In this document: positions 1 through 64,000 of the stretch, piece after piece | Layout: each line of letters starts with the position of its first letter | Numbering within the stretch: position 1 is the first letter of the stretch | Assembly (NCBI GenBank): GCA_038065415.1 | Contig: JBBTRA010000007.1 | Span: 34,615 to 98,614 of the forward strand | DNA: 64,000 bases | From: Patescibacteria group bacterium | Lineage (GTDB): Bacteria; Patescibacteriota; Minisyncoccia; Phycocordibacterales; PALSA-1337 | Direction: 5' to 3' | Position numbers and translations under genes: made by a program | Notes under the pieces: model-generated | Databases searched by the model: none | Told to the model about the DNA's origin: nothing | The model's input: only the letters and a program-made list of their open reading frames with translations

Positions 1-7
1 TAGAGAC

Positions 8-838
8 ATGGTCAGGAAGATCATGACCGAGGGTATAGACGAGCTCAACAAGAGTAAGCAGGCGGGCAGTGAGCGCGCAACCTACTACACCAGAGCAATA
101 CCCGGAATGCACTTTTCTACTGACATTGAGAAAGACGGTTTCCCTCTCCTCACCCTGAGAAAAATTCCTATCAAGGCTCCTGTTGCCGAGCAAGCGTGGT
201 TCATTCTCGGATCGAGAAAGCCTGATGACTTCCTACGAGACTACACCAAGATATGGGACCCATTCACCAACCCTGGTGACGTTGTAACTGTCGCCTACGG
301 ATATCGCTGGAGGAAGCATTTTGGCCGCGACCAACTCAAACAACTCATCGACCTACTCCGGGCCGAGCCTGGATCGCGCCATGCAGTCATAGTGACCTGG
401 GACCCTTCTCAAGACGGCCTCTCTCTCCAAAAGAAGAAGAACGTACCTTGCCCGTATACTTTCACCGTCAATATTATTGGTGGACGACTACACCTCCACA
501 ACATCGTGAGGTCCAATGATGTAATTCTCGGCGTCCCCTTTGATGTGTTCGGTTTCGCATTATTGCAGTGCATACTGGCCCAAGAGCTCGGTGTGAAGCC
601 GGGTATCTACAGCCACTCAATATCAAATGCACACATCTATGACTCGCATTTCGAAGCGGCACAAACCCTGATGCAACGCGAGAATGGTCACGAAAAGATC
701 ACGCTTACACTGCCAAACAACACCCTGACCAACATAGAGAATAGAGATTTCTCCGTCGTCGACGAGATAATTAAGAACCTGGAATCTCAGTACAACCCGT
801 CTGAATCGATTTCAGGAATCAAGATAGTCGCCTATTAA
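8..838 (+). CDS. thyA: thymidylate synthase (ThyA)
   Basis: 276-aa ORF with the ThyA catalytic core (PCPYTFTV...HNIVRSNDVILGVPFDVFGFALLQ). Confidence 0.9.
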   Translation: MVRKIMTEGIDELNKSKQAGSERATYYTRAIPGMHFSTDIEKDGFPLLTLRKIPIKAPVAEQAWFILGSRKPDDFLRDYTKIWDPFTNPGDVVTVAYGYRWRKHFGRDQLKQLIDLLRAEPGSRHAVIVTWDPSQDGLSLQKKKNVPCPYTFTVNIIGGRLHLHNIVRSNDVILGVPFDVFGFALLQCILAQELGVKPGIYSHSISNAHIYDSHFEAAQTLMQRENGHEKITLTLPNNTLTNIENRDFSVVDEIIKNLESQYNPSESISGIKIVAY

Positions 839-867
839 TCCCGCCCCGCCTAGATTATAATTCCCCT

Positions 868-1500
868 ATGTCCATCATCACCCGAACCGAGATCGTATCC
901 CGCGTGCAGTCAGGTTCCCTCGGCTTCAAGCCGAGCCTAGACCAATTCCAGCTTCATGAACATTCTGTCGACCTTCGACTGGGCTTCACCTTCATGATAC
1001 CCAAGATGTGGCACATGACCCCCAAGGGTCGCGAGTCGCTCGACATCACGCATTTCGACAAGCGCAACCACGAATACTTCGATGTCATCGAGCTTGAGCA
1101 GGGTCAATATTTCGATTTATTGCCGCAGGAATACATCCTCGTCTCCACCTTGGAAACAGTGAAGCTTCCCAATGATCTGATGGCAGTCCTCTATCCTCGC
1201 TCATCAACCAACAGGAAGGGTCTCTCGCTCGACCTCACCGGTATAATCGACGCTGGCTATGAAGGTCAGCTTGTTCTCCCCATCCGCAACAATACCCGTT
1301 CACAGACAGTACGCCTCTTTCCCGGTGAACGACTCTGCCAAGTCGTCTTCGAAGAGCTCAAAAGCGAAGTGACGCCGCGACCAAGCAAGTATCATCAGAA
1401 AGATATCATCGAGGGTGTACTCATGGAGAAAAAAGATGAGGTCGATCTCATCACTTCCGGAGACATCAAGAAGCTCAAAGAGAACTACAAAGTCAGCTAG
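868..1500 (+). CDS. dcd: dCTP deaminase / dUTPase-family protein
   Basis: 210 aa with typical Dcd length and motifs (SIITRTEI...; DLTGIIDAGYEGQLVLPIRNNT). Confidence 0.75.
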   Translation: MSIITRTEIVSRVQSGSLGFKPSLDQFQLHEHSVDLRLGFTFMIPKMWHMTPKGRESLDITHFDKRNHEYFDVIELEQGQYFDLLPQEYILVSTLETVKLPNDLMAVLYPRSSTNRKGLSLDLTGIIDAGYEGQLVLPIRNNTRSQTVRLFPGERLCQVVFEELKSEVTPRPSKYHQKDIIEGVLMEKKDEVDLITSGDIKKLKENYKVS

Positions 1501-1526
1501 TTTCACTAACCAAACCAACCAATTCC

Positions 1527-2033
1527 ATGCAAGTTTTCATTATAGCCGCAATGACCGCAGATGGATTCATCGCCAAGGACGAGAAGCATTCGGCATTCTG
1601 GACAAGCAAAGAAGACAAGAAAAGATTCGTCGAACTGACCCAGCGTGCCGGTGTGGTTATCATGGGTTCCACAACATATGCCACCTTGCCTCGCCCACTC
1701 AAGGAGCGCGTCAACATAGTCTACTCCCGCTCAAAGAATTTCGAAGGTGCAGAAACGACCCAGAAACATCCTATCGAATTGCTCAAAGAGCTTGAGAATC
1801 GCGGTTTCAAGGAAGTCGCCATCTGTGGTGGTTCGCAAATCTACACCATGTTCATAAAAGCTGGTGTTGTCGATCGCCTCTTCCTCACCATTGAGCCCCT
1901 TGTATTCGGCAAAGGCATCACGCTCTTCAACGAGAGCTTCAACCAGCAACTCACACTCGTATCAGCATCCCAGGGAGAGAACGGTTCACTGCTCCTCGAA
2001 TACAAGGTCAGCAACCCCGCTCCACAGGCATAG
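1527..2033 (+). CDS. folA: dihydrofolate reductase-family protein
   Basis: 168 aa. N-terminus MQVFIIAAMTADGFIAKDEK...VIMGSTTYATLP matches the DHFR/RibD C-terminal-like fold. It lies adjacent to thyA. Confidence 0.75.
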   Translation: MQVFIIAAMTADGFIAKDEKHSAFWTSKEDKKRFVELTQRAGVVIMGSTTYATLPRPLKERVNIVYSRSKNFEGAETTQKHPIELLKELENRGFKEVAICGGSQIYTMFIKAGVVDRLFLTIEPLVFGKGITLFNESFNQQLTLVSASQGENGSLLLEYKVSNPAPQA

Positions 2034-2063
2034 ATTCTGTAACAGATACTCGAGATTGATGTA

Positions 2064-2093
2064 GAAAAAAACCGCTCACAAAAGCGGTTTGTT
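2064..2093. terminator. hairpin ACCGCT-CACAAA-AGCGGT between an A-run and a T-run; likely bidirectional intrinsic terminator
   Basis: Seen directly in the sequence, between the convergent folA (+) and the 2098..2565 ORF (-). Confidence 0.5.
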
Positions 2094-2097
2094 GCAT

Positions 2098-2565
2098 CTA
2101 CGCAGCTGCAGGTGTTGCGGGCTGTTCCGTTATCAGAGGGATCCGGTCACCGACGAGCAGTGTACGTTCAGCCATGCTCACGATATTGGCCACCTCATCA
2201 TACGCAAAGATAGACTGGACGGGTTGGCGCTGATTGATCTCATCGGACAATATCCGCACGACCTTCGTGCTTCGAGGCACAAAACCCCAGATATGTCCCC
2301 CTTTTTGCGACAGTTCGATAACTTGCCGCGCGAACGCCTCGGCATAATGATCGAACAGCACGATATTCACATCAGCGGCATCAGGATCCTGTGTGATGGA
2401 CGCTCCAGGGAGCAGTGAGATCTGAGTCATTAGCTCTGACACCTTTCCGAAAAAAGATTCTTCAGCGCTTTCAGGAATATCTGCAGCAAAGACCACGCAG
2501 AAAGATAATTTAGTATGTGTGCTCATGTCTGCCTCACAGCGTACCACATTTTCTTTTTCACACAA
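2098..2565 (-). CDS. hypothetical protein (start may be the internal Met, MSTHTKL)
   Basis: ORF of 155 aa with no recognisable motif. Confidence 0.35.
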   Translation of the reverse strand: MCEKENVVRCEADMSTHTKLSFCVVFAADIPESAEESFFGKVSELMTQISLLPGASITQDPDAADVNIVLFDHYAEAFARQVIELSQKGGHIWGFVPRSTKVVRILSDEINQRQPVQSIFAYDEVANIVSMAERTLLVGDRIPLITEQPATPAAA

Positions 2566-2598
2566 ACAAAAAAGACGCTTGTCGCGTCTTTTTTGAAA
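2566..2598. terminator. hairpin AGACGC-TTGTC-GCGTCT followed by a T-run; terminator downstream of rplK
   Basis: Stem-loop plus TTTTTT immediately 3' of the rplK stop. An A-run on the other side makes it potentially bidirectional. Confidence 0.55.
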
Positions 2599-2608
2599 AA
2601 TATTTTTG

Positions 2609-3031
2609 CTATTTCACATCCACACCCATCTGACGAGCTGTGCCAGCGATGATCTTTGCAGCAGCATCGAGGTCATTGGCGTTGAGGTCTTGCATCTTCT
2701 TGGTAGCGATTTCTTTGATCTGCGCCTTGGTGATAGTGCCAACCTTGAGCGTATTCGGCTTGCCCGATCCCTTCTCCTTACCAATAGCTTTGAGGATGAG
2801 GCTCGATGCTGGAGGAGTCTTGAGCACAAAATCATAAGTACGGTCTTCGTACACTGAAATAACGACGGGAATCATGTCACCCATCATGCCCTTGGTGGCA
2901 TCATTGAACTTCTTAGTGAAGTCGCCGATATTGACGCCTGCCTGACCGAGAGTAGGGCCAAGTGGAGGAGCTGGGGTAGCTTTCCCTGCCGGAGCGATAA
3001 CTTTAACTTTCTTTACAATCTTTTTTGCCAT
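2609..3031 (-). CDS. rplK: 50S ribosomal protein L11
   Basis: [35 protein letters not shown]..., a canonical L11 sequence. Confidence 0.95.
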
Positions 3032-3051
3032 GGTGGTTATTGGATACTACA

Positions 3052-3597
3052 TTAAACCTTCTTAACTTGCAAGAAATCGAGCTCTACGGGTGTTTCGCGG
3101 CCAAACATCGAAACGAGCACTTTGACCTTGCCGCGCTGTGTGTCCACCTCTGCAACCTTGCCTTCAAAATCCTTGAATGGACCATCTGCAACCTTGACCA
3201 GATCCCCTGTCGAAAGATCGATAGAATGCTGAGTGTTCCCTGTGTTCATGCGTGCAAAGAGAGCCTCGACTTCCTTAGCATCGAGTGGAACCGGAGCAAC
3301 TCCTGCACCGACAAATCCCGTAACGCGTGGAGTGTTGCGCACTACGTACCATGAATCATCGGTCACGATCATATCTACCAGAACATAGCCGGGGTATATC
3401 TTCTCCTCCTCTTCCACGCGCTTGCCACCCTTGACCTTGATCTTCTTCTCAGTCGGTACAATGACAGCAAAAATCTTGTCCTCCATTCCGAGAGACTCTA
3501 TGCGCTGCTTGAGGTTACGAGCGACAGCGTTCTCATAGCCGGCGTAGGTATGGATGGCATACCACGAGCGCTCGCCTGTTGTGTGTTGTTTGGACAT
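3052..3597 (-). CDS. nusG: transcription termination/antitermination factor NusG
   Basis: 181 aa with an N-terminal NGN domain and a C-terminal KOW domain (GDLVKVADGPFKDFEGKVAEVD). Confidence 0.9.
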   Translation of the reverse strand: MSKQHTTGERSWYAIHTYAGYENAVARNLKQRIESLGMEDKIFAVIVPTEKKIKVKGGKRVEEEEKIYPGYVLVDMIVTDDSWYVVRNTPRVTGFVGAGVAPVPLDAKEVEALFARMNTGNTQHSIDLSTGDLVKVADGPFKDFEGKVAEVDTQRGKVKVLVSMFGRETPVELDFLQVKKV

Positions 3598-3622
3598 GAT
3601 GTTGGTAAATTAGGGAGTAATC

Positions 3623-3799
3623 TTAAAAAAGGAGGGTGAGCAACTTCGAGAACACAAAATCTGAGACACCAAGAAGCGCAGCTACGACAACAGAAACGAC
3701 GATCACCATGACGGTGAAGCGAGTGGTTTGTTCGCGGCTCGGCCAATTGACGTGGGTCATTTCAGCGCGTGTTTCCTTGACGTATTCAGTGAATTTCAT
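3623..3799 (-). CDS. secE: preprotein translocase subunit SecE (58 aa, below the ORF-track cutoff)
   Basis: Manual translation gives MKFTEYVKETRAEMTHVNWPSREQTTRFTVMVIVVSVVVAALLGVSDFVFSKLLTLLF. It sits directly upstream of nusG-rplK, which is the conserved gene order. Confidence 0.75.
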   Translation of the reverse strand: MKFTEYVKETRAEMTHVNWPSREQTTRFTVMVIVVSVVVAALLGVSDFVFSKLLTLLF

Positions 3800-3825
3800 G
3801 TGTTTGTGCGATTGGTATTAAAAAA

Positions 3826-3845
3826 CCCCGGCGGGGGATTACGTG
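3826..3845 (-). other. GC hairpin (CCCC-loop-GGGG) followed by a T-run, 25 nt upstream of the secE start
   Basis: Read on the minus strand as ...CCCCCGCCGGGGTTTTTT...; it looks like an intrinsic terminator or leader structure. Confidence 0.35.
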
Positions 3846-4012
3846 CACATAGTATAGGATAAGTAGAGCAAAGTCAAGAATCGAAAAACAGCAGTGGTTG
3901 AAGGCACCCTCAACCCATACGAGCTCAGGAACTTTTTCTCCGGCAACTTCTTTTTTTGATGTGGTGCAATATGGCAAATGAGGGCTTTAAACCTCAACCT
4001 TTTAAAACACAA

Positions 4013-4041
4013 GAACCCATTTCTGTGAATGAAATGGGTTC
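4013..4041 (-). terminator. intrinsic terminator (perfect 11-bp stem GAACCCATTTC/GAAATGGGTTC) downstream of the 4092..4883 gene
   Basis: Perfect stem-loop followed by a T-rich tract on the minus strand. Confidence 0.5.
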
Positions 4042-4091
4042 TATGTGCACACACCTTTCCTCTATGGTCCGTGTTCGAGGTGAAATCCTTA

Positions 4092-4883
4092 TTATTTGAT
4101 CTCGTATGTGATCGTCACGTTACTCGTAATCTTCTGTTCACCAGTTGGTATCTCCGGTGTAGCTGTAGGAGCTGAAGAAACCTTGGCATTCATGAGCATA
4201 TCGCCACCCATACCTTCCCTACCATAGAATACTGGCTGATCACTCGCGTCATAGAAGCTCGTGATTTTCACAATCTTGACTCCGAGCTGCTTGGCCAAAT
4301 CCTTTGCCTTTGCCTGCGCATCAGCAATAGCCTTTGCACGTGCTTCTGCCTTAACCTTCTCGATATCATCGATGGAGAATGAAAGACCATTCACATTCTC
4401 AACATTGAGAGCTCCGATGGTGCTAAAGATTGCCCCCGCCTTCTCGAGATTGCGGATCTTAACCTCGACAGATTGAACAACATCATACCCGGTAAGTGTA
4501 GATTTGCCCGGTGCACAACGGTACGTATTGCAGTCTCCGCCGGCATACTCATAATGAGGATTGATTGAATAGGATACCGTCTTGATATCTTTCTCTTCGA
4601 CTCCGCCATCGCGGACAGCCTTGAGAGCTGCGTTGATGCGATCCGTCGCCTTCGACTGCGCCTCAGCAACAGTCTTCGCCGTCTCGGTTACACCGAAGGA
4701 GAATGTGGCGATGTCCGGAATAGATACCGACTCTCCCTTACCGTTCACAGAAATGCTGTTATACGCTGGCATCTCGTTATCGTTGAGAGATTGCATGCCT
4801 TTGATAGAAAGGACTGCAAGAAATACGACGAGCACGATCCCGACGAGGGAGGCCACTTTCCAAAACCGATCTTGTACGTTCAT
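4092..4883 (-). CDS. SIMPL/DUF541-family (YggE-like) periplasmic protein with an N-terminal membrane anchor
   Basis: 263 aa with an N-terminal TM helix. Composition and motifs resemble the DUF541 '26 kDa periplasmic immunogenic protein' family; this is a recollection-based call. Confidence 0.5.
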   Translation of the reverse strand: MNVQDRFWKVASLVGIVLVVFLAVLSIKGMQSLNDNEMPAYNSISVNGKGESVSIPDIATFSFGVTETAKTVAEAQSKATDRINAALKAVRDGGVEEKDIKTVSYSINPHYEYAGGDCNTYRCAPGKSTLTGYDVVQSVEVKIRNLEKAGAIFSTIGALNVENVNGLSFSIDDIEKVKAEARAKAIADAQAKAKDLAKQLGVKIVKITSFYDASDQPVFYGREGMGGDMLMNAKVSSAPTATPEIPTGEQKITSNVTITYEIK

Positions 4884-5000
4884 GATGATAGAATAATTAT
4901 TATTAATTGATATCTATATGATATCGCCTTATCTTGGCAGAAGGCAAGACGATGACATCGTGCCTTCTGCGCGTAGCATACAAGACGGGCGGAGTCGGAA

Positions 5001-5840
5001 TTACTTACACGCGTCAATTAAATTCTCGAAAAGCGCTGTCACCGTCATCTGACCTACTCCTCCTGGTACAGGAGTGATGGCGGAGACCATTCCAGCAACT
5101 GCCACAAAATCAACATCACCTTGCAGAGACCCGTCCGGCATCCTATTGATGCCGACATCGACGATGATCTGCCCCACCGTCACGTGGCGCGCATCAATCA
5201 GGCCAGGCTTACCCACTGCGACAATCAATACATCTGCTTTTTTTGTTTCTACAGCAAGGTCCACAGTCTTACTGTGACACACGATCACATCAGCACCTGC
5301 ATGTGCGCACACATGAGCGATGGGTGCTCCGACCAACTGAGACCTCCCTACCACAGCAACCTTCTTCCCTTTCAGTTCTATACGGTGATATTCGAGCAGC
5401 TCCTTCACGCCCCGTGCTGTGGCTGGAACTATCGCATCAGGAGAATTATGTGCCAACAAACTCTGATTGGTAGGGGTCAAACCATCTACATCTTTGCGCG
5501 GATCAATCTCGCCGATGATCTGATGCCGGTCGAGGTGTGCCGGAAGCGGCAACTGTACGATGATGCCTTGAATCTCCTGATCCGCATTGCACTCTCGAAT
5601 GTGTGCCGTAACCTCTTCTTGAGAGACATCTTCAGGAAGATGGATGTGTGTCGCCTTGGCACCAATTTGCCCCGCAAATACCTTCTTCGCACGTATATAT
5701 GCCACTGAGTCTGCCCTGTCGCCCACCTGAAGTATCGCAAGCTGAGGAACATATGAAAAAGCCTGTAGCGCCTGGACAAGCTGTGCTGATTTTTCAGCTC
5801 GCACGATACGACCATCCAATATAATCGGGGATAATGACAT
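5001..5840 (-). CDS. folD: bifunctional methylenetetrahydrofolate dehydrogenase/cyclohydrolase FolD
   Basis: Contains YIRAKKVFAGQIGA...GIIVQLPLP...DVDGL...GKKVAVVGRSQLVGAPIA. The start is probably the internal Met (MSLSPIILDG). Confidence 0.9.
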   Translation of the reverse strand: MSLSPIILDGRIVRAEKSAQLVQALQAFSYVPQLAILQVGDRADSVAYIRAKKVFAGQIGAKATHIHLPEDVSQEEVTAHIRECNADQEIQGIIVQLPLPAHLDRHQIIGEIDPRKDVDGLTPTNQSLLAHNSPDAIVPATARGVKELLEYHRIELKGKKVAVVGRSQLVGAPIAHVCAHAGADVIVCHSKTVDLAVETKKADVLIVAVGKPGLIDARHVTVGQIIVDVGINRMPDGSLQGDVDFVAVAGMVSAITPVPGGVGQMTVTALFENLIDACK

Positions 5841-5864
5841 AGAAGGAATATAGCACAAAGAAAC

Positions 5865-6794
5865 CTATGAACGGGACCACCGGGCAAATATGCCCGCAGG
5901 CAAGAGTCGTGCAGGATCACCTTTCTCAGAGATAGCGAGTTCACCGATTTCAATCTCTCCCCCATGCTTCACCTTTAGATCCAACAAATTATTCTCGTAG
6001 GCAACCGCCGAATACCCCGCGGAGTATCCATTGATGATGAAAAAGAGCGGAGTATCCTTCAAAAGTTTCTTGCAGTCTTCGATCAATGGCAAAAAATGCT
6101 CCTCGATCTTCCAAAGCTCGGTCGCAGGCCCATGGCCGAAAGCCGGCGGATCCATGATGATAGCGTCGTACTTCCTGCCTCGCTTGATCTCGCGTTCGAC
6201 AAAAATGCGTGCATCTTCGACGATCCAGCGTATAGGTTTATCGGCAAGCCCTGAAGATTCAGCATTCTCGCGTGCCCACGCAACCGCAGCCTTGGAGCTA
6301 TCGATGTGTACAACTTTCGCACCTACCTGCGCACATGCGAGCGTCGCACCTCCAGTATAGCCGAAAAGGTTGAGGACTTCGATGTCATCACTTGGCGTCT
6401 CGGAAGAATTCGCTGGCACGGATATTTCCTTCTTCCCTGACAATCGGCCCTGAATCAACTTCTTCATCCAACTCCAATTGACCGACTGTTCGGGAAAAAG
6501 TCCTGTATGCTTGAATGCCGTCGGTTTGATGACAAGTTCAAGACCGGCAAATGAAATATTCCATTTCGCAGGTGTCGCCGTGTTCAAAGACCAGCCACCG
6601 CCCTTCTCTTCGTGAGCGAAGCGGCCGCCGGCTTTCTTCCACTCTGTAGCAGGCAATCGCTTGGCCCACAAAGCCTGGGGATCCGGACGTGCGAGCGTAA
6701 CCTCCCCGAACCGTTCGAGTTTCTCTCCGTCACCAGAATCTATGAGTTCATAGCCAGTAGAAGGATCTGTGATGAGAATGGCCGAAGTCTTCAT
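5865..6794 (-). CDS. class I SAM-dependent (rRNA) methyltransferase, RlmI/YccW-like catalytic domain
   Basis: Has LFGYTGGATLACAQVGAKVVHIDSS and a DPPAFGHG motif. There is no PUA domain. Confidence 0.6.
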   Translation of the reverse strand: MKTSAILITDPSTGYELIDSGDGEKLERFGEVTLARPDPQALWAKRLPATEWKKAGGRFAHEEKGGGWSLNTATPAKWNISFAGLELVIKPTAFKHTGLFPEQSVNWSWMKKLIQGRLSGKKEISVPANSSETPSDDIEVLNLFGYTGGATLACAQVGAKVVHIDSSKAAVAWARENAESSGLADKPIRWIVEDARIFVEREIKRGRKYDAIIMDPPAFGHGPATELWKIEEHFLPLIEDCKKLLKDTPLFFIINGYSAGYSAVAYENNLLDLKVKHGGEIEIGELAISEKGDPARLLPAGIFARWSRS

Positions 6795-7315
6795 TGTAAG
6801 ACAGCTGTATTATCTACGGTTTCTGTAATCATGTATTTCTTAAAGACAATATTCGCCAACACAAACAGGGCTATAGAGGTCACTGCCGAACCCAGACAGT
6901 ATATACACCATGCCTTGAGGATAAATGCTTGTACAACCAAAAACCAGAGAGACATGAGCAGGCCGAAGATCGTGAGGAACAAAGTCCATTTGAGGATCTC
7001 TGTTTTCTTGGTGTCCATATAGGCAAAGATACCGATAGCAATAACCAGATAATAGAGGGCGCCGAGTAGTGAAACCGGCATACCAAGAATCAACGAGTAC
7101 GAGCTTGTGAGTACAGTCTCACACCCAGAAACGACGGAGCACGGAGGTATGACTCCCTTATAGTGTTCAATCGTCAGATATGCCGCATCGACGAAACCGA
7201 GCACAGCAACGATCAGTATACCGACCGCGAAGCTAGTTGGAATCGCCGCGAGCCGCGTCGTCAATAATTTTCTTAAATGCTTCATAGCTTTGTGGATTAA
7301 CGATAGCTTTGCCAT
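6791..7315 (-). CDS. vitamin K epoxide reductase (VKOR)-family membrane protein
   Basis: Multi-TM protein with a loop Cys pair (CSVVSGC) and a CXXC in a TM helix (CIYC), which is the VKOR signature. Adjacent to a DsbA-like gene. Confidence 0.7.
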   Translation of the reverse strand: MAKLSLIHKAMKHLRKLLTTRLAAIPTSFAVGILIVAVLGFVDAAYLTIEHYKGVIPPCSVVSGCETVLTSSYSLILGMPVSLLGALYYLVIAIGIFAYMDTKKTEILKWTLFLTIFGLLMSLWFLVVQAFILKAWCIYCLGSAVTSIALFVLANIVFKKYMITETVDNTAVLQ

Positions 7316-7901
7316 TAACGAAGAATGTAGGAGTTGAATTCACGCCGAGTGATATGCCCTCATCTCGATCACGCTGTACCCTCTTCTTGACCGAATCACT
7401 TGCGAGGTCCTTCTTGAAAGCTTCAGTATTGAGTCCGATGCGTGTAGCATATCCCTCGAAGACGCTCTCTGTATTCGGGAGGTTCTCCCATGACTTCTGA
7501 TTATCGAAGAGGAGCTGATACATCTCCCAGAACTTACCCTGAAGGCCCGCTGCTTCAGCCGCCTGAGAAGCGATAAAAGCATTTTTGTGCGGCTGAGGAT
7601 ACAACGGATAATGACGGTAAACGAAGCGAACTGTAGTTGTCGACTCGCTAAGCAGGCGTTCTACGAGAGGATAGTATATAGCACATGCCGGACACTGAAA
7701 ATCGCTATACTCGATGAGCGTTACCGGGGCATCTGCAGATCCACGAACATGGTCGGCCTCTGTAACAGGGGCTGGGGCACCGAGATTGAGACCCATCACA
7801 GGAGGCTTATTCATAGCAACGACTAATCCCCATATGATGAGACCGAACACTACGACGAAACCGAGCCAGAAGATGATGCGTTTTGTATTCATACCGGGCA
7901 T
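7233..7901 (-). CDS. DsbA-family thiol:disulfide oxidoreductase, membrane-anchored
   Basis: Thioredoxin-fold protein with a CPAC active site (DFQCPACAIYYP) and an N-terminal TM anchor. The ORF-track N-terminal extension overlapping rlmH is unlikely to be real. Confidence 0.75.
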   Translation of the reverse strand: MPGMNTKRIIFWLGFVVVFGLIIWGLVVAMNKPPVMGLNLGAPAPVTEADHVRGSADAPVTLIEYSDFQCPACAIYYPLVERLLSESTTTVRFVYRHYPLYPQPHKNAFIASQAAEAAGLQGKFWEMYQLLFDNQKSWENLPNTESVFEGYATRIGLNTEAFKKDLASDSVKKRVQRDRDEGISLGVNSTPTFFVNGKAIVNPQSYEAFKKIIDDAARGDSN

Positions 7902-7935
7902 TATTGCATGAAAACCCCAATTTTTGAAGCCTGTA

Positions 7936-8385
7936 TCAGTGATGGTACTTCTCTCCCTTGAGTATGGTGCACGCGCGATACATCTGCTCGGCCAAAATGA
8001 GACGTACCAGCTGGTGCGGGAATGTGAGCTGTGAAAGTGCAATGGTCGTCTTTGCTCGCGCGCGAACCTCATCGCCCAAGCCATATGATCCACCGATCAA
8101 GAACACGAGAGATTTGAGTCCTTCATTCATTCGTGTCTGGATAAACTTGGAAAAATCAACCGAAGAATACTCCTTTCCCTTCTCATCAAGTGCGACAACA
8201 TGCGAACCTGTATCATATGTTTCCAGGGCTCTGGTGATGCGCTTCCCTTCTTCACTCGCATCAGATGCGGGAATGTATGTCCACTCGATGGGGATATAGT
8301 GAGCTATGCGTGATGAATACTCTGCGACTGCTTCATGTGCCGAGAAATCCTTCTCCTTACCTATGACGATGATAGCTATCTTCAT
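7936..8385 (-). CDS. rlmH: 23S rRNA (pseudouridine1915-N3)-methyltransferase RlmH
   Basis: 149-aa SPOUT-class protein with RlmH/YbeA motifs (VFLIGGSYGL..., KGEKYHH C-terminus). Confidence 0.8.
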   Translation of the reverse strand: MKIAIIVIGKEKDFSAHEAVAEYSSRIAHYIPIEWTYIPASDASEEGKRITRALETYDTGSHVVALDEKGKEYSSVDFSKFIQTRMNEGLKSLVFLIGGSYGLGDEVRARAKTTIALSQLTFPHQLVRLILAEQMYRACTILKGEKYHH

Positions 8386-8936
8386 ACAAGCTGTGCGAAC
8401 CAGCCGATAAGATATATACCGAGCATGTTCATAACGAATGCGACAGGAATAAGGACCGTCAATCGAGTCTTGGAAAGACCGAGAAGGGCCACGCCAAGCT
8501 CATCAGGGAGCGGTGAGGCAATAATAAGGGCGCCAATCACTGGTGAGAGCCATTTGAGGAAGCCAAAATGCAAGGAGTGCATGATATGCTTCACGAATGA
8601 CGGCTTGAAGACATTGAGCAGATCAGCAGTGAAGCGATCACGGATGAAGAAGAACAGGACCAGATCTCCACAAAGTGCACCGAGTCCACCCCAGAATGCC
8701 ACCACTCCAATCGGCGTGTATGAAGCAATGTGTGTGAGTGCGATTGATGCAGGCCCAAGCGTGAATGCAGAGGTGAAGAATATGCCCGCAAAGAAGCTTG
8801 CAATGATACCGTTACCGAGGAGTGAGATGATCGCATCGAGGATACCTGCCTTGGACAAGAAAAGAGCGACCGCAAAGCCTATAACGATGAGCATGATGTC
8901 TTTGATGAGTTCTGTGCGTGCTCGTGCTGAGGTCAT
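8382..8936 (-). CDS. hypothetical integral membrane protein (5-6 TM)
   Basis: Hydrophobic 184-aa ORF; no family assigned. Confidence 0.4.
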   Translation of the reverse strand: MTSARARTELIKDIMLIVIGFAVALFLSKAGILDAIISLLGNGIIASFFAGIFFTSAFTLGPASIALTHIASYTPIGVVAFWGGLGALCGDLVLFFFIRDRFTADLLNVFKPSFVKHIMHSLHFGFLKWLSPVIGALIIASPLPDELGVALLGLSKTRLTVLIPVAFVMNMLGIYLIGWFAQLV

Positions 8937-8967
8937 GTTAGTGTATTTCCTATTATGTCATATACAT

Positions 8968-8994
8968 AAAAGCCCTGCACATGGTGCAGGGCGA
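8968..8994 (-). terminator. intrinsic terminator (9-bp stem GCCCTGCAC/GTGCAGGGC) downstream of the AAA ATPase gene
   Basis: Hairpin followed by TTTTAT on the minus strand. Confidence 0.5.
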
Positions 8995-9029
8995 AGCTTC
9001 TTACAATATTTACTGATCGGCAACCAAAC

Positions 9030-10466
9030 TTAGCGCGCCGGAGTAGCAGCTTCTACATGGACATGACCATTCCCACGATGATTCCCTGTTTCACTGGCCG
9101 TCACCAGAGCTTGGCCCAGGCGACCTAAGAGGTCATTATTCTTGGGCTGATGCTCTTCCGCACCGTCACTAAAGAGGGCGCGTTCGCGTTTGAGAGCACC
9201 TGCCGCGTAGGTCAGATCATCGGCCGTGATGAGAACCGGCGTCTTCCCCGAAGAGACCACCGCCAATTTGGCACGTTCGACGACTTCGCGGATTTCCGCC
9301 GGAATCGAGCCGTCCAACTGCTTTCCGGCCTCACTCAAGTCCTGATCCTCAACAAGGAGAACGCCTGCATAATGCTTCAAGAGCCGTTCGGCCGTTGCAG
9401 CATCGGGCGGCAGCATGTTGATCGCAGTATCGATCCGACCTGGGCGACGCATGGCGGCATTGATCTGTCCCGGATGATTAGTGGTGAAGATCACCATCAC
9501 TTCGCTGTCCTTGTTGGTGATACCATCAAGTGAGTTGAGGATGGTGTTGACGTCGTTGGTCCGGCTTTGTCCGGTAACCCGGTCAATGTCTTCGACAAAC
9601 AACACACACGGTTCATACTGCCGCGCCACCTGAAGCGCCTGAGGCAATTCAGCGGACTTGGGCAGATAGATGAACGTCCATCCCTTTTGAGTACAGATCT
9701 GGGCGATTTGCGTAGCTGTCAAGGTCTTACCCGTACCGTACTGGCCCGCGATGAGAACTCCGCGACGAATCGGCGTACCAATAGCGCGCACCGCCGCCGT
9801 GTTCCGGATCGGACCCAGGATACAGGTATCAATATCACGCTGAATCTCAGGGCGAACGATCACGGTCACCGGGTCCGCCGGTAATTCGAGGAACTTGACC
9901 TCGGGCATCTTGCGCACCGCTCCGGTCGCATCGGTCAATTCAATACCGAATGCCTTGCCGCGATACGGACTTTCGTCCGCTGCCAATTTCTCAATCCGCT
10001 CAATCAGCGCACTGATCGTGTGTTCGTTTTTCCCCTGAACATGCGCATGCAAACGGAAGATCAACCGCCCATCGTCTTGGTCCGTCCCGGTCTCAACGTA
10101 GCCACCCATTGGTAGATCGTACCGGCCCCAACGGACTTTCATCGTCTTACCCACACCGACGGCGACAGAGATGTCAGAGCCAGCATTTTCGGTTTCAACA
10201 GTGAAGCCAAACATTGCCCGAAGCGCTTTTGCGAGCGCAATCGCCCCTTCGTGAGGCGAGACATGAATGCTGTGCTGGATGCATCGCTCCTGTTCTTCTT
10301 CGTCCTGTTTCCGACCAAGAACACGAATAGCGTTCTCCAGAGTCATCTTGGCAGGAAGTACGATGGCATCCCCCTCGCGCCTCACGTTCACTTCTGGTTT
10401 ACCGCGACGATTATTGTCGCCGTACGCTGCATCATGAGCACCATACTGCAATGGTCTATTTTTCAT
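9030..10466 (-). CDS. classic-clade AAA+ ATPase with a roughly 230-aa N-terminal domain of unknown function
   Basis: Walker A GQYGTGKT, Walker B CVLFVEDID, and second region of homology TTNHPGQINAAMRRPGRID. It is markedly GC-rich compared with its neighbours. Confidence 0.8.
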   Translation of the reverse strand: MKNRPLQYGAHDAAYGDNNRRGKPEVNVRREGDAIVLPAKMTLENAIRVLGRKQDEEEQERCIQHSIHVSPHEGAIALAKALRAMFGFTVETENAGSDISVAVGVGKTMKVRWGRYDLPMGGYVETGTDQDDGRLIFRLHAHVQGKNEHTISALIERIEKLAADESPYRGKAFGIELTDATGAVRKMPEVKFLELPADPVTVIVRPEIQRDIDTCILGPIRNTAAVRAIGTPIRRGVLIAGQYGTGKTLTATQIAQICTQKGWTFIYLPKSAELPQALQVARQYEPCVLFVEDIDRVTGQSRTNDVNTILNSLDGITNKDSEVMVIFTTNHPGQINAAMRRPGRIDTAINMLPPDAATAERLLKHYAGVLLVEDQDLSEAGKQLDGSIPAEIREVVERAKLAVVSSGKTPVLITADDLTYAAGALKRERALFSDGAEEHQPKNNDLLGRLGQALVTASETGNHRGNGHVHVEAATPAR

Positions 10467-10608
10467 CTATTAGTCCTTTGTTGTCTGTTTTTTGTTTGTT
10501 TTGGTTGCTATATGTGACGAACAACCCGAAATATTACTAACATAAACTCATAAATATGTCAATATTCTGAACTCCCGAGCAGGATTCAGTGTAAAAATCT
10601 ACATTCTG

Positions 10609-10680
10609 GGCGACTAGAGGGAATCGGACCCTCGACTTCGGCTCCACAAACCGAGGTTTTACCATTAAACTATAGTCGCC
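10609..10680 (-). tRNA. tRNA-His (anticodon GTG) with an encoded G-1; no CCA encoded
   Basis: Manual cloverleaf: acceptor GCGACTA/TAGTCGC with G-1:C73, a D-loop GG, and anticodon loop TTGTGGA. Confidence 0.8.
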
Positions 10681-10689
10681 ATATCGAAC

Positions 10690-11262
10690 CTACTCGTATG
10701 TAGGTGCAGACTCCTTTATACCAGATTTATGGTTGTTTAGTCGAGCGAGCGCGTAGAACAGCGATGAGAGCCTGTTCAAGAATGAAAGAGTTACGGAACC
10801 AACCTTCACTTCCCCACTCTCGACTCCAGCAATCACTCGGCGCTCTGCCTTGCGTGCCAGCGTCCTCGACACATCCATGAGCGCCGCTAATTCCGTTCCG
10901 CCGGATATGAAAAAAGTTTTTATAGGGGGCATCTCCTTTTCGGCCCAGTCGACTATGAACTCGATCCTGTCGACTTTGTCCTGGCCAATCTTTTTATCTG
11001 CACCCGCAACCTCCGCCTGTACGATGAAGAGACATTCTTGCACCCACTGAATAATTTCGGAGACTTTCTTCTGGGTACCAGCCGATATGTTGACCTCATA
11101 TCCAACATCTGCAGATCGTATCTTTACCAATCCATTAAACGAGTTGAGCTCATCCAATGCTCCGAGTGCCTCAGTCTGACATGAACTCTTGGATATGCGC
11201 TGGCCAGGCTTTGAGTCGAAAGCCTTGGTCGTGCCGCCATCGCCTTTACGAGTATAGAGCAT
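10690..11262 (-). CDS. ATP:cob(I)alamin adenosyltransferase, PduO/MMAB type
   Basis: N-terminal YTRKGDGGTT motif typical of PduO-type adenosyltransferases; 190 aa. Confidence 0.75.
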   Translation of the reverse strand: MLYTRKGDGGTTKAFDSKPGQRISKSSCQTEALGALDELNSFNGLVKIRSADVGYEVNISAGTQKKVSEIIQWVQECLFIVQAEVAGADKKIGQDKVDRIEFIVDWAEKEMPPIKTFFISGGTELAALMDVSRTLARKAERRVIAGVESGEVKVGSVTLSFLNRLSSLFYALARLNNHKSGIKESAPTYE

Positions 11263-11271
11263 GGGACGAGA

Positions 11272-12060
11272 TTATATTGCTTCCCCAATGAACACCAAAT
11301 TGTCCAAGAAAAATGTTTTGCCCACCGCCGCACCCTCGCTCAAAAGAGCAACTGCATCAATACCAGTATTTTGCGCATTTGAATACCCGGGTACATTTAT
11401 CGAAGAAACGAATACACCGTCACGATAGAAATTTAACTTGGTTCCGGCAATCGATATGAGATTGTAGTGCCACTTGTCATCAGCAAGCACCAATTTTCCA
11501 AGCTGAACAGTTGACGCGCCTTGCACATCGAGATATCCATTGTTACTCGGGTTATCAGTGCTGAATGTAAATCCACTTGCATCTCCATGTAGCTCGAGCA
11601 ATGTGATCGGAAAACCTGCCGATTTTGCCCAGAAACCTATGGAAAATTTTGTGAACGGCTTATCTGTTGCCCGGATACCCCCACTATCCCACGACAAGAA
11701 GGAGTACTGAATTGAGTTCAGTGCCATATTATAGCTACGACCCTCTCCTGTCGGAGTCTGGGTAGAAAGCACCGCACAATCGGATTCTGTTCCGCCTGGC
11801 GGAATCAGTGTAAGACCATTTGGACGAGAGGTATCAGGAATCTGCGGAAGCGTCCCTGTACAAGGGATATTTTCGAAATCATATCGAGCCAATATATTAT
11901 CGGCAAATGCAGTCTGTGTATGTTTCTCGAACCTCAGCCCCGCCGCGATTCTACTCTTATCTCTCGCCGCCTGAACCGAGACAAGAATGACGGATGAGAG
12001 GACCATCATGATAGACATGACCACCAATAGCTCAACCAAAGTAAAACCTCTCTTATTCAT
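11272..12060 (-). CDS. type IV pilin-like protein (prepilin N-terminus plus a lectin/LamG-like C-terminal domain)
   Basis: Class III signal peptide KRGFTLVELLVVMSIMMVL. The likely start is MNKRG. The C-terminal roughly 200 aa are beta-rich. Confidence 0.7.
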   Translation of the reverse strand: MNKRGFTLVELLVVMSIMMVLSSVILVSVQAARDKSRIAAGLRFEKHTQTAFADNILARYDFENIPCTGTLPQIPDTSRPNGLTLIPPGGTESDCAVLSTQTPTGEGRSYNMALNSIQYSFLSWDSGGIRATDKPFTKFSIGFWAKSAGFPITLLELHGDASGFTFSTDNPSNNGYLDVQGASTVQLGKLVLADDKWHYNLISIAGTKLNFYRDGVFVSSINVPGYSNAQNTGIDAVALLSEGAAVGKTFFLDNLVFIGEAI

Positions 12061-12134
12061 GGCTACCAGTATATCACGATGCGCACGACTGACCCTGTGC
12101 ACGAAAAAACCGGGCGTTACCCGGTTTTCATCTG

Positions 12135-12218
12135 TGCGCAGGAGAGGACTCGAACCTCCAAGCCCTAACGGGCGCTACCACCTCAAGGTAGTGCGTCTAC
12201 CAATTTCGCCACCTGCGC
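12135..12218 (-). tRNA. tRNA-Leu (anticodon GAG) with a long variable arm
   Basis: Manual fold: acceptor GCGCAGG/CCTGCGC, anticodon loop TTGAGGT, long variable arm, T-loop TTCGAGT. Confidence 0.8.
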
Positions 12219-12276
12219 GTGTGTGCACTATAGCAAAAATCCCGGTCTTTGCAATCGGGATTTTGTTTTGATGATA

Positions 12277-12717
12277 TTATGCTGTAACTTCTTCCTTCGG
12301 AGCCTCGACTGCCGCTTCCGGCTTTGCCAATTTGGTATCGGTATTTTGTCCTGGATCTTTCATAGAAAGTACACGCCTCATCTGCTTGCGAATCTCCTTT
12401 GCAGCCTTTTCCCTGATGAAGTACAACTTGGCGCGGCGAACCTTGGAGCGTCGGATGAGTTCGACTTCGTCGATCATCGGTGAATAAAGTGGAAAAATGC
12501 GCTCAACACCTATACCATCCACGACTTTGCGAACAGTAAATGTGGCTCCGGCCTCATTGCCGTGCTTACGAGCAAGAACAATCCCTTCGAAAGCTTGGAG
12601 GCGAAACTTGCCCTTGTCTTCCTGGATCTTCTGCCAGACGCGGACCTGATCTCCGGCGCGGACGTCGAGATTCTTGCGTTCGTCGATTTTTACTGAAGAA
12701 ATAACCTTGGTTGCCAT
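12277..12717 (-). CDS. rplS: 50S ribosomal protein L19 (with a C-terminal extension)
   Basis: [27 protein letters not shown]..., a canonical L19 core. Confidence 0.9.
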
Positions 12718-12783
12718 AGTGGGGATACCTTAACACACATTGATTTAAGATTCAACATTCGGCCTACTCTACACGATAGAACC

Positions 12784-13548
12784 TTATACCCGAGCACCTA
12801 GCAAAGCGCACGCTCCAACGAAATCTGGGGGCAAGGGAGCAGCAACTTTGACTCTCTTCCCTTCGAGCGTCTCAAACTCAACAGACTTCGCATGAAGTGC
12901 GGTGCGCCCAAAACCGAGCACCATGGGCTTCTTGGGAGCATAGAGTGTGTCACCTACGACCGGATGGTTCACTGCGGTGAAGTGCACACGAATCTGGTGA
13001 GTCCTTCCTGTCTTGGGCTCAACCTCAACAAGTGAAAATTTCTCCGGCTTATCTCCTCCTGTTTCGACCGCTTTCGTCGCTAGCCTCGTCCAATATGTCT
13101 CCGCATCCCTCAAATCTCCACGAGCACCGCGCTGAGCGGACCACTTGCGAAAATCAGAACTGCTCCTACCGATCGGGCGCGTGATGGTACCAAACTCCTC
13201 ATCAACTTCTCCCCATACAAATGCAAGATACTTCTTGAGAATCGTGCGGTCCTTGAATTGCTCCTTGAGGGATGCATGCGCTTCCTTTGTCTTTGCGACG
13301 ATGAGTGCACCTGAGGTCTCGCGGTCCAAACGATGCACGATACCAGGACGCAACAGAGGTTCACCCTCCGGAGTACGAGTATGCTCGCCCACATTGACTG
13401 CATCAGGATACTTCGAAATGACCCAATCAGTAAGAAAAGGACCTTTATCGCGACCATCAGGATGTACCATGAGGCCAGCCGGCTTGTTCACGACGACACA
13501 ATCAGCATCCTCGTAGAGGATGTCTATTTTTGGGAGTTCGTTGCTCAT
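12784..13548 (-). CDS. RluA-family pseudouridine synthase (RluD-like)
   Basis: Motifs VVNKPAGLMVHP and HRLDRETSGALIVAKT. Confidence 0.85.
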   Translation of the reverse strand: MSNELPKIDILYEDADCVVVNKPAGLMVHPDGRDKGPFLTDWVISKYPDAVNVGEHTRTPEGEPLLRPGIVHRLDRETSGALIVAKTKEAHASLKEQFKDRTILKKYLAFVWGEVDEEFGTITRPIGRSSSDFRKWSAQRGARGDLRDAETYWTRLATKAVETGGDKPEKFSLVEVEPKTGRTHQIRVHFTAVNHPVVGDTLYAPKKPMVLGFGRTALHAKSVEFETLEGKRVKVAAPLPPDFVGACALLGARV

Positions 13549-13614
13549 CTCATGAATATACGGTAATGTATGCTCTGGAGCAAGCCTGCAGTATATTTCG
13601 CAGGACCGAAATTC

Positions 13615-13687
13615 GCGCGATTAGCTCAGTTGGTAGAGCAGTCCCTTTACACGGGAAAGGTCGGGGGTTCAAGTCCCTCATCGCGCA
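13615..13687 (+). tRNA. tRNA-Val (anticodon TAC)
   Basis: Manual fold: acceptor GCGCGAT/ATCGCGC, D-loop AGTTGGTA, anticodon loop TTTACAC, T-loop TTCAAGT. Confidence 0.8.
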
Positions 13688-13741
13688 CTGATAGATACCA
13701 TGTACACAAAAAACCAGATGACCTGGCTTTTTGTGTACATG

Positions 13742-13814
13742 TCCCCCCGGTTGGAATCGAACCAACATCGACGGCTTAGAAGTCCGCAGTTCTATCCATT
13801 GAACTACAGGGGGT
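13742..13814 (-). tRNA. tRNA-Arg (anticodon TCT)
   Basis: Manual fold: acceptor CCCCCTG/CGGGGGG, anticodon loop CTTCTAA, T-arm GTTGG-TTCGATT-CCAAC. One non-Watson-Crick pair at the base of the anticodon stem. Confidence 0.7.
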
Positions 13815-13858
13815 TATGAGAAGAAAGTACCATATTTATACGCCCTTGAATACCTCAC

Positions 13859-14188
13859 CTACAGCGATGGGTCTCCCGGCATTCCACTTCCCTGCAAAAT
13901 ACCCGCGCGCCCTGCTGTACGATCGTTGAACTCCTTGAGTGCCCCAGACAATGCTCCTACATCAAATGCAGAAGGGTTTCCGGACGCATCATGCACGGTC
14001 GGCTCTGACAAACGACTCTGAACTCCTACATATGTTCGATACCCAAAAAATGCAGAAACACCGACAAGCACAACAACGACAACCAACATGATAAGCCAGT
14101 CAACATACGGATCATCACCGATACGACGGAAGAATGAATCTTGTCGTTGCCTCGATGATATTTTTCTATGGTTGAATATATGCATCAT
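13859..14188 (-). CDS. hypothetical small membrane protein, last gene of the pilM-N-O operon
   Basis: 109-aa ORF with one TM helix, located downstream of the pilO-like gene. Confidence 0.35.
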   Translation of the reverse strand: MMHIFNHRKISSRQRQDSFFRRIGDDPYVDWLIMLVVVVVLVGVSAFFGYRTYVGVQSRLSEPTVHDASGNPSAFDVGALSGALKEFNDRTAGRAGILQGSGMPGDPSL

Positions 14189-14194
14189 ATGTTT

Positions 14195-14761
14195 CTATTG
14201 TTTCGAACTCTTGAGCGACAACCCTTCGATCACAAAAGATGCCCTCCACTCCCTGCTACGACCTGCTTTTGGATCGAGCGCTCCCGATGTGTCGAGTCGA
14301 ACACGGCTCACAGTGACCGCATACGGTAGGGTCTCCGCGAGCTTGAGCGTTTTCATCACTGCACTCCACGAACCTCGCACATCAACATGGGCACGGATGC
14401 GTGAGATCGTTCCCGGTTCAGCTGCCTCAATATTGTCAGCCTCGATGGATGAAAGAGAGATAGAGCTGCCCGCACTCGTACCGAGCGCCTCCACCGTCTC
14501 GATGAAAGAGACCGTGGAATCATCTGGCACGAAGAAAGAAGCAGCCTTGACTCGATCTCCAGCAGTGGCCTCGTGCACAGAACTTAGATTATTCTCGCGG
14601 CTCAGCGAGAGGTCGTGCTCCGCAAGCTTTGATCGTCCAGCTATCACTCGCTCTATCGAAGCCGATATGCCGTAGTGCATATATGCATAGAGCGCAAAGA
14701 CAAAGAGCGTCACTGACGCGGCTACGATGAATAGAGCTGTGTGGCTGTGGTAATGCTTCAT
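14195..14761 (-). CDS. type IV pilus assembly protein, PilO-like (bitopic)
   Basis: N-terminal TM plus a periplasmic domain. Assigned from its position after pilM and the pilN-like gene. Confidence 0.45.
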   Translation of the reverse strand: MKHYHSHTALFIVAASVTLFVFALYAYMHYGISASIERVIAGRSKLAEHDLSLSRENNLSSVHEATAGDRVKAASFFVPDDSTVSFIETVEALGTSAGSSISLSSIEADNIEAAEPGTISRIRAHVDVRGSWSAVMKTLKLAETLPYAVTVSRVRLDTSGALDPKAGRSREWRASFVIEGLSLKSSKQ

Positions 14762-15297
14762 GGCAATGATCGGGTAAAGCGCAAAGAGAACGGTATATCC
14801 CTACTCTTTGCAAGCTCAGATATCGGCAATTCTACTTTATTACCTATACCAAGATTCTCGAGCCGCGTCTTCAAGGATACGAGAGACTCTCGTGTAGGAG
14901 CTATCCCTTGAATGATCATCGTGGCGCTGGTTGTAGAAAGTTCAGAGAGCATGACGGAAGTAATACTGACGGAGGCGCGCGCTGAAACAACATCCTGTAT
15001 CAACAAAGAAGGCTTTGTACCTGCCTGTGAAGACGTAAGCGCCCTCACGAGTTTTGAGTCACGCTCCAGATCGCGCGCGAATACCGCCGACTGACTACCA
15101 TCGGCATCCTCTAATGAGCGTCCGAGCATCGTCTGGCTTCGCTCTTCGGCAGAGACAAGTATATATGCAGGAAACAATGAACAGATCCCTACAACCCCAA
15201 CTACAGACATCAGGAAAAGAGCCACAATCGCCGCATGCAAACGGTATCCGCGCTTAAGAGTCTTCTGTTCTTGGATAGGAAGGAAACTGTGTCTCAT
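14758..15297 (-). CDS. type IV pilus assembly protein, PilN-like (bitopic)
   Basis: 179 aa with an N-terminal TM. Its start overlaps the pilM stop by 4 nt (translational coupling). Confidence 0.45.
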   Translation of the reverse strand: MRHSFLPIQEQKTLKRGYRLHAAIVALFLMSVVGVVGICSLFPAYILVSAEERSQTMLGRSLEDADGSQSAVFARDLERDSKLVRALTSSQAGTKPSLLIQDVVSARASVSITSVMLSELSTTSATMIIQGIAPTRESLVSLKTRLENLGIGNKVELPISELAKSRDIPFSLRFTRSLP

Positions 15298-16277
15298 GCT
15301 ATTGGTGATATGAGTGCCAAACCTGCCGCAATGACATACTCGAGAGATTCGGTCTTCGTTATCGGTGGGACATATGAATTCACATCAAAGGCATTGTGCC
15401 AAACATCAGGAAGCACCGTATGCGCAATAATATCTGATCCTTGATTGCGGATGATGGACTCACAGGCTTCCGCTCGCGAACCAACAACAACGATCTCCGA
15501 GATACGAGCGCGAGCATCGGTGCGAGTCATCCAGTATGCGTGAACCCTGCCGATTTCAGCCATCAAGGCATCCCCTGCACCAGCCACTGGAGCATCGCCC
15601 AAACTATCACTCCCCCATGCTATGGTCGAAGTGAAGCAAACGACACCCTCGGATACTATATAAAGGCCGCTCTTCTTCTTCATGATATGTACAATGAGAT
15701 GTGTCCCCTCAGAATGCGGTGGCTCGTAGGCTGTCACAATCGCTTTAGGAGCAACTTCAAAGGCAACTGTAGATACGCCCGCCTCTTTAAGCAGAGCGAC
15801 ATGGTGTTCGACATACGTGCGCGGCACCACTGACACGCTGGCACGCAACACATCCCCTGTTACTGCACGAGGCATGAGGTCAAATTGGAAGATTGCATCA
15901 GCTGCCGACAGTGGCACATTCTGATCGAGTTTGAATTCGATATTCTGGGCTATAGAGCGGAAATCCGCAGTCGGAACTTCTGTTTGGAACAAATACGCCT
16001 TCTCTTCCGGCAAGGAGACTTTTACATAGGAGAGGTTATTTTTGGAGACAAATTGTTTCAGCACATCGACGAAAGCCTTTTCATCTTTGATATCACCACC
16101 ATCGACAAGTCCTGGTGGAAGTTGTTGAGTAGCATGTTTCGATATCACCAAACCTTTTGAGGTCCGGCGATATTCTATACACCGGATAGCCTCATCCGAT
16201 ATATCGAGTCCCGCATGAGGCATGACGAGGAATGTCGGCGGTGGAAATAGCTTGAATAAGAACGAGCGTGTATCCAT
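15294..16277 (-). CDS. pilM: type IV pilus assembly protein PilM (actin-like ATPase fold)
   Basis: N-terminal AGLDISDEAIRCIEY, an FtsA/PilM-type sugar-kinase fold motif. 327 aa. Confidence 0.7.
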   Translation of the reverse strand: MDTRSFLFKLFPPPTFLVMPHAGLDISDEAIRCIEYRRTSKGLVISKHATQQLPPGLVDGGDIKDEKAFVDVLKQFVSKNNLSYVKVSLPEEKAYLFQTEVPTADFRSIAQNIEFKLDQNVPLSAADAIFQFDLMPRAVTGDVLRASVSVVPRTYVEHHVALLKEAGVSTVAFEVAPKAIVTAYEPPHSEGTHLIVHIMKKKSGLYIVSEGVVCFTSTIAWGSDSLGDAPVAGAGDALMAEIGRVHAYWMTRTDARARISEIVVVGSRAEACESIIRNQGSDIIAHTVLPDVWHNAFDVNSYVPPITKTESLEYVIAAGLALISPIA

Positions 16278-16297
16278 GCCCTAAGTATACCTTATAC

Positions 16298-16921
16298 CTA
16301 TTCTGCTTTCATCCTTTTGCGTGCCTCCTTGAATATCTCTTTCAATGCAGGAGCTGCTGAAGTGAGTACGATGACTATTACGACGGGTATAATATAGCGA
16401 TCAGGGTTCGGTATCAGTGCACCCAAGCCGTAACCGAGCCAGAGCATTCCCCAGGTCCATACGAAGGCTCCAATTATGTTGAATGTGATGAAGGTTCGGT
16501 AACGCATATTCCCCATCCCGGCGACGATTGGGGCAAATGTGCGGATGATGGGCATGAAGCGAGCCAGTATGATTGTTTTTTTGCCATGCTTCTCATAAAA
16601 ATTTTGGGCGCGAACGATGTGCTGTTTGTTGAACACGACAGAATCTTCTCGAGAAAAAAGTGCCGGGCCAACTTTCTTGCCAAAAGCATATCCAACACTA
16701 TCTCCAACAACGGCAGCCACAAAAGTTCCAACGAGGAGCAGGGGGAGAGATACATACCCTTGTGATGCAAGGAAGCCTGCCGTGAACAAGAGCGAATCTC
16801 CTGGCAGAAAAAATCCGAAGAATAATCCTGTTTCAACGAAAATAATAGCAATAACACCCAGTGCGCCAAGTGTCATGATCAAAGCTTTTGGTTCGAGAAG
16901 AGCGTGAAAAAATTCAATCAT
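16298..16921 (-). CDS. DedA-family membrane protein
   Basis: GFFLPGDSLLFTAGFLAS and RFMPIIRTFAPIVAGMG, the canonical DedA/SNARE-associated motifs. Confidence 0.8.
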   Translation of the reverse strand: MIEFFHALLEPKALIMTLGALGVIAIIFVETGLFFGFFLPGDSLLFTAGFLASQGYVSLPLLLVGTFVAAVVGDSVGYAFGKKVGPALFSREDSVVFNKQHIVRAQNFYEKHGKKTIILARFMPIIRTFAPIVAGMGNMRYRTFITFNIIGAFVWTWGMLWLGYGLGALIPNPDRYIIPVVIVIVLTSAAPALKEIFKEARKRMKAE

Positions 16922-16948
16922 GATATGTAGATGGTTACTGGATTTCTC

Positions 16949-17320
16949 TTACGCTGCTTTTGTTCCGGGGACTATTGAAGGATTTGGTTCGAGAAGAGAA
17001 AAGTTGCCCGAAGCATCCGATACCGCGAAGAGCATGCCGTTGCTCTCATACCCCTTGATCACCCTTGGTTCAAGATTGGTCACAAACATGCAGGTCTTCC
17101 CCACCAAGATAGCTGGATCAGGAAAATACGCCGAAATACCTGAGACTATCTGTCGGACTACTGGTTTCGTAACAGCGGTACCGTCCTCGAGAATAGTTTG
17201 TGATTGTTCAGCAAAATCAACCGCCAGTTTGAGGAGTTTATCCGTATCGGGAATCTTCTCTGCTGAGAGGATTTTTCCAGCACGGATCTCTACCTTTTTG
17301 AAATCGTCGTAATTGATCAT
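16949..17320 (-). CDS. tRNA-binding protein (CsaA/Myf-domain, OB fold)
   Basis: DFKKVEIRAGKILSAEKIPDTDKLLKLAVDF...GKTCMFVTNLEPRVIKGYESNGMLFA. The likely start is the internal MINYDD. Confidence 0.7.
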   Translation of the reverse strand: MINYDDFKKVEIRAGKILSAEKIPDTDKLLKLAVDFAEQSQTILEDGTAVTKPVVRQIVSGISAYFPDPAILVGKTCMFVTNLEPRVIKGYESNGMLFAVSDASGNFSLLEPNPSIVPGTKAA

Positions 17321-17351
17321 GAATTCAGTATACCAAAAATAATCACTTCCC

Positions 17352-17771
17352 CTACTCCACTTTGTCTCTATCCAGATAACTTTGCAATATGAGAGCGGCG
17401 GCACTTGCATCACTCATATCATTTTTGCCTTGAAACCGCTCTGCTTGCATACTTGTCATGAACTCAAGCTCCAGATACACAGTAAAGCCGAGCTTTTCGA
17501 GCTGACCTTTGAACTCCACCGACTCCTCGAATATCGGGTTCGGCTCCTGTTTGTAATTCCTAGATTCGCCCATCACAATCTCTTTCACCTCATGTTGGCG
17601 AGCAATCTCCTGAATTTCCTTTATAGCGAGATCACTCGTATGAACCACTGAAAGCGGCAGAGCGAACTTCCTTGCTTCATCAGAAACTGCGACACCGATC
17701 CTCTTTGACCCATAGTCAATACCGAGGATACGTCCGCGGATATGGTTGGTATGTCGTGATTCTATGTTCAT
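17352..17771 (-). CDS. ruvX: Holliday-junction resolvase-like protein YqgF/RuvX
   Basis: ILGIDYGSKRIGVAVSD, the RNase H-like YqgF motif. Confidence 0.85.
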   Translation of the reverse strand: MNIESRHTNHIRGRILGIDYGSKRIGVAVSDEARKFALPLSVVHTSDLAIKEIQEIARQHEVKEIVMGESRNYKQEPNPIFEESVEFKGQLEKLGFTVYLELEFMTSMQAERFQGKNDMSDASAAALILQSYLDRDKVE

Positions 17772-17778
17772 TTTTCTG

Positions 17779-17865
17779 CGGACGGGGTGAGATTCGAACT
17801 CACGGTACCCTTGCGAGTACGACAGTTTTCAAGACTGTTGCCTTAAACCACTCAGCCACCCGTCC
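17779..17865 (-). tRNA. tRNA-Ser (anticodon TGA) with a long variable arm
   Basis: Manual fold: acceptor GGACGGG/CCCGTCC, anticodon loop CTTGAAA, long variable arm, T-loop TTCGAATC. Confidence 0.8.
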
Positions 17866-17926
17866 AGTTCAGCCATGATGGCACAATCCCTGTGTTTTTT
17901 CAATTCCTTAGTGGTATAATTTAATT

Positions 17927-18391
17927 ATGGCAACAGCTCCCCTCATCTCCTGGAATGCCCCGGAGCATTTCTATGTCGAGAAGCGCCCCGACTGGTACTG
18001 GGCGGTAGGCATCATTACTCTAGCGATAGCAGTAGTCTGTTTTATTTTCGGCAACATCATACCAGGCCTGTTCGTACTGATAGGCGCGACAGCACTTGTA
18101 ATTCACTCATCTCGTCCACCCCGTACGATGCACTACGAGATCAACGACCGCGGCATCGTCGTGGACGACCTCCTCTACCCTTTCCTCACCCTCGAATCAT
18201 TCTGGATACCACATGATGAACTTCCTCCAAAAATGATCGTCAAATCTCGCAAGACCTTCATGCCATTCATCGTCATATACATAGACGAAGTCGACCCCGA
18301 AAAAGTTCGCGAAGTGATGCTCACTTACATCGCCGAGACTGAACACCGCGAACCATTCTTGAAGCACCTGCTCGAAAGGCTTGGGTTCTAA
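17927..18391 (+). CDS. hypothetical membrane protein
   Basis: 154-aa ORF with two TM helices followed by a soluble domain. Confidence 0.4.
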   Translation: MATAPLISWNAPEHFYVEKRPDWYWAVGIITLAIAVVCFIFGNIIPGLFVLIGATALVIHSSRPPRTMHYEINDRGIVVDDLLYPFLTLESFWIPHDELPPKMIVKSRKTFMPFIVIYIDEVDPEKVREVMLTYIAETEHREPFLKHLLERLGF

Positions 18392-18413
18392 AAGATCCCA
18401 GCAGCCTCTTTTC

Positions 18414-18448
18414 TTGTAGTTTGAACCTTGAATCTATATAATGCCCCT
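18414..18448 (+). promoter_or_regulatory. sigma70-like promoter upstream of eno (TTGTAG, 17-bp spacer, TATAAT)
   Basis: Sequence cTTGTAGtttgaaccttgaatctaTATAATgcc lies about 35 nt upstream of the eno start. Confidence 0.4.
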
Positions 18449-18469
18449 ATTCTATTATCCAAAATCTAA

Positions 18470-19768
<1,299 letters not shown>

Positions 19769-19810
19769 GCTATATCCTCAAATTTCATATCCTAGGGTAT
19801 ACTTAGTGGT

Positions 19811-20773
19811 ATGAAAAACATATATACAAAGTACGCGTTATATTCGGTCATCGCACTGGCCGTCGTAGGTTTCGCACCCTCGACCGCTCGAGCCGATGAT
19901 GCATGTCTTTTCTTCGGCGACTTGAGCACGGGTTCAGTCGGCGAAGAAGTTCGTTGTCTACAGAAATACCTGAACAAGAACGGATACATTATATCCAGCT
20001 CCGGTCCAGGATCTATGGGAAGTGAGACCAGCTCGTTTGGAGAGAAAACTCGGGAGGCGGTAAAGAAGTGGCAGACTGCCGCAGGTATCTATCCTGCAAC
20101 GGGCACATTTGGTCCGCTGTCACGCACCACCTATCAAGCTGAGATCAAGAAAAGTACACCAACCCCTTCACCAACCACGACACTGTCGCCATCTGGTACA
20201 ACAACTGTAGTACCCGTAATTTCGACCCCTGTTACAGTACCAACACCTGTAGCAACTCCATCAGCAAGCGAAACAGCTATCCGCAAACTGCTCAAGAGCG
20301 TATACAGCCAGCTGGAAGACGCGATCGATGAGGTAGATGACGCAGAAGACGAAGGAGATAACACCGCTGAAGAAATAGAAGACATGCGAGACCTTCTCGA
20401 AAAAGCCGAGGATCGCTTGGTAGAGGCTGTCATGGCGTACATAGAGGAAGATATCGAAGAAGCGACTGATCTTGCAGAAAAAGCAGAGAAGTATGCAGAG
20501 GAAGCCGTCGAAGATATATCGAGCGGCGAAGATAAGGAAGATGCCGAACAAGCTCTCGAAGACGCTGACGAGGCTATAGACGATGCGCGTGATGAAATCG
20601 TGGCAGCTGAAGACGATGGTGATGATGTGGATGATGCACGTGACCTCTACGATGATGCGCGTGACAAGTATGATGATGCCCAGGAAGCGTTCGATGATGA
20701 AGATTATGAGGATGCCATCGAGCTTGCAGAAGAAGCACAGGATCTCGCTAATGAAGCTATCGACGAACTCTAA
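19811..20773 (+). CDS. secreted protein with a peptidoglycan-binding domain, a Thr/Pro linker, and a highly acidic D/E-rich repetitive C-terminus
   Basis: Signal peptide, then a PG_binding_1-like segment (GEEVRCLQKYLNKNGY...EAVKKWQTAAGI), then TPTPSPTTT, then about 170 aa of D/E-rich sequence with repeated DDARD motifs. Confidence 0.6.
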   Translation: MKNIYTKYALYSVIALAVVGFAPSTARADDACLFFGDLSTGSVGEEVRCLQKYLNKNGYIISSSGPGSMGSETSSFGEKTREAVKKWQTAAGIYPATGTFGPLSRTTYQAEIKKSTPTPSPTTTLSPSGTTTVVPVISTPVTVPTPVATPSASETAIRKLLKSVYSQLEDAIDEVDDAEDEGDNTAEEIEDMRDLLEKAEDRLVEAVMAYIEEDIEEATDLAEKAEKYAEEAVEDISSGEDKEDAEQALEDADEAIDDARDEIVAAEDDGDDVDDARDLYDDARDKYDDAQEAFDDEDYEDAIELAEEAQDLANEAIDEL

Positions 20774-20997
20774 TTCCCCACAGAACTAGACACTATAGGT
20801 TTCGTACCTGACTTCTCCCCTACTCTCAATAAAGCTCTTCAGCATCTTGTTCTCAGAGTACAGCCGGAATAGAGCTCCAAACAAAAAGGCGATATTTATC
20901 GCCACCAGGGCATATAAGGCGTGTTTTGTGTATTTCATGATGTCGGGTTACTGACGAGGGTATAGCCAAGGTCTTACATTGCCACCCATCCAGAATC

Positions 20998-21030
20998 ATT
21001 GCATGAAAATCGTCGGCACATGCCGACGAT
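20998..21030. terminator. perfect palindromic hairpin (AAAATCGTCGGCA-CATG-TGCCGACGATTTT); bidirectional intrinsic terminator
   Basis: 14-bp perfect stem flanked by an A-run and a T-run, sitting between convergent transcription units. Confidence 0.55.
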
Positions 21031-21062
21031 TTTCAGTACAAGACCATTTTCTATCAATCCTG

Positions 21063-21134
21063 TGCCCTCAGTAGGAATCGAACCTACATTGCAAGATCCG
21101 CAATCTTGCGTCCTATCCATTGAACGATGAGGGC
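21063..21134 (-). tRNA. tRNA-Arg with anticodon GCG (an unusual bacterial anticodon)
   Basis: Manual fold: acceptor GCCCTCA/TGAGGGC, anticodon stem CAAGA/TCTTG, loop TTGCGGA, T-loop TTCGATT. Confidence 0.65.
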
Positions 21135-21145
21135 AGGAGGCAACC

Positions 21146-21409
21146 TTACGCGAGTTTCTTCAAAGCGGCCATCACGCGAGACTTGGTACGTGACGACGTG
21201 TTGGCCTTGATGAATCCTGTCTTTACTGCCTTGTCGAGTGCCTGATAGATAGATGGAACGAGCTTCTCTGCTGAAACCTTGTTCTTGGCAACAAGAAGCT
21301 TGCGGAATTCCTTCATATTCTTCTCAATCGCAGACTTGCGGCGGAGATTGAAGACGCGCTTCTTCTTGGATGCGCGGAGTGCTTTGTGAGCTGATGAGGT
21401 AATAGGCAT
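21146..21409 (-). CDS. rpsT: 30S ribosomal protein S20
   Basis: MPITSSAHKALRASKKKRVFNLRRKSAIE... The start is taken at the internal Met. Confidence 0.85.
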   Translation of the reverse strand: MPITSSAHKALRASKKKRVFNLRRKSAIEKNMKEFRKLLVAKNKVSAEKLVPSIYQALDKAVKTGFIKANTSSRTKSRVMAALKKLA

Positions 21410-21488
21410 AAGTTGTTGTATGTGAGAGAAAGGTACCATATTGGACAAAAGAAGTAAAGAACCTTACCAAATCTGATATACTACCCCC

Positions 21489-22073
21489 ATGATTTCCTAC
21501 CTTCGCGGCCCCATCCTAGAAACAGGTAACCGATACGCTGTACTAGACATGAACGGTATCGGCTATAAGGTGTACACCACGGACGACACCATCCACACCT
21601 TGAATGTAGGCCAGGATGTCGTCTTTTGGGCTCATACGATCGTTCGCGAAGATGCGCTCGATCTCTATGGATTCACTTCCAAGAAAGAGCGCTCTTTCTT
21701 TGAGCTTCTCATCGGTGTATCTGGTATCGGCCCGAAAAGCGCCCTGAATATACTCTCGCTCGTCTCAGCGGACACACTGGCCAGCTCTATCCGTACCGGT
21801 TCAGTCGCACACCTGGTCAAAGTCTCAGGTATTGGTAGGAAGACCGCAGAGAAGATTGTTCTCGAACTCAAAGACAAGCTCGCTGGAGCCTCTTTCCATT
21901 CCGATGACCCTGCTCTCTCCGCAGGTATGTCGAGTGATATGGACGCCCTCGAAGCACTCAAGGCACTTGGATATGAGACAGATGAAGCGCGTGAAGCTCT
22001 CAAAAAAATTCCTGCAGATATTTCTGATACAGGCAAGAAGGTGAAGGCGGCGTTGAAAGAGTTGGGAAGATGA
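21489..22073 (+). CDS. ruvA: Holliday junction branch-migration complex subunit RuvA
   Basis: MISYLRGPI...ELLIGVSGIGPKSALNILS with helix-hairpin-helix motifs. Confidence 0.9.
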   Translation: MISYLRGPILETGNRYAVLDMNGIGYKVYTTDDTIHTLNVGQDVVFWAHTIVREDALDLYGFTSKKERSFFELLIGVSGIGPKSALNILSLVSADTLASSIRTGSVAHLVKVSGIGRKTAEKIVLELKDKLAGASFHSDDPALSAGMSSDMDALEALKALGYETDEAREALKKIPADISDTGKKVKAALKELGR

Positions 22074-23365
22074 GCCATACTGTACCCATTATGCTCGACA
22101 CCGCTCTCGCACAGATTCGCCGCCATATACCTACAAAGGTTTTTTCACGCCTACAGGGGCCCTATCACTGGACGCTCTCATTTCTCGCTGCATTGTGGTA
22201 CCGGTTCCCTTCTCGCAAGATCAAGATCATTGCCGTTACCGGCACCAAGGGTAAGAGTTCAACTGTGGAAATCTTGAATGCCATCCTCGAAGAAGCGGGC
22301 TACAAGACCGCAATTTCAAATACCATCCGTTTCAAAGTCGGGGATATATCTTCAGAGAATCTCTACAAAATGAGCATGCCGGGCAGGTTCTTCGTACAAA
22401 AAATCATCAGGAAAGCGGTTAACAACGGTTGCCAATACCTCATCATGGAGATGACGTCTCAAGGAGCACTTCTGCATCGTCATCGCTGGATCGAACTCGA
22501 CGCATTCATCTTCACCAACCTCTCCCCTGAACATATCGAAGCGCATGGATCGTACGAAAACTACGCTCAATCCAAACTCTCTATCGCGCGACAGCTCGGC
22601 AAATCAAAAAAAGAAAACCGTACGCTTGTCGTGAATGCAGATGATGCGGCATCCGATCGCTTCATGGAATGCGATGCCGATCGTAAGACAAGCTACAGTA
22701 TCCACGATGTCGAACCGTATGAGGTCAAAAAAGCGGGTCTCGAGTTCACTCTCGACGGCAGACGCATCCGCTCGCATCTCTCGGGACTTTTCAATCTGTA
22801 CAACATAACCGCAGCGATCACAGCGGCTCGCAGCCAAGGTGTAACGACCGACGAGATGGTTCGAGCAATTGAAGGATTCTCGGGAATACCCGGACGAGTA
22901 CAAAAAATCGAGGCGGGGCAAGACTTTAGTGTCATCGTCGATTATGCACACACTGCTGACTCCCTCGAAAAGCTATATCAGGTCTTCCAATCATCCAGAA
23001 ACATCTGTGTCCTCGGGGGCACCGGAGGAGGTCGCGATACGAGTAAACGCGCTGTAATGGGCAAGATTGCAGACACTTATTGCAATGAAATCATACTCAC
23101 TGATGAGGATCCGTACGATGAGGATCCACAGAAGATCGTCAACGAGGTCGCTTCCGGCATCACCTCGCAGAAACCAACGATCATCATTGATCGCCGTGAG
23201 GCTATTCGTGAGGCTATTCGCCGGGCAAAAACTGGAGACACCGTCCTCATCACAGGCAAAGGAACAGATCCGTATATCATGGGTCCAAAAAATTCAAAAA
23301 CCCCTTGGAGCGATGCGCGAATAGCACGAGAAGAGATAGAGAAGATCCTAAATACTCTTCACTGA
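22070..23365 (+). CDS. Mur ligase-family protein (MurE-like)
   Basis: IIAVTGTKGKSST P-loop, and a C-terminal DNPR-like motif (LTDEDPYDEDPQKI). Confidence 0.6.
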   Translation: MSHTVPIMLDTALAQIRRHIPTKVFSRLQGPYHWTLSFLAALWYRFPSRKIKIIAVTGTKGKSSTVEILNAILEEAGYKTAISNTIRFKVGDISSENLYKMSMPGRFFVQKIIRKAVNNGCQYLIMEMTSQGALLHRHRWIELDAFIFTNLSPEHIEAHGSYENYAQSKLSIARQLGKSKKENRTLVVNADDAASDRFMECDADRKTSYSIHDVEPYEVKKAGLEFTLDGRRIRSHLSGLFNLYNITAAITAARSQGVTTDEMVRAIEGFSGIPGRVQKIEAGQDFSVIVDYAHTADSLEKLYQVFQSSRNICVLGGTGGGRDTSKRAVMGKIADTYCNEIILTDEDPYDEDPQKIVNEVASGITSQKPTIIIDRREAIREAIRRAKTGDTVLITGKGTDPYIMGPKNSKTPWSDARIAREEIEKILNTLH

Positions 23366-24604
23366 ATATAGACCATTGAGCTTCTCTACAGTTTTCGGTC
23401 CTACTGATCCTGTACGCTCAAGACCATATTTACCTTGAAATGCCTTAATCGCCTCTTTGGTACACGGTCCAATTTTGCCCGTACGCGGACAGTCGTTCTT
23501 ACTCTTATTTGATGGAGGATACACACCATCGACGAGGAGGGCGGTTTGAAGCGCATACACATCTTGGGATGCGCGGGCATTCTCCGCTATCGCACCGTTC
23601 CATGTATACGGAAGTACCAGCGTGTCATAGGCTGATGCCGCCATCGTTGTCTTGCCAGGGTTGAAGAAATCCTCAAGGCCAAGATACGTCTGGTACGCCA
23701 AGTCCCTGATAGCGAGTGGTCGCGACTCTGGATCTACGATCTGCGGCTCATATATATACGCGTATTCAATGAGTAGACTTGCCGCATCTGCAGTGTCATT
23801 TGCCCCGATCGCAATCAACTCACGCTCATCGACGATGCCTGTCGATTCACCCGCAAGATCCGAAACTGCGTTGTATTTACCCAACCGTTTGAATATTGTC
23901 TCTGCCACCGCACGCGTAGTTGTGCTGTTGGTATATTGCGCCTCAGGCACATATATAGAGAACCCGCTATACTCGCCAGGAACTTTCCAGCCATGTCCTG
24001 GATAATCATTGAAATGAATATGTATAGCAATATCGACCCCGTGTTCATTGGACCATTTGGTGATGCCGTAGAGACGGTACGCAACATCATTCGGAGCCGC
24101 ATTGTGCTGCACCTTGGGCACAAAGTCGGTATGGCTAAATTGGGCGACGCGGCGCAGCGATTCTTCTTTGTGCGCCTTTTGCCACTCGACAATACTGTTC
24201 CACTGGTCTTTGAAATACGTCTGGAAGGTAGGGTCCCATGCCGTTTGAGTACGTGGCACGATGACTTCATACTTACTGTTGTTTCGAAGGAATTTGGCGA
24301 GTTCGTCTGCAAGTTGAACCGTGAGGTCGCGCTCCTTGAGGCTTCCAAACTCCGCTCCACCATAGCTAGGCTCGTGACCAGGCATGAGAAGAATGCGTAT
24401 CTTTGCAGTTCCCCGTTCTGCATCAATAGAATATTTCTGCTGCAACTGAGCAACTGTGCGTGGATTGCGCGTCACTACAGCCGCCAACTGACCGCCCACA
24501 TCTTGGATGCTCGCCAAAATCCGAGCTGCCTGTTCGGGAAATTGCGTCGCCAGCCACGGTGTCAAGAAAAAACTTATGAGTATGGCAATGGCGATATAGT
24601 GGCG
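23348..24604 (-). CDS. N-acetylmuramoyl-L-alanine amidase (Amidase_3-like) with a C-terminal peptidoglycan-binding domain
   Basis: ILLMPGHEPSYGGAEF and VDIAIHIHFND in the catalytic part, and a PG_binding_1-like C-terminus (KEAIKAFQGKYGLERTGSVGPKT). Confidence 0.65.
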   Translation of the reverse strand, partial: RHYIAIAILISFFLTPWLATQFPEQAARILASIQDVGGQLAAVVTRNPRTVAQLQQKYSIDAERGTAKIRILLMPGHEPSYGGAEFGSLKERDLTVQLADELAKFLRNNSKYEVIVPRTQTAWDPTFQTYFKDQWNSIVEWQKAHKEESLRRVAQFSHTDFVPKVQHNAAPNDVAYRLYGITKWSNEHGVDIAIHIHFNDYPGHGWKVPGEYSGFSIYVPEAQYTNSTTTRAVAETIFKRLGKYNAVSDLAGESTGIVDERELIAIGANDTADAASLLIEYAYIYEPQIVDPESRPLAIRDLAYQTYLGLEDFFNPGKTTMAASAYDTLVLPYTWNGAIAENARASQDVYALQTALLVDGVYPPSNKSKNDCPRTGKIGPCTKEAIKAFQGKYGLERTGSVGPKTVEKLNGLYSVKSI

Positions 24605-24690
24605 CATGTTGAGTATAGTATAGCAGAGACCCCGCCTGCGGGGTCTCTGAATAACTTGCACATCGTGCACTTTTGGACTTTACTTAGCTC

Positions 24691-25611
24691 ATGCCCGAAC
24701 TCCCCGAAGTACAAACAACCGTGAATGGTTTGCAAGAACATGTCGTGGGCCTGCGCATCACGGATGTGTGGTCTGACTACAATAGTCCCCACTTCAAAGG
24801 ATCTGCCACCATCAAAGATCCCCTCTATTTCGCACGGATCAAGAAGCGGATCATCGACACCACGATAATTTCCGCCTCTCGTCGAGCCAAGAATATATTG
24901 ATCGGACTATCTAACGGATGCACCCTACTCGTGCATCTCAAGATGACCGGGCACCTGCTTTATGGCCAATACCGATTCAACACTACCAAGAAAAAAGATC
25001 CCTGGGAGGCAATCACGCCGGAATCTCTGAAGGATCCATATAACAAGCATGTACATTTCGTGCTGTCCTTCTCCAATAAAAAATACTTGGCACTTTCGGA
25101 CGTACGTAAATTTGCCAAGGTGACACTGATCGAAGCGGGCATGTCGGCTGAATCAGATCACCTTCACAACATCGGTCCTGAGCCCTTGGAGAATAAGTTC
25201 GACTTCGATGCATTCGTCGCCAGGATCAATCTCCGGCCAAGTGGAAAAATAAAGCAGGTCCTCATGAATCAACAGATCATCGCTGGTATCGGCAATATTT
25301 ATGCCGATGAGTCTCTATGGCGCACAGGGGTGCATCCAGCGCAAAAAGTATCTGACATATCAGCGAAGGACCTGAGACTTCTCTTTGTGGCCATCAAACA
25401 AACACTATCGAGGGGCATAGATTTTGGGGGTGATTCCACTTCAGATTACCGCAATATTCACGGAAACAAGGGTGAATTTCATGAAAGTCATCATGCATAT
25501 CGGCGCACAGGCACACCATGTGACAAGAAAGGTTGTGATGGAACTATTGTACGTATCGTGCTCGGCGGTAGAGGCACACATTTTTGCGACAAACATCAAC
25601 GATTGAGGTGA
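24691..25611 (+). CDS. mutM: formamidopyrimidine-DNA glycosylase (Fpg/MutM)
   Basis: N-terminal MPELPEV and a C-terminal zinc finger (CDKKGCDGTIVRIVLGGRGTHFCDKHQ). Confidence 0.9.
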   Translation: MPELPEVQTTVNGLQEHVVGLRITDVWSDYNSPHFKGSATIKDPLYFARIKKRIIDTTIISASRRAKNILIGLSNGCTLLVHLKMTGHLLYGQYRFNTTKKKDPWEAITPESLKDPYNKHVHFVLSFSNKKYLALSDVRKFAKVTLIEAGMSAESDHLHNIGPEPLENKFDFDAFVARINLRPSGKIKQVLMNQQIIAGIGNIYADESLWRTGVHPAQKVSDISAKDLRLLFVAIKQTLSRGIDFGGDSTSDYRNIHGNKGEFHESHHAYRRTGTPCDKKGCDGTIVRIVLGGRGTHFCDKHQRLR

Positions 25612-26072
25612 AAAAGGATGATTCCGGTAACGACTGATACATTCAAGGACTCTTTCTTCCCTTTCATCGGTATCTCAATGATCATATCAGACCGTTTCAA
25701 AAGTTCTTCCGATACACCACCCATCTCGTTACCCAGAATCACCGCTAGCTTGGTATTTTTATCAGAAAAAGAAATATCCCGATAATCAACAGACCTTCTG
25801 TCCTGCTCAAGCGCAACTATACTGAACCCGTCTTTCTTAAGTGTTTTTATAAGCTTAACCCCATCTTCACTGTGCTCCCATGCAACGGCATCCTCGGCAC
25901 CCAATGAGACTTTTGCAACATCCCTTCTCTTCCTACCAAATCGGTCTACAGGAGCCGGAGTGGTGCCAATACAATAGATCTTCGAGACACCAGCAGCATC
26001 AGCGGTGCGAAAAATGGATCCAACATTGTGGGTGCTGCGGATATTGTCGAGAATGAGACGGGTGTCTGGCAT
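25596..26072 (-). CDS. SpoU-class RNA 2'-O-methyltransferase (TrmL/TrmH-like)
   Basis: 158-aa SPOUT protein: NVGSIFRTADAAGV...LGNEMGGVS...IPM. Confidence 0.7.
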   Translation of the reverse strand: MPDTRLILDNIRSTHNVGSIFRTADAAGVSKIYCIGTTPAPVDRFGRKRRDVAKVSLGAEDAVAWEHSEDGVKLIKTLKKDGFSIVALEQDRRSVDYRDISFSDKNTKLAVILGNEMGGVSEELLKRSDMIIEIPMKGKKESLNVSVVTGIILFHLNR

Positions 26073-26123
26073 ATTTCAATATATACCATATAATGCTAGT
26101 CTACTACCAATAACTACCCCGCC

Positions 26124-26492
26124 ATGCTTTCCCTATTTCCTTCATTGCTCTCATACGAACAGCTCGCACCTTTCATCCTGCGCGTAGTGCTCGGCGTAAC
26201 CCTGGCATATTTCGGTTACCAGAAAATGCTCGGCAAAGGTGGCAGCTCCGGCAGTAACAGCAAAATATACGGTGGCGCTGAGATCCTCGTCGCAGTTTTC
26301 CTCATCATCGGCCTCTGGACCCAGCTCGCCGCCCTCCTCAACGCGATCATCCTGGTCATCAAGCTCGGATTCAAGATTCGCGATAAGGCATTCCTTACCG
26401 GAGGTATCAACTATTACCTACTTCTTCTCGCTATGGCAGTCTCTGTCATGCTCACCGGCGCTGGCTGGTTCGCGTTTGATTTGCCGCTCTAG
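26124..26492 (+). CDS. DoxX-family membrane protein
   Basis: 122 aa with 3-4 TM helices and a DoxX-like N-terminus (LRVVLGVTLAYFGYQK). Confidence 0.65.
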   Translation: MLSLFPSLLSYEQLAPFILRVVLGVTLAYFGYQKMLGKGGSSGSNSKIYGGAEILVAVFLIIGLWTQLAALLNAIILVIKLGFKIRDKAFLTGGINYYLLLLAMAVSVMLTGAGWFAFDLPL

Positions 26493-26608
26493 TATTTGAC
26501 TAGCAGGTAAAAATGCTAGTATATTGTGAGCTACACGCCCATACATGCATTTGGGTGCTGCGCTCGGGCCCAAAGCCCGAACAAGTTCGGTTTTTGTTTC
26601 CCTCGCTT

Positions 26609-26681
26609 GCGCCCATAGCTCAGTCGGTAGAGCAACTCCCTTTTAAGGAGTGGGTCGTTGGTTCGATTCCAACTGGGCGCA
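26609..26681 (+). tRNA. tRNA-Lys (anticodon TTT)
   Basis: Manual fold: acceptor GCGCCCA/TGGGCGC, D-loop AGTCGGTA, anticodon loop CTTTTAA, T-loop TTCGATT. Confidence 0.85.
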
Positions 26682-26727
26682 CAGAACTAGTTGATGTATT
26701 TTGAGCAAAATAAAAATCCCCAACTCC

Positions 26728-27078
26728 TTACTGTGCAGGAAGTTGCGGGAATTCAGCACCAGGCAAGCCGCGCAAGTTAGCAATAAGTTTTCTCACGGTA
26801 AAATCATGCAAATGAGCGAAGCTCATGACACATTCCATGAGATCTGTCACCGGCGCGTCTCGATTGAAGTGATGCACCAAACCACGTTTTGTTAGCCGCA
26901 AAGTACTCAGTCGCTCACCATCAACTTCACTATAACTGTGACAAATCACAACATCCTCAATGAGATCTGCGACTTCTGGGCACGCGATGAGCTCTTGTAA
27001 CAATGGGACTATTTTCTCAGCTTCAACAAGACGACGCTGGTGCGCTTCGTCTTGTTGCTTATGTGTCAAAATCCGCAT
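26728..27078 (-). CDS. hypothetical protein (possible HEPN-like R-x4-H motif)
   Basis: 116-aa ORF located between holA and tRNA-Lys; contains an RGLVHH segment. Confidence 0.3.
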   Translation of the reverse strand: MRILTHKQQDEAHQRRLVEAEKIVPLLQELIACPEVADLIEDVVICHSYSEVDGERLSTLRLTKRGLVHHFNRDAPVTDLMECVMSFAHLHDFTVRKLIANLRGLPGAEFPQLPAQ

Positions 27079-27132
27079 ACGATACTCCTCCTGAAAAAAA
27101 TTAAACCACGCCCTATAAAAAAATGCAATGAT

Positions 27133-27864
27133 TTATTTCAACCCCAACATCACTCTCTCCACCGCCAACTCAGCATCGCACACTCCTCGATGGGCATCAT
27201 GATAGACCGTTATAAGCTTCTCTGTAAGTGAGTTCAACTCCCCTTCACTATAGTTACCCGCAGCTTTCTTTGCTTTTGAAAAGACGAACGGACTCAATCC
27301 CGACTCGCTCGCACTCTTCGCCCGCGCCGCTAACTTCATAGACTTCATCTGCCAAAACAGAGTGCCGATGATATTCTCTGGCTCTGTTCCCTTGTCGACA
27401 GCTTCTCTATATACAGACCATGCCCTGAACGGATCTCGTGCCCCCACCGCATCAGCCAAAGCGAATATATTGAATTCCCCCGAACTTGCACCAAAACCTT
27501 TCGCCACCTCCTTCTTCTCAGTCTCAACCATCTTTTCTGCCGATTTTTCAAAAGCCTTTTTCAACTCCGCATTCAACTTCCCTTCAAGCACGATAAATAT
27601 ATTCGTTGATTCACCCATGACCGGTGCAAAGTCTGCAAATAATTCCTTCGCTTCAACATTCTCGGTCACACGATCAAGAAAAATAATATATTTGTTCGAG
27701 AATAATCCCTGTCCACCGATATGTTCCTCGATGATGGAGGGAGACCACTGAGCCGCCTCGACACGCACATATGACGCATCGGGCTTCTTGGCGCGCAATG
27801 AAGCAACAAGGGAGGTTGCTTTGGTGACTGCGGCTGGCGTATCGGTTCCGTGAAAGACGTAGAG
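27133..27864 (-). CDS. holA: DNA polymerase III delta subunit (HolA)-like
   Basis: Length and N-terminal pattern (YVFHGTD...) consistent with HolA, and it sits next to polA. The start is taken at the internal Met to avoid overlapping polA. Confidence 0.5.
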   Translation of the reverse strand, partial: LYVFHGTDTPAAVTKATSLVASLRAKKPDASYVRVEAAQWSPSIIEEHIGGQGLFSNKYIIFLDRVTENVEAKELFADFAPVMGESTNIFIVLEGKLNAELKKAFEKSAEKMVETEKKEVAKGFGASSGEFNIFALADAVGARDPFRAWSVYREAVDKGTEPENIIGTLFWQMKSMKLAARAKSASESGLSPFVFSKAKKAAGNYSEGELNSLTEKLITVYHDAHRGVCDAELAVERVMLGLK

Positions 27865-27871
27865 CATATAG

Positions 27872-30424
27872 TTATTTGAGCTCACCCCATGTTCCCCCGA
27901 TTGCACCTTCAGCTTTCATGACAATACCCTTGGTATCCTCCGTACTCATCACCGATTCCATGATCTTCACAATCTGCTTCGAGATTTCTTCTGCCTTTTC
28001 ATCCTTTATCTCATACACGAGCTCGTCATGCACTTGGAGTAACGCATGTGCATCATTCTGCAATCCCTCTTTTTTGAGATATTCATCGATTCTGATCATA
28101 GCTATCTTGATGACATCAGCCTCTGTGCCCTGAATGGGCGCATTGATAGCCATGCGTTCAGCCTGTGCGCGGATATATGGGATCTTGGACTTGATCCCCT
28201 CGAAATATCTCCGACGACCATAGAATGTCTCTGTGTAGCCGCGGCGTGCAGTCTCAGCCTTCACTTCATTGAGATAGTCCGCCAGACGCGAAAATGTGTG
28301 GAAATAATCATCATAAAATTTCTGCGCAGTCGGACGGTCAGTACCGATGCTCTTCTGCAGAGAGGTCACGCCCATACCGTAGAGCATACCGAAATTGATC
28401 GCTTTCGCTTGGCGACGCATCTCTGAAGTAACCGTGTCTTGAGGAACCTTGAATACGAATGAGGCCACAGATGCATGAACATCCTCCCCTCCTTTGAAGA
28501 TCTCTATCATCTTCTCGTCACCAGAAAGGAAAGCTGCGATGCGTAGTTCCATCTGCGAATAGTCGAAGCTGCACAGCCTGAAGCCTCTCTCTGACACAAA
28601 GGCGTGACGGATTGCTTTGCCGAGCTCAGTCTTGATGGGAATATTCTGCAGGTTCGGATTGATGGATGCCATACGCCCGGTCGATGATCCAGCCGAAACG
28701 AGGTGCGAGTGCAGGCGATTCTTGTCATCCAAGAGCGGCGGGATAGCGTCGATATATGTAGAGAGAAGCTTAGTGAGCTCTCGATACTCGAATATGAGCT
28801 TCACGATCGGGTGTAAATCGACTAGTTTTTCCAGCTCGGATTCTTTGGTAGATCGTGCACCACCGGCAGTTTTCTTCATACCTTTTGCCGTCAATCCCAA
28901 TTTATCAAAAAGCACTTCGCCAAGCTGTTTTGGTGAGCTGATGTTGAACTCCATATCTGCCAGCTTCCAAATTTCCTTTTGCAGTCGATTTGCTTCTGCA
29001 TGATATTTCTGCGACAAATCCGTCAATAAAATCTTGTCTACCTTGATTCCCCTCTCTTCCATCTTGTCGGTAATCGAAATGAGTGGCAATTCAATCTCTT
29101 CGTACACCTTACGGAGATTTCTTTTGTCGAGCTCGGTATACACCGTCTTGCGCGCTTTGGCGAAATCGTCAGTATTACCGAAATTAAGTAGGTCTTCGAG
29201 CGTCGGGTTAGTGAGGTTTGAGTTGACGAGCCAGAGTGCGAGAAGAGTCTCCTTGAGGAGTTTGGGGTCGATGGCGCTGTTGAATAACGAAGTGGCTGCA
29301 GGAGCAGCGGCCGAAGAAAGCAGATTCGCTCGGGGTACGCCGTCTGCGTCTGCTGACGCAGCGGCTCGTTCTCCCTCGTCTGCACTCAGTCCGAAAGCCC
29401 CCTCAGAATCTCTTTCTTCGGCCGCTGCAACACTGCTCCCAATAACCTTTTGCAACCTCTGCACCAACGTCCTGAATTCCAACTCCGTCCAGAGCGCCGT
29501 CACTTTCTTGAGATCGAGTCCTTCCCTGAATGTCTTCTCGGGCAATACGAACTCAACCGGCGATTTCCTATTGATCGTCGCTAACATCTTGCTGAATTCA
29601 GCCTCCTCCTTATTGTCTTTCAGGAGTTGGACGATACGCGGAGTGATTCCTGCATCCAAGAATTTCTTCTCATGTCCAGCTTCGAGTTCTTTGTACATAT
29701 TCTCGATCGTACCAAATGTGGTGATCAATATCGTGGCAGTTTTCTCGCCGATGCCTTTCACGCCGATGATATTGTCGGATGTGTCGCCACGAAGGCCTTT
29801 GTAGTCAGGTATGAGCTCCGGACCAAATCCAAATCGTTCACGCACAAGATCCTCATCATAGAGGATGGTATCCTTGATTCCTTTCTTAAGTGTATAGACC
29901 TGAACAACTTTGTCCTTCACCAGCTGGAGCGTGTCCATGTCGCCCGAGGCAATAACAATATCGATACGAGGCGAATCTTTCTTCTTGTCTTCGTTCTGCA
30001 CCCTCACCTGTTCGACGATCGTACCAAGCATATCATCCGCTTCGTACCCTTCCTTGCTGTAGATCGGTATATCGAGCGCCTTGAATATATCGTATGACCT
30101 ATTGATCTGCGTGATGAGATCATCATCTGTTTCTTTGCGCTGAGCCTTGTATCCTTTGTACGCCTCATGACGATAGGTTGGACCCTTCACGTCGAAGCAG
30201 GCAACGATGTAATCGGGCTTGAGACCTTCGATAGCACTAATGAGCATGGCGGAGAGGCCATAGAGTGCACCAGTCGGCTCCCCGCGAGCTGTCGAAAAGT
30301 CAGGGAGAGCATGATATGCGCGATGGAGTATGGCGTGCGAATCGAGCAGGACCAACCTCCTGCTTTCTTGTTTGACCACCTTCGTTTCCTTTTTCTTAGC
30401 TGGTGACATAGGGGCATTGTACAC
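27872..30424 (-). CDS. polA: DNA polymerase I (5'-3' exonuclease plus polymerase domains)
   Basis: 850 aa with a FEN-like N-terminus and polymerase motifs (RRQAKAINFGMLYGMG, QVHDELV). Confidence 0.95.
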   Translation of the reverse strand: MYNAPMSPAKKKETKVVKQESRRLVLLDSHAILHRAYHALPDFSTARGEPTGALYGLSAMLISAIEGLKPDYIVACFDVKGPTYRHEAYKGYKAQRKETDDDLITQINRSYDIFKALDIPIYSKEGYEADDMLGTIVEQVRVQNEDKKKDSPRIDIVIASGDMDTLQLVKDKVVQVYTLKKGIKDTILYDEDLVRERFGFGPELIPDYKGLRGDTSDNIIGVKGIGEKTATILITTFGTIENMYKELEAGHEKKFLDAGITPRIVQLLKDNKEEAEFSKMLATINRKSPVEFVLPEKTFREGLDLKKVTALWTELEFRTLVQRLQKVIGSSVAAAEERDSEGAFGLSADEGERAAASADADGVPRANLLSSAAAPAATSLFNSAIDPKLLKETLLALWLVNSNLTNPTLEDLLNFGNTDDFAKARKTVYTELDKRNLRKVYEEIELPLISITDKMEERGIKVDKILLTDLSQKYHAEANRLQKEIWKLADMEFNISSPKQLGEVLFDKLGLTAKGMKKTAGGARSTKESELEKLVDLHPIVKLIFEYRELTKLLSTYIDAIPPLLDDKNRLHSHLVSAGSSTGRMASINPNLQNIPIKTELGKAIRHAFVSERGFRLCSFDYSQMELRIAAFLSGDEKMIEIFKGGEDVHASVASFVFKVPQDTVTSEMRRQAKAINFGMLYGMGVTSLQKSIGTDRPTAQKFYDDYFHTFSRLADYLNEVKAETARRGYTETFYGRRRYFEGIKSKIPYIRAQAERMAINAPIQGTEADVIKIAMIRIDEYLKKEGLQNDAHALLQVHDELVYEIKDEKAEEISKQIVKIMESVMSTEDTKGIVMKAEGAIGGTWGELK

Positions 30425-30462
30425 CAGAATAGACGGGTTATGAACAAATAAAAAACCGCCCG

Positions 30463-30930
30463 TTAGAGCAGTTTCTGGTCTACCAAAGAATTGATAGCTG
30501 TTCTGGTTTCTTCTATCAGGTCGAGTTTGAGGGCTTCAGCGGCTGTCACCAATGCATATTCATCATGGTCAGCACCGAGCTTGATGTTTCCAGATGACAT
30601 TGTGCAGAGGAAAAATATGCCAACGATCTGAAGCTGTTCCTCGCGCACAACCGGTCGCCACTCTCCCACATAGAATGGACGTCCGATCTCGACATGCAAT
30701 CCAACTTCTTCAATCGTTTCTCGCTGAATGGCATCCCTGAAATCTTCCCCAGTCTTTACTTTGCCACCAGGAAAGTCGTACTTACCTTTGTTGGCGCCTC
30801 CCTCATAGGCCACAGATTCTCTGATGAGCAGGATCTTTGAGTCCTGAATGATCACTGCCCGGACTGCGATGAATTGTTTTGAAATATTCGCGCTCATGAT
30901 AGTGTGCTGTATCGCAGTATACCCCCTCAT
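30463..30930 (-). CDS. NUDIX hydrolase
   Basis: Nudix box GGKVKTGEDFRDAIQRETIEEVGL. Confidence 0.8.
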   Translation of the reverse strand: MRGYTAIQHTIMSANISKQFIAVRAVIIQDSKILLIRESVAYEGGANKGKYDFPGGKVKTGEDFRDAIQRETIEEVGLHVEIGRPFYVGEWRPVVREEQLQIVGIFFLCTMSSGNIKLGADHDEYALVTAAEALKLDLIEETRTAINSLVDQKLL

Positions 30931-30972
30931 CAGGAAATATCAACCACCCTCTTCGCCGCCCATCATCCCAAC

Positions 30973-31503
30973 TTACTCAGCTTTCTTCACCATTTCCATA
31001 TCGATAATGGTAGCTCCACTTTTTAATCTACCTGATTCCTCTATTGTTCTTTTTCCGGTATCTACAAAGCCTAATTTTTTATAAAAACGAATCGCATTTT
31101 CTGTATACTCTGCAACCTGAACATATGTATCCTTTTTAGGATCAAGGAATTCCATAGCTTTATTCCAAAGCCTTGTTCCTATTCCTCTATTTTGGAATTC
31201 TGGCAAAATATATAAAGTTCTTAAATGATTATTATCCTCATTCCTGGCAACAGCACACGCCCCGACAACAAGATCTCCCTTCTTTGCAACCAATCTTTTC
31301 TTGTTTTTTGGCAAATTTCTTATCAATTCTTTTAGGTTTTCTATTTTTTCGACAGAAAATTCATCCTTATAACTATCCTCTATATCATCTACCGTTACAC
31401 CTTTCTCTTTATTTGGGTATGTAGAAAGCCAAGCCTTGTAAAATACATTGGTAATTCCTAACGCATCATCAGGAATAGCATCTAAAATATCGATTTCCTC
31501 CAT
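30973..31503 (-). CDS. GNAT-family N-acetyltransferase
   Basis: Acetyl-CoA-binding motif QNRGIGTRLWNKA. The gene is AT-rich relative to its flanks. Confidence 0.75.
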   Translation of the reverse strand: MEEIDILDAIPDDALGITNVFYKAWLSTYPNKEKGVTVDDIEDSYKDEFSVEKIENLKELIRNLPKNKKRLVAKKGDLVVGACAVARNEDNNHLRTLYILPEFQNRGIGTRLWNKAMEFLDPKKDTYVQVAEYTENAIRFYKKLGFVDTGKRTIEESGRLKSGATIIDMEMVKKAE

Positions 31504-31535
31504 GGCAAAAGTATACCAGACTGGAGCTAAAAATT

Positions 31536-32012
31536 TTATTGAAACTCAATCACTCTCTCTGTATCCTTTTCCCCCACTTTAAAATTGAGCTGCGAATATC
31601 CATCCAAGCCTTCAACCATCTCCTTTACATTCTCCGGCCACTCGATGAGAACCAGATTACCTCGATCCGCTGCGTACGCCTCAAAATCAATCGCACCCAA
31701 TTCCTTTGCGTGCTCAAGCCGATACGCATCGATATGCACCAGTCTCTCCCAAGAAAATCCTTTTGAAGAATCTATAGGATACACCTTCATAATCACAAAA
31801 GTAGGGCTCGTCACATCTTCAGTGATGCCGAGCGTCTGGGCGACGCATTTTGCAAAAGCTGTCTTGCCGGCACCTAGATGACCAGCGAGCCCGACGACCG
31901 TCGCTCCAGATGAAACACCTGTCGACGCCGATCTCTGGGCCGCGGCGCGAACCAGCCACTCTCCCGCTATCTTTGCGGTCTCTTCGGGTGAATGGGAGAT
32001 ATATTTTGCCAT
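31536..32012 (-). CDS. tsaE: tRNA threonylcarbamoyladenosine biosynthesis protein TsaE
   Basis: P-loop GHLGAGKTAFAK and TSPTF motif. Confidence 0.85.
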   Translation of the reverse strand: MAKYISHSPEETAKIAGEWLVRAAAQRSASTGVSSGATVVGLAGHLGAGKTAFAKCVAQTLGITEDVTSPTFVIMKVYPIDSSKGFSWERLVHIDAYRLEHAKELGAIDFEAYAADRGNLVLIEWPENVKEMVEGLDGYSQLNFKVGEKDTERVIEFQ

Positions 32013-32735
32013 GCGGTAATACTACACGCACAAGAGCGATGTCTCAAGGCGTCCCGAATACTGGGTGCCGTCGTAGAGGATGTTAGAACTGTTTTTGAAC
32101 GATTAGGTGATACCACGATTCATCTTCCCACTTTTAATTAACAATAAAAAGAAGGCGCGCGTCGACAAAGTCAAACGCACGCCCACAACTTCTAAACTGC
32201 GAACCGACAAGAGATTTTGGCCGTCGTTAGACAGCCTCCATTCTTGACTCTCCATATTGTCGCCTCACATGTCGACGGGAGGAGAGGCCCTAAACCACCG
32301 ATCGTCACCGATGGAAAAGCAGTTGTTGAGTTCGCTCTGCAACTTTCTGCTTTTTAAAATTTCTTACAGCGGATTTGCTTCTCGGTCACTATAACTGGAA
32401 CAGTAGACGGGAGGGGGACCATTTGGCCGCCGGCCGAATTTAATAAAGTATAGGTCTTCGGGCTTCAGTTTAGACCTACGTTTAGTGTTTGGGGTTTTTC
32501 TTCTAACCTTTGTACTTTTCATATAAGATCCTTTTCCAAGCACGTTAAAGAACTACTGCAATAATAGCATAGTTATTGCTTACTTGTCAATGTCTTGGGT
32601 CCCCAGAGGTCCGTTACTCTGGAGGTGTTAGGTGACGAATGTTGCTTGGAAAGTGTGGCGAGGAAGCCATTTCATTTCTGTGGCAAAAAAGGAAGAACAT
32701 CAAAAATGTATCCCTCCTTCAGTCGAATACTAAAA

Positions 32736-32765
32736 AGCTGCATCCCCTTTCGAAGATGCAGCTGT
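32736..32765 (-). terminator. intrinsic terminator (8-bp stem GCTGCATC/GATGCAGC) downstream of the lipoprotein gene
   Basis: Hairpin followed by TTTTT on the minus strand, immediately 3' of the 32783 stop. Confidence 0.55.
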
Positions 32766-32782
32766 GAATGATGCTTCCGGAC

Positions 32783-33436
32783 TCAACGATAGATCGAGTG
32801 CGGAGGCGACGGTATCGGATGTGTCCGTGGAATGGGGCGGTTCAGGCGGGGTTGTGGTTGATGACCGTATCCTCCACCATGCCCGTATCCCCCTCGGCCG
32901 CTGTACAAATCCTGCGTCCGACGGATCTCGCGCCCTTGCATGTAGTCGGGGCTCCAGTACCTGTCAGGGTAGCTGTTGCCGAAACCGATCACATTGATAC
33001 TGGCCGATGCCTGGAAGACATTACCGAACCAGCTCGTTCTGCACGGAGACGCCGCCACAACCTGTGGTTGTGTAGGAACAGGAATGTAGTGCACCTCTGT
33101 CCGAGGCGCTTGATCCTGCCAGATGTGCGTCGACCCGACACGCGGTGCGCAGGGTTTCGGAGCGCACGGTTTTGGTTCACAGCTTTTCTCAACCTTACTG
33201 TTGCAGGAATTGGAGCATGGGCTCTTTTTCTGTGCCTGCGAACTGACGCTCACCGTGATTTCAAAGACACGAGGAGCGTTGGTTGTTTTTGCTGGTGAAG
33301 GCACCGTGGCGCACAAGCATTTCGCGGACGAAATCACCGTGATTTCATACACACGCTTGGGCGCACGTGCGCGATCGCTCGAGCATCCAGTTGTTGCGAC
33401 GCAGAGCGCCGCTACCATCCATAGTATTTTTTTCAT
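32783..33436 (-). CDS. putative lipoprotein, Cys/Pro/Gly-rich with internal repeats
   Basis: Signal peptide with a lipobox-like sequence (LCVATTGCSS); repeats RVYEITVISS/RVFEITVSVS; KPCAPKPCAP; and a Gly/His-rich tail. GC-rich. Confidence 0.5.
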   Translation of the reverse strand: MKKILWMVAALCVATTGCSSDRARAPKRVYEITVISSAKCLCATVPSPAKTTNAPRVFEITVSVSSQAQKKSPCSNSCNSKVEKSCEPKPCAPKPCAPRVGSTHIWQDQAPRTEVHYIPVPTQPQVVAASPCRTSWFGNVFQASASINVIGFGNSYPDRYWSPDYMQGREIRRTQDLYSGRGGYGHGGGYGHQPQPRLNRPIPRTHPIPSPPHSIYR

Positions 33437-33576
33437 AAAAGTGCAGTCGTGGTACAAAGGACCTCCCTTTGCTTCAAGTTATATTATACCATGTTTAGTG
33501 CATAAAAGTCAATATCCCTGAAATGGCTCTGTAGCGAGCTTTCACAAACCCTCACTTGACGATATAATCATCATCA

Positions 33577-35250
33577 ATGACACTCACCTTCGACGAAGAC
33601 AAGCAAAAGCGTAAGCTCGGCGAGCTGCTCCACAAAGAGGAAGAGGACCTCGTCCAGATACTTTCCGGCAAATACGGCCTGGAATACATCAACCTACTTG
33701 GTATACCTATCAACAGCGATGCACTCCGCCTCATTACCGAGGATACTGCGCGCACCAGCCGCTCAGCAGCATTTGCGCTTATAGACAAAAAGATAAAGAT
33801 CGCGACACGCAATCCCCAGGATGAAAAAGTGCAGGCGCTCATCACCGACCTCAAAACCAAGGGGTATGTGCCGGAAATCTATATCGCTTCAACACAAAGC
33901 CTCGAGAAAGCGTGGAAGATGTACAAGGATCTTTCCTTTGCCTATGAGAGTAAGGCTGGATCACTCGAGATCTCCAATGATGAAATTGCCGCTATCGTTG
34001 AGCAGGCCAAAAGCCTCCCTACTATCATCTCTATCCTAGAGAACACGCTGGCCGGCAAGAAAAGCTATCGCGTGTCTCGTATTCTCGAAACGGCAGTTGC
34101 GGGAGCACTGGCTATCGACGCATCGGATATACACCTCGAACCAGAGCAGACATATGTCCAACTTCGCTACCGTCTCGATGGTGTGCTCCAAGAAGTCGCC
34201 CGATTCGACGTCGAAACCTACGGCCTCATCCTTTCCCGTATCAAACTCATCTCGGGTATGAAGCTCAATATAAAAAAGGACTCACAGGATGGGCGTTTCA
34301 GTATCCACCTCCCTATTGGAGACATCGAGGTGCGCGTCTCTATCTTGCCAGGTGCATACAACGAGTCTGTGGTGATGCGTCTCCTCAACCCTAAATCTAT
34401 CGATGTACCGCTCGAGTCACTCGGCATCAACCCGAAGCTCCTCAATATCCTCCTAAAAGAGATAGACCGACCTGATGGTATGATTCTGACCACGGGACCG
34501 ACCGGGTCAGGAAAGACCACGACACTCTACTCATTCCTGAAGAAGGTGCACAATCCGCAGATCAAGATCGTCACCATCGAAGATCCGATCGAATACCACC
34601 TCCCCGGCATTGTACAGACGCAGGTCAATGACAAGGGCTACAACTTCCTAGAGGGTCTCCGCGCCGCTGTGCGCCAAGACCCCGACATCATCATGGTGGG
34701 TGAAATCCGCGATAATGAGACGGCTGACATCGCGGTCAACTCTGCGTTGACCGGACACCTCGTCTTCTCAACACTCCACACCAATGATGCAGCGGGAACC
34801 TATCCCCGTCTCATCGATCTCGGCGTCAACTCCAAGATCCTTACCTCCGCTATTCGTGTAGCCATGGCGCAACGCCTCGTCCGTAAACTCTGTGAATTCT
34901 GCAAGAAGGAAGTTCCCGTCGAAGGCGAGGTCCAACAGAACATTGAGACCACTTTGCAAGGAGTCGAAGACAAATCACTCATTCCTGCTGATCGTACCAA
35001 GATGTGGGTAGCAGTCGGCTGTGAGAAGTGCAACAAAACCGGCTACAAAGGTCGTATCGGTATCTATGAAGCAATACTTACTGACAAGAAGATCGAAGAT
35101 GCGGTAGAAATGAACCCGAGCGAACGCGAGATCTGGGCTGCAGCACAAGGCCAAGGCCTCCTGACCATGAGGCAAGATGGTACGCTCAAGATATTGCAGG
35201 GCGTAACCTCGATGAGCGAGCTTGAACGCGTGATCGCACTTACTGACTAA
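33577..35250 (+). CDS. pilB: type IV pilus assembly / type II secretion ATPase (PilB/GspE family)
   Basis: Walker A GPTGSGKTTTL, Asp and His boxes, and a C-terminal tetracysteine segment (CEFC...CEKC). Confidence 0.9.
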   Translation: MTLTFDEDKQKRKLGELLHKEEEDLVQILSGKYGLEYINLLGIPINSDALRLITEDTARTSRSAAFALIDKKIKIATRNPQDEKVQALITDLKTKGYVPEIYIASTQSLEKAWKMYKDLSFAYESKAGSLEISNDEIAAIVEQAKSLPTIISILENTLAGKKSYRVSRILETAVAGALAIDASDIHLEPEQTYVQLRYRLDGVLQEVARFDVETYGLILSRIKLISGMKLNIKKDSQDGRFSIHLPIGDIEVRVSILPGAYNESVVMRLLNPKSIDVPLESLGINPKLLNILLKEIDRPDGMILTTGPTGSGKTTTLYSFLKKVHNPQIKIVTIEDPIEYHLPGIVQTQVNDKGYNFLEGLRAAVRQDPDIIMVGEIRDNETADIAVNSALTGHLVFSTLHTNDAAGTYPRLIDLGVNSKILTSAIRVAMAQRLVRKLCEFCKKEVPVEGEVQQNIETTLQGVEDKSLIPADRTKMWVAVGCEKCNKTGYKGRIGIYEAILTDKKIEDAVEMNPSEREIWAAAQGQGLLTMRQDGTLKILQGVTSMSELERVIALTD

Positions 35251-35259
35251 TATACACCT

Positions 35260-35583
35260 ATGCAAAATCCAAACAATCTCGGCGATATGATACGAAAGTT
35301 ACAAGAACAGGTGAACCATGAAATACAGGAGCTTCGTGAGGCGGAAGAAAAACTCCGCGAACTAGAAACCAAGAAGGTCGCCTTGAGTCAGGAGATACCA
35401 CAATTAGAAAAGAAGATACACGCTGAGAAGCACGAGTTATTCGTAGCCGAAACTGAAATACCAAAATTGCGCTCGCAGCTCCAGAAGTTACAGCGCGAAA
35501 AGTTACAACGCCAGAGCCAGCTGGTCATGGCGCAGAAATCTCTTCAGGATGGGATCAGGAACTCTGGCACCAAACTACACTAG
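35260..35583 (+). CDS. hypothetical coiled-coil protein
   Basis: 107 aa of heptad-like K/E/Q-rich sequence directly after pilB. Confidence 0.4.
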   Translation: MQNPNNLGDMIRKLQEQVNHEIQELREAEEKLRELETKKVALSQEIPQLEKKIHAEKHELFVAETEIPKLRSQLQKLQREKLQRQSQLVMAQKSLQDGIRNSGTKLH

Positions 35584-35990
35584 ACGACTAAAAACACCTT
35601 TGACTCCCCTGTCAAAGGCGTGCGGTGAAACTTTTCCCCATTGATTTTATAAACCACAAGAGTAGGATGAGTCCAGATGAGTCTCTATCCGTTCAAACTA
35701 GAGAATCTCTAAGCAATATCTCGGCGCGTGATGCGCCAAGCGAGGTAGAGTCCCGAGGATAATTACAGTACGCAATGCAAGCATTGCAACCAGAATGTCC
35801 TTAGCACTATACCCAAACCTGGGAAGGCCATTGCTTAGAGGTTCACGAGTTCGAAATGAGCACACTCGATTATTCGGCACATCGGGCAAATAGACATATA
35901 AAAATGCGACGCCCTTCGTTCGCATTCCTGATATGCATGTTATACACTACATATGTGACTTCATGCATATCCTAGCATACACATATTAAA

Positions 35991-37001
35991 ATGTCAATAC
36001 CCCCTCCCAATACCCTTCCGGACGAGAAAGACGTGGGTTTTCTCGATCAAACCCTGCGACCTGGACGTTGGGATGAGTATATCGGGCAGAAGAATATCAA
36101 GGATAACCTCCACATACTCCTCACTGCTGCCCAGGAGCGCAAACACCCTCCTGAACACATTCTCTTCTATGGCCCCCCAGGTCTCGGCAAGACTACACTC
36201 GCACATCTTATTGCCAAGGAAACAGGCTCTCAAATGAAGGTAACCTCGGGTCCTGCTATTCTCAAGGTCGGCGACCTCGCTTCGATCGTCACCAATCTTT
36301 CATCTGGTGACATACTTTTTATCGATGAAATACATCGATTGAATAAGGCCATCGAAGAGGTACTCTACCCTGCCATGGAGTCCGGAATGCTCGATATTAT
36401 CATAGGCAAAGGACCGTCCGCAAGGACTATTCAGCTCGACCTTCCCCCGTTCACCCTCATCGCCGCAACCACGAGGATAGCCATGATTTCCTCTCCTCTG
36501 CGATCACGATTCTCCGGAGGAGTATTCAAACTAGAGTTCTATACCAACGAAGAGATTGCTCGCATTATTGAGCGTTCCGCGAAGATACTCGATATCGAGA
36601 TTCATCCTGACGCTGTACGCGAGATCGCCGTCCGTTCACGATTCACTCCTCGTACTGCAAACTACCATTTGAAGAGATGCCGCGACTACGCACAGATTCA
36701 CAAGACAACCCTTACAAAAGAGGTGGTGGAGAAGGCACTCACGATGCTTGGTGTCGATATTCTCGGCCTAACTTCGGCTGATCGAGAAATCTTGAAGGTG
36801 TTGATCACCAAGTTCGGAGGAGGTCCGACTGGCTTGAATACGATTGCGGCTGCTCTTTCCGAGGAACAAGCGACCATCGAAGAGGTATATGAACCATATT
36901 TGATACAGTTAGGCTTACTGGAGCGTACACCGAGAGGGCGCATCGCAACAGATAAAGCGTATGCGCATATGGGCGAGAAGGGTGCGGCGAAGCTTTTGTG
37001 A
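35991..37001 (+). CDS. ruvB: Holliday junction DNA helicase RuvB
   Basis: Walker A LFYGPPGLGKTTLA and overall RuvB length and architecture. Confidence 0.95.
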   Translation: MSIPPPNTLPDEKDVGFLDQTLRPGRWDEYIGQKNIKDNLHILLTAAQERKHPPEHILFYGPPGLGKTTLAHLIAKETGSQMKVTSGPAILKVGDLASIVTNLSSGDILFIDEIHRLNKAIEEVLYPAMESGMLDIIIGKGPSARTIQLDLPPFTLIAATTRIAMISSPLRSRFSGGVFKLEFYTNEEIARIIERSAKILDIEIHPDAVREIAVRSRFTPRTANYHLKRCRDYAQIHKTTLTKEVVEKALTMLGVDILGLTSADREILKVLITKFGGGPTGLNTIAAALSEEQATIEEVYEPYLIQLGLLERTPRGRIATDKAYAHMGEKGAAKLL

Positions 37002-37045
37002 AAATAATGAAGTATACTTTACAGCGATAATCTCACACCAACCAC

Positions 37046-37576
37046 ATGTCCGGCCATAACAAATATTCCAAGATCAAACATATCAAAGCGAAGAACGATG
37101 CTCAAAAAAGCAAGAATTTCGGCAAGCTAGTCCGCCTCATCACCGTAGAAGCAAAGAAGGCGAAGGGTGTCCTCTCTTCCCCAGGCCTCGCCGCAGCGAT
37201 CGAAAAGGCTCGTGGTGAAAATATGCCCAACGACACTATCGATCGCGCTATCAAGAAGGCGACCACTGACAATTCTGCCGATATGGAGTCTATCGTCTAC
37301 GAGAGCTACGGCCCTGGTGGTGTCGCTATCCTCATCGATGCACTCACAGACAACAGGAATAAGGCTGCGCAAGAAATTAAACATATCCTTTCCAAGAATG
37401 GATTCGAGCTTGCCTCCCCTGGTAGTGCATCATGGGCTTTCAAAAAAGAAGGAGGTTCGTGGAACGCGACGACTACTATGCCCCTCGAGGATGCAGATAT
37501 TGAAGTATTGACCAAACTCGTCGAAGAACTGGAGGAGAACGATGAAGTGCAGGAAGTGTTTACGAATGCTGAGTAA
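37046..37576 (+). CDS. YebC/PmpR-family transcriptional regulator (short form)
   Basis: MSGHNKYSKIKHIKAKNDAQKSKNFGKLVRLI, the canonical YebC N-terminus. Confidence 0.85.
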   Translation: MSGHNKYSKIKHIKAKNDAQKSKNFGKLVRLITVEAKKAKGVLSSPGLAAAIEKARGENMPNDTIDRAIKKATTDNSADMESIVYESYGPGGVAILIDALTDNRNKAAQEIKHILSKNGFELASPGSASWAFKKEGGSWNATTTMPLEDADIEVLTKLVEELEENDEVQEVFTNAE

Positions 37577-37583
37577 TATCTGA

Positions 37584-38438
37584 ATGGAAACTTGGTTCAT
37601 TCATTCACTCATCGGAGTGGTAGCCATCGGTATAATGATGGCGCTTTTCAAGGTTCCTGTTGCCAAAGGGCATAATAAATATGCATATTCATTTTTGAGC
37701 CTACTGGTGGCCACTCTTTTAGCTGGTATTTTATTCAAGAATTCGGTGCATTTTAACTCCACTGTAATTCTTTTTGCGTCTATGTGGGGAGCTCTATATG
37801 CACTACTTTCTATGCTTCAAATGCAGATGCTTAAAAGGCTCGACACCAATGCTCTCTTCCCTATTACTAGCCTCGGCTCACATACTTTAGTGGTAATACT
37901 TGGAATTACCTTTTTCCATGACAAAATGTCCCCGCTTCAGGGTATAGGAGTGATTGCAACTTTTTTGCTGGTAGGTTTTTATAATTACAATCATAAGCAC
38001 ATAACATTTAGAAACGGCTTGCTTGGTGGGGCTATTGGGATAGTGTTGTTGTCAGCTCTGTCAAAATTTATACAAAAGTTTGCAGCTATTTCTGTGGAAC
38101 TCAATAATTTTATTTTCTGGCAATTATTTTTTGCCACCATAGCAGCATTCTTGATTCTTATCGTTGCAGAGAGAAAAGACCTGAAACAAGGAATGCGGTT
38201 CAATGCCGGTATCGTAATGTGGGGTGCACTCTTGGGAGTTTTGAATTTTGTTGGTACAACTGAAATCACCACCGCTCTTTCTACAGGTCCTTTTTCTCTC
38301 ACTTACACAATTAACTGTTTTTACATCCTCATAACGTCTCTCGTTGCTTGGAGATTCTTCGGTGAAAAACTAACCAGACAAAAAATCATATTTATATTCC
38401 TGTCTATAGGAACAATAATCATGATCGGATTGGGCTAA
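37584..38438 (+). CDS. EamA/DMT-superfamily transporter (about 10 TM)
   Basis: Polytopic membrane protein, duplicated 4-5-TM halves, AT-rich. Confidence 0.55.
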   Translation: METWFIHSLIGVVAIGIMMALFKVPVAKGHNKYAYSFLSLLVATLLAGILFKNSVHFNSTVILFASMWGALYALLSMLQMQMLKRLDTNALFPITSLGSHTLVVILGITFFHDKMSPLQGIGVIATFLLVGFYNYNHKHITFRNGLLGGAIGIVLLSALSKFIQKFAAISVELNNFIFWQLFFATIAAFLILIVAERKDLKQGMRFNAGIVMWGALLGVLNFVGTTEITTALSTGPFSLTYTINCFYILITSLVAWRFFGEKLTRQKIIFIFLSIGTIIMIGLG

Positions 38439-38499
38439 TGTTTTATCACCAAGCATCTCTGTAATAACTAGCCTCTGCGAATACGCTATACTTATACCT

Positions 38500-38973
38500 A
38501 TGATAATTCTCGGCATAGACCCCGGCTACGATCGTCTCGGCATCGCTGTCATAGAGAAAAACGGCAGGAACAAAGAAAAGCTACTTTATTCTGGCTGCCT
38601 CCAGACGTCCGCAAAAGATGACATATACAAGCGATTTGGCCAGATCGGCGCTAAGGTGGCAGAAGTTATAGCCGAATACAAGCCTGAAGCGCTCGCTCTC
38701 GAAACTCTCTTCATCACCAAAAATCAGAAGACTGCTATGCGCGTCGCCGAGGCTCGCGGCATCATCATATACGAGGCCGTCAGAGCAGGTATCCCCGTAT
38801 TCGAGTACAGTCCGATGCAGATCAAGTCAGCTATCACGAGCGACGGAAGAAGCGACAAAGAGCGCGTCATAAAGATGGTTCATATTCTTGTAGATATGCC
38901 AAAGAAGAAAACTGTTGACGATGAGTACGATGCGGTCGCTGTGGCACTTACCCATAGCGCCTGCTCAAAATAA
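38500..38973 (+). CDS. ruvC: crossover junction endodeoxyribonuclease RuvC
   Basis: MIILGIDPGYDRLGIAVIE, a canonical RuvC N-terminus. Confidence 0.9.
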   Translation: MIILGIDPGYDRLGIAVIEKNGRNKEKLLYSGCLQTSAKDDIYKRFGQIGAKVAEVIAEYKPEALALETLFITKNQKTAMRVAEARGIIIYEAVRAGIPVFEYSPMQIKSAITSDGRSDKERVIKMVHILVDMPKKKTVDDEYDAVAVALTHSACSK

Positions 38974-39066
38974 CCACCTTAGGATATCCCCAGCTTTCGT
39001 TTGTTGCCAAAATAAAAAGACTTTGTTACAACTATCGACACAGGAGTTATCAAGTAATTTATAGGT

Positions 39067-39330
39067 ATGCCTACGGTCAAACATCCGCGCACAAAAATAC
39101 ATAAAGCTGTTGCCCCGACTGAAGAACACGATGAAGCGGTAGAGAGTGAGGTGCTTCCCGTAAAAATAAAGAAGGCTATAGAAATAGACGAGCCTGAGCC
39201 AGCAGTTATCGGTGTAGAAGAGAAGCTCGAGGAAGACCCCCTCGCGACGCCCACAGAAGATGATGAGGCTGAGGAGTTATCTCTTGATGGCGAAGAGCTC
39301 AACCCATTCGGAGACCGCTGGGAAGAGTAA
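39067..39330 (+). CDS. hypothetical small acidic protein
   Basis: 87-aa E/D-rich ORF between ruvC and the PBP gene. Confidence 0.35.
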   Translation: MPTVKHPRTKIHKAVAPTEEHDEAVESEVLPVKIKKAIEIDEPEPAVIGVEEKLEEDPLATPTEDDEAEELSLDGEELNPFGDRWEE

Positions 39331-39385
39331 TCTCGCATTTCATTGACGGCTTCCGTGGGGGTGGTAGATTTGCTACTATACCCAT

Positions 39386-41917
39386 ATGCCGCACAGAAAA
39401 AATAAGGTTCATCGCCATATCAAGTCTATCGTAGCTCTGGGCCTATCCGCAGGCTTCATTGTGGCAGGACTCATTGCCCTATGGGTCGCCACACTCGAGA
39501 TGCCTGACCTCAGTTCATTCCAGAATCGCAAGAGCATAGAATCTACCAAAATATTCGATAGAAGTGGTACTATCCTTCTCTATGATACTGGTAAAGACGC
39601 CAAGAGGACCGCTCTCCCCCTCGCCAACATATCACCACTCATACAGCAGGCCACGATCGCTATCGAGGACTCTAATTTTTATACTAACATCGGCATTGAG
39701 CCGACATCTATCATCCGTGCAGTCCTTGCGAACATAGCCACTGGCGACTACGGTCAAGGAGCATCGACCATCACTCAACAAGTCGTTAAGAACTCGCTTC
39801 TGACCAAGGACAAGACATTGACTCGAAAGATCAAGGAGTGGGTCATCGCAGTGAAGCTCACCCGCGTCATGAGCAAGGATCAGATCCTCGAGACATATCT
39901 CAACGACACTTCCTATGGAGGTACTATCTTCGGGGTCGAGGAAGCTAGCCGTACATTCTTTGGCAGTCCAGCCAAAGACGTCACTCTTGCCCAAGCATCA
40001 TACTTAGCAGCCATACCTCAAGCGCCTACCTACTATTCCCCGTATGGGACTCACCGAGATGCTCTCGATGCGCGCCGCAAACTCGTATTGCGAAGAATGC
40101 TCGATTTGAGCATCATATCCCAAGAAGAGCACGATGCCGCTCTAGAAGAGAAGGTGCAATTCCTCGCCAAGAACGACTCGAGCATTCGAGCCCCTCACTT
40201 CGTGATGTTCGTGAAGGATTACATAACACAAAAGTACGGCGAAGAAATGGTTTCTGATGGTGGGCTTCGTGTCATAACGACGCTCGATTATGATCTGCAA
40301 CAGAAAGCCGAGGAAACTATCACAAAATTCGGCCCGTCCCTCGCTTCAAACTTCAATGCAAGCAATACTGCCATGGTCGCTTTGGATCCAAAGACTGGCG
40401 ATATCCTCACCATGGTCGGTTCACGAGATTATTTCGATTCCTCTATCGACGGCAACTTCAATATCGCCCTCGCTCAGCGCCAGCCTGGATCAACATTCAA
40501 ACCGTTCGTATATGCGACAGCTTTCAAAAAAGGCTACACCCCAGAAACTGTTCTCTTTGATACAGAGACGGAATTTTCAACACAGTGCACCGTCGAAGGA
40601 AAACCAAAGAAGGATGGTGCTGACCCAACAAAGGTCTGTTATTCACCTGACGAATATGACCACCTTTTCCCTGGCCCGATGAGTATACGCAAAGCTCTCG
40701 CCCAATCTAGAAATATCCCTGCAGTAAAAGCACTCTACCTAGCAGGCATCGCCAACGCCATACAGACAGGAGAAGACATGGGCATCACCAGTCTCACTGA
40801 TCCAAACAGGTATGGACTCACGCTGGTGCTTGGAGGAGGAGAAGTATCTCTGCTCGAGCTCACCAGTGCATACGGAGTATTCGCCAATGATGGCATGCGT
40901 AACCCCTATCGCTCAGTTCTGCGTGTCGAGGACAGTAAGGGTACGATACTAGAAGATGTAGGCCCTCCAGCATCCGTGTCCGCCCTGCAACCTGAGATTG
41001 CTCGACAAATCTCTGACATCCTTTCAGACAACAGTGTACGCATGGAAAGCCTCAAACCTATCGCCGACAGCGTCGGACGTCAGGTAGCCATAAAGACTGG
41101 TACGACCAATGATTACCGAGATGTGTGGGCTATCGGCTATACCCCAAACTTGGTCGTCGGTGCCTGGGCAGGAAAAAATGACAACACCCCTATGCGACAA
41201 AATGTCGCAGGATTGATTATTGCACCAGTCTGGGGAGCATTCATGGCAGAGGTTGCAACCAATTTCCCTCCAGAGAATTTCCAGGCTCCACCACCTCCTC
41301 TTTCAGATAATAAGCCTGTCTTGCGTGGTATATGGCAAGGAGGTGCATCTTATTGGAAAGATTCCGTATCTGGAAAAGTCGCAACTGAGTATACCCCTAT
41401 AGAAACCAAGAAAGAAGTTATATTCAACAATGTACACAGTATCCTCAATTGGGTCGACAAGGATGACCCACGAGGTCCAGCTCCTACTGATCCGAAGGAG
41501 GACTCGCAATATGAATACTGGGAATATGGTGTGAGGAAGTGGTTCACGGAATACCAAAAGGCGAACCCCGACTTCAAGGAGGCTACGACCATAAACATTC
41601 CCAACACTACCGATGATGTGCACCTACCAGAAAAAGCTCCGCGCGTATCTTTCATTTCTCCACAACCGGGCACATCGATCGGTCCACGCGACAGTCTTGT
41701 CATACAGCTTCGCTCAACCGGTGCATATCAGCCACAGAAGACTGAGGTTCGTCTCAATGGCAAGTACATCCTCACTTCGGACAAAGATCCTCTGAATATC
41801 TCCTTCTTTCCTTCAGATGTAGGTAGCCTCGACGACGAGAATACTCTCTCTGTCACACTTTATGACAGTGTATTCAACAAGAGCACTGCCACAACAACAT
41901 TCTCTGTTAGAGACTAG
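39386..41917 (+). CDS. class A penicillin-binding protein (PBP1A; transglycosylase plus transpeptidase)
   Basis: N-terminal TM; GT51 motifs (EDSNFYTN, GASTITQQ); transpeptidase SxxK (STFKP), SxN and KTGT. Has a C-terminal extra domain. Confidence 0.9.
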   Translation: MPHRKNKVHRHIKSIVALGLSAGFIVAGLIALWVATLEMPDLSSFQNRKSIESTKIFDRSGTILLYDTGKDAKRTALPLANISPLIQQATIAIEDSNFYTNIGIEPTSIIRAVLANIATGDYGQGASTITQQVVKNSLLTKDKTLTRKIKEWVIAVKLTRVMSKDQILETYLNDTSYGGTIFGVEEASRTFFGSPAKDVTLAQASYLAAIPQAPTYYSPYGTHRDALDARRKLVLRRMLDLSIISQEEHDAALEEKVQFLAKNDSSIRAPHFVMFVKDYITQKYGEEMVSDGGLRVITTLDYDLQQKAEETITKFGPSLASNFNASNTAMVALDPKTGDILTMVGSRDYFDSSIDGNFNIALAQRQPGSTFKPFVYATAFKKGYTPETVLFDTETEFSTQCTVEGKPKKDGADPTKVCYSPDEYDHLFPGPMSIRKALAQSRNIPAVKALYLAGIANAIQTGEDMGITSLTDPNRYGLTLVLGGGEVSLLELTSAYGVFANDGMRNPYRSVLRVEDSKGTILEDVGPPASVSALQPEIARQISDILSDNSVRMESLKPIADSVGRQVAIKTGTTNDYRDVWAIGYTPNLVVGAWAGKNDNTPMRQNVAGLIIAPVWGAFMAEVATNFPPENFQAPPPPLSDNKPVLRGIWQGGASYWKDSVSGKVATEYTPIETKKEVIFNNVHSILNWVDKDDPRGPAPTDPKEDSQYEYWEYGVRKWFTEYQKANPDFKEATTINIPNTTDDVHLPEKAPRVSFISPQPGTSIGPRDSLVIQLRSTGAYQPQKTEVRLNGKYILTSDKDPLNISFFPSDVGSLDDENTLSVTLYDSVFNKSTATTTFSVRD

Positions 41918-41948
41918 TGCCGTAGAGACCAAAAATTTGCATGGGTCC

Positions 41949-42209
41949 TTACCTAATATCAGTAACAACTCTGATCGATTGTTGAGAATTGATCTCCGAG
42001 AGAATTGTTTGCTTCTTTATGAAGATCTGCGATCTCTGCATAGCGGTGATACCCTTCAGGATAGCCGTAGACGAACTAAAATCGATATATTCAAGGGGGA
42101 TATCGAACCGAGCATGCTTCTTGATAGCTTCAGCTACTGTGGAACGTACTGCCAGCTCTTTTGAATGCTTGCCTTGTATCCTTTTGAAGAATTCTGATAT
42201 CTTGAGCAT
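41949..42209 (-). CDS. hypothetical small protein downstream of dnaN
   Basis: 86-aa ORF in the position often held by a small RNA-binding protein after dnaN. No motif recognised. Confidence 0.35.
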   Translation of the reverse strand: MLKISEFFKRIQGKHSKELAVRSTVAEAIKKHARFDIPLEYIDFSSSTAILKGITAMQRSQIFIKKQTILSEINSQQSIRVVTDIR

Positions 42210-42218
42210 AGGTATTCC

Positions 42219-43325
42219 CTATCTGTTCATTGGCATGACGAGATACAGGAATGTCTGATCTCCAGAAACCGGTTTTACAACCACGGGTCTGTTGAGACCG
42301 TTGAGTTGGAGCGAAATACTGTCTGCATCAATCGACTGGAAACCATCAATGAGGTACTTGTAGTTAAAATTGATCTCCATTCTCTCCCCCGTAAGGGCAG
42401 CATCGACGACGGTTTGATTCTCACCAATATCACTATTCTTGGTTTGTATCTCGAACATCTTACCTTTTGGATCTATAGTGAGATGCACTTGATTGAATTT
42501 GTCAGAGAATATGTTTGATATCTTGAGTGAGTTCAGAATATCTTGCTTGAGAGCGACAACTTCCGTAGTGAATGTTTTTGGAATAATCTGACGATAGTCT
42601 GGAAATACTCCATCGATAACACGCGATACTATATAAATGCCATTATTCTCAAATGAGATAAGATTTTTGCTGGTTTTGATAGTGGTTGTACTCCCCATAT
42701 TCTGCAGAACCCTTATGATATCTTGAGTATTCTTGAATGGGATCAATGTATCGCTCAATTTCGAATTATCTGGATTCTTCACTTTCTTCTCCGCTAAACG
42801 GAATGAGTCTGTTGCAACGAATGTTAGGTATTCCCCATCTTTGTACACATATATACTCGAAAGCTCTGGTTTTACACTAGAAATTGAAGCACTATAGGCA
42901 ACCGCACTCAACCCTTGTATGAAGATATCTGGAGCAATTGTATACTCCTGACCATCCGTAACCTTTGGTATTGGTGGAAAATCTTCAGGGGGAAGGGTTT
43001 TTATAACTCCTTTTGATTTACTGGTCTTGATATGAGCGTTTCCTGATACAACCTCTATAGACACCACTTGATTCTGATCCGTTATTTGAGATACGAAAGA
43101 TGAGAGTGTATGAGCTGGTATAGCTATCACACCTGTACCATCTGACTTTACAGGAACTGAGATCTCTACCCCCACATCGAGATTTGTCGCCTTGAATAGA
43201 GCGCTATTCTTCTCTACCTCTATCAATATACATGAAAGGACGGGTAATGTTTGATGTTTACCAGCTACCCTTTCTATGAGTTGTATTGTCTCTCTGAGTT
43301 TTTTGAATCCGATGTCTATCTTCAT
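42219..43325 (-). CDS. dnaN: DNA polymerase III beta subunit (sliding clamp)
   Basis: 368 aa with a three-domain clamp pattern, directly downstream of dnaA. Confidence 0.9.
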   Translation of the reverse strand: MKIDIGFKKLRETIQLIERVAGKHQTLPVLSCILIEVEKNSALFKATNLDVGVEISVPVKSDGTGVIAIPAHTLSSFVSQITDQNQVVSIEVVSGNAHIKTSKSKGVIKTLPPEDFPPIPKVTDGQEYTIAPDIFIQGLSAVAYSASISSVKPELSSIYVYKDGEYLTFVATDSFRLAEKKVKNPDNSKLSDTLIPFKNTQDIIRVLQNMGSTTTIKTSKNLISFENNGIYIVSRVIDGVFPDYRQIIPKTFTTEVVALKQDILNSLKISNIFSDKFNQVHLTIDPKGKMFEIQTKNSDIGENQTVVDAALTGERMEINFNYKYLIDGFQSIDADSISLQLNGLNRPVVVKPVSGDQTFLYLVMPMNR

Positions 43326-43553
43326 GGTATTGTTCTTTTTTTATACAAAACACAGTTTTGTTATTAGTCCTGTGGGTATGTGTATAAAGTTAATATGTGG
43401 CTTAGATACTATTTATTTTTGATTTTATTTTTCCAACTTCCTGTTGAGGAGAAATCAGACTTTTTAAAACATCTCATTTCTGTGTATTACTCGGTCAGTT
43501 ACCCACATGTTTATCCTCGCTTATGTACATGCTACCCACACCTTCTCCCCACT
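43326..43553. promoter_or_regulatory. dnaA-dnaN intergenic region with DnaA-box-like 9-mers (candidate oriC segment)
   Basis: TTACCCACA, CTACCCACA and TGTGGGTAT near-matches to TTATCCACA, plus AT-rich tracts. Confidence 0.45.
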
Positions 43554-44900
43554 CTACAGCATCGTCCTCACCTGCGTAATCTCCTGTGACAACAACTGAT
43601 CAGTTTTCATCTCCTCGCGCATCTTTTCGTATGAATGAATGACAGTGGTATGATCTCTACCACCAAGCTTCTCTCCGATAGATGGGAAGGATATACCGAA
43701 ATCCTCACGAAGGATGTACATGACCACCTGGCGAGGGCGCACCACCTCCTTCCTGCGGGTTTTGTTGTATATGCTATCCTCGTCTATGTTGTAGAACTCA
43801 GAGACGATCTTCACTACATCCTTCACAGACATCATTTTCTTTGGTTTAACGTTGTTTTTGAGGATATTTCTGATCTCGTTGAGGCTCAGTTCCCTATTTT
43901 TGAGCTGAGTCTGACAAGCGATGACGTTGATGATACCTTCTATCTCGCGGATATTGTCCTCTATAGATGAAGAGATGTAGTCTATTATCTCATCAGAAAG
44001 GGTTATGTTGTGAGGTGCACACTTACTGCGGACGATCATCATACGCGACTCTTGATCGGGCTCAGGTATATCTATGATCATGCCTGCGTTAAATCTGCCC
44101 TTGAGACGGTCTTCGAGGCCTGGTATGACATTTGGATGTTTATCAGAGGAGAATATGAGCTGACGCGATGAATCATAGAAGGTATTGAAGAAATGAAAGA
44201 GTTCTTCCTGGAATTTTTCTTTGCCAGCAAAAAACTGCACATCATCCATAATGATCACGTCATATTTGCGGTACCTATCTTTGAAAGCCTGAACCTTTGC
44301 CTCTTGAATGGCTGAAAAGAGCTCAGAACCGAACCTTTCAGATGTAAGATAGAAGACTTTTTTGTTCGGATGGAGCTTTTTGATCTGGTTGCCTACAGCT
44401 TGGATGATATGCGTCTTACCACGACCGGTCTGTCCGTATATGAAGAGGGGGTTATATGACTGTCCTGGCGTCTTTACGACCGTCTGGGAGGCGGCATGGG
44501 CAAGTTCATTGAAGGGTCCAACGATAAGGGTCTCAAAAGTGTAGCGAGGATTGAGATTATCATCCTTATTCACATAGAAATCCTGCAACGGCATGGCTAT
44601 TGTAGGCATGCTGATCACGTCTTTCTTGGATTGGTGCGAACCCTTCCCTTCTTCTTTGATGATTACGTACTCAAGGGCGCGTACACGTTCATTCATCTGG
44701 CGCAGGATGCGCAGTATTGAGTTGTGGAACTTCTTTTGTAGCCACTCATGAGTGAATGAGTTAGGGACTCCGAGATATACCACCCCCTCATCTTCGCGCA
44801 GTATTCTGATGTCTTTGAACCATGTGGAGAAGTTTGCTTGAGAAACAGCAGTCTCTATCTCTATGAGTGCAGTCTGCCACATTTTCGTGAAGTCATTCAT
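43554..44900 (-). CDS. dnaA: chromosomal replication initiator protein DnaA
   Basis: AAA+ GQTGRGKTH motif and a C-terminal DnaA-box-binding HTH ([10 protein letters not shown]). Confidence 0.95.
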
Positions 44901-45063
44901 AGGATTTGGTGCCTATAAGTATATACCTGTTTATAGATTTGCAAACTTGTGGAGAACAAAAAAATATGTTGATAAGTTGGGGACAACAAACAATAACATC
45001 AATTGTGCAACACTGTCTTCAATAATATTGATTTATATCGAGATGTGCGGTATAGTCCTATCC

Positions 45064-45198
45064 ATGTCATTCACGTATAACCCAAACAAGCGCAAGCGCG
45101 CTAAGTCGCACGGATTCCGCGTCCGTATGAAGACTGCTCCAGGCCGTAAGGTCCTCGCTCGCCGCCGTGCCAAGGGCCGCACCCGCGTCGCTGTATAA
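45064..45198 (+). CDS. rpmH: 50S ribosomal protein L34
   Basis: [44 protein letters not shown]. Confidence 0.9.
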
Positions 45199-45199
45199 T

Positions 45200-45535
45200 A
45201 TGTCTCCCCGTTCACAGAGGCTCTCTGCTGAACAATTCAACTCCGTCATGGAAAAAGGAAGAGTCTCCCACTCTTCCCTTTTTCTCATGCGCCTAGTCAG
45301 TGGATCAACGGATACTAGGGTGGCTGCGGTTGCTCCCAAGAAAGTCGCCAAGACAGCAGTGATGCGCAACAAAATCAGGCGCAAGATATATGAGGCATTG
45401 AAAGTGATCAAACCTACATTGAAACCAAGCTTCCATGCCATAGTTTTGGCCAAACCTGCCATGATGCAGAAAAAGCAGATAGAGATAGTGGCTGACATGC
45501 GGGAGCTCTTTGTTAAAGCCAACCTTTTGAGGTAA
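45200..45535 (+). CDS. rnpA: ribonuclease P protein component
   Basis: Basic protein of about 111 aa immediately after rpmH, with an RnpA-like RNR motif (MRNKIRRKIYE). Confidence 0.8.
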   Translation: MSPRSQRLSAEQFNSVMEKGRVSHSSLFLMRLVSGSTDTRVAAVAPKKVAKTAVMRNKIRRKIYEALKVIKPTLKPSFHAIVLAKPAMMQKKQIEIVADMRELFVKANLLR

Positions 45536-45546
45536 CATGTACTTCT

Positions 45547-46296
45547 ATGTATAACGAACTCATATTTCGCCCGCTCTACAACGGCCTTGTTGGGATTATG
45601 GATCTCATACCGTGGATAGATGTCGGTATAGCCGTCATTATCTTTACTGCGATTGTGAAGCTCATCCTCTTTCCTCTTTCCAAGTCTTCTCTCCTGACTC
45701 AGGTCAAAATGAAAGAGATAGAGCCTGAGGCAGCGAAGGTCAGGGCGCAATATGCGTCAGACAGGCAGTTGCAGGCGCTCAAGATCATGGAGCTCTACAA
45801 ATCCAAGAACATCAAGCCGTTCTCGGGCATCCTCCTTCTCTTTATACAACTCCCAATACTGTTTGCACTCATATCGGTTTTCTACAAGATCATACCTACG
45901 ATTGATCCACAGTATCTCTACAGCTTCATTTCAGCGCCGGACATTTCTGGGAAGATCAATTTTCTCGGCCTCATAGACCTTACCCAAAAGAGCCTTATCT
46001 TGTCGTTGGCCACAGGAGCCATACAGTACCTTCAGTTACACTTCTCGCTGGCCTCGCGCCCCCCTGCTCCAGCTCCCGCTGGACAGACACCAGATATGGC
46101 CACCCAACTATCGCACTCCATGAGCAAGCAGATGAAGTATCTCCTTCCTATTATCGCCTTCGCTTCGACTTACTGGCTCATTCCAGCTCAGTTCCCGCAA
46201 GCAGCTGCTATTATCGCCATCTACTGGTCTACGAGTACGCTCTTCACTCTTGTTCAAGAGCTCTACATACGTAAAAAGCATATTGGTAAGCTGTAG
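45547..46296 (+). CDS. yidC: membrane protein insertase YidC/Oxa1 (short form)
   Basis: Follows rnpA. 249 aa with 5 TM helices and YidC-like motifs (LLLFIQLPILFAL). Confidence 0.85.
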   Translation: MYNELIFRPLYNGLVGIMDLIPWIDVGIAVIIFTAIVKLILFPLSKSSLLTQVKMKEIEPEAAKVRAQYASDRQLQALKIMELYKSKNIKPFSGILLLFIQLPILFALISVFYKIIPTIDPQYLYSFISAPDISGKINFLGLIDLTQKSLILSLATGAIQYLQLHFSLASRPPAPAPAGQTPDMATQLSHSMSKQMKYLLPIIAFASTYWLIPAQFPQAAAIIAIYWSTSTLFTLVQELYIRKKHIGKL

Positions 46297-46297
46297 G

Positions 46298-46405
46298 AAG
46301 CCAGCAGGACACATGCATTTCTGCTTGGCTATGTCGTGTTTGTACACGACATATTAGTGTACCGTTCTGCATAGCCAAGCAGAAATGCATGTGTCCTGCT
46401 GGCTT
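46298..46405. repeat. long perfect inverted repeat: 36-bp arms, 36-nt spacer containing a nested 7-bp hairpin
   Basis: Left arm AAGCCAGCAGGACACATGCATTTCTGCTTGGCTATG matches its exact reverse complement at 46370-46405. It sits between the convergent yidC and the first gene of the T4SS-like operon. Confidence 0.85.
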
Positions 46406-46417
46406 GACTCCTCTTAC

Positions 46418-47713
46418 CTAGTTACTCGAAACGAGATCCAATGACCAGAGAGTCAGGTCATTTTTGTTCATAAAGAAGAGGAAATCATCCTTCTCATCAA
46501 GTCCTAGATTGAAGGCATCGATGACACGATCAGACTTGTCTACGATAGACGATATGAGCTTAATCTCCCCTGTTGCACCGTTTATCTGCCAGATTTTATC
46601 CACAAAAGACACACTTCCCTTGTACCAATCATCTGGGTACGAGCCTACGATTGGCTGACTTGGAGCTGCGCAGTACACCATCTCCTTGTAGAAATTTCCC
46701 CACACACATTTGTCAGACATAGTGCGAACGATGGCATCGACTGTGGTTCCGTCTGCAATGGTGTATAAGTTGGATGATAGAGTTTTTCCACCAGATGAGA
46801 TGAGTACACGCTTGGCGTCAGTGCTCACTTTGGTGCTGATACCTATTACCGGACCGGCGATCTTTCTCCATATACCCGACTTTGGATCTACGAAGTAGAG
46901 GAACCCGCCTTCTGATGCTGTTCCTTTGGTGGTGATGGCTATAGTCTTCTCTTCCGGCCATTCTACATTGACCTGCGTGATCGGTGTGGTGAATATTTGA
47001 GTTATCGACTTTCCATCAAAGCTTGATACGTACCCTACTCCGGTACCACTCTCGTTGATGAGCATGAAGAGTTTGTCTTTCTTTGGGGAAGCGGCATATG
47101 CTATCAGGTTATCAGGAAGCCCTTTGCCTGCGAGCTCATATGGAGTGAGTGACTGCACTGCGGGGACTGTGGGTAGTGTTGAGCTTGCGGTAGAGGTTGC
47201 CACTTTTGGTACGGGGCGGAGTCTGATATCCGCATATACGGTTGATGTCTGACTGGTATTGTCCAAGAAAGATGATCCGATGAATGCCGTGAGGTTCTTA
47301 TTCCATATGCTTGAATATACGCGAGGTACAACCGTATTCGATATGGTCAATAGGTCAAGCTTGTCGCCGTGTGCCTCTATGATGTTCCCTCTTCCTCTAT
47401 CTATCCAGCGCACCACAGTCGTAGTTGCGGTCGTGCTCGCCCCGTATCCTCCAATCGGAGTGGTGCTCAAGAGGCGCAAAGCGGGCAGTTTAACGGCAGT
47501 GACCGGAGTTGTGGTCGACCCTGAAGGTACCTGTGTAGTAGGTGTCGATGGTTCCCCGTTTCCGGTAGGTGTCCTACCGAACGGAGTGAAACCGCTCGGA
47601 GTCTGTCCACCGTCTGGAGTAGCTGTATCCGTCGAGGTGCGCATGAAGAAGTACCAGTAGGCACCGGCACCGAGAAGTATGAAAACCAAAATGATAGGAA
47701 GTACTTTTTTCAT
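46418..47713 (-). CDS. secreted/anchored beta-rich protein (N-terminal TM, Thr/Pro linker, probable beta-propeller-like domain)
   Basis: 431 aa. N-terminal TM then TPSGFTPFGRTPTG, a motif shared with the 58705..59709 protein. Confidence 0.5.
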   Translation of the reverse strand: MKKVLPIILVFILLGAGAYWYFFMRTSTDTATPDGGQTPSGFTPFGRTPTGNGEPSTPTTQVPSGSTTTPVTAVKLPALRLLSTTPIGGYGASTTATTTVVRWIDRGRGNIIEAHGDKLDLLTISNTVVPRVYSSIWNKNLTAFIGSSFLDNTSQTSTVYADIRLRPVPKVATSTASSTLPTVPAVQSLTPYELAGKGLPDNLIAYAASPKKDKLFMLINESGTGVGYVSSFDGKSITQIFTTPITQVNVEWPEEKTIAITTKGTASEGGFLYFVDPKSGIWRKIAGPVIGISTKVSTDAKRVLISSGGKTLSSNLYTIADGTTVDAIVRTMSDKCVWGNFYKEMVYCAAPSQPIVGSYPDDWYKGSVSFVDKIWQINGATGEIKLISSIVDKSDRVIDAFNLGLDEKDDFLFFMNKNDLTLWSLDLVSSN

Positions 47714-47715
47714 GG

Positions 47716-48897
47716 TTAGTTGATCAGCATCACATCCTGGGGATTTATCTGACTGTTCTTTCTGTATTCAAGATCCTTTACGACCAAATCTGCTTTTTTG
47801 AGCAAAGCATCCTTCTTTTCTGCATCTGTTATTTTTGGTATTGCTTCGTCGATCATTTTTTTCACTGCGGCGAGCTGTGTAGCAGGATCGCCGGGGAATG
47901 AATTTTCCTGCAATACCAAAGAGCCGTATATCGGATAGTATATGTTATTAATATCTTGGATCTTATCCGCAGGGCTGCCAAATTCTTCGAGCTTCTTCAG
48001 GGCTGATGCGTATGTCTTTGCTGCTGCACTTTTGGCTCCACGGACAGTTGGCAGGTCGTTTGTGGTGGCGTTGCTCGTCTCACCGAGGTCTCTATTGATT
48101 GCCTGCATGGCCGTTATGATTGCCTCAGCTGACTTTTGGACCTGAACGGCCTTGGTGTCATTGAGCTGGTTATCGATGTTAGCAATCTCCCCTTCCAGGC
48201 GCGCGACAGCCTCTGTATCCCCGTTTCTGCGTGCGGCATCAAGGTCATACTGTACTGTCGCCCTTCGTTGAGTGAGTTGGGCAACAGTCGCTTTTGCGGC
48301 TTCGCGTTCAACTATGAGTTGTTGAGTCTGGACTTTATAGGCGTCTGCTTCTGCTGCAAGCTGGGTGAAGAATTCAGATACAGCCTTCTTGTCATATTTG
48401 AGCTCGAGTGGCGTCACTAGGGTGCTCGGTATGGCAACAAGTCTCGGATCTATTGTTCTCAATATGAGGTATGAACACAATACCAGGAGTAAGCCTTGCA
48501 ACGCTTTGATTATTGTTTCCTTCCCTTCATTCTTGCCGGTGAATGAATCACTGCTTGTGTATTTGAATCCACCCCACACAATCATGAACACGGCCGCAGC
48601 TGCAGACAGTGCTATCAACAGATTGAATACATATTGAACATATGTCTTGAAATCTACATCTTCCTGGGTTGCTCCGGAACACGCAACTTCAGTTCCGGGG
48701 ATTGCATTGCCGTTGGCATCCTTTGCTGCAGGACTTGGAATACATGGTAATGGTTCGAGCAGAGTGTAGCGCACCTCTTCGTCAGTGGTTTGTGCCTGCG
48801 ATAGTGTGGGAGCTATCAGGGCCACGCTCGAAAGCAGCAAGAAGAGTGCTAGAGACATTCTCGCACGGTAACCTATTTTTTTTGATGAAAATTTCAT
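47716..48897 (-). CDS. secreted protein with two hydrophobic helices (VirB2/TrbC-pilin-like topology) fused to a long coiled-coil domain
   Basis: Signal peptide, then two TM-like segments (YVFNLLIALSAAAAVFMIVWGGF and IIKALQGLLLVLCSYLIL), then about 220 aa of coiled coil. Confidence 0.4.
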   Translation of the reverse strand: MKFSSKKIGYRARMSLALFLLLSSVALIAPTLSQAQTTDEEVRYTLLEPLPCIPSPAAKDANGNAIPGTEVACSGATQEDVDFKTYVQYVFNLLIALSAAAAVFMIVWGGFKYTSSDSFTGKNEGKETIIKALQGLLLVLCSYLILRTIDPRLVAIPSTLVTPLELKYDKKAVSEFFTQLAAEADAYKVQTQQLIVEREAAKATVAQLTQRRATVQYDLDAARRNGDTEAVARLEGEIANIDNQLNDTKAVQVQKSAEAIITAMQAINRDLGETSNATTNDLPTVRGAKSAAAKTYASALKKLEEFGSPADKIQDINNIYYPIYGSLVLQENSFPGDPATQLAAVKKMIDEAIPKITDAEKKDALLKKADLVVKDLEYRKNSQINPQDVMLIN

Positions 48898-48906
48898 ATG
48901 TAGGTG

Positions 48907-49941
48907 TTAGAAAGCGGGTTCTTCAAGTGATGAGGATTTTTCCTGACTGAAGGCTGCAGAGAATCCCCCACTGGCTCCCTGCAGTATTTTAGCAGCATTC
49001 TTGATGCCCAGGGTTATACTCGATGAACCTGCGGAACCTTCGGGTGCGCGCAATACGACAGATTGATTGGATGAAAGCTCATCACGCCTGATACCGTTGA
49101 TTACCCACGAAAATGCGAGACTCCCGATACTGGAGATGGGCCTGTTAAATCCGTATGGAACAGCAAGCACACTAGTCTCTTTTTCTGAGCCGATATTCAC
49201 CACGGCTCCAATCATCTTGTTGAAAAGTGGGCCATAGAGCGGGTCGTCGATATAGAATCCAACTGTAGGGCTTTCCATGGTGACATATGCGATACCCTGT
49301 GCCCGTGCACTGTTGTCGCGAGGCCAGACACTTACAGATACGGTGTACGGGCGAGGAACAATGTCTCCGAGTATCGAGACAGATTGCTTACCGTACCCCG
49401 ATTGTTCCTCGATCACGCGTTCGTTCTTCTTCCACTGGTATATGAGTGTTTTAGGGTCGTACTCTACACCATCGGCGTCGGCCAGGTGTGGAACAGCGAT
49501 GACCTTCACGGTATTCTGGTATACCGTACCAAGCTTGCCTCTGAAGAAAGTCGGCGCATATCCGTCGGTCTCCGTAATCATATCCACAGATCCCGAGCCG
49601 ATAGTCACAGAAGCAGTTACGGTCCTTCCTTCGGTTGTTGCAGCGCTTACTGTCACGACAAACTTCTTTCCGAGAACAGGTGCTATGATTTCGAGTGTCG
49701 TGAGACCGATACCACTCTGGACCTGTTTTCCGTTGACTGACCAAGAAACTACAGAGGTGTTGATATCTATAGTGTAGCTACGGGCTCTCAAGATGACCGT
49801 TTGACCAGGAGCCGGATTCTCGTTGGATACAGATACATCAAGCCCGCCAACAGTGATAGGAACCTGCGCGCAAGCGGCAGATGCAGAAAGAAACATTGAA
49901 AATATGAGAAAGAGAAAATAACGAGATTTCATCTGTATCAT
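48907..49941 (-). CDS. secreted beta-sandwich protein (signal peptide)
   Basis: 344 aa. Signal peptide MIQMKSRYFLFLIFSMFLSASAACAQ followed by T/S/V-rich beta-strand repeats. Confidence 0.45.
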   Translation of the reverse strand: MIQMKSRYFLFLIFSMFLSASAACAQVPITVGGLDVSVSNENPAPGQTVILRARSYTIDINTSVVSWSVNGKQVQSGIGLTTLEIIAPVLGKKFVVTVSAATTEGRTVTASVTIGSGSVDMITETDGYAPTFFRGKLGTVYQNTVKVIAVPHLADADGVEYDPKTLIYQWKKNERVIEEQSGYGKQSVSILGDIVPRPYTVSVSVWPRDNSARAQGIAYVTMESPTVGFYIDDPLYGPLFNKMIGAVVNIGSEKETSVLAVPYGFNRPISSIGSLAFSWVINGIRRDELSSNQSVVLRAPEGSAGSSSITLGIKNAAKILQGASGGFSAAFSQEKSSSLEEPAF

Positions 49942-49955
49942 TTTACCACATGAGC

Positions 49956-50429
49956 CTATTTCACCAATCCCCCGCTTGGAGGTCGTACACCTCCTTTGTT
50001 AACACGCAATGCGGCTGTAGCGGAGCTACCTGCTGGTTGACGTACACCGCCCACATTTCGTGGTGATCGTATGCTGTTCGAGAGGAGAGATTTCTGCTGC
50101 TGCTGCGCTTGGATCTGAGCCTCTTCTTTTTTGACGTCGTTATATATATACCAAACATCGAACGTCCAGAAAGGGGCTATTCCCCCGGTGACTGCATCAC
50201 CCAAGGCAAAAGCCATGAGAGATATGAGACGTGTTGGCTTGTTGAATATCGGTATTCGGAAGAGTAGGAGGAGCCCGAGCAATACAGGACCTGTGATGAG
50301 CTCGAGCAACTCGCTTATGATGACGCCTACACCGGTGAAAGTGATCAAGATCTGCACGATATCGACGACTCCAGCTACGATATAGAGGATGGCCCACTGA
50401 ATCGTCTTTTTCTTGGGCTTTTTGTCCAT
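49956..50429 (-). CDS. small polytopic membrane protein (T4SS-associated)
   Basis: 157 aa with three hydrophobic segments and a Gln-rich tail. Confidence 0.4.
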   Translation of the reverse strand: MDKKPKKKTIQWAILYIVAGVVDIVQILITFTGVGVIISELLELITGPVLLGLLLLFRIPIFNKPTRLISLMAFALGDAVTGGIAPFWTFDVWYIYNDVKKEEAQIQAQQQQKSLLSNSIRSPRNVGGVRQPAGSSATAALRVNKGGVRPPSGGLVK

Positions 50430-50445
50430 GCGTCAATTATAGCAG

Positions 50446-50565
50446 AATCGCCCGGCAGGTATGCACCTGTATTTTCTCGATATCTCGCAGAACGATACAC
50501 TATTTTTTAGTGTAGACACGCAACGAGATATCGAGAAAATACAGGTGCATACCTGCCGGGCGATT
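50446..50565. repeat. long perfect inverted repeat: 42-bp arms, 36-nt spacer containing a nested 6-bp hairpin
   Basis: Left arm AATCGCCCGGCAGGTATGCACCTGTATTTTCTCGATATCTCG matches its exact reverse complement at 50524-50565. It lies inside the operon, between the virB4 stop and the next gene. Confidence 0.85.
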
Positions 50566-50571
50566 GGATCT

Positions 50572-52386
50572 TTATCCGGCTTGTTCCAGATCCTTCTTGG
50601 CCTGCTTGATACTCATGACCTGTGCCGGGTTGGTGGTAATGATCTGATCTTCGGTGTATGAGGCGACTATCTTGATGGCTACGTGCTTGAGTCCCACGAA
50701 GAATATACCCTCTCCTACATCTGATTCGAGCAAGAGATACTTCTCTTCGTCGGTGAGGTTGAACGTCTTTTGGATATGATCGATGACCGTCGGAGACTGC
50801 TTGAGCAGTATCTGAATGGAAGAGTTGGTAACGATCGGCAATCCGTACGGAGAGTTCAAGAAGTCATCCACATCCTGGGTGATAGTGGCAAGTCCGAGGA
50901 AGTATTTGCGACCACGCTTGGCCAAACTGAACAAGAATGAGGCAGTATCCTCTGATTTCATCATCCACCACGCTTCGTCAATGACGAGTAAGCGTTTCTT
51001 GAGATTCTTGCGGATAGCATTCCATATATAGTGTGTGACGATATACATGGCGACTGGTTTGAGCTCGTCTTCCATGTCGCGGAGTGAGAAAACAGCGAAC
51101 TTCTTATTGATATCTACGTTAGAAGGCCTGTTGATGAAGCCGGACCATGTTCCCTTGGTGTACTTGGAGAGCCTCTGAACAAGAGAGTCCCCTCCTTCCA
51201 TTCCAGCCAAGACAAGTTCGAAGTCAGACAGAAGTGGTGGCTCTACAGTACGGAAGTCTGCTTCAGGAGTGATGTCTTTGAGGGCGTACGTTTCGGTGAT
51301 AGCGCGATCGATGATCGCATCTTCTTCCTGGGTCAAACCACCAAGCATGATGCGGAAGAGTCCCACCAGGTTGATGATGTTGGAGCGGAGAACATCAGCG
51401 GCTGACTCGTCCTCGCGCGGTATCGGGAGATCAAATGGATTGATATGGTGCTCTGAATTGAGAGAGATGTTGAAGTACTTCCCTCCGGTTGCTTCGGCCA
51501 TGTACTCATATTCTTTTTCAGGGTCAATGACGATAACATCGGTATCGAACATGAGCGTACGCAGGATCTCAAGTTTGGTATTGTATGATTTTCCAGCTCC
51601 AGCAACGGCGAATGTTACGGAATTGTAGTTCTCGAGAGAGAATCTGTCGAAAAGGACGAGCGACGAGTTATGTCGATTGATGCCGTAGAGTATTCCTTTG
51701 TCGGAAGTAAGATCGAAGGAAACGAACGGGAACAGCGAAGACAGTGGGGATGAGTTGAGTTTGGAATGCACAGCGAGCTGGTCATCAGCTATAGGAATGA
51801 CCGATTTGAAGCCCTGTTCTTGCTGGAAGAGTGCCGGCTTTACATAGATGAGCTTTGATTCGAGGATGGATTTGATCTCAGATTCGAGCTTGTCGAGCTC
51901 CCCTTCGTTGTCTGCGAAGAGGGTGATGTAGACGCCAACATCAAAAAGATGCTCCTGTGCCTGCATGAGCTGGTCTCTGAGCTGTTCGAGGTCCTGGTAC
52001 GCTGTGTCGAGCGCCGGATCGCGGACGAGACCCTTCTCTTCCCTGTGTGAAATCTGGCTCTGTACCTCAGCAACCTTCTTCTGGAAATGTCTCAAGATCT
52101 TGGCTGTATCGACTGGGTGTATGAATATAGAGATGTTGAATATCTTGTCGAGGTTGATGATCGGGGCGAACCAGCTTTCATCGAGGAAGCGTGGGTATGA
52201 GATGACGAAGAGTGTACGGCCAACTTTTTCGCCTAGGTTGAGATCCTTTGGGCTGATCTTGAGTGCCGATGGTGATATGACATCCTTGAGCTCCAGCACG
52301 CCGGCCTGGTATATCTCTTCGGGTAGGATGGAGACGATCGGAGATTGCTCGTCTTTTTTCCCGAATAGTTTTCCGATGAATGACAT
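50572..52386 (-). CDS. virB4: type IV secretion ATPase VirB4/TrbE family (ATPase portion)
   Basis: Walker A AGAGKSY and Walker B LLVIDEAWWMM. The start is taken at the internal MSFIGKLF, 8 nt after the upstream ORF's stop. Confidence 0.85.
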   Translation of the reverse strand: MSFIGKLFGKKDEQSPIVSILPEEIYQAGVLELKDVISPSALKISPKDLNLGEKVGRTLFVISYPRFLDESWFAPIINLDKIFNISIFIHPVDTAKILRHFQKKVAEVQSQISHREEKGLVRDPALDTAYQDLEQLRDQLMQAQEHLFDVGVYITLFADNEGELDKLESEIKSILESKLIYVKPALFQQEQGFKSVIPIADDQLAVHSKLNSSPLSSLFPFVSFDLTSDKGILYGINRHNSSLVLFDRFSLENYNSVTFAVAGAGKSYNTKLEILRTLMFDTDVIVIDPEKEYEYMAEATGGKYFNISLNSEHHINPFDLPIPREDESAADVLRSNIINLVGLFRIMLGGLTQEEDAIIDRAITETYALKDITPEADFRTVEPPLLSDFELVLAGMEGGDSLVQRLSKYTKGTWSGFINRPSNVDINKKFAVFSLRDMEDELKPVAMYIVTHYIWNAIRKNLKKRLLVIDEAWWMMKSEDTASFLFSLAKRGRKYFLGLATITQDVDDFLNSPYGLPIVTNSSIQILLKQSPTVIDHIQKTFNLTDEEKYLLLESDVGEGIFFVGLKHVAIKIVASYTEDQIITTNPAQVMSIKQAKKDLEQAG

Positions 52387-52394
52387 AGTTCTTT

Positions 52395-53036
52395 TTATGT
52401 TATCTGGATAGGCTTCTCTGTCTCCCCTGGATTGAAGAGCTTGTAGAACAATTCTACCACCTCCTCTGTGCCGAGCTCTGCCGCCCTGATGCCGCAACGC
52501 ACGAGACCTTGCTCTACTACTGCTACGCGCTGTTCGAGTTGACTACGGTATTCTTGGAATTGCGCGTCAGCATTCATTTGAGCATTCTTTGCAGAATTCT
52601 TGCCGGGGAACATGCTTGCGAGCGGATTCTTGCTCGAGCTCATGATCGGTGGCTCATATGGTATGACGACGAAGAAGCTCTTGGACATGATATTGGTGCT
52701 CTCGACGAAGGTTTTGATGAATTCTATATACTCGCGAACCTGTATTTTCATGAGTTCAGTTAGCTGTTCTTTGTAGCGATCCTCTAGGAGGGCTATATAG
52801 GGTCTTATATCGAGCTTCTTTGACTGGACGAATATTTGAATGGAAAAATCTAGAGAATTTACGAAATTCTGGAATTGCATGAGGATGGAACTCTGCTCAT
52901 CTTGCGACTTGAGAGCGAAGTTGAGAGACGAAGCGAGTACGACCGCGCGCATGCCACCGTTCTTGAGGATGATGACGCCGTCGCGTATCTCCTGTATTGG
53001 TATGAAATCCTGTGTTGTTGATTGTTTTGGAGCCAT
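52395..53036 (-). CDS. VirB4 N-terminal domain encoded as a separate 213-aa ORF
   Basis: DFIPIQEIRDGVIILKNGGMRAVVLASSLNFALKSQDEQ resembles the N-terminal region of Gram-positive-type VirB4 homologues. Ends in TAA 8 nt before the ATPase ORF's start. Confidence 0.55.
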   Translation of the reverse strand: MAPKQSTTQDFIPIQEIRDGVIILKNGGMRAVVLASSLNFALKSQDEQSSILMQFQNFVNSLDFSIQIFVQSKKLDIRPYIALLEDRYKEQLTELMKIQVREYIEFIKTFVESTNIMSKSFFVVIPYEPPIMSSSKNPLASMFPGKNSAKNAQMNADAQFQEYRSQLEQRVAVVEQGLVRCGIRAAELGTEEVVELFYKLFNPGETEKPIQIT

Positions 53037-53041
53037 TGCTG

Positions 53042-53467
53042 TTATTTTTGATTGCGGTTGGAATACATGCTTTCTTTGATATCAAGGCTCCAGCTCAAGT
53101 CCTTGAGCTTGCTATCAGATATCTTGGGGACCATGATGGAGGCATAATTTTGAATGTCCTCTTTTGCTGCCTGGGCTTTTTTGTCCTCCTTCTTCCATAT
53201 ATAGAGCTTGCCGCCGAGATAATATTTGAAAGCTGCTTCGATGACGTTGACGAAAGATTTGTTGTTGACCTTGTAAAAAGCAAATGCTGCCGATATTCCC
53301 ATGATGAGGATAATCGGCACGATAGCGAGCGTGAAGCTCTTGAGTACTACATATGCCAAGAATGAGAGGCCTCCCCCGCCCGCGAGATATATGAACTGCT
53401 TCAAGGTGAGCGGTCCGAATATCTTATCTTCTACCTCGATGAATTGGGGTACTTGGAAGCGCATCAC
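53042..53467 (-). CDS. small membrane protein, VirB3/TcpE-like (putative)
   Basis: 141 aa with two TM helices after a conserved-looking N-terminus (FIEVEDKIFGPLTLKQFIYLAGGG). Confidence 0.4.
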   Translation of the reverse strand: MMRFQVPQFIEVEDKIFGPLTLKQFIYLAGGGGLSFLAYVVLKSFTLAIVPIILIMGISAAFAFYKVNNKSFVNVIEAAFKYYLGGKLYIWKKEDKKAQAAKEDIQNYASIMVPKISDSKLKDLSWSLDIKESMYSNRNQK

Positions 53468-53583
53468 TCTTTATTATAGCGGCAAGCGAGGGTGTGTAGC
53501 AACTCGTTGATACGACACCTGAGCGCCGCTGTTATATGAGCGAGGCGAATATAGCGTCTTTGCATGGTATCCACCAAGCATTT

Positions 53584-54303
53584 CTACTTGATCAGCTCTC
53601 GGTATGGATCATTTCCCTGTTTTTTGGGTGCTACGGGTGGTGTTGGTGTTTGTTTTGGTGCTTCTGTTGGAAGATTTGGTGGCACTTGCCCCGTATGTAT
53701 GGGAGATTGAGCCGCTACTTTTTCCTCGGTCATTCCTGCGGGGTTGCTCAGAAGGCGGTCGACGAGAGGTTCAGTGTGGTTCTCAAATGCAGCAGACTTG
53801 GTAGAAGGGGTTGTTCGAGGATTCTCGAGGTTATCCAGGATCTGGTCGCGGTCAGCAGAAGTCACTTCTTTGCCAAAATTTTGCTTTGGCGTCTCCTGTT
53901 CTATATCAAAACCACCAACACGCTCGATATTTTCGACTGCTGCAGAGTGATCTTGTTCAGCTTCATCCCGCTGAGAGCTCAGTTCAACTTCTGACTTTCT
54001 CAAGTAATCCCTGATGGAATCGAATATTTCGTGGTTTACATCAGTGGCCAATGCTTGAGCTACTTTGGATGGTATGCCCAGGCGTTCGGTGGCGTGTGAG
54101 ACGAAATCGGACGATCGTACGAGACCGAGCAGTATGAGCCCAATCTCATCGACGAGTTCACCGAGCTGATCTATGAGGAGGCCATGCTTCTTCCCCACGG
54201 CCATGATCTTGTCATGTATCTCTGGGGACGTCACTGCCGCCTGAAGCTCAGGAGAGAGCCTTTCAAACTGTTCTTTGAGTTGTTCTGAAGTGAATTGCCT
54301 CAT
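53584..54303 (-). CDS. hypothetical soluble protein (T4SS operon)
   Basis: 239-aa acidic protein with a Pro-rich tail. Its stop overlaps the virB6-like start by 4 nt. Confidence 0.4.
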   Translation of the reverse strand: MRQFTSEQLKEQFERLSPELQAAVTSPEIHDKIMAVGKKHGLLIDQLGELVDEIGLILLGLVRSSDFVSHATERLGIPSKVAQALATDVNHEIFDSIRDYLRKSEVELSSQRDEAEQDHSAAVENIERVGGFDIEQETPKQNFGKEVTSADRDQILDNLENPRTTPSTKSAAFENHTEPLVDRLLSNPAGMTEEKVAAQSPIHTGQVPPNLPTEAPKQTPTPPVAPKKQGNDPYRELIK

Positions 54304-56147
54304 GCTTTTGGTTTGTCGTCTTTAGGCTTTGCATCATCTTTTGAATCATCTTTCCCTTCCTCGGCGAGTGCACTTGCAAGTGCTTTCACATCTTTAGCCT
54401 TCTTTTTGCCAGATGCTCTGCCTATGGCTGCTCCCAAATCCTTAACCTTTCTTCTCAATTGATCCAGCTCAACCTTTTCCGCATTGGTGAATGTGTCGCC
54501 ACCTTCCTTCTCCCTCTTCTCAAGATATTTGAAGTTAGGTGATTCTTCTATATCCTGTTTTGCTTTTTTATTCTGCTCAAGCTCAGCTTCATCTTTCAAG
54601 CTGAATGCGGTCTCTACATTTGCCCTATCTTTCATCATGAGAGTGAGTACAGACCTGTCATTAAGGGTTGACCTGAACTTACCTTGATATCCCTTTGCCC
54701 GTCCCTTTGCCAGTTCTCTTTCAAGCTCAGTTTTATAGGCAGCATCATTAACGGATCCAAGGCGTTTATTAAGTGCATCTACATCCTTCTTCCTTTGCTT
54801 CAACGTAGCATCATAACTTCCTTTCTTGTCACCAAAACCGGCAGAACTGATGTTGGATAGTCCCTTCGAAACAGCAAGACCTAGGTTTGGATTGCGCGAA
54901 TAGAATGCACGAGCACCATCGCTATCATTGATCCTGCTTGCGGCCATGCCCAGCGTATTCCTGCCTGTCCATCCACCCACCTTCTTCCATAGTGCATCAG
55001 CTCCCAGCTTACTTCCGTCGAGCAAACCTCCCGTCTTGGCGCCGAGCTTGATGGCGACTAGGAGTGGTAGGTTGAGCATGACTATCACAAAGACGGCGTT
55101 GATCGCGAATGATACGAACTCAGTCGGTACAAGCGTTCCCGCATCGGTTCCCTGCCACAAGTTGCCGTAAGCTCCGCTTTTGAAGATGGTGCTCTTGGTG
55201 AGTATCAAGAGCGCTGCATACATGAGGAGCAGATATGCAGGCATGAATACAAGCTGTCCGGTGAATGTTTTGACCCATTCATTCGAGTATTCTTTGAGTT
55301 GAGGTATCACTGCCGCGGCGCACCAGACGGGCGAGAATGCGAGCAAGAATAGGAGTATAACCAGACGCACAACGAATGCGAGTGCTGCAAACAAGAAGCT
55401 TAGCCCTGTAGTTATCATAATGACTGCACCGGTCCAACCAATCAGGATGATCTTGAAAGGCGCCGATACCCCTCCCGTTGCGTCTGAGGATTGGAGGTTT
55501 TTCGGGTCGAATGCGCTCTGTATCTGGAGCGATTGCATGAATATCGCTGACAGACCTCCGTCATTGAAGAGAGTGTTCACGATCTGAGGCAACGCCCCTG
55601 CTCCAGCTGCACCGCTACCACTTCCGCTTTGCTGGATGATCTGGCCGATGTCCGGCTGTCCTGGGGTGATCGCTTTGTAGAGCTGGAGAGATACGATATT
55701 CGAAGCATCTATCAAGAGTCCGGTGAAGAAAAAGCTGAAATTGATGAGTACGCCGGCGACGACTACGTTCTTGATAACACCTCCAAGTTTGGCATCTTGC
55801 CCCAGAATCATGCGGATGGCCGCATAGAGCAGGGTGAAGATGATGAATAGGCCTGAAATATCTCGGATAGTGCGCCACACCTCATAGATAGCAGGTGTAC
55901 TGTCCACGAAATCCCTGATGTGCATGGTCAGGTTGATTGAGACGTTGAGGAGTGTACCGGTGAGTGCGACGAACCAGGAAGTTATCGAGAGCATCACATT
56001 CACGAGCAGAGCTACGCCTTCAGATATAAAATCCCAGAAGAGATTGTATCCAAACAATCCTTCTGCGTGCACCACGTGTCCGGAAAAGCCCACCACCGCG
56101 GCGATGAGTATGAGGCAGGCTGATATGTGACGTAGTGAAAGTCTCAT
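54300..56147 (-). CDS. VirB6/TrbL-like polytopic membrane protein with a charged K/D/E-rich C-terminal tail
   Basis: 615 aa with a signal-like N-terminus, at least 6 TM helices, and a tail ending KDDSKDDAKPKDDKPKA. Confidence 0.55.
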   Translation of the reverse strand: MRLSLRHISACLILIAAVVGFSGHVVHAEGLFGYNLFWDFISEGVALLVNVMLSITSWFVALTGTLLNVSINLTMHIRDFVDSTPAIYEVWRTIRDISGLFIIFTLLYAAIRMILGQDAKLGGVIKNVVVAGVLINFSFFFTGLLIDASNIVSLQLYKAITPGQPDIGQIIQQSGSGSGAAGAGALPQIVNTLFNDGGLSAIFMQSLQIQSAFDPKNLQSSDATGGVSAPFKIILIGWTGAVIMITTGLSFLFAALAFVVRLVILLFLLAFSPVWCAAAVIPQLKEYSNEWVKTFTGQLVFMPAYLLLMYAALLILTKSTIFKSGAYGNLWQGTDAGTLVPTEFVSFAINAVFVIVMLNLPLLVAIKLGAKTGGLLDGSKLGADALWKKVGGWTGRNTLGMAASRINDSDGARAFYSRNPNLGLAVSKGLSNISSAGFGDKKGSYDATLKQRKKDVDALNKRLGSVNDAAYKTELERELAKGRAKGYQGKFRSTLNDRSVLTLMMKDRANVETAFSLKDEAELEQNKKAKQDIEESPNFKYLEKREKEGGDTFTNAEKVELDQLRRKVKDLGAAIGRASGKKKAKDVKALASALAEEGKDDSKDDAKPKDDKPKA

Positions 56148-56153
56148 TATGTG

Positions 56154-57740
56154 TTAGCGCTGTCGTCCACTTGTTGGGGTATTACCAGGGAATCCTGCGC
56201 AATTGTTCTGATACTGCAGAGCTTCCGCATTGAATGCCGTCGCTTTTGTTTGGGCATCTCTGAGCTGGCTCTGTGCGAAACTGATACCAGCTACTGCGCT
56301 CGCCTTGGCATTGATGGCGATTTGCACGCTGGCCTGGTAGCCAGGAAGTTGTGACTGGATGTCTCCCGATGAGGCTATTTGGGCCCTCGTGTTCTGTATG
56401 ACTGCGATCTGGTTGGATGTACTTGCCTGCTTCAAGGTAAGGTCAGCAAGGAGTGGATCTACTTTGCTGGTAAGTGCAGTGTCTATGGCCGGGATCCACG
56501 AATTTTGGGCATACGTGCGTGCGGATGATGAATATTGTGTGTCGCTTACTTTGCTCAGAATGCACGATTTTGCAGTGAGATATCGGTTCTTGCTGTCGGT
56601 GACTGCGGCTATTGCCTGATCGTAGTATGACTTGTAGTCATTGAGCGCTGCAATCGCTGGGTCGAACACGCTCGAGAGCTGGGAGTTGGTACTCTGGGTG
56701 TCGGCCGCTTTCTGTGCATTGAGATCTGTGATGAGCTGGCTCGTATATGCAGTCCTGCCGCCGGAGCTTCCCCTGCTGAGTCCACTCAATCCCCCGCCGA
56801 TAACCTGGTTGATCATTTGTGAAATGAGCGCATTGACGACAGAGTTGATATCGTCTGCGAGCTCGAGTTCGGTGGCTGGAACGTCCAACTGTTTCTGGAG
56901 CATATTGGAAATGACGGATCCAGGAGTGTCGGTGGTACAGGTTTGGTATGTCACAGTTCCGTCATTATTCTGTTTCCTGTTCATGTCGCGGGAATTGCCG
57001 ACAATACTCTCGGCCTGCTCGACCTCGAACTCATTTTCTGGGTCGATGGTACCGCCAGGTATGTCAGTACAATTACGTCGAGACAAGAACCCTTTGCCAC
57101 GATCAAGATCACGATTGACCTGATTCTCGCGGGTGTCTATGCGTCCGAGAAGTTCGCTATGTGCTTGAAGGTATGACCCGTATACATTGTTCTGGGGCAC
57201 GGTCGTCATAGATACGAATGCCGGCCAACCTCCTTGGCGGAAATCCCCTCCCGTGAAACCTTCGATGGTGCCGTTCGCATTGCCTATTATCTTCCCCAGC
57301 GTACAGGTATACCTACTGGTAGCCGACTGTGTCTGATTGAGAGCGAGTCCGAGGCGGATATCGATACTGAATGGAGAACAGAGTCTTGATAGTGCACCCT
57401 CGCGTGAGAGGAAGTCACCGGTCACCTGGTCGGCAGCATCGAGGAAGAATCCCTCTGGATTGGTGATGAAGGTCGGACTACCCTGGAATCCGGTGTTGAT
57501 CCAATTGACCACGCTCACGGTCATCTGATGGAGGATCTGCTTGGCGATCAGTGTTGCAGCCTTGTCGAGCACGAAATCCTTCATGTGCGCCATGATGTTG
57601 TTGAAGTCGAAATCAGTGCCGATCGGGACATTGGTTGCCGCACCCTGTGCCTGAGCGATTTTCACAGGTGATGCGATGATCGAGCTCACCACGAATGTGA
57701 TCGCTGTAAAAGTGAGAATTATTTTGAAGGTAGTTTTCAT
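56154..57740 (-). CDS. large secreted protein (signal peptide), unknown function
   Basis: Start taken at MKTTFKIILTFTAITFVVSSIIASPVKIAQAQ; about 528 aa. Confidence 0.45.
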   Translation of the reverse strand: MKTTFKIILTFTAITFVVSSIIASPVKIAQAQGAATNVPIGTDFDFNNIMAHMKDFVLDKAATLIAKQILHQMTVSVVNWINTGFQGSPTFITNPEGFFLDAADQVTGDFLSREGALSRLCSPFSIDIRLGLALNQTQSATSRYTCTLGKIIGNANGTIEGFTGGDFRQGGWPAFVSMTTVPQNNVYGSYLQAHSELLGRIDTRENQVNRDLDRGKGFLSRRNCTDIPGGTIDPENEFEVEQAESIVGNSRDMNRKQNNDGTVTYQTCTTDTPGSVISNMLQKQLDVPATELELADDINSVVNALISQMINQVIGGGLSGLSRGSSGGRTAYTSQLITDLNAQKAADTQSTNSQLSSVFDPAIAALNDYKSYYDQAIAAVTDSKNRYLTAKSCILSKVSDTQYSSSARTYAQNSWIPAIDTALTSKVDPLLADLTLKQASTSNQIAVIQNTRAQIASSGDIQSQLPGYQASVQIAINAKASAVAGISFAQSQLRDAQTKATAFNAEALQYQNNCAGFPGNTPTSGRQR

Positions 57741-57741
57741 A

Positions 57742-58629
57742 TTATTGTGAAATAGTTGAGATATTGGAAAATGCTGCACCCGGTTCTCCTGCCGAGAACA
57801 AGACTCCGTACGATCTGAAATATACATTCAACCCCTGGAGCGCGGTGTTGATTGTATTCTTCGCAGGTGCGTAGGTGCCGAGCGCGACAAGTGCTTGCAT
57901 AGGATCCTTCTCGGTTGCTCGGAGTCCCTGCGCGATATAGAGGCTCATGCTGAGACCATTCAAGAGATCGAGATGGTATTGTTCGAGCGGCTTGGGAACT
58001 GACAGGGCGAGCATTGCAGAGATCATTCTCTGGTGCCCAGTGATGACTGGGTCAATCGAAGCAAGGATTGAGAAATCTTGTTTTTCCAAGGCTTCTGTTG
58101 CAATCATGGCCGCGTCGGTCGTCGGCATATGTGCGGCAAATGTTGAAACGAGCGTGTTTCCGTATCCATGCAATGCAGCTGTCCCCGCATCAGCAGAGAC
58201 GCGCACATCAGCGAGGGTGTACAAACGAGGGGCGAGAGCTGATTCGAGAGAAGTATCAATCGTGTAGTCGACAGCATTTTGCACGGCGGTTTCATTGCCG
58301 ATCAAGTTTCCCTGCTGTAATTGCACATAGCTTGTGAAAAAATTCCTGCCGATCTGATCAGTTAATGTGAGAGGTTCAGTATTCTGTTTCGCGGTACCTG
58401 TCGATGCTTTTGGTGCAGGTGCAGTGCTTGTTCCGATACTGAAAAATTGGCTTCTCCATGAATCTGATGTGCTTCGTGGAGCTTCATTTTCAGAGATGAC
58501 ATCTACAGTTGCGACAGGGGCATAGTCGCGAGATTTTCCTTGTCGGACATAGAGTGCGGTCGCAAGTACGGCAACTGCGCATACCACGAAAATGAGAGGC
58601 GTCTGAAGGCGCAAGGAAGAAAATGCCAT
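57742..58629 (-). CDS. membrane-anchored protein, unknown function
   Basis: 295 aa with an N-terminal TM (LIFVVCAVAVLATALYV). Confidence 0.4.
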   Translation of the reverse strand: MAFSSLRLQTPLIFVVCAVAVLATALYVRQGKSRDYAPVATVDVISENEAPRSTSDSWRSQFFSIGTSTAPAPKASTGTAKQNTEPLTLTDQIGRNFFTSYVQLQQGNLIGNETAVQNAVDYTIDTSLESALAPRLYTLADVRVSADAGTAALHGYGNTLVSTFAAHMPTTDAAMIATEALEKQDFSILASIDPVITGHQRMISAMLALSVPKPLEQYHLDLLNGLSMSLYIAQGLRATEKDPMQALVALGTYAPAKNTINTALQGLNVYFRSYGVLFSAGEPGAAFSNISTISQ

Positions 58630-58704
58630 ATACCCGCAATTATATCAGAGAATGGCTTTATTTCTGCGAATTCTGTGGACAGTCGATATGGTTTTATCTC
58701 TTGG

Positions 58705-59709
58705 TTATTGAGCTGATGTGCCGATTTGATAGATGGTGCCACTCGGACTCCCTTCGGGGGTGCAATCTTCACCGTGATATACGAGGCAACTGCCTCCTGG
58801 ACTATAGTTTCCGAGTACATTCTGGCCTGTCCCGTAAACGTTGTAGTTTGAGAATATTCTGCTTGCTCCTGGCTGGTATATGACGGAGACTGTTTGTCCG
58901 CGGACATCATTGATATCGAGCATAATAGATGAGGCGCAAGTGCAGTAAGTGACCCGGTTGACCCTGCCACCAAAGTTTTGCAGACCGCCGCCACCTCCCC
59001 CTCCGAATCCACCACCCCCGAAACTTCCTCCCCCTCCACCACCTCCAGCCCCGGGAAGGAAGTTGCCTAGAGTTGCACCAGTGGTCCCGTTTGGACTGAG
59101 TCCATAGAGCACATCGTATACCTGCTGGCCGAAATCACCGAGCAGCTGGGTCCAACCAAGACCGGTTAGGTAGCCCCAAACTTCCTTGTCGAGTTCTTTG
59201 AATCCTCCACCATCATCAGCGGGCTGGTAGGTTATAGTATCGCTCGATGTAGCCACATAATAGCTTTGCGGAGTGTATGAATTGTAGGTTATCGGAGCAT
59301 ACGTTGTAGGCGCAGGTTCAGAATATACGATGGGAGCATTGGAAGCCTGCGTGACTGAAGGAACATTGAATGAATCTCTGTATTCAGGGTCAGATCGTAT
59401 ATAAGTAACCGGAGGTGCTTGGTCTCGAGATGCGGGCGGTACGTATGTAGTTGACTCAGGTTCATCATCTGGTTCCGCCACAGGTTCTGGAGGAGTGTAT
59501 CTATAAGGAGTCTCTGTACCCCGAGCATCTATCGCCCGGTCGGTTGTCGGACGATCGAATGGAGAGAAGCCGGGTGGTGTTTCTGTAGAGTCCGGAGCTG
59601 TTTCTGATGGGTTCCACCATGCAATGAAGAGCCCGATAGCGAGCAAAAATAGGAGAAACGCTATGATGAGAGCAATCAGTTTTTTATGACCGCCATTTTC
59701 TTGGTTCAT
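58705..59709 (-). CDS. membrane-anchored Pro/Thr- and Gly-rich protein (first gene of the T4SS-like operon)
   Basis: N-terminal TM then TPPGFSPFDRPTTD, a paralogous motif shared with 46418..47713. Contains a GGGGGGGSFGGGGFGGGGGGG tract. Confidence 0.45.
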   Translation of the reverse strand: MNQENGGHKKLIALIIAFLLFLLAIGLFIAWWNPSETAPDSTETPPGFSPFDRPTTDRAIDARGTETPYRYTPPEPVAEPDDEPESTTYVPPASRDQAPPVTYIRSDPEYRDSFNVPSVTQASNAPIVYSEPAPTTYAPITYNSYTPQSYYVATSSDTITYQPADDGGGFKELDKEVWGYLTGLGWTQLLGDFGQQVYDVLYGLSPNGTTGATLGNFLPGAGGGGGGGSFGGGGFGGGGGGGLQNFGGRVNRVTYCTCASSIMLDINDVRGQTVSVIYQPGASRIFSNYNVYGTGQNVLGNYSPGGSCLVYHGEDCTPEGSPSGTIYQIGTSAQ

Positions 59710-59723
59710 GCACCACTATTCTA

Positions 59724-60527
59724 TCATGAAGCTATGGTGAACCAGTCCGGTATGGTGATATCTTCGGCTCGGATCTTGGGGTCAAGACCCGCTTTTGTCC
59801 ACACGGCCACGGCAGATTCCTTTTCTAGTGCCGCTTCTACGTTTCTGAGTGCAAATTTTCTTTTGTGTGCAAAACCCGCCTTAACAACTTTGAAGAATCT
59901 CGATATGTCGGTATTTTTTTCTCGAAAGAGTCGGTCGGATATGTCGGTGATCGAGAGAATTGCTGAGTCTACAGTCGGTGGCGGAGTGAAGGCTCCTGGC
60001 GGAACTTTCGCAACAAGCTTTGGTGTGCCAAATGCTTTTACTGATATAGAAAGGATGCTCTCTTTGCCATCTCGTGTGACGATGCGTTCAGCGACTTCCT
60101 TTTGTACAAGAAGCACCATTCTGTCCGGGCGCGGGCCATGTTCGAGGAATTTCTCGAGGATAGCTCCTGTTATGTAGTACGGGATGTTGGCGACCAGAGA
60201 GTAAGAAGCTGGGACTAGGGAGTAAGGAGACGCTGCTAGAGTTTCAGCCGTCATTTCTAGGATGTCCCCCTCAATGAGCTTCAGATTTCCTGCCAGGATG
60301 TCATCTTTGAAACTGTCTTTGAGCAGCTCTATGGCTCGAGCATCCTTCTCGACAGCTGTGACTTGTGCGCCCATGGCCAGGAGAGCACGTGTCAAAATAC
60401 CAGTCCCTGGACCTATTTCCAGCACAGCCTCCCCTTTTTGTAGGGTTGCTGCTGAAATAATCTGATCCAGTACATGTGTGGAGTTCAGAAAATGTTGGCC
60501 CAGGGATTTTTTTGCGAACAGTCTCAT
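59724..60527 (-). CDS. rsmA: 16S rRNA (adenine1518/1519-N6)-dimethyltransferase RsmA/KsgA
   Basis: LGQHFL motif and SAM-binding LEIGPGTGILT. Confidence 0.9.
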   Translation of the reverse strand: MRLFAKKSLGQHFLNSTHVLDQIISAATLQKGEAVLEIGPGTGILTRALLAMGAQVTAVEKDARAIELLKDSFKDDILAGNLKLIEGDILEMTAETLAASPYSLVPASYSLVANIPYYITGAILEKFLEHGPRPDRMVLLVQKEVAERIVTRDGKESILSISVKAFGTPKLVAKVPPGAFTPPPTVDSAILSITDISDRLFREKNTDISRFFKVVKAGFAHKRKFALRNVEAALEKESAVAVWTKAGLDPKIRAEDITIPDWFTIAS

Positions 60528-60532
60528 GGTTG

Positions 60533-62563
60533 TTAGAAGTCTATGAATAACGCCTTTGCTCCACTCGATTTCTCCGGAGGGGCTTGGTCTTCAATCAGTG
60601 TTGTCTCAATGTCGTTGATGAATTCAGAAGGCGTATTGACTCGCTGGGCGCCATAGACCGTACGGATGATTGTGTGGCTCAAATGTACCTTTTTGCGGGC
60701 GCGTGTCAACGCGACATAGAAGAGGCGACGTTCTTCCTCGCTCTCTGACTCGCTCATGCCCGCATCATCCATGTGTTTGAATGGAAAAAGGTCTTGCTCG
60801 AGTCCTGCAATGAAGACATGGTCGAATTCAAGGCCCTTTGAAGCGTGTACCGTCATGAGGCGTACTGCGTCATGATCTTTTTCCAGTTCGTCCTGATCGC
60901 TCGCGAGTGCTGCGTTGGTCAGAAATGCTTCCATTCCTGCAGGGATTGATTCTGAAGGTGCATTCTCAGGTTTCGAAAACAAAGATTCTTCACCCACGGT
61001 AGCTTTTTGATTTGTCATACCTGCGGGCACGCTTTCAGTAACATACTCATCATACTGTGCAGCCACAGTTACCAATTCCTGCACATTGAGCAAGCGCTCC
61101 TCATCCTCCGCGTCCCCATCACGGAACATGCGCTCGAGCCCTGTCTCTTGTAGTACGAATCGTACGGCTTCAGAAGGTTTCTTTTCCAGGATTTCGCGAC
61201 GGATGTCCTCAAGCAGTTTCCAGAATGAGCTGAGCTTCGCTTGCATGGCCGATGGTAGGAGATCAGGTCTTCCTGACATGATCTTTGCGATAGACACTTT
61301 TCCTATTCCCCGCGTGGGTACGTTGATGATACGGCCGATATCAGCCCAGGATTCCCTGTTGAGCGATGCACGGATGTATGAGAGTACATCTTTGACTTCC
61401 TTTCTCTCGAAGAATCGTACCCCGAGCAGTTGGTACGGGATATTTTTCTTGATGAAAGCCTCTTCGATTGCTCGAGACTGGAAATTTGCACGGTACAGCA
61501 CCGCAATATCCCGAGCAGAAGTTCCCTTTTCGATGAGTGCACGGGATGTGTCAGCGATGTTTCGGGCTTCATCGACTTCGGTATACGATGCGTTGAGAGA
61601 GATCTTCTCTCCTGCATCGTTGTCGGTGTACAGGGTCTTCTTTTTACGGAGTCTATTTTTCTCGATGACATTGTTTGCTGCAGAAAGAATAGTTTTTGTG
61701 GAACGGTAGTTCTTCTCAAGGGCGATCACCGTGGTTTCAGGGTAATCCTTTTCGAAATTCAAAATATTCTCGATAGTTGCACCTCTCCAGCTGTAGATGT
61801 TCTGGTCAGCATCACCGACCACACAGATGTTTTTGTGTCCCTCGGCAAGATATTTAGCGATCTTGTATTGCACCTTGTTGGTGTCTTGGTACTCATCTAT
61901 ATGTATGTACTTCCAGATGGTCTGGTATTTCCTGCGGACCTGCTCATTTTTTGCGAGGAGCTGCATCGTTTTGAGGAGGAGGTCGTCGAAATCAAGAGAT
62001 TTGTCCTTGGTGAGCAGTGCATCGTACCTTTCCCAGACCTGAGCCACCATCTCTTGGATGTGGTCTTTTGCAGCATCCGTATACTCGAGGCGGCTCATGC
62101 CATCGCCCTTGGCGCGGGAGATCATATTCAATATAGTGCCTGGGTCAAACCTCTTTGGATCAATCGAACATTGTTCCATAGCGTCTTTGACTGCTCTTTT
62201 TGAGTCACCTCGGTCGCAGATGGTGAAGTGGCGGGTCAGGCCGAGGAGTACGGCGTTTTCTCTGATGATGTGTACGCCGAGTGCGTGAAATGTGCTTAGA
62301 AATGGTCGTTCATGAAAAGAAATAGGCACATTGAGATCCTTGTCCTGCTCGATGAGCTCGTGTACGCGCTCCCGCATCTCTTTTGCAGCTTTGTTAGTGA
62401 ATGTTATTGCGAGGATGTTGTGCGGAGCTACCCCTTTCTTGATGAGGTTGAGTATCCTTTGGGTGATGACGCGAGTTTTGCCCGCTCCTGCTCCGGCAAT
62501 GATGAGAAGTGGACCCTCTACGGTGTCGACGGCGCGTTGTTGGGCTTCGTTGAGGGTGGACAT
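60533..62563 (-). CDS. UvrD/PcrA-family ATP-dependent DNA helicase
   Basis: Walker A AGAGAGKT, DEYQDTN motif, and VALTRAR near the C-terminus. Confidence 0.9.
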   Translation of the reverse strand: MSTLNEAQQRAVDTVEGPLLIIAGAGAGKTRVITQRILNLIKKGVAPHNILAITFTNKAAKEMRERVHELIEQDKDLNVPISFHERPFLSTFHALGVHIIRENAVLLGLTRHFTICDRGDSKRAVKDAMEQCSIDPKRFDPGTILNMISRAKGDGMSRLEYTDAAKDHIQEMVAQVWERYDALLTKDKSLDFDDLLLKTMQLLAKNEQVRRKYQTIWKYIHIDEYQDTNKVQYKIAKYLAEGHKNICVVGDADQNIYSWRGATIENILNFEKDYPETTVIALEKNYRSTKTILSAANNVIEKNRLRKKKTLYTDNDAGEKISLNASYTEVDEARNIADTSRALIEKGTSARDIAVLYRANFQSRAIEEAFIKKNIPYQLLGVRFFERKEVKDVLSYIRASLNRESWADIGRIINVPTRGIGKVSIAKIMSGRPDLLPSAMQAKLSSFWKLLEDIRREILEKKPSEAVRFVLQETGLERMFRDGDAEDEERLLNVQELVTVAAQYDEYVTESVPAGMTNQKATVGEESLFSKPENAPSESIPAGMEAFLTNAALASDQDELEKDHDAVRLMTVHASKGLEFDHVFIAGLEQDLFPFKHMDDAGMSESESEEERRLFYVALTRARKKVHLSHTIIRTVYGAQRVNTPSEFINDIETTLIEDQAPPEKSSGAKALFIDF

Positions 62564-62780
62564 GCGGGTAGTGTAACAGATAGTGTTGCTTTTTTATATT
62601 TTTGCGCACAATCAATGATTCATAATCCCCCAAATATTGACACTTTGTCTAGTAAAATGACTGTGTATAGCTTTCATTGACAATCTTTTCCTAGCTGATA
62701 CCCTGTACTGGTACCCTCACATATGAAGGTCAAATAATGGCTTAACAAGGCCTTTTATTTATAACTAGCACCGCCCCGGA

Positions 62781-63893
62781 ATGAATGGCGCCATCGCCGA
62801 GATGGCTTGCAGAAATGAAAAATACGTTATGGAATATACTACTAAAAATAGACCACATAATATCTCATTTTCAAAGCGCACTGCTATCTGGTGCGCTCTT
62901 GTGGGCGTATCGGTGCTAGCTATATTTACCTATTCGGAGACCGCACACGCAGGTCTCCTTTCGTATATGAACTCGATTTTTGGTGGCGAACAGGCATCAG
63001 CAAAAATTGATGCTTTTTCGGGGGGTAGTTCTCAAACAGTTGCCCTTCTCCAGCCCGCAATCGCCTTTGATCCGAGTCTAGAAAAGCCTACAGGAGTCGT
63101 ACCAGTGGTCGGAGATACTCTTGTTGCTGAAGTGGCACTTGCTGACGTATATGTGGCAGATGTATCAGGAACTCAGATCAGCTCATATATCGTACGTGAT
63201 GGCGATACTCTGTCGGGTATAGCCAAGATGTTCGGCGTGTCGGTCAATACCATCTTGTGGGCCAATGATATCAGCAGGTCATCAGCCTTGCGCACAGGTC
63301 AGACTCTCATCATCCTCCCTGTTACGGGCATCAACTACACAATAAAGAAGGGAGATACGATCAAAGGCATAGCACTCAAATACAAAGTTGATATCGATGA
63401 AATGCTTCAGTACAACGATCTTACCCTCGATTCAACTATTTCTATAGGTCAGACCATCATCATTCCTGATGCCGAGCTCCAAATCGCGGTACCAACCAAG
63501 ACTGTAGCAAAAGCAAATCCTGCACATGATACCAATGGTCCTGATTATTCCGGCTACTACACACGTCCAGTTTCTGGAGGCGTGAAAACTCAAGGCCTCC
63601 ATGGATATAATGGCGTGGATATTGCAGGTCCAGTCGGCACTCCTCTCTATGCAGCTGCGGCGGGCACGGTCATCGTCAGTGCAACAGGAGGTTGGAATGG
63701 AGGATACGGTAATCTGGTTATTATATCTCATGCCAATGGCACCCAGACTGTCTATGCGCACAATTCGAAGAACCTCGTCACTATCGGCCAGAAGGTTGAA
63801 CAGGGACAGAAAATAGCGCTCATGGGTGCTACGGGCAAATCTACAGGATCACATGTACACTTCGAAATTCGTGGTGCCAAGAATCCGTTCTAA
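62781..63893 (+). CDS. LysM-domain M23-family peptidoglycan endopeptidase
   Basis: Two LysM repeats (YIVRDGDTLSGIAKMF; YTIKKGDTIKGIALKY) and an M23 catalytic region (HGYNGVDIA...SHVHFEI). The likely start is the internal MEYTT, giving a TM anchor. Confidence 0.85.
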   Translation: MNGAIAEMACRNEKYVMEYTTKNRPHNISFSKRTAIWCALVGVSVLAIFTYSETAHAGLLSYMNSIFGGEQASAKIDAFSGGSSQTVALLQPAIAFDPSLEKPTGVVPVVGDTLVAEVALADVYVADVSGTQISSYIVRDGDTLSGIAKMFGVSVNTILWANDISRSSALRTGQTLIILPVTGINYTIKKGDTIKGIALKYKVDIDEMLQYNDLTLDSTISIGQTIIIPDAELQIAVPTKTVAKANPAHDTNGPDYSGYYTRPVSGGVKTQGLHGYNGVDIAGPVGTPLYAAAAGTVIVSATGGWNGGYGNLVIISHANGTQTVYAHNSKNLVTIGQKVEQGQKIALMGATGKSTGSHVHFEIRGAKNPF

Positions 63894-64000
63894 ATTTTTT
63901 CTCGGTATTGTAGTGCTTCGAGCACACAGTCTTTCGTAATATATTCTTTGCCCGCTAGATCCGCGATCGAGCGGGCTACTTTCATGGTCCTGTGGAATGC

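Follow-up and report, generated by a model that had tools for sequence, protein, structure and literature searches.

A short integrase-less unit of a Patescibacteria serine recombinase element family likely occupies the gene-free gap upstream of tsaE

The largest gene-free gap in the window (the whole 64,000-nucleotide stretch of Patescibacteria DNA that was analysed) lies between tsaE and a putative lipoprotein gene. We consider it likely that this gap holds a single unit without an integrase, which a family of large serine recombinase (LSR) integrative elements of Patescibacteria (CPR bacteria) has left behind or mobilised. The unit would span 32063-32731 on the minus strand and sit at a non-canonical place, between the terminator of the lipoprotein gene and the leaderless promoter of tsaE. 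It may be regarded as a mobile-element relic, or possibly as a cassette that is still movable in trans.

The gap covers 770 nt (32013-32782) in a window that is about 90% coding according to a greedy ORF map. No ORF of at least 60 aa was found in it on either strand, and the longest one reached 59 aa (32364-32543, minus strand). Its GC content was 0.45, compared with 0.48 for the window and 0.55-0.60 for the adjoining lipoprotein gene. A first-pass annotation had described an ORF-free segment, with no reading frame of 60 aa or more, in an otherwise about 90% coding window, and both statements agree with these results. The four hairpins that it had listed were all found in the sequence. The two flanking genes and three of these hairpins are as follows:

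31536-32012, minus strand: tsaE (Pfam TsaE, E 2e-29)
32783-33457, minus strand: putative lipoprotein gene, rich in Cys, Pro and Gly
32425-32435: hairpin ggccgccggcc
32569-32590: hairpin gcaataa/ttattgc
32604-32623: hairpin ccagag/ctctgg

The comparison with related genomes showed how this gap differs from their spacers. The gene order PilB / lipoprotein / tsaE, with PilB on the opposite strand, was kept in five related Parcubacteria lineages (L004, L005, L084/L086, L087-L089 and L090). The nearest TsaE relatives of the window were only 57-72% identical. The spacer between the lipoprotein gene and tsaE was only about 76-190 nt in these five lineages. The alignment showed that it consists of the lipoprotein terminator and, almost directly after it, a conserved promoter (TTGAGR-17-TAGTAT) whose -10 box stands 6 nt ahead of the tsaE ATG. 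In L004 and L005, the equivalent terminator stands immediately ahead of the tsaE promoter. The same terminator and promoter are both present in the window, but they are about 660 nt apart. Because the five lineages have only about 76-190 nt before tsaE, the segment 32063-32731 (about 660 nt) is a lineage-specific insertion and not a decayed resident gene. Neither tsaE nor its promoter was damaged by the insertion. The features at its two junctions are as follows:

32736-32763, minus strand: lipoprotein intrinsic terminator with a 12-bp stem and a T-run; resident, marking the upstream limit of the insertion
32724-32731: first copy of the direct repeat, CGAATACT (minus strand: AGTATTCG), at the junction on the lipoprotein side and 5 nt beyond the T-run of the terminator
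32055-32062: second copy of the direct repeat, CGAATACT, at the junction on the tsaE side and 8 nt away from the -35 box
32012-32047, minus strand: resident tsaE promoter TTGAGA-17-TAGTAT, with the ATG 6 nt past the -10 box (leaderless); a conserved block in L004 and L005

The repeat search showed two exact copies of the 8-bp direct repeat with a spacing of 669. Deleting 32063-32731 leaves terminator-TTTTTAGTATTCGGGACG-CCTTGAGA, which is collinear with TTTTTTCATTCCTG-CCTTGAGG in L004. The sequence expected for the empty site is ...GCAGCTTTTTAGTATTCGGGACGCC..., and the circle junction expected for an excised unit is ...GACGGCACCCAGTATTCGACTGAAGG.... Chance 8-mer repeats do occur in 800 nt, and seven repeat families were found. 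It is the position at the junctions that gives this repeat its weight; we estimate a chance of about 1% that two 30-nt junction windows would contain such a pair. At the place matching the repeat, L004 has ATTC, which suggests that the 8-bp repeat is duplicated target DNA resembling native spacer.

The lipoprotein gene itself showed weak similarity to a protein of L005 (33% over 66 aa, E 0.011). A lipoprotein gene stands between PilB and tsaE in all related genomes examined, and it is therefore resident and not foreign. The suggestion of the first-pass annotation that this GC-rich gene and the gap form one acquired island thus fails on the gene, which lies at the same place in all relatives examined. 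Its other suggestion, a decayed foreign segment, is right: about 660 nt are absent from the relatives, and one end is a piece of a serine-integrase element.

The contents of the inserted unit were annotated as follows:

32685-32717, minus strand: hairpin GGAGGGAUACAUUUUUGAUGUUCUUCC with UUUUUU behind it, terminator-like, where the unit has its 5' end; present in the MFE and centroid folds
32561-32590, minus strand: putative sigma-70-type promoter TTGACA-18-TATTAT with extended TG, matching 11 of 12 consensus positions
32364-32522, minus strand: basic 52-aa ORF (MKSTKVRRKTPNTKRRSK...) with AAGGA 7 nt upstream; doubtful as a gene
32315-32354: hairpin AAAAGCAG/CTGCTTTT (AAAAGCAG...CUGCUUUU) followed by TTTTTAAAA, an inverted repeat directly after the 52-aa ORF; present in the folds
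32143-32184, minus strand: GC-rich hairpin GGCGUGCG...CGCGCGCC followed by UUCUUUUUAUU, resembling an intrinsic terminator and closing the cargo; stable in both the MFE and the centroid fold
32061-32141, codons on the plus strand: detached recombinase 3' end and P-side half of attP, LGAVVEDVRTVFERLGDTTIHLPTF, then N and the stop

Read along the minus strand, the lipoprotein terminator (32763-32736) is followed by AGTATTCG (32731-32724), the first hairpin with its U-run (32717-32685), the promoter-like site (32590-32561), AAGGA with the 52-aa ORF (32522-32364), the hairpin at 32354-32315, a structured stretch, the second hairpin with a U-run (32184-32143), the recombinase tail (32135-32061) ending ...GGCACCC, the second AGTATTCG (32062-32055) and the tsaE promoter. 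The GCAATAA/TTATTGC hairpin falls in the spacer of the promoter-like site. The hairpin at 32315-32354 could serve as a bidirectional terminator. The hairpin at 32143-32184 was missed by a simple hairpin scan, since its loop is longer than the limit of the scan.

Nothing similar to the cargo DNA was found in the window, in 170 related or family loci, in 80 tsaE-anchored loci, in phages, plasmids and viral contigs, or in the JGI metagenomes, which were searched with six peptide-pattern probes spread over the insert. The first-pass annotation had proposed looking for the segment elsewhere; only the 75-nt piece recurred, and the cargo was found nowhere. The small ORFs and the stop-to-stop fragments of all six frames gave no significant match in Pfam, NCBIfam or PHROGs. 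Most probably, the cargo has decayed or does not code for a protein. Since a terminator at each end of the insertion shields tsaE, a neutral effect is probable. With its 590 nt or so and the 75-nt piece, and with a hairpin, a promoter, the cargo and the repeat in this order, the unit agrees in size and layout with the array units described below, and its 5' end showed no sequence homology to the common 5' module classes of the related arrays.

The first lead to the origin of the unit came from a tblastx comparison of the gap with 88 related loci. The sole match joined 32058-32135 to an intergenic stretch of L072, a Nomurabacteria MAG, with an E value of 5e-5. The two-sequence peptide alignment was used as the query of a JGI metagenome scan, which gave 486 pattern matches, of which 311 were confirmed; 80 loci were kept. 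The conserved block is 75 nt long and has sharp edges, and its flanks are not conserved. A nhmmer search with a profile of 105 unique copies placed the window copy at 32062-32134 on the minus strand (model positions 2-74 of 75, E=2e-18).

The translation of the window copy is LGAVVEDVRTVFERLGDTTIHLPTFN-stop. This peptide is 64% identical to P0207, a recombinase of 546 aa, over residues 517-544 of the latter (E 2e-10), and the recombinases P0122, P0154, P0156 and P0177 also matched the window tail in tblastn. The window copy ends ...CGACGGCACCC|AG, with a core of GGGTGCC on the plus strand (GGCACCC on the minus strand), which fits the 7-nt core GNCNCCC. GGCACCC also ends the tRNA-His of L165 and is common to the element there. 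The tRNA-His of the window itself ends GTCGCCC, with two differences from the core of the window copy.

The variation in the 75-nt repeat has a 3-nt period, also in copies that were not picked by peptide patterns. This periodicity appears to be the legacy of a coding constraint, or a constraint that continues. In its first half, the repeat has strongly conserved third positions, which would fit a superimposed DNA-site constraint. RNAalifold found no consensus secondary structure on either strand of the 105 copies. The motif GTTCGA lies 27 nt from the core end in the repeat, versus 22 nt in the T-loop of tRNA-His; this 5-bp offset presumably resembles the difference between attP and attB half-sites reported in structural work on serine integrases.

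Two other readings of the 75-nt repeat were tried and rejected. The 3-nt period had first suggested a free-standing micro-protein gene; however, its codon 1 is mostly CTG and sometimes TGG or TAG, stops lie 1-5 codons upstream, and the frame is that of the C-terminus of a 520-590-aa recombinase. A permuted tmRNA or tRNA-like gene was considered on account of the GTTCGAAC motif and the tRNA-like 3' end, but the acceptor strands are unpaired and ARAGORN was negative. The tRNA-like look of the repeat is due to the core that it shares with tRNA-His. In current annotations, the 25-codon fragments appear as 'hypothetical proteins' of 30-110 aa.

The complete recombinase was found in L165, where the frame running through the repeat is open for 556 codons and ends ...NLRGAVVEDVRTVFERINDTTIYIPELQPVEFV. 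The protein is a large serine recombinase, because it has the Resolvase, Recombinase and Zn-ribbon domains. At E<=1e-30, the search gave 562 homologues, and their sources, where named, are mostly Parcubacteria, Paceibacterota or Patescibacteria. We fetched 120 of these homologues and inspected their C-termini. The tail motif was present in 5 of the 120. An ending encoded by antisense tRNA-His codons was found in 31 by the strict pattern ...RG[GAD]-Y-[RW]-E-[SL]-N-P..., and in about 45 when close variants were included. Many others stop right after RGG, RGA or RGD. The peptide G-D-Y-R-E-S-N-P is the translated reverse complement of the tRNA-His 3' end (GGC GAC TAC CGG GAA TCG AAC CC). In L172, tRNA-His (c[11586-11659]) and the recombinase gene (10001-11641) physically overlap. 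From the antisense-tRNA tails and this overlap it follows that attP lies inside the recombinase ORF, about 25 codons before the stop.

The normal target of the recombinase family is the tRNA-His 3' end. The 7-nt core shared by element and target is GGCACCC in L165 and GTCGCCC or GCCGCCC elsewhere. Integration cuts the recombinase gene about 25 codons ahead of its stop. The gene body then reads into the antisense strand of tRNA-His and gains the new tail G-D-Y-R-E-S-N-P..., and the last 25 codons (VVEDVRTVFERLGDTTIYIPTF) stay behind as a 75-nt orphan at the other (distal) junction. When such events recur, arrays of one orientation grow downstream of tRNA-His. The window has no recombinase gene: tblastn with the 120 family recombinases found only the 25-codon tail and the antisense strand of tRNA-His. 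A profile of the C-terminal 170 residues detected no remnant of the recombinase body in the gap. A tyrosine recombinase was also considered, and the motif search found none in the window.

Arrays of the repeat were found downstream of tRNA-His. Among the 80 loci, 30 carried 2-5 repeat copies, always in one orientation and 0.5-2 kb apart. An intact tRNA-His(GTG) stood upstream of the first repeat, on the same strand and 0.5-2.7 kb away, in 27 of the 80. No more than a few bases separate the repeat from the stop codon of the preceding ORF. The sequences after tRNA-His and after each repeat fell in the same module classes; 57 of 120 unique junction flanks formed one cluster, and 12 of those 57 came from tRNA junctions. 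The typical post-junction module has a hairpin and a T-run, followed by a motif like AGTTCTGA...TATACT, which we take from its sequence to be promoter-like. Each array unit consists of this 5' module (terminator hairpin and promoter-like motif), 0.44-2.8 kb of cargo and the 75-nt orphan.

The units between junctions measured 444-2811 nt, and the 74 units fell into 62 sequence clusters. The ORFs adjacent to the repeat were diverse and included methyltransferases, APH phosphotransferases, AAA_33 kinases, HAD hydrolases, a vitamin transporter and a polysaccharide lyase; no ORF family was common to more than 8 loci. Most arrays had no recombinase gene within 3 kb. When the ORFs were extended through 22 repeat copies, only that of L165 was long, and this was the recombinase; the units next to tRNA-His are therefore integrase-less. 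The order in L165 is a cobalamin-adenosyltransferase gene, tRNA-His, a two-ORF unit, the repeat, and an intact recombinase gene reading into the repeat. Thus, the recombinase gene of an element is completed by the repeat of the unit before it.

The tRNA-His of the window (10608-10679, minus strand) is 21 kb from the repeat, which lies upstream of it, so the repeat is not at the canonical site. The repeat copy of L072 likewise has no tRNA nearby. The chromosomal surroundings of tRNA-His are nevertheless the same in the window as in L165: starting from tRNA-His, the adenosyltransferase gene comes first, next a gene (11272-12102) with a pilin-type N-methylation motif, then tRNA-Leu(gag), L19 and finally a pseudouridine synthase gene. 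The window holds a single repeat copy, and same-orientation arrays occur in the related loci only.

The LSR family was compared with known systems. Its recombinase domains (Resolvase, Recombinase, Zn ribbon) are those of the serine-integrase elements phiC31, Bxb1, TP901-1 and A118, and, like serine-integrase elements and prophages, it integrates site-specifically into the chromosome and leaves hybrid junctions. Unlike in phiC31-type elements, attP lies inside the reading frame of the recombinase itself, and the last ~25 residues are swapped. The tRNA 3' end as target, the arrays of short integrase-less units and the window copy without a recombinase gene also set the family apart from them. 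The 3' end of a tRNA gene is a target typical of tyrosine rather than serine integrases. In the SSV1-type (fusellovirus) integrases of archaea, attP lies within int, and integration into a tRNA gene partitions int. The likeness to this type lies in the splitting of the element's own integrase gene, in the tRNA gene as target and in the detached gene fragment at one junction. The SSV1-type enzymes are tyrosine recombinases of archaeal viruses, whereas the present one is a serine recombinase of CPR bacteria. Furthermore, only the extreme C-terminus is exchanged here, and the truncated gene gains a tail encoded by the antisense strand of the tRNA gene.

The arrays also resemble integron cassette arrays and CALINs in their same-orientation repeats, which directly follow the stop codons of diverse, mostly single-gene units of 0.4-2.8 kb. 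CALINs are attC clusters without an integrase, and the lack of a nearby recombinase gene in most of the present arrays is a further likeness to them. An attC-like site was sought in the 75-nt repeat and rejected, as the repeat has no dyad symmetry or fold and no RYYYAAC/GTTRRRY boxes. The enzyme is a serine recombinase in contrast to the tyrosine recombinase IntI, and the arrays are anchored at tRNA-His in contrast to attI next to intI. The CIMEs of Streptococcus ICEs accrete in tandem, as integrase-less elements, at tRNA genes. They share with the present family the integrase-less units and the att-type repeats in tandem by a tRNA gene, and the units are presumably movable in trans. Compared with CIMEs, the present units are far smaller, their repeat is a piece of the recombinase gene and not of the tRNA, and the recombinase belongs to another class.

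As for the unit in the window, the whole 660 nt presumably arrived in one event, a recombinase presumably placed it there, and it now seems to be inert. The ~590-nt cargo could in principle have an origin separate from that of the 75-nt piece. Serine recombinases exchange strands at a 2-bp crossover, and for this reason the 8-bp flanking repeat is not the product of a serine recombinase alone. The junctions share the 8 bp, and the sequence to the left of the repeat (GCAGCTTTTT) is unlike the tRNA-His half-site. Possible routes of arrival are secondary-site recombination in a fortuitous 8-bp identity, microhomology-mediated capture or a transposase-type event. A repeat that duplicates target DNA suggests a better fit to the transposase or to microhomology-mediated capture.

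A related reading goes further and takes the segment as an intact, trans-movable cassette of an undescribed integron-like gene-capture system in CPR bacteria; we hold this possible but doubtful. An LSR with attP inside its own 3' coding end would stack short cassettes at tRNA-His. Each cassette would bear the last 25 codons, so that the recombinase gene would be recompleted at internal array junctions, and switching from the native to the antisense-tRNA tail or back would help to set the direction of recombination. 

It is unlikely that the segment is a functional accessory cassette with a live small-protein cargo, encoded by the 52-aa ORF (32364-32522) or by a 50-aa ORF (32103-32255). There is a promoter-like site, AAGGA stands 7 nt before the ATG of the 52-aa ORF and a hairpin right after its stop, and elsewhere in the family a unit contains one or two real genes, and the repeat comes immediately behind the stop codon. 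The 50-aa ORF was called by one gene caller. However, the 52-aa and 50-aa ORFs scored -0.16 and -0.15 under a 3-periodic Markov model trained on the genes of the window; these values fall within the distribution of spurious (shadow) ORFs and below 98-99% of the real-gene windows. The 52-aa ORF was not called by the gene callers and had no match in Pfam, NCBIfam or PHROGs, nor did the 59/52-aa frame have a homologue among 5.8 billion proteins. The 50-aa ORF forms a singleton cluster and runs through the terminator hairpin at 32143-32184.

The segment could also be a non-autonomous DDE-transposon (MITE-like) with an 8-bp target-site duplication, in which the integrase fragment is passenger DNA. 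The exact direct repeat at both junctions and its resemblance to the native spacer of L004 agree with this, and an rve-family IS is inserted in the neighbouring spacer of the relative L087. Nevertheless, the segment has no terminal inverted repeats, no second copy in the 64-kb window or in any collection searched, and no transposase remnant in any frame. On one side, the segment and the recombinase-derived repeat end at exactly the same base, as is seen at every array junction. We regard a MITE-like origin as very unlikely.

A structured ncRNA had been one suggestion of the first-pass annotation for this gap. A candidate for a novel one, which would then be the functional content, is a ~400-nt minus-strand transcript running from the promoter at 32590-32561 to the terminator at 32143-32184. 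The promoter-like site is strong and the terminator-like hairpin is correctly placed. The gap folded better than 20 dinucleotide shuffles (minus strand z = -4.06, plus strand z = -2.45); the minus-strand values were -3.45 for 32140-32315 and -2.72 for 32140-32555. In the calibration folding, the gap had z = -2.76, and ten 770-nt coding windows of the same genome had a mean of 0.14 (sd 1.5) with a minimum of -2.72, so that one coding control reached the same z. The hairpin excess of the gap is real but modest and goes little beyond chance, and it is mostly due to 3-4 terminator-type hairpins. With Rfam 15, a check that the first-pass annotation had advised, the gathering threshold gave only 7 tRNAs in the whole window. 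No RNA family was found in the gap even at E<=10, where the single match on 31900-32900 was terminator-like (a terminator-like sRNA, E 0.54, at the hairpin 32685-32717), and ARAGORN found no tmRNA. The bulk of the segment showed no sign of conservation, with no similar DNA in any of the collections searched for the cargo; the relatives do without the segment; and the 75 nt that are conserved lack a consensus structure. These results do not support the ncRNA, which we consider highly improbable.

A pseudogene of a resident gene that related genomes still keep here, the alternative for which the first-pass annotation had pointed to the relatives, can practically be set aside, as the related loci have only the terminator and the tsaE promoter at this place, the tblastx comparison with the 88 related loci gave only the 75-nt repeat, and the six-frame fragments matched no family.

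For this genome, the insertion is an ordinary mobile-element scar, harmless to tsaE and its promoter. It does, however, expose a large element family, with 562 recombinase homologues and 311 confirmed copies of the fragment in the JGI metagenomes. Full-text searches found no description of this element family; it appears undescribed in the searchable literature, and its design is unusual for a serine integrase. The annotation of genomes is affected, with the 25-codon fragments being called as hypothetical proteins. The family may offer serine integrases with a defined natural target. It brings to the small genomes of Patescibacteria a serine integrase that targets a tRNA gene and rewrites its own C-terminus on integration. 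The very diverse accessory units arrayed at one hot spot bear on how CPR genomes acquire flexible genes.

The features of the window considered here are as follows.
3598-4091: gene-poor gap of 494 nt in the greedy ORF map.
10608-10679, minus strand: tRNA-His.
32012-32047, minus strand: tsaE promoter TTGAGR-17-TAGTAT, a conserved block.
32861-32893: short tandem-like repeat ATGACCGTATCCTCC / ATGCCCGTATCCCCC within the lipoprotein gene.
35584-35990: gene-poor gap of 407 nt in the greedy ORF map.

The tsaE promoter block was kept just upstream of tsaE in two relatives, L004 and L005, and in all three sequences its end lies 6 nt from the tsaE ATG. No Shine-Dalgarno sequence was present upstream of tsaE in window 32012-32047, L004 or L005. 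From its sequence, tsaE appears to be leaderless.

The lipoprotein gene looks foreign because of its high GC content and the GGYGH-type repeats encoded by ATGACCGTATCCTCC / ATGCCCGTATCCCCC; despite this, it is syntenic in the relatives. In one relative (L087-L089, approximately 3134-4195), a transposase gene of the rve family (IS-type) has entered the stretch separating PilB from the lipoprotein gene. The short conserved gene block of PilB, lipoprotein and tsaE is therefore a place where mobile DNA lands repeatedly. The gaps at 3598-4091 and 35584-35990 had no sequence in common with the gap at 32013-32782, between tsaE and the lipoprotein gene.

After the tRNA-His of the window lies a promoter-like sequence, AGTTCAGAATATTGACA, followed by a gene for a 478-aa AAA/STAND-type NTPase, an oppositely oriented ORF of 232 aa, and a gene for a DsbA-like protein. 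This region (7233-10679) is a possible island occupying the canonical site of integration. Neither the 75-nt repeat, which is the detached 3′ end of a large serine recombinase gene, nor a recombinase was detectable within it.

At related loci (L092, L101, L111, L135, and L170; also L094, L106, L138, and L142), a conserved hairpin lies approximately 100 nt past the tRNA-His or the last repeat. Beyond it, on the opposite strand, is a tRNA-like 3′ fragment, which reads TTCGATTCCCGGTAGCCGCTCCA or is extended and has one additional stem; it was called by neither ARAGORN nor Rfam. This feature may represent either native sequence flanking a tRNA-His site that is empty or a convergent RNA gene that has escaped annotation. 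One further related locus, L132, has an array of three copies of the 75-nt repeat, adjoined by the following feature.
L132 5508-5628: LOOT RNA (Rfam RF03000), 83 bits.

Many public gene calls of 30-113 aa (P0244-P0263) comprise little beyond the detached 25-codon recombinase tail, and these "proteins" are probably annotation artefacts. Some recombinases of the family (P0143, P0151, P0162, P0170, P0178, P0185, P0220, and P0229) have C-terminal tails such as RDSNPRPPVPQTGALTN or QDSNLQPTP, which resemble what other tRNA genes would encode if translated in antisense. This resemblance suggests that the family includes recombinase sub-families targeting non-His tRNAs.

Follow-up and report, generated by a model that had tools for sequence, protein, structure and literature searches.

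What are the two long, perfect inverted repeats that lie close together near a T4SS-like operon in the window, by which we mean the whole 64,000-nt stretch of DNA analysed here? The first, E1, totals 108 bp and fills the convergent gap between yidC (45547-46296, plus strand) and the last gene of the operon (46418-47713, minus strand). The second, E2, totals 120 bp and lies within the operon, between the genes for a VirB4-like ATPase (50572-52386, minus strand) and a 157-aa protein (49956-50429, minus strand). The two are 4 kb apart, with four genes between them. An earlier note on this DNA had described 36-bp arms, a 36-nt spacer and a convergent setting for E1, and 42-bp arms with an equal spacer for E2. 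Recomputation (both elements are 100% self-complementary, with no mismatch) and the gene coordinates bear this out. The features are as follows.

46298-46333: left arm of E1, 36 nt, perfect complement of 46370-46405
46309-46315: arm motif ACACATG of E1, mirrored at 46388-46394, 19 bp from the core
46334-46369, minus strand: core of E1 (36-nt spacer), minus strand = CAGAACGGTACACTAATATGTCGTGTACAAACACGA
46342-46362: conserved inner hairpin of E1, GTACAC (46342-46347), 9-nt loop, GTGTAC (46357-46362), found in RNA folds of both strands
46370-46405: right arm of E1, 36 nt, pairs with the left arm
50436-50444, minus strand: extended -10-like sequence TGCTATAAT, outside the element, directly after E2 and 6 nt before the start codon (ATG) of the 157-aa gene
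50446-50487: left arm of E2, 42 nt, perfect complement of 50524-50565
50463-50469: arm motif GCACCTG of E2, mirrored at 50542-50548, 17 bp from the core
50488-50523, plus strand: core of E2 (36-nt spacer), plus strand = CAGAACGATACACTATTTTTTAGTGTAGACACGCAA
50496-50514: conserved inner hairpin of E2, TACACTA (50496-50502), 5-nt loop, TAGTGTA (50508-50514)
50524-50565: right arm of E2, 42 nt, pairs with the left arm

E1 and E2 are the longest inverted repeats in the window (the runner-up has 26-nt arms, at 85%). Perfect inverted repeats this long (36 bp or more, spacer no longer than 200 nt) would be expected by chance about 3e-15 times (64,000 x 200 x 4^-36). Folding of both strands, which the earlier note had suggested, gives z-scores of -14.6 to -17.8 with RNA or DNA parameters and recovers the inner hairpin; as a transcribed hairpin the stem has a folding energy of about -87 to -92 kcal/mol. 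Amplified low-biomass libraries are known to produce inverted chimeras as an artefact, and this is the one point in favour of a chimeric inverted duplication made during amplification or assembly. Such an origin is extremely improbable here. The arm sequence is joined to both flanks in independent samples and assemblers (Logan assemblies ERR3858120 and SRR32696708), the elements are internal to long contigs and lie between intact genes, and sister elements are present in JGI, ENA and NCBI assemblies from other sites. The Logan contigs end approximately 30 nt inside the arms, as is expected of a k=31 graph at an inverted repeat.

The majority of related Parcubacteria (the L-numbered loci, all sampled around virB4) are without equivalents of E1 and E2. 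The gap between virB4 and the next gene is 7-45 nt in L007, L008 and L010-L013, versus 142 nt in the window. The gap between yidC and the last T4SS gene holds a canonical A-tract/stem/T-tract bidirectional terminator in L007 and L008, and the two genes overlap in L010-L013. Among close relatives, L010-L013 and L021 have no such hairpin anywhere in the sampled region. A minority of the relatives carry sister hairpins, at three sites.

Gap between virB4 and the 157-aa gene: L024, L023
Gap between the 431-aa last T4SS gene and yidC: L024, L022, L031/L032
Gap between rpmH and dnaA: L007, L008, L022, L023, L024, L025

The rpmH/dnaA spacer is the site most often occupied among the relatives, and in L007 and L008 the hairpin there directly adjoins a conserved DnaA-box block. 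No hairpin element was found in the rpmH/dnaA spacer of the window itself. The source genome has two diverged copies in the 81.7 kb examined, with none in the other ~75 kb. A search for nearer relatives returned a homologue of the 431-aa neighbour that is 66% identical as its closest non-self match. The earlier note had placed E1 and E2 in one family; the copies in relatives, together with the homology of the cores described below, uphold that proposal and extend the family beyond this genome.

E1 resembles an intrinsic bidirectional terminator in its position, which is that of the terminator in L007 and L008. The anatomy is different: intrinsic terminators have GC-rich stems of 5-14 bp, loops of 3-8 nt and A/T tracts, whereas E1 and E2 have stems of 36-42 bp, loops of 36 nt and no such tracts. 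No T run occurs in the flanks of E1 (GACTCCTC and CCTACAGC) or of E2 (GGATCTTT and CTGCTATA), and a terminator scan reported only a mini-hairpin inside the E2 arms. The earlier note was thus right that these are not plain terminators. With regard to promoters, a TATAAT or TATACT box occurs at the same distance from the ATG as the extended -10-like sequence in L008 and L010, both of which are without the element there; none occurs in L007, the closest relative. A candidate promoter within E2 (TAGACA-16-GAAAAT) scores 9/12, in a scan that as a whole returned fewer sites than shuffles. Mini-ORFs starting from an ATG in the arms, translated by eye, show no conservation between copies.

The part that the copies have in common is the core. 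Those of E1 and E2 are homologous, with 27 of 36 positions identical (~75%) and an alignment z-score of 7.9-9.6 against shuffles, and they lie in opposite orientation. The homology ends exactly where complementarity starts; the arms of E1 and E2 are 56% identical, with 6 indel columns. By direct reading, most of the differences between the two cores fall in two blocks of ~9 nt, at core positions 14-22 and 28-36. Across the family the core is 36-40 nt long and is laid out as 5' CAGA, 2-4 nt, a hairpin of 6-7 bp and a tail of 7-11 nt. The position and architecture of the inner hairpin are common to E1, E2, L008 and L024, with differing stem sequences (GTACAC/GTGTAC, GGTGTAC/GTACACC, CCCATA/TATGGG). 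The earlier note had recognised nested hairpins, and the one that is shared is GTACAC/GTGTAC in E1 and TACACTA/TAGTGTA in E2; the pair it cited, GTCGTGT/ACACGAC, is absent from E2. It had also pointed to motifs shared by the arms. These are real but short (ACACATG and GCACCTG), and the strongest likeness is in the spacers, not the arms.

Cores are near-identical within one genome and different between genomes, and the arms are unrelated. Two of the copies in L024 are 100% identical over a 37-nt core and 7 bp of the inner arm, beyond which their arms agree at ~50%, and in the third copy 5 core positions are different. A second core type (type B, 54-55 nt, as distinct from type A) is common to L022 and L039, where it occupies different sites (z = 19) within hairpins that have unrelated arms of 38 and 21 bp. 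Neither cores nor arms were found on their own. A descriptor search for CAGA-type cores with arms down to 6 bp returned none without arms of 36-42 bp (one unrelated chance match with 6-bp arms, in L024, was set aside), blastn-short of the arms against 1.27 Mb of related loci gave chance matches of 13-18 nt only, and an nhmmer profile of six type-A arms found its own members and no solo arms.

The stems are perfect in every case. The 17 tabulated hairpins with unique arms (from 1.13 Mb) have 0 mismatches and 0 G·T pairs over 593 bp of stem. A formal pair count on the arm alignment was dropped, as MAFFT places the gaps asymmetrically and no single consensus structure fits. One arm feature is kept in register: in the six type-A arms, which come from three genomes, a CACATG or CACCTG duplex is always found 17-19 bp below the core. 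This register shows that the arms are under some sequence constraint.

The absence of G·U pairs and mismatches over 593 bp of stem points to a constraint at the level of DNA rather than RNA, and this bears on a function in the transcript. E1 and E2 could be cis-acting RNA elements (a site for RNase III processing, a stabiliser of the 3' end, a factor-dependent terminator or an insulator) that separate expression of virB4 from that of the genes downstream and end the convergent transcripts of yidC and the T4SS operon. Both are located at transcript ends or junctions, E1 occupies the position that a bidirectional terminator has in L007 and L008, and E2 is just upstream of the extended -10 and of a 157-aa gene that is possibly leaderless. 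A perfect duplex of 36-42 bp is a generic RNase III substrate, and the constant distance of 17-19 bp between the duplex motif and the loop may resemble the ruler-type recognition of that enzyme. However, selection on RNA only would tolerate G·U pairs, and there are none despite saturating divergence of the arms. The U-tract is absent although the clade uses canonical terminators, the orientation of the core relative to transcription varies (at rpmH/dnaA, L008 is opposite to L024), and the majority of relatives manage without the element. No Rfam family matches: at the gathering score the window contains tRNAs only, and with E up to 10 both hairpins hit only plant miRNA-precursor models (48-49 bits versus cut-offs of 85-211), which are spurious. 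An unrelated sR14 snoRNA match is located at 50289-50338 (14.5 bits, cut-off 38). The structured-RNA family suggested by the earlier note therefore finds little favour, and we consider a primary role in RNA unlikely, though with some real chance of being correct.

One way to obtain a perfect stem is through quasipalindrome correction, or short template switching (PMC5453318, PMC5941160). This known replication mechanism turns imperfect inverted repeats into perfect ones and can produce a hairpin in a single step. No other ordinary process accounts for a total of 593 bp of stem free of mismatches and G·T pairs. This is a mutational mechanism, not an element family, and the shared cores are not explained by it. 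On a rival reading, each hairpin would have arisen locally when replication template switching made a palindrome of the flanking sequence, with no shared element involved. The perfection of all arms is as expected from a single templated event, and by direct reading the outer arm in L022 encodes a native-looking C-terminus of yidC. The right arm of the L007 rpmH/dnaA hairpin aligns weakly with native window sequence at the same offset (score 84.5 versus 70 for the left arm, p ~0.04), but this is not significant after eight comparisons. Purely local origins are improbable given that cores are homologous between sites and genomes, that the arm motif is in register in six elements, and that the entire 108-120 nt is extra relative to the tight gaps of relatives.

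The REP/BIME and REPIN sequences of proteobacteria, which are associated with RAYT, are similar in being extragenic hairpins at gene ends and operon junctions without target-site duplications. One end of a REP is described as carrying a conserved tetranucleotide (GTAG or CGTC; PMC3733652), to which the conserved CAGA before the core hairpin may be compared. In REPINs, however, the arms (REPs) are conserved and the spacer is variable, the stems are imperfect and copies number tens to hundreds; in the present family it is the spacer that is conserved and the arms that vary, with perfect stems and 2 copies in the 81.7 kb examined. There is no conserved GTAG- or CGTC-tagged palindrome arranged as an inverted doublet, the arms are not a conserved repeat, and no gene for RAYT (a Y1 HUH transposase) was identified by Pfam among the ORFs of the 64-kb window. 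A REPIN-like family of relatives, TGTCATTCCCGCGAAAGCGGGAATCC, looks quite different from the E1/E2 family.

The Correia, ERIC/IRU and RUP MITEs are 100-150 bp long, intergenic and present or absent between relatives, and they form long transcribed hairpins that can affect transcript stability. The E1/E2 family shares these traits. Also typical of MITEs are terminal inverted repeats that stay conserved, a target-site duplication and numerous near-identical copies. Two diverged copies occur in the 81.7 kb examined of the source genome. Its terminal repeats are not conserved (they are the least conserved part, at 56% with the 6 indel columns, and the arm profile recovers its own members only), and the arm ends of the six type-A elements have no direct repeat that could be a target-site duplication. 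The MITE-like identity proposed in the earlier note is thus not supported in its classical form. Intergenic hairpin insertions without an encoded transposase also occur in organelles, and in sponge mitochondria such families are outlined as having invaded repeatedly (PMC2800124). They differ from the E1/E2 family in being organellar, usually GC-rich and multi-copy. We know of no report of a conserved-loop, variable-stem rule for the organelle elements. Integron attC sites were also rejected, as the arm ends are not conserved and the stems are without unpaired bases (attC sites have R''/L'' and L'/R' sites and extrahelical bases), as were CRISPR arrays, because the repeats are inverted and not direct.

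A structural parallel to a variable but paired stem is found in the TIGR systems (Faure et al. 2025, PMC12045711), which have variable, consistently palindromic stems around a short loop. These systems are common in CPR bacteria. The units of their stem-loop arrays are described as having 'variable but consistently palindromic sequences' on either side, and their dual-repeat tigRNAs have a length of 36 nt (PMC12045711). E1 and E2 could by analogy be solitary guide-RNA-like units, akin to TIGR stem-loops or to IS110 bridge-RNA-like hairpins, with the ~36-nt loop carrying recognition sequences for a Nop-domain protein encoded at a distance. The perfectly palindromic, variable stems, the loops of 36-37 nt and the concentration of core differences in two ~9-nt blocks are consistent with this. 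TIGR units, however, form tandem arrays beside a tas (Nop) gene, whereas E1 and E2 each stand alone, at a distance of 4 kb from one another, and have yidC and T4SS components as neighbours. No ORF in the 64-kb window has a Pfam match to a Nop/Tas domain, and three unannotated ORFs gave no meaningful match to PDB sequences; a divergent TasA might still be encoded outside the window. TIGR loops have two variable spacers of 8-12 nt between box C/D motifs; the loops here are conserved rather than diverse (75% identical in the window, 100% for two L024 copies), contain an internal hairpin that is not a described TIGR feature and, by direct reading of the window cores, have no twice-repeated CCA...UG pattern. 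Membership in a TIGR array is rejected on array, neighbouring gene and loop variability, and a solo guide unit is very unlikely.

Searches of wider collections returned no further members. The core pattern CAGAACGRTACACTAN7GTGTA had a single, armless chance match (in a Paludibacteraceae MAG) in a genome-contig collection among whose representatives the source species apparently does not figure. In a viral-contig collection a looser core pattern gave 7 matches, 0 of them with arms, and there were 0 matches to the type-B core. Pieces of 22-23 nt from the E1 and E2 arms, with which the idea of captured foreign sequence was examined, likewise had 0 matches there. A literature search found no account of such elements in Patescibacteria or Parcubacteria.

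We conclude that E1 and E2 belong to a small, previously undescribed family in which the tip is conserved and the stems are variable yet perfectly paired, and that they look like extragenic palindromic elements rather than terminators. The host clade is Parcubacteria (Taylorbacteria-like). Our preferred reading, to which we assign a probability of roughly 0.45, is that they are two copies of a low-copy foldback DNA family that is gained and lost at permissive gaps and whose arms are kept perfect by intrastrand templating. We infer from the comparisons above mobility, templating at the DNA level and a trans-acting factor. In so compact a genome few intergenic gaps are permissive (the 3' ends of genes, operon junctions and the spacer between rpmH and dnaA), and it is there that the elements would come and go. 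The occupied gaps are simply permissive, since the unrelated REPIN-like family TGTCATTCCCGCGAAAGCGGGAATCC fills them in other relatives. The element would fold on itself as single-stranded DNA or as a cruciform, so that the arms stay complementary: template switching within the strand (quasipalindrome correction) would either carry a change in one arm over to its partner or erase it. Another possibility is that each copying event builds the second arm anew on the first. The core would be the sequence-specific part and is presumably recognised by an unlinked factor, given that cores are uniform inside any one genome but not from one genome to another. On transcription, the yidC and T4SS messages would gain a very stable hairpin at their 3' ends, and one would also come to lie between virB4 and the gene that follows; this may pause RNA polymerase or block exonucleases, as a side effect and not as the reason for the element.

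Several observations run against a mobile foldback family. Pfam searches of nearly all non-overlapping window ORFs of at least 100 aa identified housekeeping genes, RuvABC and PolA, and no transposase, HUH/RAYT, IS110, reverse transcriptase or other mobile-element gene in the 64-kb window; target-site duplications are absent. Every copy has arms of its own, so that a recent transposition cannot be seen, and the in-register motif speaks against arms that are wholly free to drift. The orientation of the core is the same in the window and L024 at the virB4/157-aa site, and likewise at the 431-aa gene/yidC site, which could mean ancient vertical inheritance or an orientation-dependent function.

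Location introduces a further consideration. E1 and E2 lie 1.4 and 5.5 kb from the DnaA-box region at dnaA-rpmH, and two copies in 81.7 kb, both less than 6 kb from oriC, fit a local function as well as they fit a mobile element. They might be origin-proximal DNA sites: cruciforms or protein-binding sites for replication initiation, chromosome organisation or supercoil buffering. The other ~75 kb are free of copies, the rpmH/dnaA spacer is the favoured site in relatives (adjoining the DnaA-box block in two of them), the arm motif and conserved core look like protein-recognition features, and perfect complementarity fits cruciform extrusion. We nevertheless consider a role of this kind rather unlikely. 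The bias to the origin is partly built in because all relatives were sampled around virB4, the majority of these (including the close L010-L013 and L021) have no hairpin in the region, and the window's own rpmH/dnaA spacer is empty. A different, REPIN-like repeat occurs in the same gaps, and parS-like sites of ordinary type are located away from the elements.

There is also a more functional reading, which we regard as speculative and on the whole doubtful. The hairpin may carry a recognition module of a new kind, made up of a genome-specific 36-nt core and, two helical turns further down the stem, a duplex motif; the module would be read by an unlinked protein and borne on a perfect, actively self-templating stem. 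The elements would then be a low-copy functional system marking origin-proximal intergenic sites in CPR genomes, and not junk. The reader may be an RNA-guided protein of Nop/Tas or IS110 type, an enzyme of the Y1 HUH class or a factor associated with the origin.

Long perfect palindromes are normally unstable in bacteria, and repeat families normally keep their arms and not their loops. Here a streamlined CPR genome keeps perfect stems of 36-42 bp whose sequence drifts freely while the tip is constant, and the same is true of at least two core types, across several genomes. In practical terms, the elements break k-mer assemblies exactly at the arms, leaving CPR MAGs fragmented beside oriC. If intrastrand templating is the correct explanation, the loci would preserve a natural record, legible from sequence, of hairpins or cruciforms that form in vivo in unculturable organisms. 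Should the cores serve an unlinked protein as recognition modules, the family would point to an undescribed nucleic-acid-guided or structure-specific system of Parcubacteria.

The window spans the chromosomal origin region of a Parcubacteria/Paceibacterota bacterium that is uncultured and comes from Hainich groundwater; its closest named relatives are Candidatus Taylorbacteria MAGs. Cumulative GC skew has its minimum at 44-48 kb, and the genes beyond those listed here are housekeeping (RuvABC and PolA among them). Gene order bears out the placement of one long inverted repeat (E1) between yidC and the T4SS-like operon; the other (E2) lies within the operon.

Features around E1 and E2 (window coordinates)
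42219-43325, minus strand: dnaN
43554-44900, minus strand: dnaA
44901-45065: dnaA-rpmH spacer, bearing DnaA-box sequence
yidC end at 46296, plus strand: rpmH, rnpA and yidC, then E1
46298-46333 and 46370-46405: E1 arms, 36 nt each, perfectly complementary; spacer 36 nt
minus strand: T4SS-like operon (431-aa gene, pilin-like gene, 341-aa and 157-aa genes, E2, VirB4-like ATPase, TraC-like gene, PrgI)
50446-50487 and 50524-50565: E2 arms, 42 nt each, perfectly complementary; spacer 36 nt

Both repeats were confirmed on re-measurement, and the feature is genuine and statistically extreme. The chance expectation is ~3e-15 (an arithmetic estimate), and the runner-up in the 64-kb window, at 35692-35855 near a 75-aa ORF, is far below them (26-nt arms at 85%, 112 nt apart). 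Perfect 17-nt arms, 91 nt apart, occur at 29304-29428 within the DNA polymerase I gene. Folding of E1 and E2, a check proposed in the earlier note, is strong for both strands, whether RNA or DNA parameters are used (z-scores -14.6 to -17.8). In a k=31 assembly graph, a real inverted repeat causes breaks inside the arms and leaves one arm sequence on both flanks. Logan assemblies of the independent runs ERR3858120 and SRR32696708 stop ~30 nt into the arms, with the same arm sequence joined to both flanks. Because they break as expected at a real inverted repeat, they contradict an assembly artefact, the probability of which is negligible. The ENA contig Hain_H41_01um_R3_100, which starts at window position 26626, carries E1 and E2.

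The main point overlooked by the earlier note is that the spacers (cores) are homologous yet inverted to each other. The E1 core on the minus strand (CAGAACGGTACACTAATATGTCGTGTACAAACACGA) and the E2 core on the plus strand (CAGAACGATACACTATTTTTTAGTGTAGACACGCAA) are identical at 27/36 positions, and the pattern common to both matches only these two sites (0.01 expected). Each has a 6-7-bp inner hairpin at an equal position (GTACAC/GTGTAC in E1, TACACTA/TAGTGTA in E2). The spacer hairpin reported previously for E1 (GTCGTGT/ACACGAC) is present as an alternative fold, with no counterpart in E2. Between E1 and E2, arm identity is only 56% and the alignment has six indel columns; because each element is still self-complementary, all of the ~16 substitutions and every indel are mirrored in the partner arm. 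Just one arm feature is plainly common to both elements, the short motif ACACATG (E1)/GCACCTG (E2), 17-19 bp from the spacer.

Orthologous loci were gathered via exact-protein look-ups and a VirB4-seeded scan of metagenome contigs (1.13 Mb non-redundant). Most relatives lack counterparts of both E1 and E2. The gap from virB4 to the next gene is 142 nt in the window versus 7-45 nt in relatives without an element. At the yidC/last-gene gap, loci L007 and L008 from related Parcubacteria have an ordinary A-tract/stem/T-tract terminator, the spot of which E1 occupies. In L010-L013 these genes overlap, leaving no gap. Thus, E1 and E2 are additions. A minority of relatives have long hairpins of their own, which supports the previous suggestion of a family with copies elsewhere.

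Repeats in relatives, by site or locus
gap between virB4 and the 157-aa gene, long hairpins: L024, L023
gap between the 431-aa gene and yidC, long hairpins: L024, L022, L031/L032
rpmH-dnaA spacer, long hairpins: L007, L008, L022, L023, L024, L025
5-8 kb upstream of prgI, long hairpins: a few further sites
TGTCATTCCCGCGAAAGCGGGAATCC inverted pairs: L023:7329-7444; L031:9154-9226; L032:1395-1467; L056:1637-1706, 6072-6155; L063:3678-3750, 7577-7649, 9471-9544
TGTCATTCCCGCGAAAGCGGGAATCC solo copy: L028, upstream of dnaA

Comparison of these sequences indicates that the cores are the conserved part and the arms are not. Type-A cores (two in the window, one in L008 and three in L024) comprise CAGA, 2-4 nt, a 6-7-bp hairpin and a 7-11-nt tail, 36-40 nt in total. 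The inner hairpin is fixed in place and its stem sequence varies (GTACAC/GTGTAC, GGTGTAC/GTACACC, CCCATA/TATGGG). Two L024 cores are 100% identical, including 7 bp of inner arm (GAAAATG), with the other arm sequence ~50% alike; the third differs at 5 positions. A second core type of 54-55 nt is common to L022 and L039 (z = 19), at different sites and with unrelated arms of 38 and 21 bp. Core homology ends where complementarity starts, and cores shared among copies contradict local palindromisation with no shared element, which we regard as very unlikely. All 17 tabulated unique-arm hairpins lack mismatches and G·T pairs over 593 bp of stem. No decayed copies were seen, though these are detectable, nor any CAGA-type core without 36-42-bp arms, and arm sequences had no other match in related loci or IMG/VR.

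The family is outside every described family that could be tested. As previously proposed, a plain terminator is rejected: no T-run lies 3' of either stem, and the dimensions far exceed canonical terminators of the clade. One of these, a bidirectional terminator contrasting with E1, is the hairpin at 13699-13741 between convergent tRNA-Val and tRNA-Arg (19-bp arms, 5-nt loop, A-tract and T-tract CATGTACACAAAAAACCAG/CTGGCTTTTTGTGTACATG). The suggestion of a MITE fails in the classical sense, as target-site duplications and conserved termini are lacking and the 81.7 kb examined of the source genome holds no near-identical copies.

We favor, tentatively (probability about 0.45), a family of extragenic DNA palindromes of the foldback type, with gains and losses at permissive gaps. 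Anatomy, homology, presence or absence among relatives and arm perfection are observed, and from them we infer mobility, templating and a trans-acting factor. Pfam identified neither a transposase nor an HUH enzyme, a reverse transcriptase or a Nop-domain protein within the 64-kb window, and against this reading there is no sign of a mobilising gene, a target duplication or a recent copy. These absences, the mere two copies in the 81.7 kb examined of the source genome (both <6 kb from oriC) and a core orientation at two sites that is the same in the window and L024 leave room for three rivals.

The first, an RNA processing or stability element, is rather unlikely. The strong folding is compatible with it, but RNA-only selection leaves G·U pairs, and is disfavoured by their complete absence despite saturated arm divergence. 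Given what is established about quasipalindrome correction and template switching, we take this absence to favor templating at the DNA level. The structured-RNA family proposed earlier also found no credible Rfam match at E1 or E2: only tRNAs passed thresholds, and a relaxed search gave spurious plant miRNA-precursor matches. The second, a solo guide-like unit, is highly improbable. A TIGR stem-loop unit is unsupported: the elements are solitary, with no tas gene nearby, no twice-repeated box pattern, and conserved loops where those of TIGR are variable.

The third, an origin-proximal protein or cruciform site, is unlikely, although the positions would suit it. The unrelated TGTCATTCCCGCGAAAGCGGGAATCC repeat (a GAAA-looped hairpin per half, halves 17-52 nt apart) resembles classical REPIN/BIME in its inverted pairs and variable spacers; it has no copy in the window, and uses the same intergenic gaps in other relatives. 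Thus, in our reading, sites recur because a very compact genome offers few permissive gaps, rather than through a site-specific function.

In the dnaA-rpmH spacer, probably oriC plus the dnaA promoter region, the block TGTCCCCAACTTATCAACA...CTCCACAAGTTTGCAAA...TATAAACAGGTATATACTTA is conserved across relatives and includes a DnaA-box-like TTATCAACA (44967-44975, minus strand). The hairpins that L007, L008 and L022-L025 carry in this spacer have no counterpart in the window. The 431-aa gene contains a perfect consensus DnaA box, TTATCCACA, in its 3' part (46596-46604), ~190 nt from E1; chance alone would give ~1 perfect match per window. Three parS-like palindromes (TGTTTCACGTGCAACA, GTTCACGTGAAACA, TTTCACGTGTAACA) cluster just past the window (L103:208-315, ~72.3 kb in window coordinates) and ~27 kb from oriC; they fall within a gene of the CCA-adding/poly(A) polymerase family, at its 3' end.

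Evolutionary rates differ sharply inside the operon: the VirB4-like ATPase (50572-52386) keeps 91% identity or more over the best 120 database clusters, versus only 66% and 45% to the closest (non-self) relative for the fast-evolving 431-aa (46418-47713) and 157-aa (49956-50429) proteins. The ATG of the gene for the 157-aa membrane protein is preceded, 6 nt away, by an extended -10, TGCTATAAT (50436-50444, minus strand). L008 and L010, both lacking an element at this site, have a TATAAT/TATACT box at equal distance, and L007 has none. This suggests a putative internal promoter and leaderless or near-leaderless mRNA at 50427-50444.

The pattern is best fitted by foldback repeats of the extragenic palindromic kind in which the rule of conservation is inverted: tip constant, stem free but perfect. 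The sequence-specific part would be the core, possibly with a duplex motif two helical turns below, and complementarity the only requirement of the arms. The element may fold back, either as single-stranded DNA or in a cruciform, and a change in one arm would then be copied to the other or erased, keeping arms perfect. When transcribed, it is predicted to form a very stable 3' hairpin, which is probably an imperfect replacement for the terminator lost from the yidC/T4SS gap and gives virB4 partial insulation from the next gene. An unlinked factor presumably recognises the core; this would account for cores that are uniform within a genome and different between genomes. The family would gain in interest should an unlinked protein prove to use the core as its recognition module.

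Follow-up and report, generated by a model that had tools for sequence, protein, structure and literature searches.

The cluster at positions 46418-59709 of the window, the 64-kb stretch of DNA analyzed here, is very probably a chromosomal type IV secretion system (T4SS) typical of Patescibacteria (CPR), carried by a groundwater member of the Paceibacteria; that it is a T4SS of the Patescibacteria type we regard as almost certain. VirB4 (the motor), a separate TrsD-like VirB4 N-domain, and PrgI/VirB3 make up its cytoplasmic and membrane engine, and a VirB2-type pilin is present. A sequence-only reading had proposed a co-directional minus-strand set of 12 genes; the ORF listing agrees with it, as do gene calls made independently on the contig of origin (ENA ERZ1292624, Hain_H41_01um_R3_100, 148 kb). 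Its alternative count of 13 falls away because the VirB4 N-domain ORF is already among the 12. From g12 to g01, the products measure 334, 295, 528, 615, 239, 140, 213, 604, 157, 341, 393, and 431 aa. The cluster and its surroundings are laid out as follows.

42219-43325, minus strand: dnaN (Pfam)
43554-44900, minus strand: dnaA (Pfam)
44863-45198, plus strand: ORF with rpmH at its end (Pfam)
45547-46296, plus strand: yidC (Pfam)
46285..46418, no strand: 49-bp inverted repeat, 88% complementary, 36-nt spacer, between convergent g01 and yidC (RNA fold)
46418..47713, minus strand: g01, last gene of the cluster; TM anchor (residues 4-22), Thr/Pro-rich linker, conserved beta-rich domain
47716..48897, minus strand: g02, VirB2-type T4SS pilin domain with coiled-coil tail (PF18895)
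48907..49941, minus strand: g03, secreted beta-rich protein, 341-344 aa, with an N-terminal hydrophobic segment
49956..50429, minus strand: g04, small membrane protein with a Q/G-rich tail (2-3 hydrophobic helices)
50446..50565, no strand: perfect 42-bp inverted repeat, 36-nt spacer, between VirB4 and g04 (RNA fold -92 kcal/mol, z -17)
50572..52386, minus strand: g05, VirB4 ATPase, the signature T4SS protein, of a monoderm MPF_FATA-like type (HMM and motifs)
52395..53036, minus strand: g06, TrsD-like stand-alone VirB4 N-terminal domain (weak HMM matches)
53042..53467, minus strand: g07, small membrane protein of the PrgI family, VirB3-like (PF12666)
53584..54303, minus strand: g08, soluble protein (no TM segment)
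54300..56147, minus strand: g09, candidate VirB6-like polytopic membrane protein ending in a charged coiled coil (hydrophobicity and position)
56154..57740, minus strand: g10, secreted or anchored; conserved Cys-containing N-terminal domain and long C-terminal three-helix bundle (signal peptide)
57742..58629, minus strand: g11, bitopic; TM anchor, linker, extracytoplasmic all-alpha domain (structure model)
58705..59709, minus strand: g12, N-terminal TM anchor (hydrophobic segment at residues 11-29), Pro-rich linker, poly-Gly stretch, Cys-containing C-terminal domain
59724-60527, minus strand: rsmA/ksgA (Pfam)
60533-62563, minus strand: uvrD/pcrA (Pfam)
62781-63893, plus strand: LysM-LysM-M23 peptidase (Pfam)

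Two of these starts are corrected. VirB4 was listed as a 641-aa TTG ORF and begins at the ATG at 52386, and g10 was listed as a 557-aa ORF and begins at 57740 with a signal peptide. With the corrected starts, the intergenic distances from g12 to g01 are 75, 1, 6, -4, 116, 5, 8, 142, 14, 9, and 2 nt. The packing is tight, as had been read, but the several 4-nt overlaps reported with it reduce to a single one (g09/g08), and three gaps measure 75-142 nt.

The VirB4 call is clear. The g05 product matches the NCBIfam model NF045971 (conju_CD1110) above its cut-off (E 4e-109, 366 bits, cut-off 325) and the TraG P-loop family PF19044 at 3.6e-25; in the translation, AVAGAGKS fits the Walker A pattern [AG]x4GK[ST] and LLVIDE is Walker-B-like, so that the VirB4/TrbE ATPase with both Walker motifs stands as first read. 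It is 78-98% identical to the VirB4 of 80 species-level Paceibacteria genomes, while the top plasmid VirB4 is only 36.5% identical. The closest plasmid VirB4s (28-36% identity) belong, where annotated, to the CD1110 family or DUF87, and the best plasmid matches all come from monoderms. Upstream, g06 weakly matches the N-terminal regions of several VirB4 profiles (Mbov_0397 100-233, CD1110 1-118, TrbE, VirB4_CagE), each time below the cut-off, and the same holds for its match to TrsD NF041427 (E 2.8e-5); a precomputed PF26593 TraC-like match is on record. Coverage of the CD1110 model is complementary, with g05 taking up positions 185-733. Pairwise similarity between g06 and g05 is absent, which rules out a recent paralogue. 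The VirB3/TcpE-like small membrane protein of the earlier reading is clearly PrgI (g07 vs PF12666: E 2.2e-12, 47.8 bits, cut-off 27), with 48-79% identity across relatives.

The VirB6 identity of g09 is a weaker point. The proposed VirB6/TrbL-like protein is polytopic, Kyte-Doolittle windows marking 8-9 hydrophobic segments of which two overlap, and has the charged tail, but Pfam/NCBIfam scans of the window protein returned no family match. Among 36 orthologues scanned, matches fell to TrbL/VirB6 (2, E 1.5e-3), CD3337/EF1877 (3, 1e-6), pLS20_p028 (2), Mbov_0396 (1), and MMCAP2_0566 (1), some perhaps on the same orthologues; about a fifth carry weak VirB6-type matches, to TrbL or to monoderm conjugation membrane-protein families. 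The gene sits two genes upstream of PrgI-TrsD-VirB4, resembling the Southlakia locus. The intervening g08 has no family match in profile scans; in an alignment of 32 orthologues, its N-terminal helical domain is conserved, the motifs "IENP" and "LVDHLL" are seen, and the C-terminal motif D-P-Y-R-E has D, Y, and E invariant, R in at least 90% of sequences, and P in at least 70%.

Downstream of VirB4 lies the pilin gene g02, the sole one in the window by the pilin-domain HMM for this T4SS family. Its product matches PF18895 (T4SS_pilin) above cut-off (E 2.2e-7, residues 86-147), as do all g02 orthologues, and consists of a signal peptide, a YTLLxPLP motif, two TM helices, and a C-terminal coiled-coil extension of ∼245 aa that is predicted to face outward. 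The twin helices fused to a coiled coil were rightly read as VirB2-pilin-like. With such a tail, the pilin may not polymerize as VirB2 does. The C-terminal module is lineage-dependent; in orthologues from other Paceibacteria it is peptidoglycan-hydrolase-like, below Pfam cut-offs. The pilin-domain HMM found no match in g04, which we reject as a second pilin. Homologues of g04 are recognizable in only 7 of 35 relatives, yet VirB4 is always followed by a small membrane ORF; by these comparisons, the slot is conserved and its sequence is quickly diverging. Both g03 and g01 are kept in 35/35 relatives, the latter with 25-66% identity. The N-terminal hydrophobic segment of g03 is likely a signal peptide. 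When orthologues of g01, g03, and g08 were scanned as one pool, the matches, all sub-threshold and not assigned to members in the output, were Ig-like (BiPBP_C, PKD_3, Ig_3, MG4, TIG, Big_2) or to DPPIV_N and PD40. Attributing the former to g03 and the latter to g01, we suggest that g03 probably consists of Ig-like beta-sandwich repeats and that the beta-rich domain of g01 is possibly a beta-propeller.

The locus is punctuated by two hairpins of 42-49 bp, the only two such in the 64 kb. The 42-bp hairpin has no U-tract after it, and immediately beyond it come a TATAAT box and the start of g04; it is likely a transcript boundary or stabilizer. For the 49-bp hairpin, the RNA of each strand has a fold of about -89 kcal/mol, at a z of about -13.

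At the upstream end, g12 has no match in a Pfam scan, and only 8 of the 35 syntenic relatives have a recognizable homologue, the slot being otherwise filled by other genes; on this distribution, g12 is a peripheral, variable component. The extracytoplasmic domain of g11 was modeled as four-helix-bundle-like rather than NTF2-like, and g11 was accordingly rejected as VirB8-like; the search for a VirB8-like NTF2 fold by structure prediction, suggested earlier, thus came up empty in the one candidate modeled. The three-helix bundle of g10 spans 180 aa. Some g10 orthologues carry a DUF4141 N-terminal motif, in a match spanning only ∼40 residues, and the motif is absent from the window protein; we hypothesize that g10 is possibly a TraI(DUF4141)/VirB5-like partner of VirB6. 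Neither fold nor family could be assigned to five conserved proteins, which leaves any picture of the architecture beyond the membrane conjectural.

The surroundings are those of a core locus. Pfam matches confirm the flanks yidC and rsmA/uvrD, and the cumulative GC-skew minimum lies at ∼46-47 kb. Dozens of Paceibacteria species keep the order uvrD-rsmA-[T4SS]-yidC-rpmH-dnaA-dnaN, as the synteny comparison called for earlier now shows; most relatives have rsmA and uvrD in synteny, but the M23 gene only occasionally. In the 35 shared genomes, median identity is 81% for VirB4, 63% for TrsD, and 57% for PrgI, against 59% for DnaA, 49% for DnaN, and 27-38% for the extracytoplasmic parts. The earlier statement that no lytic enzyme of the VirB1 kind is visible needs qualifying: a LysM and M23 peptidase, although not VirB1, is encoded two genes beyond the cluster. 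The type IV pilus genes elsewhere in the window (pilin, PilM, PilB) and a DsbA-like protein with VKOR were likewise borne out; they co-occur with the cluster, and the idea of one surface machinery goes no further than that.

By these comparisons, the locus is vertically inherited core rather than an integrative conjugative element. An ordinary element or its remnant, with relaxase, coupling protein, and integrase outside the window, would fit a VirB4 from the conjugation-type family CD1110, and relaxases and coupling proteins (T4CPs) are sometimes encoded far from virB4 (PMC12102498). Dozens of species keep these genes in one order between the same housekeeping neighbors, and divergence tracks the host genes; this argues against such an element, as does the count of just 109 relaxases in 3,035 Patescibacteria genomes (PMC12102498). 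Domain scans across the 64 kb found no T4CP (VirD4), relaxase, or integrase in ORFs of at least 250 aa, as the sequence-only reading had it. No tRNA or att-like direct repeats flank the cluster in the window, and its GC content is that of its surroundings, with no compositional break. This explanation is largely refuted and hardly credible, and the earlier preference for a chromosomal, possibly non-conjugative apparatus is upheld. Because VirD4-like T4CP homologues lie distant from virB4 in most Patescibacteria genomes (PMC12102498), a distal coupling protein may lie outside the 64-kb window. We infer with good confidence that the machine does not conjugate DNA. On this reading, it derives from a conjugation apparatus of single-membrane bacteria and has become a fixture of the core genome next to the origin of replication. 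VirB4, TrsD, PrgI, and the VirB6-like polytopic protein would form a membrane translocon that polymerizes, or at least presents, the pilin, and the fast-evolving g01, g03, g10, g11, and g12 would supply a wall-spanning, host-contacting part. The apparatus would join epibiont to host cell and move macromolecules, in host-material uptake (slightly favored) or effector delivery. By analogy with Southlakia, it is fairly likely to be needed for host-dependent growth; in one cultured member of the Microgenomatia, tubular structures, possibly T4SS pili, are reported to reach the host, and host RNA to be taken up (bioRxiv 10.64898/2026.06.21.733656), and by this analogy the chances that an extracellular pilus or tube is formed are about even. 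Essentiality and pili are here extrapolated from Saccharimonadia and Microgenomatia to a Paceibacteria T4SS known from its genes. Import of host macromolecules and export of effectors are each tentative suggestions.

Three other functions bear on this proposal. The first, a one-way injector of effectors or a contact-dependent weapon acting to harm or manipulate the host, with no import role, would suit the protein export performed by most non-conjugative T4SSs, and Ptl and Brucella VirB function without a T4CP (PMC12102498, PMC12857230); the hydrolase-like modules on other Paceibacteria pilins point the same way, but those sub-threshold matches lie outside the window, recognizable effector, toxin, and immunity genes are absent in or beside the cluster, and no substrate-recruiting ATPase is nearby. 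We consider it unlikely. Numerous fast-evolving anchored surface proteins and an outward-facing variable module on the pilin could also serve an organelle mainly of adhesion, holding the epibiont without substrate transport; this is quite improbable given an ATPase engine more constrained than DnaA and type IV pili, with genes in the window, that already serve attachment (PMC12857230). Still less probable is a DNA-uptake machine like Helicobacter ComB or archaeal Ced, supplying nucleotides or genes. T4SSs have repeatedly been co-opted to import DNA, nucleotide synthesis is missing from these organisms, a role in bringing in DNA or other macromolecules has been proposed (PMC12102498), and there is a weak CedB match (E 2.8e-8). 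That match, at 33 bits, is far under the cut-off of 700, however, the cluster has no CedA-like or ComEC-like partner, and in Southlakia, loss of comEC ended competence and left viability unaffected, whereas the T4SS is essential (PMC10633639, PMC12857230).

The novelty implied by the sequence-only reading does not hold; the components, missing relaxase, and origin-proximal position of this system were described in 2023-2025 (PMC12102498, PMC10633639, PMC12857230). The new details are minor: the g11 four-helix bundle, the lineage-variable pilin C-terminal module, and the two hairpins. With monoderm MPF_FATA systems (CTn2/CD1110, pCF10 Prg, pGO1 Trs, pIP501), the cluster shares a CD1110 VirB4, PrgI, TrsD, a VirB6-like polytopic protein, and the absence of the outer-membrane parts VirB7, VirB9, and VirB10; unlike it, those systems are mobile, carry relaxase, T4CP, a VirB1-type hydrolase, and VirB8-fold proteins, and are without VirB2 pilins, and the low VirB4 identity given above sets them apart. 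In Bacteroides, a DUF4141 gene lies between traG (VirB4) and traJ (VirB6) (PMC10434189); g10 resembles this MPF_B TraI/TraJ arrangement of Bacteroidetes conjugative transposons in lying directly upstream of the VirB6-like gene and in the motif of some orthologues, but differs in the window protein and in its Cys domain and three-helix bundle, for which no counterpart was found. Wang et al. (2023) showed that the Saccharibacteria T4SS is essential for epibiotic growth, the SEML1_0006-0019 genes of Southlakia epibionticum ML1 (VirB4, PrgI, pilins) being mostly essential by Tn-seq, with no coupling protein or relaxase recognizable (PMC10633639). Compared over proteins other than the accessory g01, g03, g08, g10, and g11, the two loci share an origin-proximal PrgI - TrsD-like - VirB4 block, PF18895 pilins, and the lack of a recognized relaxase or coupling protein; the VirB6-like gene is separated from PrgI by two genes in Southlakia and by one here. 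In Southlakia, a member of the Saccharimonadia, six pilins are encoded in tandem, along with an additional protein of 999 aa and one with an NTF2-like (VirB8) fold; the pilin here is a single fusion, and g11 did not model as NTF2-like. The closest counterpart is the Paceibacteria T4SS of Quinonero-Coronel et al. (2025), which has the same component set, no relaxase, and a position near dnaA, dnaN, KsgA, and RpmH (PMC12102498). Both are chromosomal, adjoin dnaA, dnaN, ksgA (rsmA), and rpmH, have no relaxase or T4CP nearby, and combine a VirB4 of MPF_FATA ancestry with adjacent TrsD, PrgI/VirB3, a VirB6-like protein, and a VirB2-like pilin. The VirB6 candidate here escapes direct HMM detection, and one pilin with a long coiled-coil tail stands in place of a pilin array, but nothing essential differs between the two.

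Twelve genes, all on the minus strand, occupy 46418-59709 in an ORF listing, and independent gene calls return the same twelve. In transcription order, from g12 to g01, their products are 334, 295, 528, 615, 239, 140, 213, 604, 157, 341, 393, and 431 aa long. Two starts were corrected. The virB4 gene (g05) is now taken to begin at the ATG at 52386, replacing a TTG further upstream, and g10, listed as an ORF of 557 aa, begins at 57740, immediately before its signal peptide. After these corrections, the junctions run from -4 to 14 nt, with the exception of three gaps of 75, 116, and 142 nt. The minus-strand cluster resembling a type IV secretion system (T4SS) that was described in the sequence-only reading is borne out by the ORF listing and the family matches. 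Its count of twelve genes also stands; its alternative count of 13 does not, as the separate VirB4 N-domain gene is already among the twelve.

Members of the cluster with a family assignment or candidate assignment
54300-56147, minus strand, g09, VirB6-like candidate with about eight hydrophobic segments
53042-53467, minus strand, g07, PrgI family (VirB3-like), PF12666, E 2e-12
52395-53036, minus strand, g06, TrsD-like, weak matches to TrsD and to several VirB4 models, the latter in their N-terminal ~120-170 positions
50572-52386, minus strand, g05, VirB4, NCBIfam CD1110 family, E 4e-109, above cut-off, with a TraG P-loop
47716-48897, minus strand, g02, T4SS pilin, PF18895 at residues 86-147, scoring 31.3 bits (cut-off 26.6)

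In the ATPase, the AVAGAGKS segment has the Walker A pattern and LLVIDE is Walker-B-like. Directly upstream lie g07 and g06, separated by gaps of 5 and 8 nt, and for g06 a precomputed PF26593 TraC-like match is on record. Because g05 aligns to the CD1110 model from position 185 onward only, we infer that g06 and g05 act as a split VirB4. A recent duplication of the VirB4 N-terminus as the source of g06 was rejected, given that the two proteins have no pairwise similarity and are complementary on CD1110. Scans of the window g09 protein against Pfam and NCBIfam gave no match, and 36 scanned orthologues yielded nine weak matches to TrbL or monoderm conjugation membrane families (TrbL/VirB6, two; CD3337/EF1877, three; pLS20_p028, two; Mbov_0396, one; MMCAP2_0566, one), all of which are membrane proteins of conjugation systems. 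On these matches, a VirB6-like identity for g09 is plausible. The HMM check proposed for the VirB4 and VirB6 calls upholds the former above its cut-off and leaves the latter with weak matches in orthologues.

The pilin, three genes downstream of virB4, consists of a signal peptide, the PF18895 domain, and a coiled-coil tail of ~245 aa. Its orthologues keep the pilin domain and exchange the outward-facing C-terminal module between lineages. This module is a coiled coil in the window and a Cys-rich domain in some relatives; elsewhere it is Peptidase_M15_4-like with H..D...HxH-type motifs (E 0.0026) or CHAP/NlpC-P60-like (E 0.0035). The modules were compared in six loci of relatives (L041:12922-13770, L054:15011-16312, L044:13190-14104, L057:12286-13131, L064:12876-13733, and L065:13337-14239). 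The hydrolase-like matches fall below the Pfam cut-offs and, if real, represent pilin-peptidoglycan-hydrolase fusions. The small gene g04 was considered as a second pilin and rejected, since a pilin-domain HMM made from g02 orthologues does not match it.

A scan of one genome per species recovered over 555 VirB4 relatives; identity is 78-98% for the 80 best, all of them Paceibacteria/Parcubacteria MAGs. Plasmid VirB4s reach 36.5% identity at best; the closest are from monoderms (28-36%), and the annotated ones belong to the CD1110 family or DUF87. The CD1110 match and these pairwise identities place the protein with the Patescibacteria clade of MPF_FATA. The gene order uvrD, rsmA, a variable slot, g11, g10, g09, g08, PrgI, TrsD, VirB4, a small membrane ORF, g03, the pilin, g01, yidC, rpmH, dnaA, dnaN is the same in every relative with a long enough contig, so that the proposed synteny comparison confirms both the order and the housekeeping flanks. 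In 35 genomes with all flanks, chosen by VirB4 similarity, median identity to the window proteins is 81% for VirB4, 63% for TrsD, 59% for DnaA (43554-44900), 57% for PrgI, 49% for DnaN (42219-43325), and 27-38% for the extracytoplasmic proteins. Recognizable homologues of g12 and g04 occur in only 8 and 7 of the 35, respectively. The constraint on VirB4 is unusually strong for a secretion ATPase.

Other identities were also weighed for the cluster. An integrative conjugative element or conjugative T4SS would bring its own transfer and integration genes, and, as the sequence-only reading had also stated, no coupling protein, relaxase, or integrase is present among window ORFs of at least 250 aa. 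The other ORFs in this size class are all housekeeping genes (thyA, folD, DsbA, enolase, Mur ligase, amidase, Fpg, PolA, PilB, RuvB, PBP1, and others). No direct or att-type repeats, tRNA targets, or Rfam elements were found around the cluster; the seven tRNAs of the window all lie at 10-27 kb, and GC content is uniform throughout. The cluster has dnaA, dnaN, rpmH, yidC, and rsmA as neighbors. Since a mobile element would vary in presence among relatives, whereas synteny here is conserved wherever the contig is long enough, and since the window ORFs scanned have none of its domains, this identity was rejected. The archaeal Ced DNA-import system, which pairs a CedB-type ATPase with CedA membrane proteins, was likewise dismissed, as CedB scores 32.8 bits where 700 is the cut-off and the family scans gave no Ced-family match for the cluster proteins. 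The locus is core and vertically inherited, with a conserved engine and a fast-evolving surface.

No family match was obtained for g01, g03, g04, g08, g10, g11, or g12. Profile searches of the PDB with orthologue alignments of g09, g10, g11, and g01 returned nothing under E 0.05, and a single-sequence PDB search with a g10 orthologue that bears DUF4141 found nothing. For g11 (57742-58629), membership in the VirB8/PrgL/TraM family, with its NTF2-like alpha+beta fold, was rejected, as its structural model contains only alpha helices, arranged as a four-helix bundle. Most g11 homologues (P0127-P0227) carry PF18884 bacterial thrombospondin type 3 repeats, which bind calcium, apparently in the region after the transmembrane anchor; the window g11 has no Pfam match, PF18884 included. 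Some g10 orthologues have the DUF4141 motif AQWxVIDPxNxVQ right behind the signal peptide, and the motif is absent from the window g10 (56154-57740). The DUF4141 gene of Bacteroides conjugative transposons has traG (VirB4) on one side and traJ (VirB6) on the other (PMC10434189); g10 is also VirB6-adjacent, directly upstream of the VirB6-like g09. A TraI/VirB5-like role for g10 is a reasonable, weakly supported suggestion. When orthologues of g01, g03, and g08 were pooled and scanned against Pfam, all hints stayed below threshold; they were Ig-like and beta-propeller-like, and we attribute them provisionally to g03 and g01, respectively.

The g08 protein (53584-54303) is soluble, 239 aa long, encoded between the VirB6-like gene and PrgI, and has a conserved N-terminal domain. 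Across 32 orthologues, D, Y, and E of a C-terminal D-P-Y-R-E motif are invariant, R is kept in at least 90% and P in at least 70%, and the motifs IENP and LVDHLL are also conserved. It matches no known family and could be an adaptor, substrate, or regulator.

The sequence-only reading had taken the cluster as a single 13-kb operon. In front of g12, g11, PrgI, and g04, a TATAAT or TAGAAT box stops 7-12 nt short of the start codon, and no Shine-Dalgarno-like sequence is seen in the 25 nt upstream of these four genes. Among PrgI orthologues, 56 of 74 (76%) carry a -10-like box no more than 15 nt from the start, as do 21 of 22 g11 orthologues (95%); the share is about 25-32% for rsmA, VirB4, and g01. 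A scan for promoter and terminator consensus sequences gave counts not above those in shuffled sequence.

Start-proximal boxes and long inverted repeats of the cluster
59710-59723, box-bearing region upstream of g12
58630-58650, box-bearing region upstream of g11
53468-53490, box-bearing region upstream of PrgI
50430-50445, box-bearing region upstream of g04
50446-50565, inverted repeat after VirB4, 42-nt arms, 100% complementary, 36-nt spacer
46285-46418, inverted repeat after g01, 49-nt arms, 88% complementary, 36-nt spacer

The two inverted repeats are the only long ones in 64 kb, and both lie in the T4SS locus. Their RNA folds reach about -90 kcal/mol (z -13 to -17) and lack a U-tract. Because of the start-near boxes without a Shine-Dalgarno sequence and the hairpins after VirB4 and g01, the supposed operon probably divides into three or four units, leaderless or with a short leader. 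Relatives have similar intergenic hairpins of 30-56 bp, with unrelated sequence and at different positions (L002:17213-17332, L002:20352-20482, L007:17343-17470, L008:15907-16094, L008:2055-2160, and L012:1103-1221). The hairpins look like a general genome habit (transcript ends, stabilizers, or small palindromic elements) and not a T4SS-specific feature. Over 42000-64000, cumulative GC skew is lowest at ~46-47 kb, next to dnaA, rpmH, and yidC, in keeping with an origin at this position. With the origin so placed, the T4SS cluster, rsmA, and uvrD would lie on the lagging strand and be transcribed originward, head-on with replication; relatives keep the same orientation toward the origin.

Other surface-related genes of the window
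6791-8093, VKOR (E 3e-25), its gene overlapping that of a DsbA-like thioredoxin
11272-12102, type IV pilin, N-methylation motif and Laminin_G_3 domain present
14758-16277, PilM and a weak PilN
33577-35250, PilB-type ATPase
62781-63893, LysM-LysM-M23 peptidase, divergent, two genes past the cluster

The VKOR, DsbA-like, type IV pilin, PilM, and PilB-type genes had each been recognized from the sequence and are present as claimed. Their union with the T4SS into one surface machinery amounts to co-occurrence in the window; they are dispersed among housekeeping genes and unlinked to the cluster. M23 and LysM domains are common in Patescibacteria VirB1-like candidates (PMC12102498). The LysM-LysM-M23 gene is syntenic in some relatives only, and because of this limited synteny its part in the T4SS is unproven.

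Direct observation gives a conserved ATPase engine, a pilin, many anchored or secreted partners, and vertical inheritance, with no conjugation-specific genes near the cluster. From these parts, VirB4, TrsD, PrgI, and g09 would form a membrane translocon, the two helices of the pilin would sit in the membrane or be polymerized with the C-terminal tail outward, and g10, g11, g01, g03, and g12 would make up the part that crosses the wall and contacts the host. The apparatus would then join epibiont and host for macromolecule transfer. A 2026 preprint on one cultured member of the Microgenomatia describes tubular structures that reach the host and the uptake of host RNA, and its authors name T4SS pili as a possible identity of the tubes. 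By analogy with that preprint, and given the dependence of Patescibacteria of this kind on host material, we slightly favor a conduit or uptake role. An engine more conserved than DnaA, combined with a fast-evolving surface, fits the pattern of an essential host-interface machine.

A bolder reading, which we regard as improbable, is that the Paceibacteria version is a structurally new, envelope-spanning, host-piercing apparatus, built on the conserved VirB4/TrsD/PrgI/VirB6 engine, that imports host macromolecules. Under it, the sole VirB2-type pilin would serve as a carrier for an outward module specific to each lineage, a coiled coil here and peptidoglycan-hydrolase-like elsewhere. A DUF4141/VirB5-like three-helix-bundle g10 may cap or nucleate the structure on VirB6; the g11 four-helix bundle, a beta-propeller-like g01, and an Ig-like g03 may replace the VirB8 and VirB7-10 scaffolds; and the soluble, DPYRE-tailed g08 may dock on the ATPase as adaptor or substrate.

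The window cluster is an already published kind of system, and the locus adds no new principle. Its reading as a chromosomal, T4SS-like apparatus is supported and agrees with the literature because published surveys describe the same system; the novelty implied for it fails on the same reports (PMC12102498, PMC10633639, PMC12857230). What remains of interest is the conserved accessory proteins without family assignment, five or six of which form a defined target set, within an 11-gene module (g11 to g01) fixed beside the origin in one large Paceibacteria lineage. Patescibacteria T4SSs are among the few candidate machines that could account for the way in which a large and metabolically minimal share of bacterial diversity lives off its hosts.

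Quinonero-Coronel et al. (2025) surveyed 3,035 Patescibacteria genomes and found VirB4 in 80%, as its own clade within MPF_FATA, with TrsD, PrgI/VirB3, VirB6, and VirB2-like pilins nearby (PMC12102498). Relaxases were almost absent, T4CP homologues were distant from virB4, and in Paceibacteria and Microgenomatia virB4 lay near dnaA, dnaN, KsgA, RnpA, and RpmH (PMC12102498). The window shares with this clade VirB4, adjacent TrsD and PrgI, and a pilin near virB4, and is likewise free of relaxase and T4CP (among ORFs of at least 250 aa) in a replication and ribosome gene context. In a 2025 nomenclature review, the Patescibacteria systems are entered as a new type among monoderm T4SSs, potentially with pili (PMC12857230). 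By Tn-seq, Wang et al. (2023) found most genes of the Southlakia cluster essential for epibiotic growth, a result shown in Southlakia only (PMC10633639). That cluster has the same PrgI-TrsD-VirB4 block as the window, with a VirB6-like gene shortly upstream.

Follow-up and report, generated by a model that had tools for sequence, protein, structure and literature searches.

Genomic Context

The window, that is, the whole stretch of 64,000 nucleotides analysed here, is part of the core chromosome of an uncultured groundwater member of the Patescibacteria/Paceibacteria ('Taylorbacteria'-like; candidate phyla radiation, CPR). It carries dnaA, dnaN, yidC, polA, ruvB, eno, a mur ligase gene and seven tRNA genes, together with a chromosomal type IV secretion operon. 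The cumulative GC skew reaches its minimum at 46-48 kb, adjoining dnaA and DnaA boxes. The DnaA-box-like repeats TTATCAACA and TCTCCACAA upstream of dnaA and the skew minimum (window 44.9-48 kb) point to a replication origin in this region.

In the secretion operon, the stop codon of virB4 lies 6 nt upstream of a long inverted repeat, here termed W2 (Table 1). Four fast-evolving genes of a type IV secretion/pilin block follow downstream of W2. The genes of the operon otherwise overlap or are less than 20 nt apart. The VirB4 protein is 96-98% identical between genomes with saturated synonymous sites, and YidC is 70-80% identical. The four genes after virB4 share 27-66% identity or are undetectable, and conservation drops exactly at the site of the hairpin, in hairpin-free genomes too.

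Only 16 nt, reading CTGCTATAATTGACGC, separate W2 from the ATG (50429) of the first gene of this block. They contain TGCTATAAT, which resembles an extended -10 promoter element. This motif starts 1 nt downstream of W2, as its TG is separated from the arm by C 50445 alone, and it ends 6 nt before the ATG. The arrangement of TGnTATAAT, 6-7 nt and a start codon after virB4 is kept in all lineages, in loci that carry a hairpin as well as in those that do not (the window and L003, L006, L008, L012, L017, L096 and L097; L numbers denote the related loci described below). We infer from this arrangement that the gene for the 157-aa protein has its own promoter, which would probably give rise to a leaderless mRNA for the pilin-block genes. 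Since the promoter motif does not depend on the presence of the hairpin, W2 would mark a boundary between transcription units and not a point in the middle of a transcript. The original prediction had placed W2 within a co-transcribed operon. Its position between the virB4 stop and the next start was correctly recognized, but the conserved TGnTATAAT directly downstream speaks against simple co-transcription.

Table 1. Features of the virB4 junction and of the sister element W1 (positions in the window).
Feature	Position	Strand	Description
VirB4/TraC-type type IV secretion ATPase gene	50572..52386	minus	604 aa; Pfam TraG P-loop, AAA_10, DUF87
Membrane protein gene	49956..50429	minus	157 aa; first of four fast-evolving genes downstream of W2
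Extended -10 promoter-like motif	50436..50444	minus	TGCTATAAT; putative promoter, from sequence reading
W2 left arm	50446..50487		AATCGCCCGGCAGGTATGCACCTGTATTTTCTCGATATCTCG; 100% complementary to 50524-50565
W2 right arm	50524..50565		42 nt
W2 centre (core)	50488..50523	minus	36 nt; minus-strand reading TTGCGTGTCTACACTAAAAAATAGTGTATCGTTCTG
W2 apical mini-hairpin within core	50496..50514		TACACTA/TAGTGTA; 7 bp, 5-nt loop
Small palindrome in each W2 arm	50455..50470	plus	GCAGGT ATGC ACCTGT, then ATTTTCTC
Sister element W1	46298..46405	plus	arms 46298-46333 / 46370-46405, 36 nt, perfect; core 46334-46369

Structure of W2 and Its Sister Element

A repeat search confirmed the predicted geometry of W2 together with the predicted arm and spacer sequences: the element is an exact inverted repeat of 120 nt in total, in which two fully complementary 42-nt arms, with the ends AATCGCC.../...GGCGATT, enclose the 36-nt centre. 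The short palindrome noted in the spacer is also present, but it extends over 7 bp instead of the 6 bp first described, with its halves at 50496-50502 (TACACTA) and 50508-50514 (TAGTGTA). The additional small palindrome in the arm has a terminator-like look. Its mirror copy lies at 50556-50541 on the minus strand, and it is thus encountered first from whichever direction W2 is entered. Folded as RNA, W2 reaches -95.4 kcal/mol, compared with -35.5 +/- 3.5 kcal/mol for shuffled sequences (z = -17.3); the DNA folding energy is -60.3 kcal/mol (z = -17.1). In our scan of the window, W2 and a second element, W1, were the only two inverted repeats of their class, and 10 mononucleotide shuffles of the window contained no inverted repeat that scored above 17. 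Of two spurious ORFs that had been attributed to W2, the one at 50461..50661 (plus strand) indeed starts inside an arm, whereas the one at 50197..50436 (minus strand) does not overlap the element. The sequence of W2 is also present in independent assemblies produced by different assemblers. One independently assembled Logan contig (L002) stops exactly 30 nt inside both W1 and W2, which is expected if an inverted repeat exceeds the k-mer of the assembler and argues against an artefact.

W1 takes up exactly the space between yidC and the last secretion-operon gene, two convergent genes with stops at 46296 and 46418, respectively, and its folding energy is -89.8 kcal/mol. The proposal that W2 shares the design of this element holds for two real structures and extends to sequence homology of their 36-nt centres. 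The W1 core (plus strand) and the W2 core (minus strand) are identical at 26/36 positions in an ungapped alignment and thus have opposite orientations. Both contain TAGTGTAYCGTTCTG, whose exact occurrences in the window are limited to these two cores. The two elements adopt one common fold, in which the long stem leads to an asymmetric internal loop that is topped by a hairpin of 6-7 bp. Their arms are 25/37 identical when gaps are allowed, which is better than shuffles (z 2.7). A scenario of unrelated arms around a shared centre was dropped because of this weak but significant arm homology.

No further W-type copy was found in 74 kb of the source genome, including an extra 10 kb to the left of the window. 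A search of JGI metagenomes with a 27-nt core pattern returned one chance match without flanking arms, and a 15-nt core gave 84 chance matches in viral contigs, none with flanking arms. At window position 20781-20795, directly after a stop codon, the sequence CAGAACTAGACACTA matches the W-type core at 13/15 positions and lacks arms on either side. It could be a solo core in decay, or the similarity could be coincidental.

Related Elements in Other Genomes

Approximately 100 loci around VirB4 homologues were collected, and 87 non-redundant sequences (1.43 Mb) were scanned for hairpins. This census yielded 20 elements of the W class, with arms of 26-47 bp and centres of 28-109 nt. Sixteen of the 20 are free of any mismatch; among 705 arm pairs there are 5 mismatches, just one of them G-T. 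All 20 elements are intergenic and take up most of the space available there; any called flanking ORF is at most 25 nt away. At least one element occurs in 12 of the 25 genomes whose VirB4 is at least 90% identical, as compared with 3 of 62 more distant genomes.

Three recurrent slots accommodate 16/20 elements. The first slot (S1), where W2 resides, extends from the virB4 stop to the next promoter and is occupied in the window, L003, L012, L017 and L092-95. A further copy at S1, in L089, has 24-nt arms and is below the class cutoff. Slot S2 is the place where the end of the secretion operon faces the end of yidC (window, L019, L022, L043 and L097). Elements at this site sit between two stop codons, with distances ranging from an overlap of a few nt to a clearance of 17 nt. 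The third slot (S3) lies between the divergent rpmH and dnaA genes, beside the DnaA boxes (L003, L005, L006, L018, L063 and L097). The geometry at S1 is uniform, with arms of 36-47 nt and centres of 28-38 nt, except for one 89-nt centre in L017.

One and the same slot holds different centre families in different genomes, and centres are alike within a genome: the copies in L017 have 102/105 core nucleotides in common, and the pairs in L003 and in L097 also share their cores. The arms of different copies are approximately 60-67% identical if gaps are allowed. Arms from different genomes or slots align above shuffles, weakly but significantly (z 2.2-4.1), and the outermost 12 nt of the arms agree at 10/12 positions between the L017 copies, which lie at two unrelated loci. 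The divergence of whole elements across genomes is too high for a multiple alignment to be informative. Homologous arms and cores shared within genomes identify these hairpins as palindromic repeat families and not as independent inventions.

Several loci contain structures of related appearance. In L089 (Campbellbacteria), five hairpin copies are found within 12 kb (3174-3277, 3650-3773, 5416-5517, 11082-11189 and 1-29), one of them at the slot downstream of virB4. The intact copies are 104-124 bp long, with arms of 24-34 nt and a 56-nt centre; two copies are decayed by arm mismatches or a deletion, and the arms are well conserved. Judged from their sequences, these copies look like a recently expanded MITE-like family of the same architecture. 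Versions with long centres (82-109 nt), which fold into further hairpins and have no Rfam match, occur in L017 (607-773 and 11821-11995), L019 (15925-16076), L022 (16058-16226) and L043 (15370-15516). The long centres of L017 and L019 have their ends in common in flipped orientation, and those of L022 and L043 both start with GAGGAnnCTCTCGCA. Perfect palindromes of 40-48 bp with spacers of 0-2 nt, a kind of sequence that is usually unstable in bacteria, are present in L045 (9489-9536), L064 (15302-15346), L058 (662-702) and L026 (15936-15979).

Gain, Loss, and Possible Maintenance of the Hairpins

In most of about 77 genomes, the gap at S1 is 1-45 nt long and unstructured. Empty sites occur even where VirB4 is 96-98% identical to the protein encoded in the window (L005, 7 nt; L006, 15 nt; L008, 18 nt; L096, 20 nt). 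As orthologous sites are mostly empty, W2 is an inserted member of a repeat family rather than a constant component of the operon. The case of an exclusively locus-specific element, for which unrelated sequence of similar length in orthologous operons and a lack of other copies had been anticipated, was not borne out, because these sites are mostly empty and copies exist elsewhere. However, the identity at third codon positions between the compared genomes is only 0.26-0.54, so that synonymous sites are saturated. VirB4 is an extreme conservation outlier; for YidC, DnaA and the secretion proteins encoded downstream, identities range from 27 to 91%. Due to this saturation, filled versus empty sites and differing arms at one slot represent ancient gains and losses. 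The comparison of orthologous operons that had been suggested thus did reveal empty sites, but to equate them with mobility is too strong for genomes at this distance.

The idea that W2 is a mobile miniature element fared similarly. Copies elsewhere and empty sites agree with it, but the hallmarks of transposition are lacking. No direct repeat flanks the five elements at the virB4 site or those at the dnaA site, no transposase is encoded among the 30 window ORFs scanned, and no RAYT (Y1 transposase) gene was found within 74 kb of the source genome. An empty allele from the same species is also missing, as sequence collections contain no strain of this species; the closest non-identical homologue of a fast-evolving 431-aa neighbour is 66% identical. 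An origin of the arms as inverted duplications of the local target was rejected, because the empty virB4 sites comprise 7-18 nt and the outer arm ends in L017 are shared across unrelated loci. One arm in L003 resembles the empty site of L008 at a level indistinguishable from chance.

Recent variation could be followed in a population sample of four contigs (L092-95) with identical VirB4 protein. Two of the 115 positions of their S1 element vary, compared with 7.6% of the four-fold degenerate sites in virB4 (binomial p 0.006). Both changes are G-to-A, affect one arm and are uncompensated. These single-arm changes indicate that mismatches do arise, yet the elements stay perfect across deep divergence. 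Furthermore, the near absence of G-T pairs suggests that complementarity is preserved at the level of DNA and that RNA pairing is not all that is maintained. Template switching is an established mechanism of arm-to-arm correction in inverted repeats. Such a process, instead of selection for RNA pairing, might keep the exact Watson-Crick match of the arms. Within L017, the centres differ by 3% and the arms by more than 40%. This much stronger conservation of centres over arms in one and the same genome is not predicted by a simple model of copying and decay.

Possible Function at Transcription-Unit Boundaries

On balance, we consider W2 to be probably a copy of a lineage-specific family of intergenic hairpins in Paceibacteria, which is REP- or MITE-like and likely serves as a boundary terminator, insulator or RNase III site. 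According to this model, each element would combine two long, exactly complementary arms with an asymmetric centre that has a small hairpin of its own. Such elements would be gained and lost, fall into subfamilies particular to each genome and persist at the junctions of transcription units. If transcribed from virB4, W2 would form a double-stranded RNA stem of 42 bp. This stem might stop or pause read-through, or it might offer a cleavage site for RNase III; either way, virB4 would be uncoupled from the downstream pilin-block genes. The perfect 42-bp stem in the virB4-sense RNA is longer than the double-stranded RNA needed by RNase III (at least ~20 bp), and cleavage is a prediction from this length. 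There are precedents for both activities, since RNase III cleaves the transcripts of Correia MITEs at the inverted repeats, and SPRITE elements resemble terminators (PMC10969869). From the sequence, a role of W2 in termination, processing or mRNA stability is most plausible. Attenuation had also been proposed; in its classical form it is unlikely, as there is neither a leader peptide nor an alternative pairing with a downstream terminator.

Being palindromic, W2 would act in both directions, which fits the location of W1 between convergent genes. A bidirectional boundary hairpin appears to be the most economical functional reading, because S1 leads from a stop to a promoter, S2 lies between convergent stops, L050 has a terminator at S1 and the element is constrained in the population sample. 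The terminator in L050 is a canonical bidirectional intrinsic one, and L076 has a small terminator at S1, too. Two observations argue against a role as terminator. First, six elements occupy S3 between the divergent rpmH and dnaA genes, where no terminator is needed. Second, W2 has no U-run, and its stem and loop are far outside the dimensions of intrinsic terminators.

A more far-reaching interpretation, which we regard as rather unlikely, is that the elements represent a 'perfect-arm' class of Paceibacteria hairpins. Here the structured centre would be the active part, the arms would be rewritten by a dedicated DNA-level process, and the whole would have been recruited as an orientation-independent boundary module. 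Through fold-back or a template switch, for example, one arm would be copied from its partner, so that the two stay complementary. The modules would stand at the borders of transcription units and of the origin, where these genomes would lack conventional terminators.

W2 might also be a purely selfish or neutral palindromic repeat that persists in harmless intergenic spots and plays no role in gene expression. Its patchy presence and the predominance of empty orthologous sites are consistent with this view, as are the occupation of all three boundary types, divergent promoters included, and the multi-copy family with decayed copies in L089. In addition, the tight packing of the operon genes, which overlap or are separated by less than 20 nt, leaves few permissive sites for a repeat. 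However, variation in the single population sample is lower in the element than at four-fold sites, the S1 geometry is kept despite complete sequence turnover, and the three slots have been reused by different core families. The ordinary terminators found at S1 in some genomes also speak for a function at this site. A repeat without any function is thus conceivable, but not likely.

Improbable, although compatible with some aspects of the data, is an element that acts as DNA, either as a cruciform or hairpin near oriC or as an exchange boundary of the pilin block that is bracketed by W1 and W2. Both elements are no more than 6 kb away from dnaA and from the minimum of the GC skew, one recurrent slot abuts DnaA boxes, and the strict Watson-Crick pairing of the arms points to DNA rather than RNA. 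Moreover, W1 and W2 bracket exactly those four genes whose products are 27-66% identical, as opposed to 96-98% for VirB4. Yet every locus was retrieved by way of virB4, which itself neighbours oriC, and the proximity is therefore largely a sampling effect. The conservation drop is also seen in the hairpin-free loci L005, L096 and L008, and hairpin pairs in other genomes bracket other sets of genes. A 36-nt spacer furthermore disfavours the extrusion of a cruciform.

The remaining explanations are disfavoured by direct tests. The site would be sensible for a terminator or attenuator hairpin that evolved in place outside any repeat family, and small terminators exist there in L050 and L076. This origin of W2 is nonetheless very doubtful, given that a homologous core and related arms recur in W1 and at other loci of other genomes, that the size is far beyond need and that a U-tract is missing. 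There is little to be said for an invertible switch, in which recombination between the arms would flip the 36-nt centre and alter local expression. The orientation of the core relative to virB4 appears to be opposite in the window and in L003, and inversion has been reported for Correia elements (PMC10969869), but the core has no convincing promoter when read on both strands, no recombinase gene is nearby, and the elements of L092-95 all have one orientation. Finally, arms captured from foreign spacer-like sequence, as their length of 36-47 nt and their variation between copies could suggest, or a palindrome created by assembly can practically be dismissed, since arm 20-mers are absent from viral contigs, BLAST finds no match in phages or plasmids, the arms of different elements are mutually homologous, and independent assemblies and assemblers agree, with contigs breaking 30 nt into the arms. 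The spacer-like origin was rejected for the lack of an exact match in viral contigs and of BLAST matches in phages and plasmids.

Comparison with Known Repeats

The family of W2 is undescribed: intergenic palindromic repeats are known as a kind, but none has been described before in this phylum, and we found no description of such elements in the literature on Patescibacteria or Parcubacteria. Two of its properties are unusual, namely the strict perfection of the long arms and the higher conservation of centres than of arms. W2 has no Rfam match at the gathering threshold, and permissive thresholds bring up only sub-threshold models of plant microRNA precursors. These models match any long hairpin. 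The 132 kb of related loci gave no Rfam match.

The Correia/NEMIS elements of Neisseria, which are prokaryotic MITEs, resemble W2 as intergenic inverted repeats of ~100-200 bp around a functional centre that are frequent beside promoters or within operons. Their transcripts fold into a long hairpin whose cleavage by RNase III changes the fate of the mRNA, and inversion has been reported as well (PMC10969869). However, their inverted repeats span 26 bp, are conserved among more than 100 copies and are associated with a TA target duplication. In W2, two thirds of the length is arm sequence, which is exactly complementary within a copy and ~60% alike between copies. W2 also has no target duplication and belongs to a low-copy family (2 in 74 kb). 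REP and BIME sequences are, like the W elements, palindromes outside genes that are located at the borders of operons or between convergent genes, form genome-specific families and lack target duplications. Roles proposed for them include termination, mRNA stabilisation and supercoiling, and REPs are described as imperfect palindromes of 20-40 nt with a GTAG or CGTC head and hundreds of copies (PMC3733652). W2, in contrast, is a perfect, low-copy element of 120 nt with a structured 36-nt centre, and no RAYT gene was found in its window. The arm ends of the W elements read AATCGCC and GAAGCC, and the GTAG/CGTC head is missing.

Bidirectional intrinsic terminators and SPRITE elements resemble W2 as palindromic hairpins that close a transcription unit; they work in both directions, as W2 would. 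Intrinsic terminators have a GC-rich stem of 5-15 bp, a loop of 3-8 nt and a U-run. W2 differs by its 42-bp stem, its 36-nt centre and the absence of a U-run, as the stem is followed by CUGCUAUAAU. In W2, a scan with a terminator consensus picks up nothing but the small palindrome within each arm. Terminator-like palindromes with 19-bp and 15-bp stems and loops of 2-5 nt do occur beside tRNA genes of the window (13699-13741 and 21004-21035). The genome thus also uses conventional small hairpins, which sets the elements with arms of 36-42 bp apart as a separate class.

Hairpin-forming elements of sponge mitochondria and palindromic repeats of Volvox are likewise short, intergenic hairpin repeats in compact genomes, where they are described as selfish and as spreading in lineage-specific bursts in small genomes (PMC2800124, PMC2670323). 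Hosts and sequences are unrelated to those of W2, and the likeness is one of architecture alone. The attC sites of integrons share with W2 a hairpin architecture that is kept over sequence, a length of ~60-140 nt and a position at gene boundaries, and they act as folded single-stranded DNA. They are defined by the outer core sites RYYYAAC and GTTRRRY and by extrahelical bases in an imperfect stem. The arm ends of W2 do not match these core sites, its stem is perfect, no integrase or cassette array is present, and its neighbours are conserved chromosomal type IV secretion genes. The elements also differ from invertons by the single orientation in L092-95, the lack of a promoter in the core and the lack of a recombinase nearby.

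Members of the CPR have tiny genomes from which almost no non-coding elements have been described. A hairpin family at transcription-unit boundaries near the origin would be among the first classes of regulatory or selfish DNA defined for these organisms. As the arms retain exact complementarity through full sequence turnover, the family could also be a natural system for studying arm-to-arm correction. If the class with dedicated rewriting of the arms exists, it would represent a new mode of repeat maintenance and a CPR-specific way to insulate transcription units.

Further Observations

Two Logan contigs break off precisely 30 nt into a hairpin arm, L002 at both ends and L004 at its 3' end, and virB4 is the sole gene on many contigs of ~1.85-2.0 kb. 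The hairpins thus break short-read assemblies, so that metagenome-assembled genomes of this clade are fragmented and the elements are under-counted in databases. In the window, mechanically called ORFs at 44863-45535 overlap the region that corresponds to rpmH and rnpA (plus strand) in related loci. A minus-strand gene at 9030-10466 encodes a 478-aa protein with AAA and nSTAND-type NTPase domains that is possibly related to defence.
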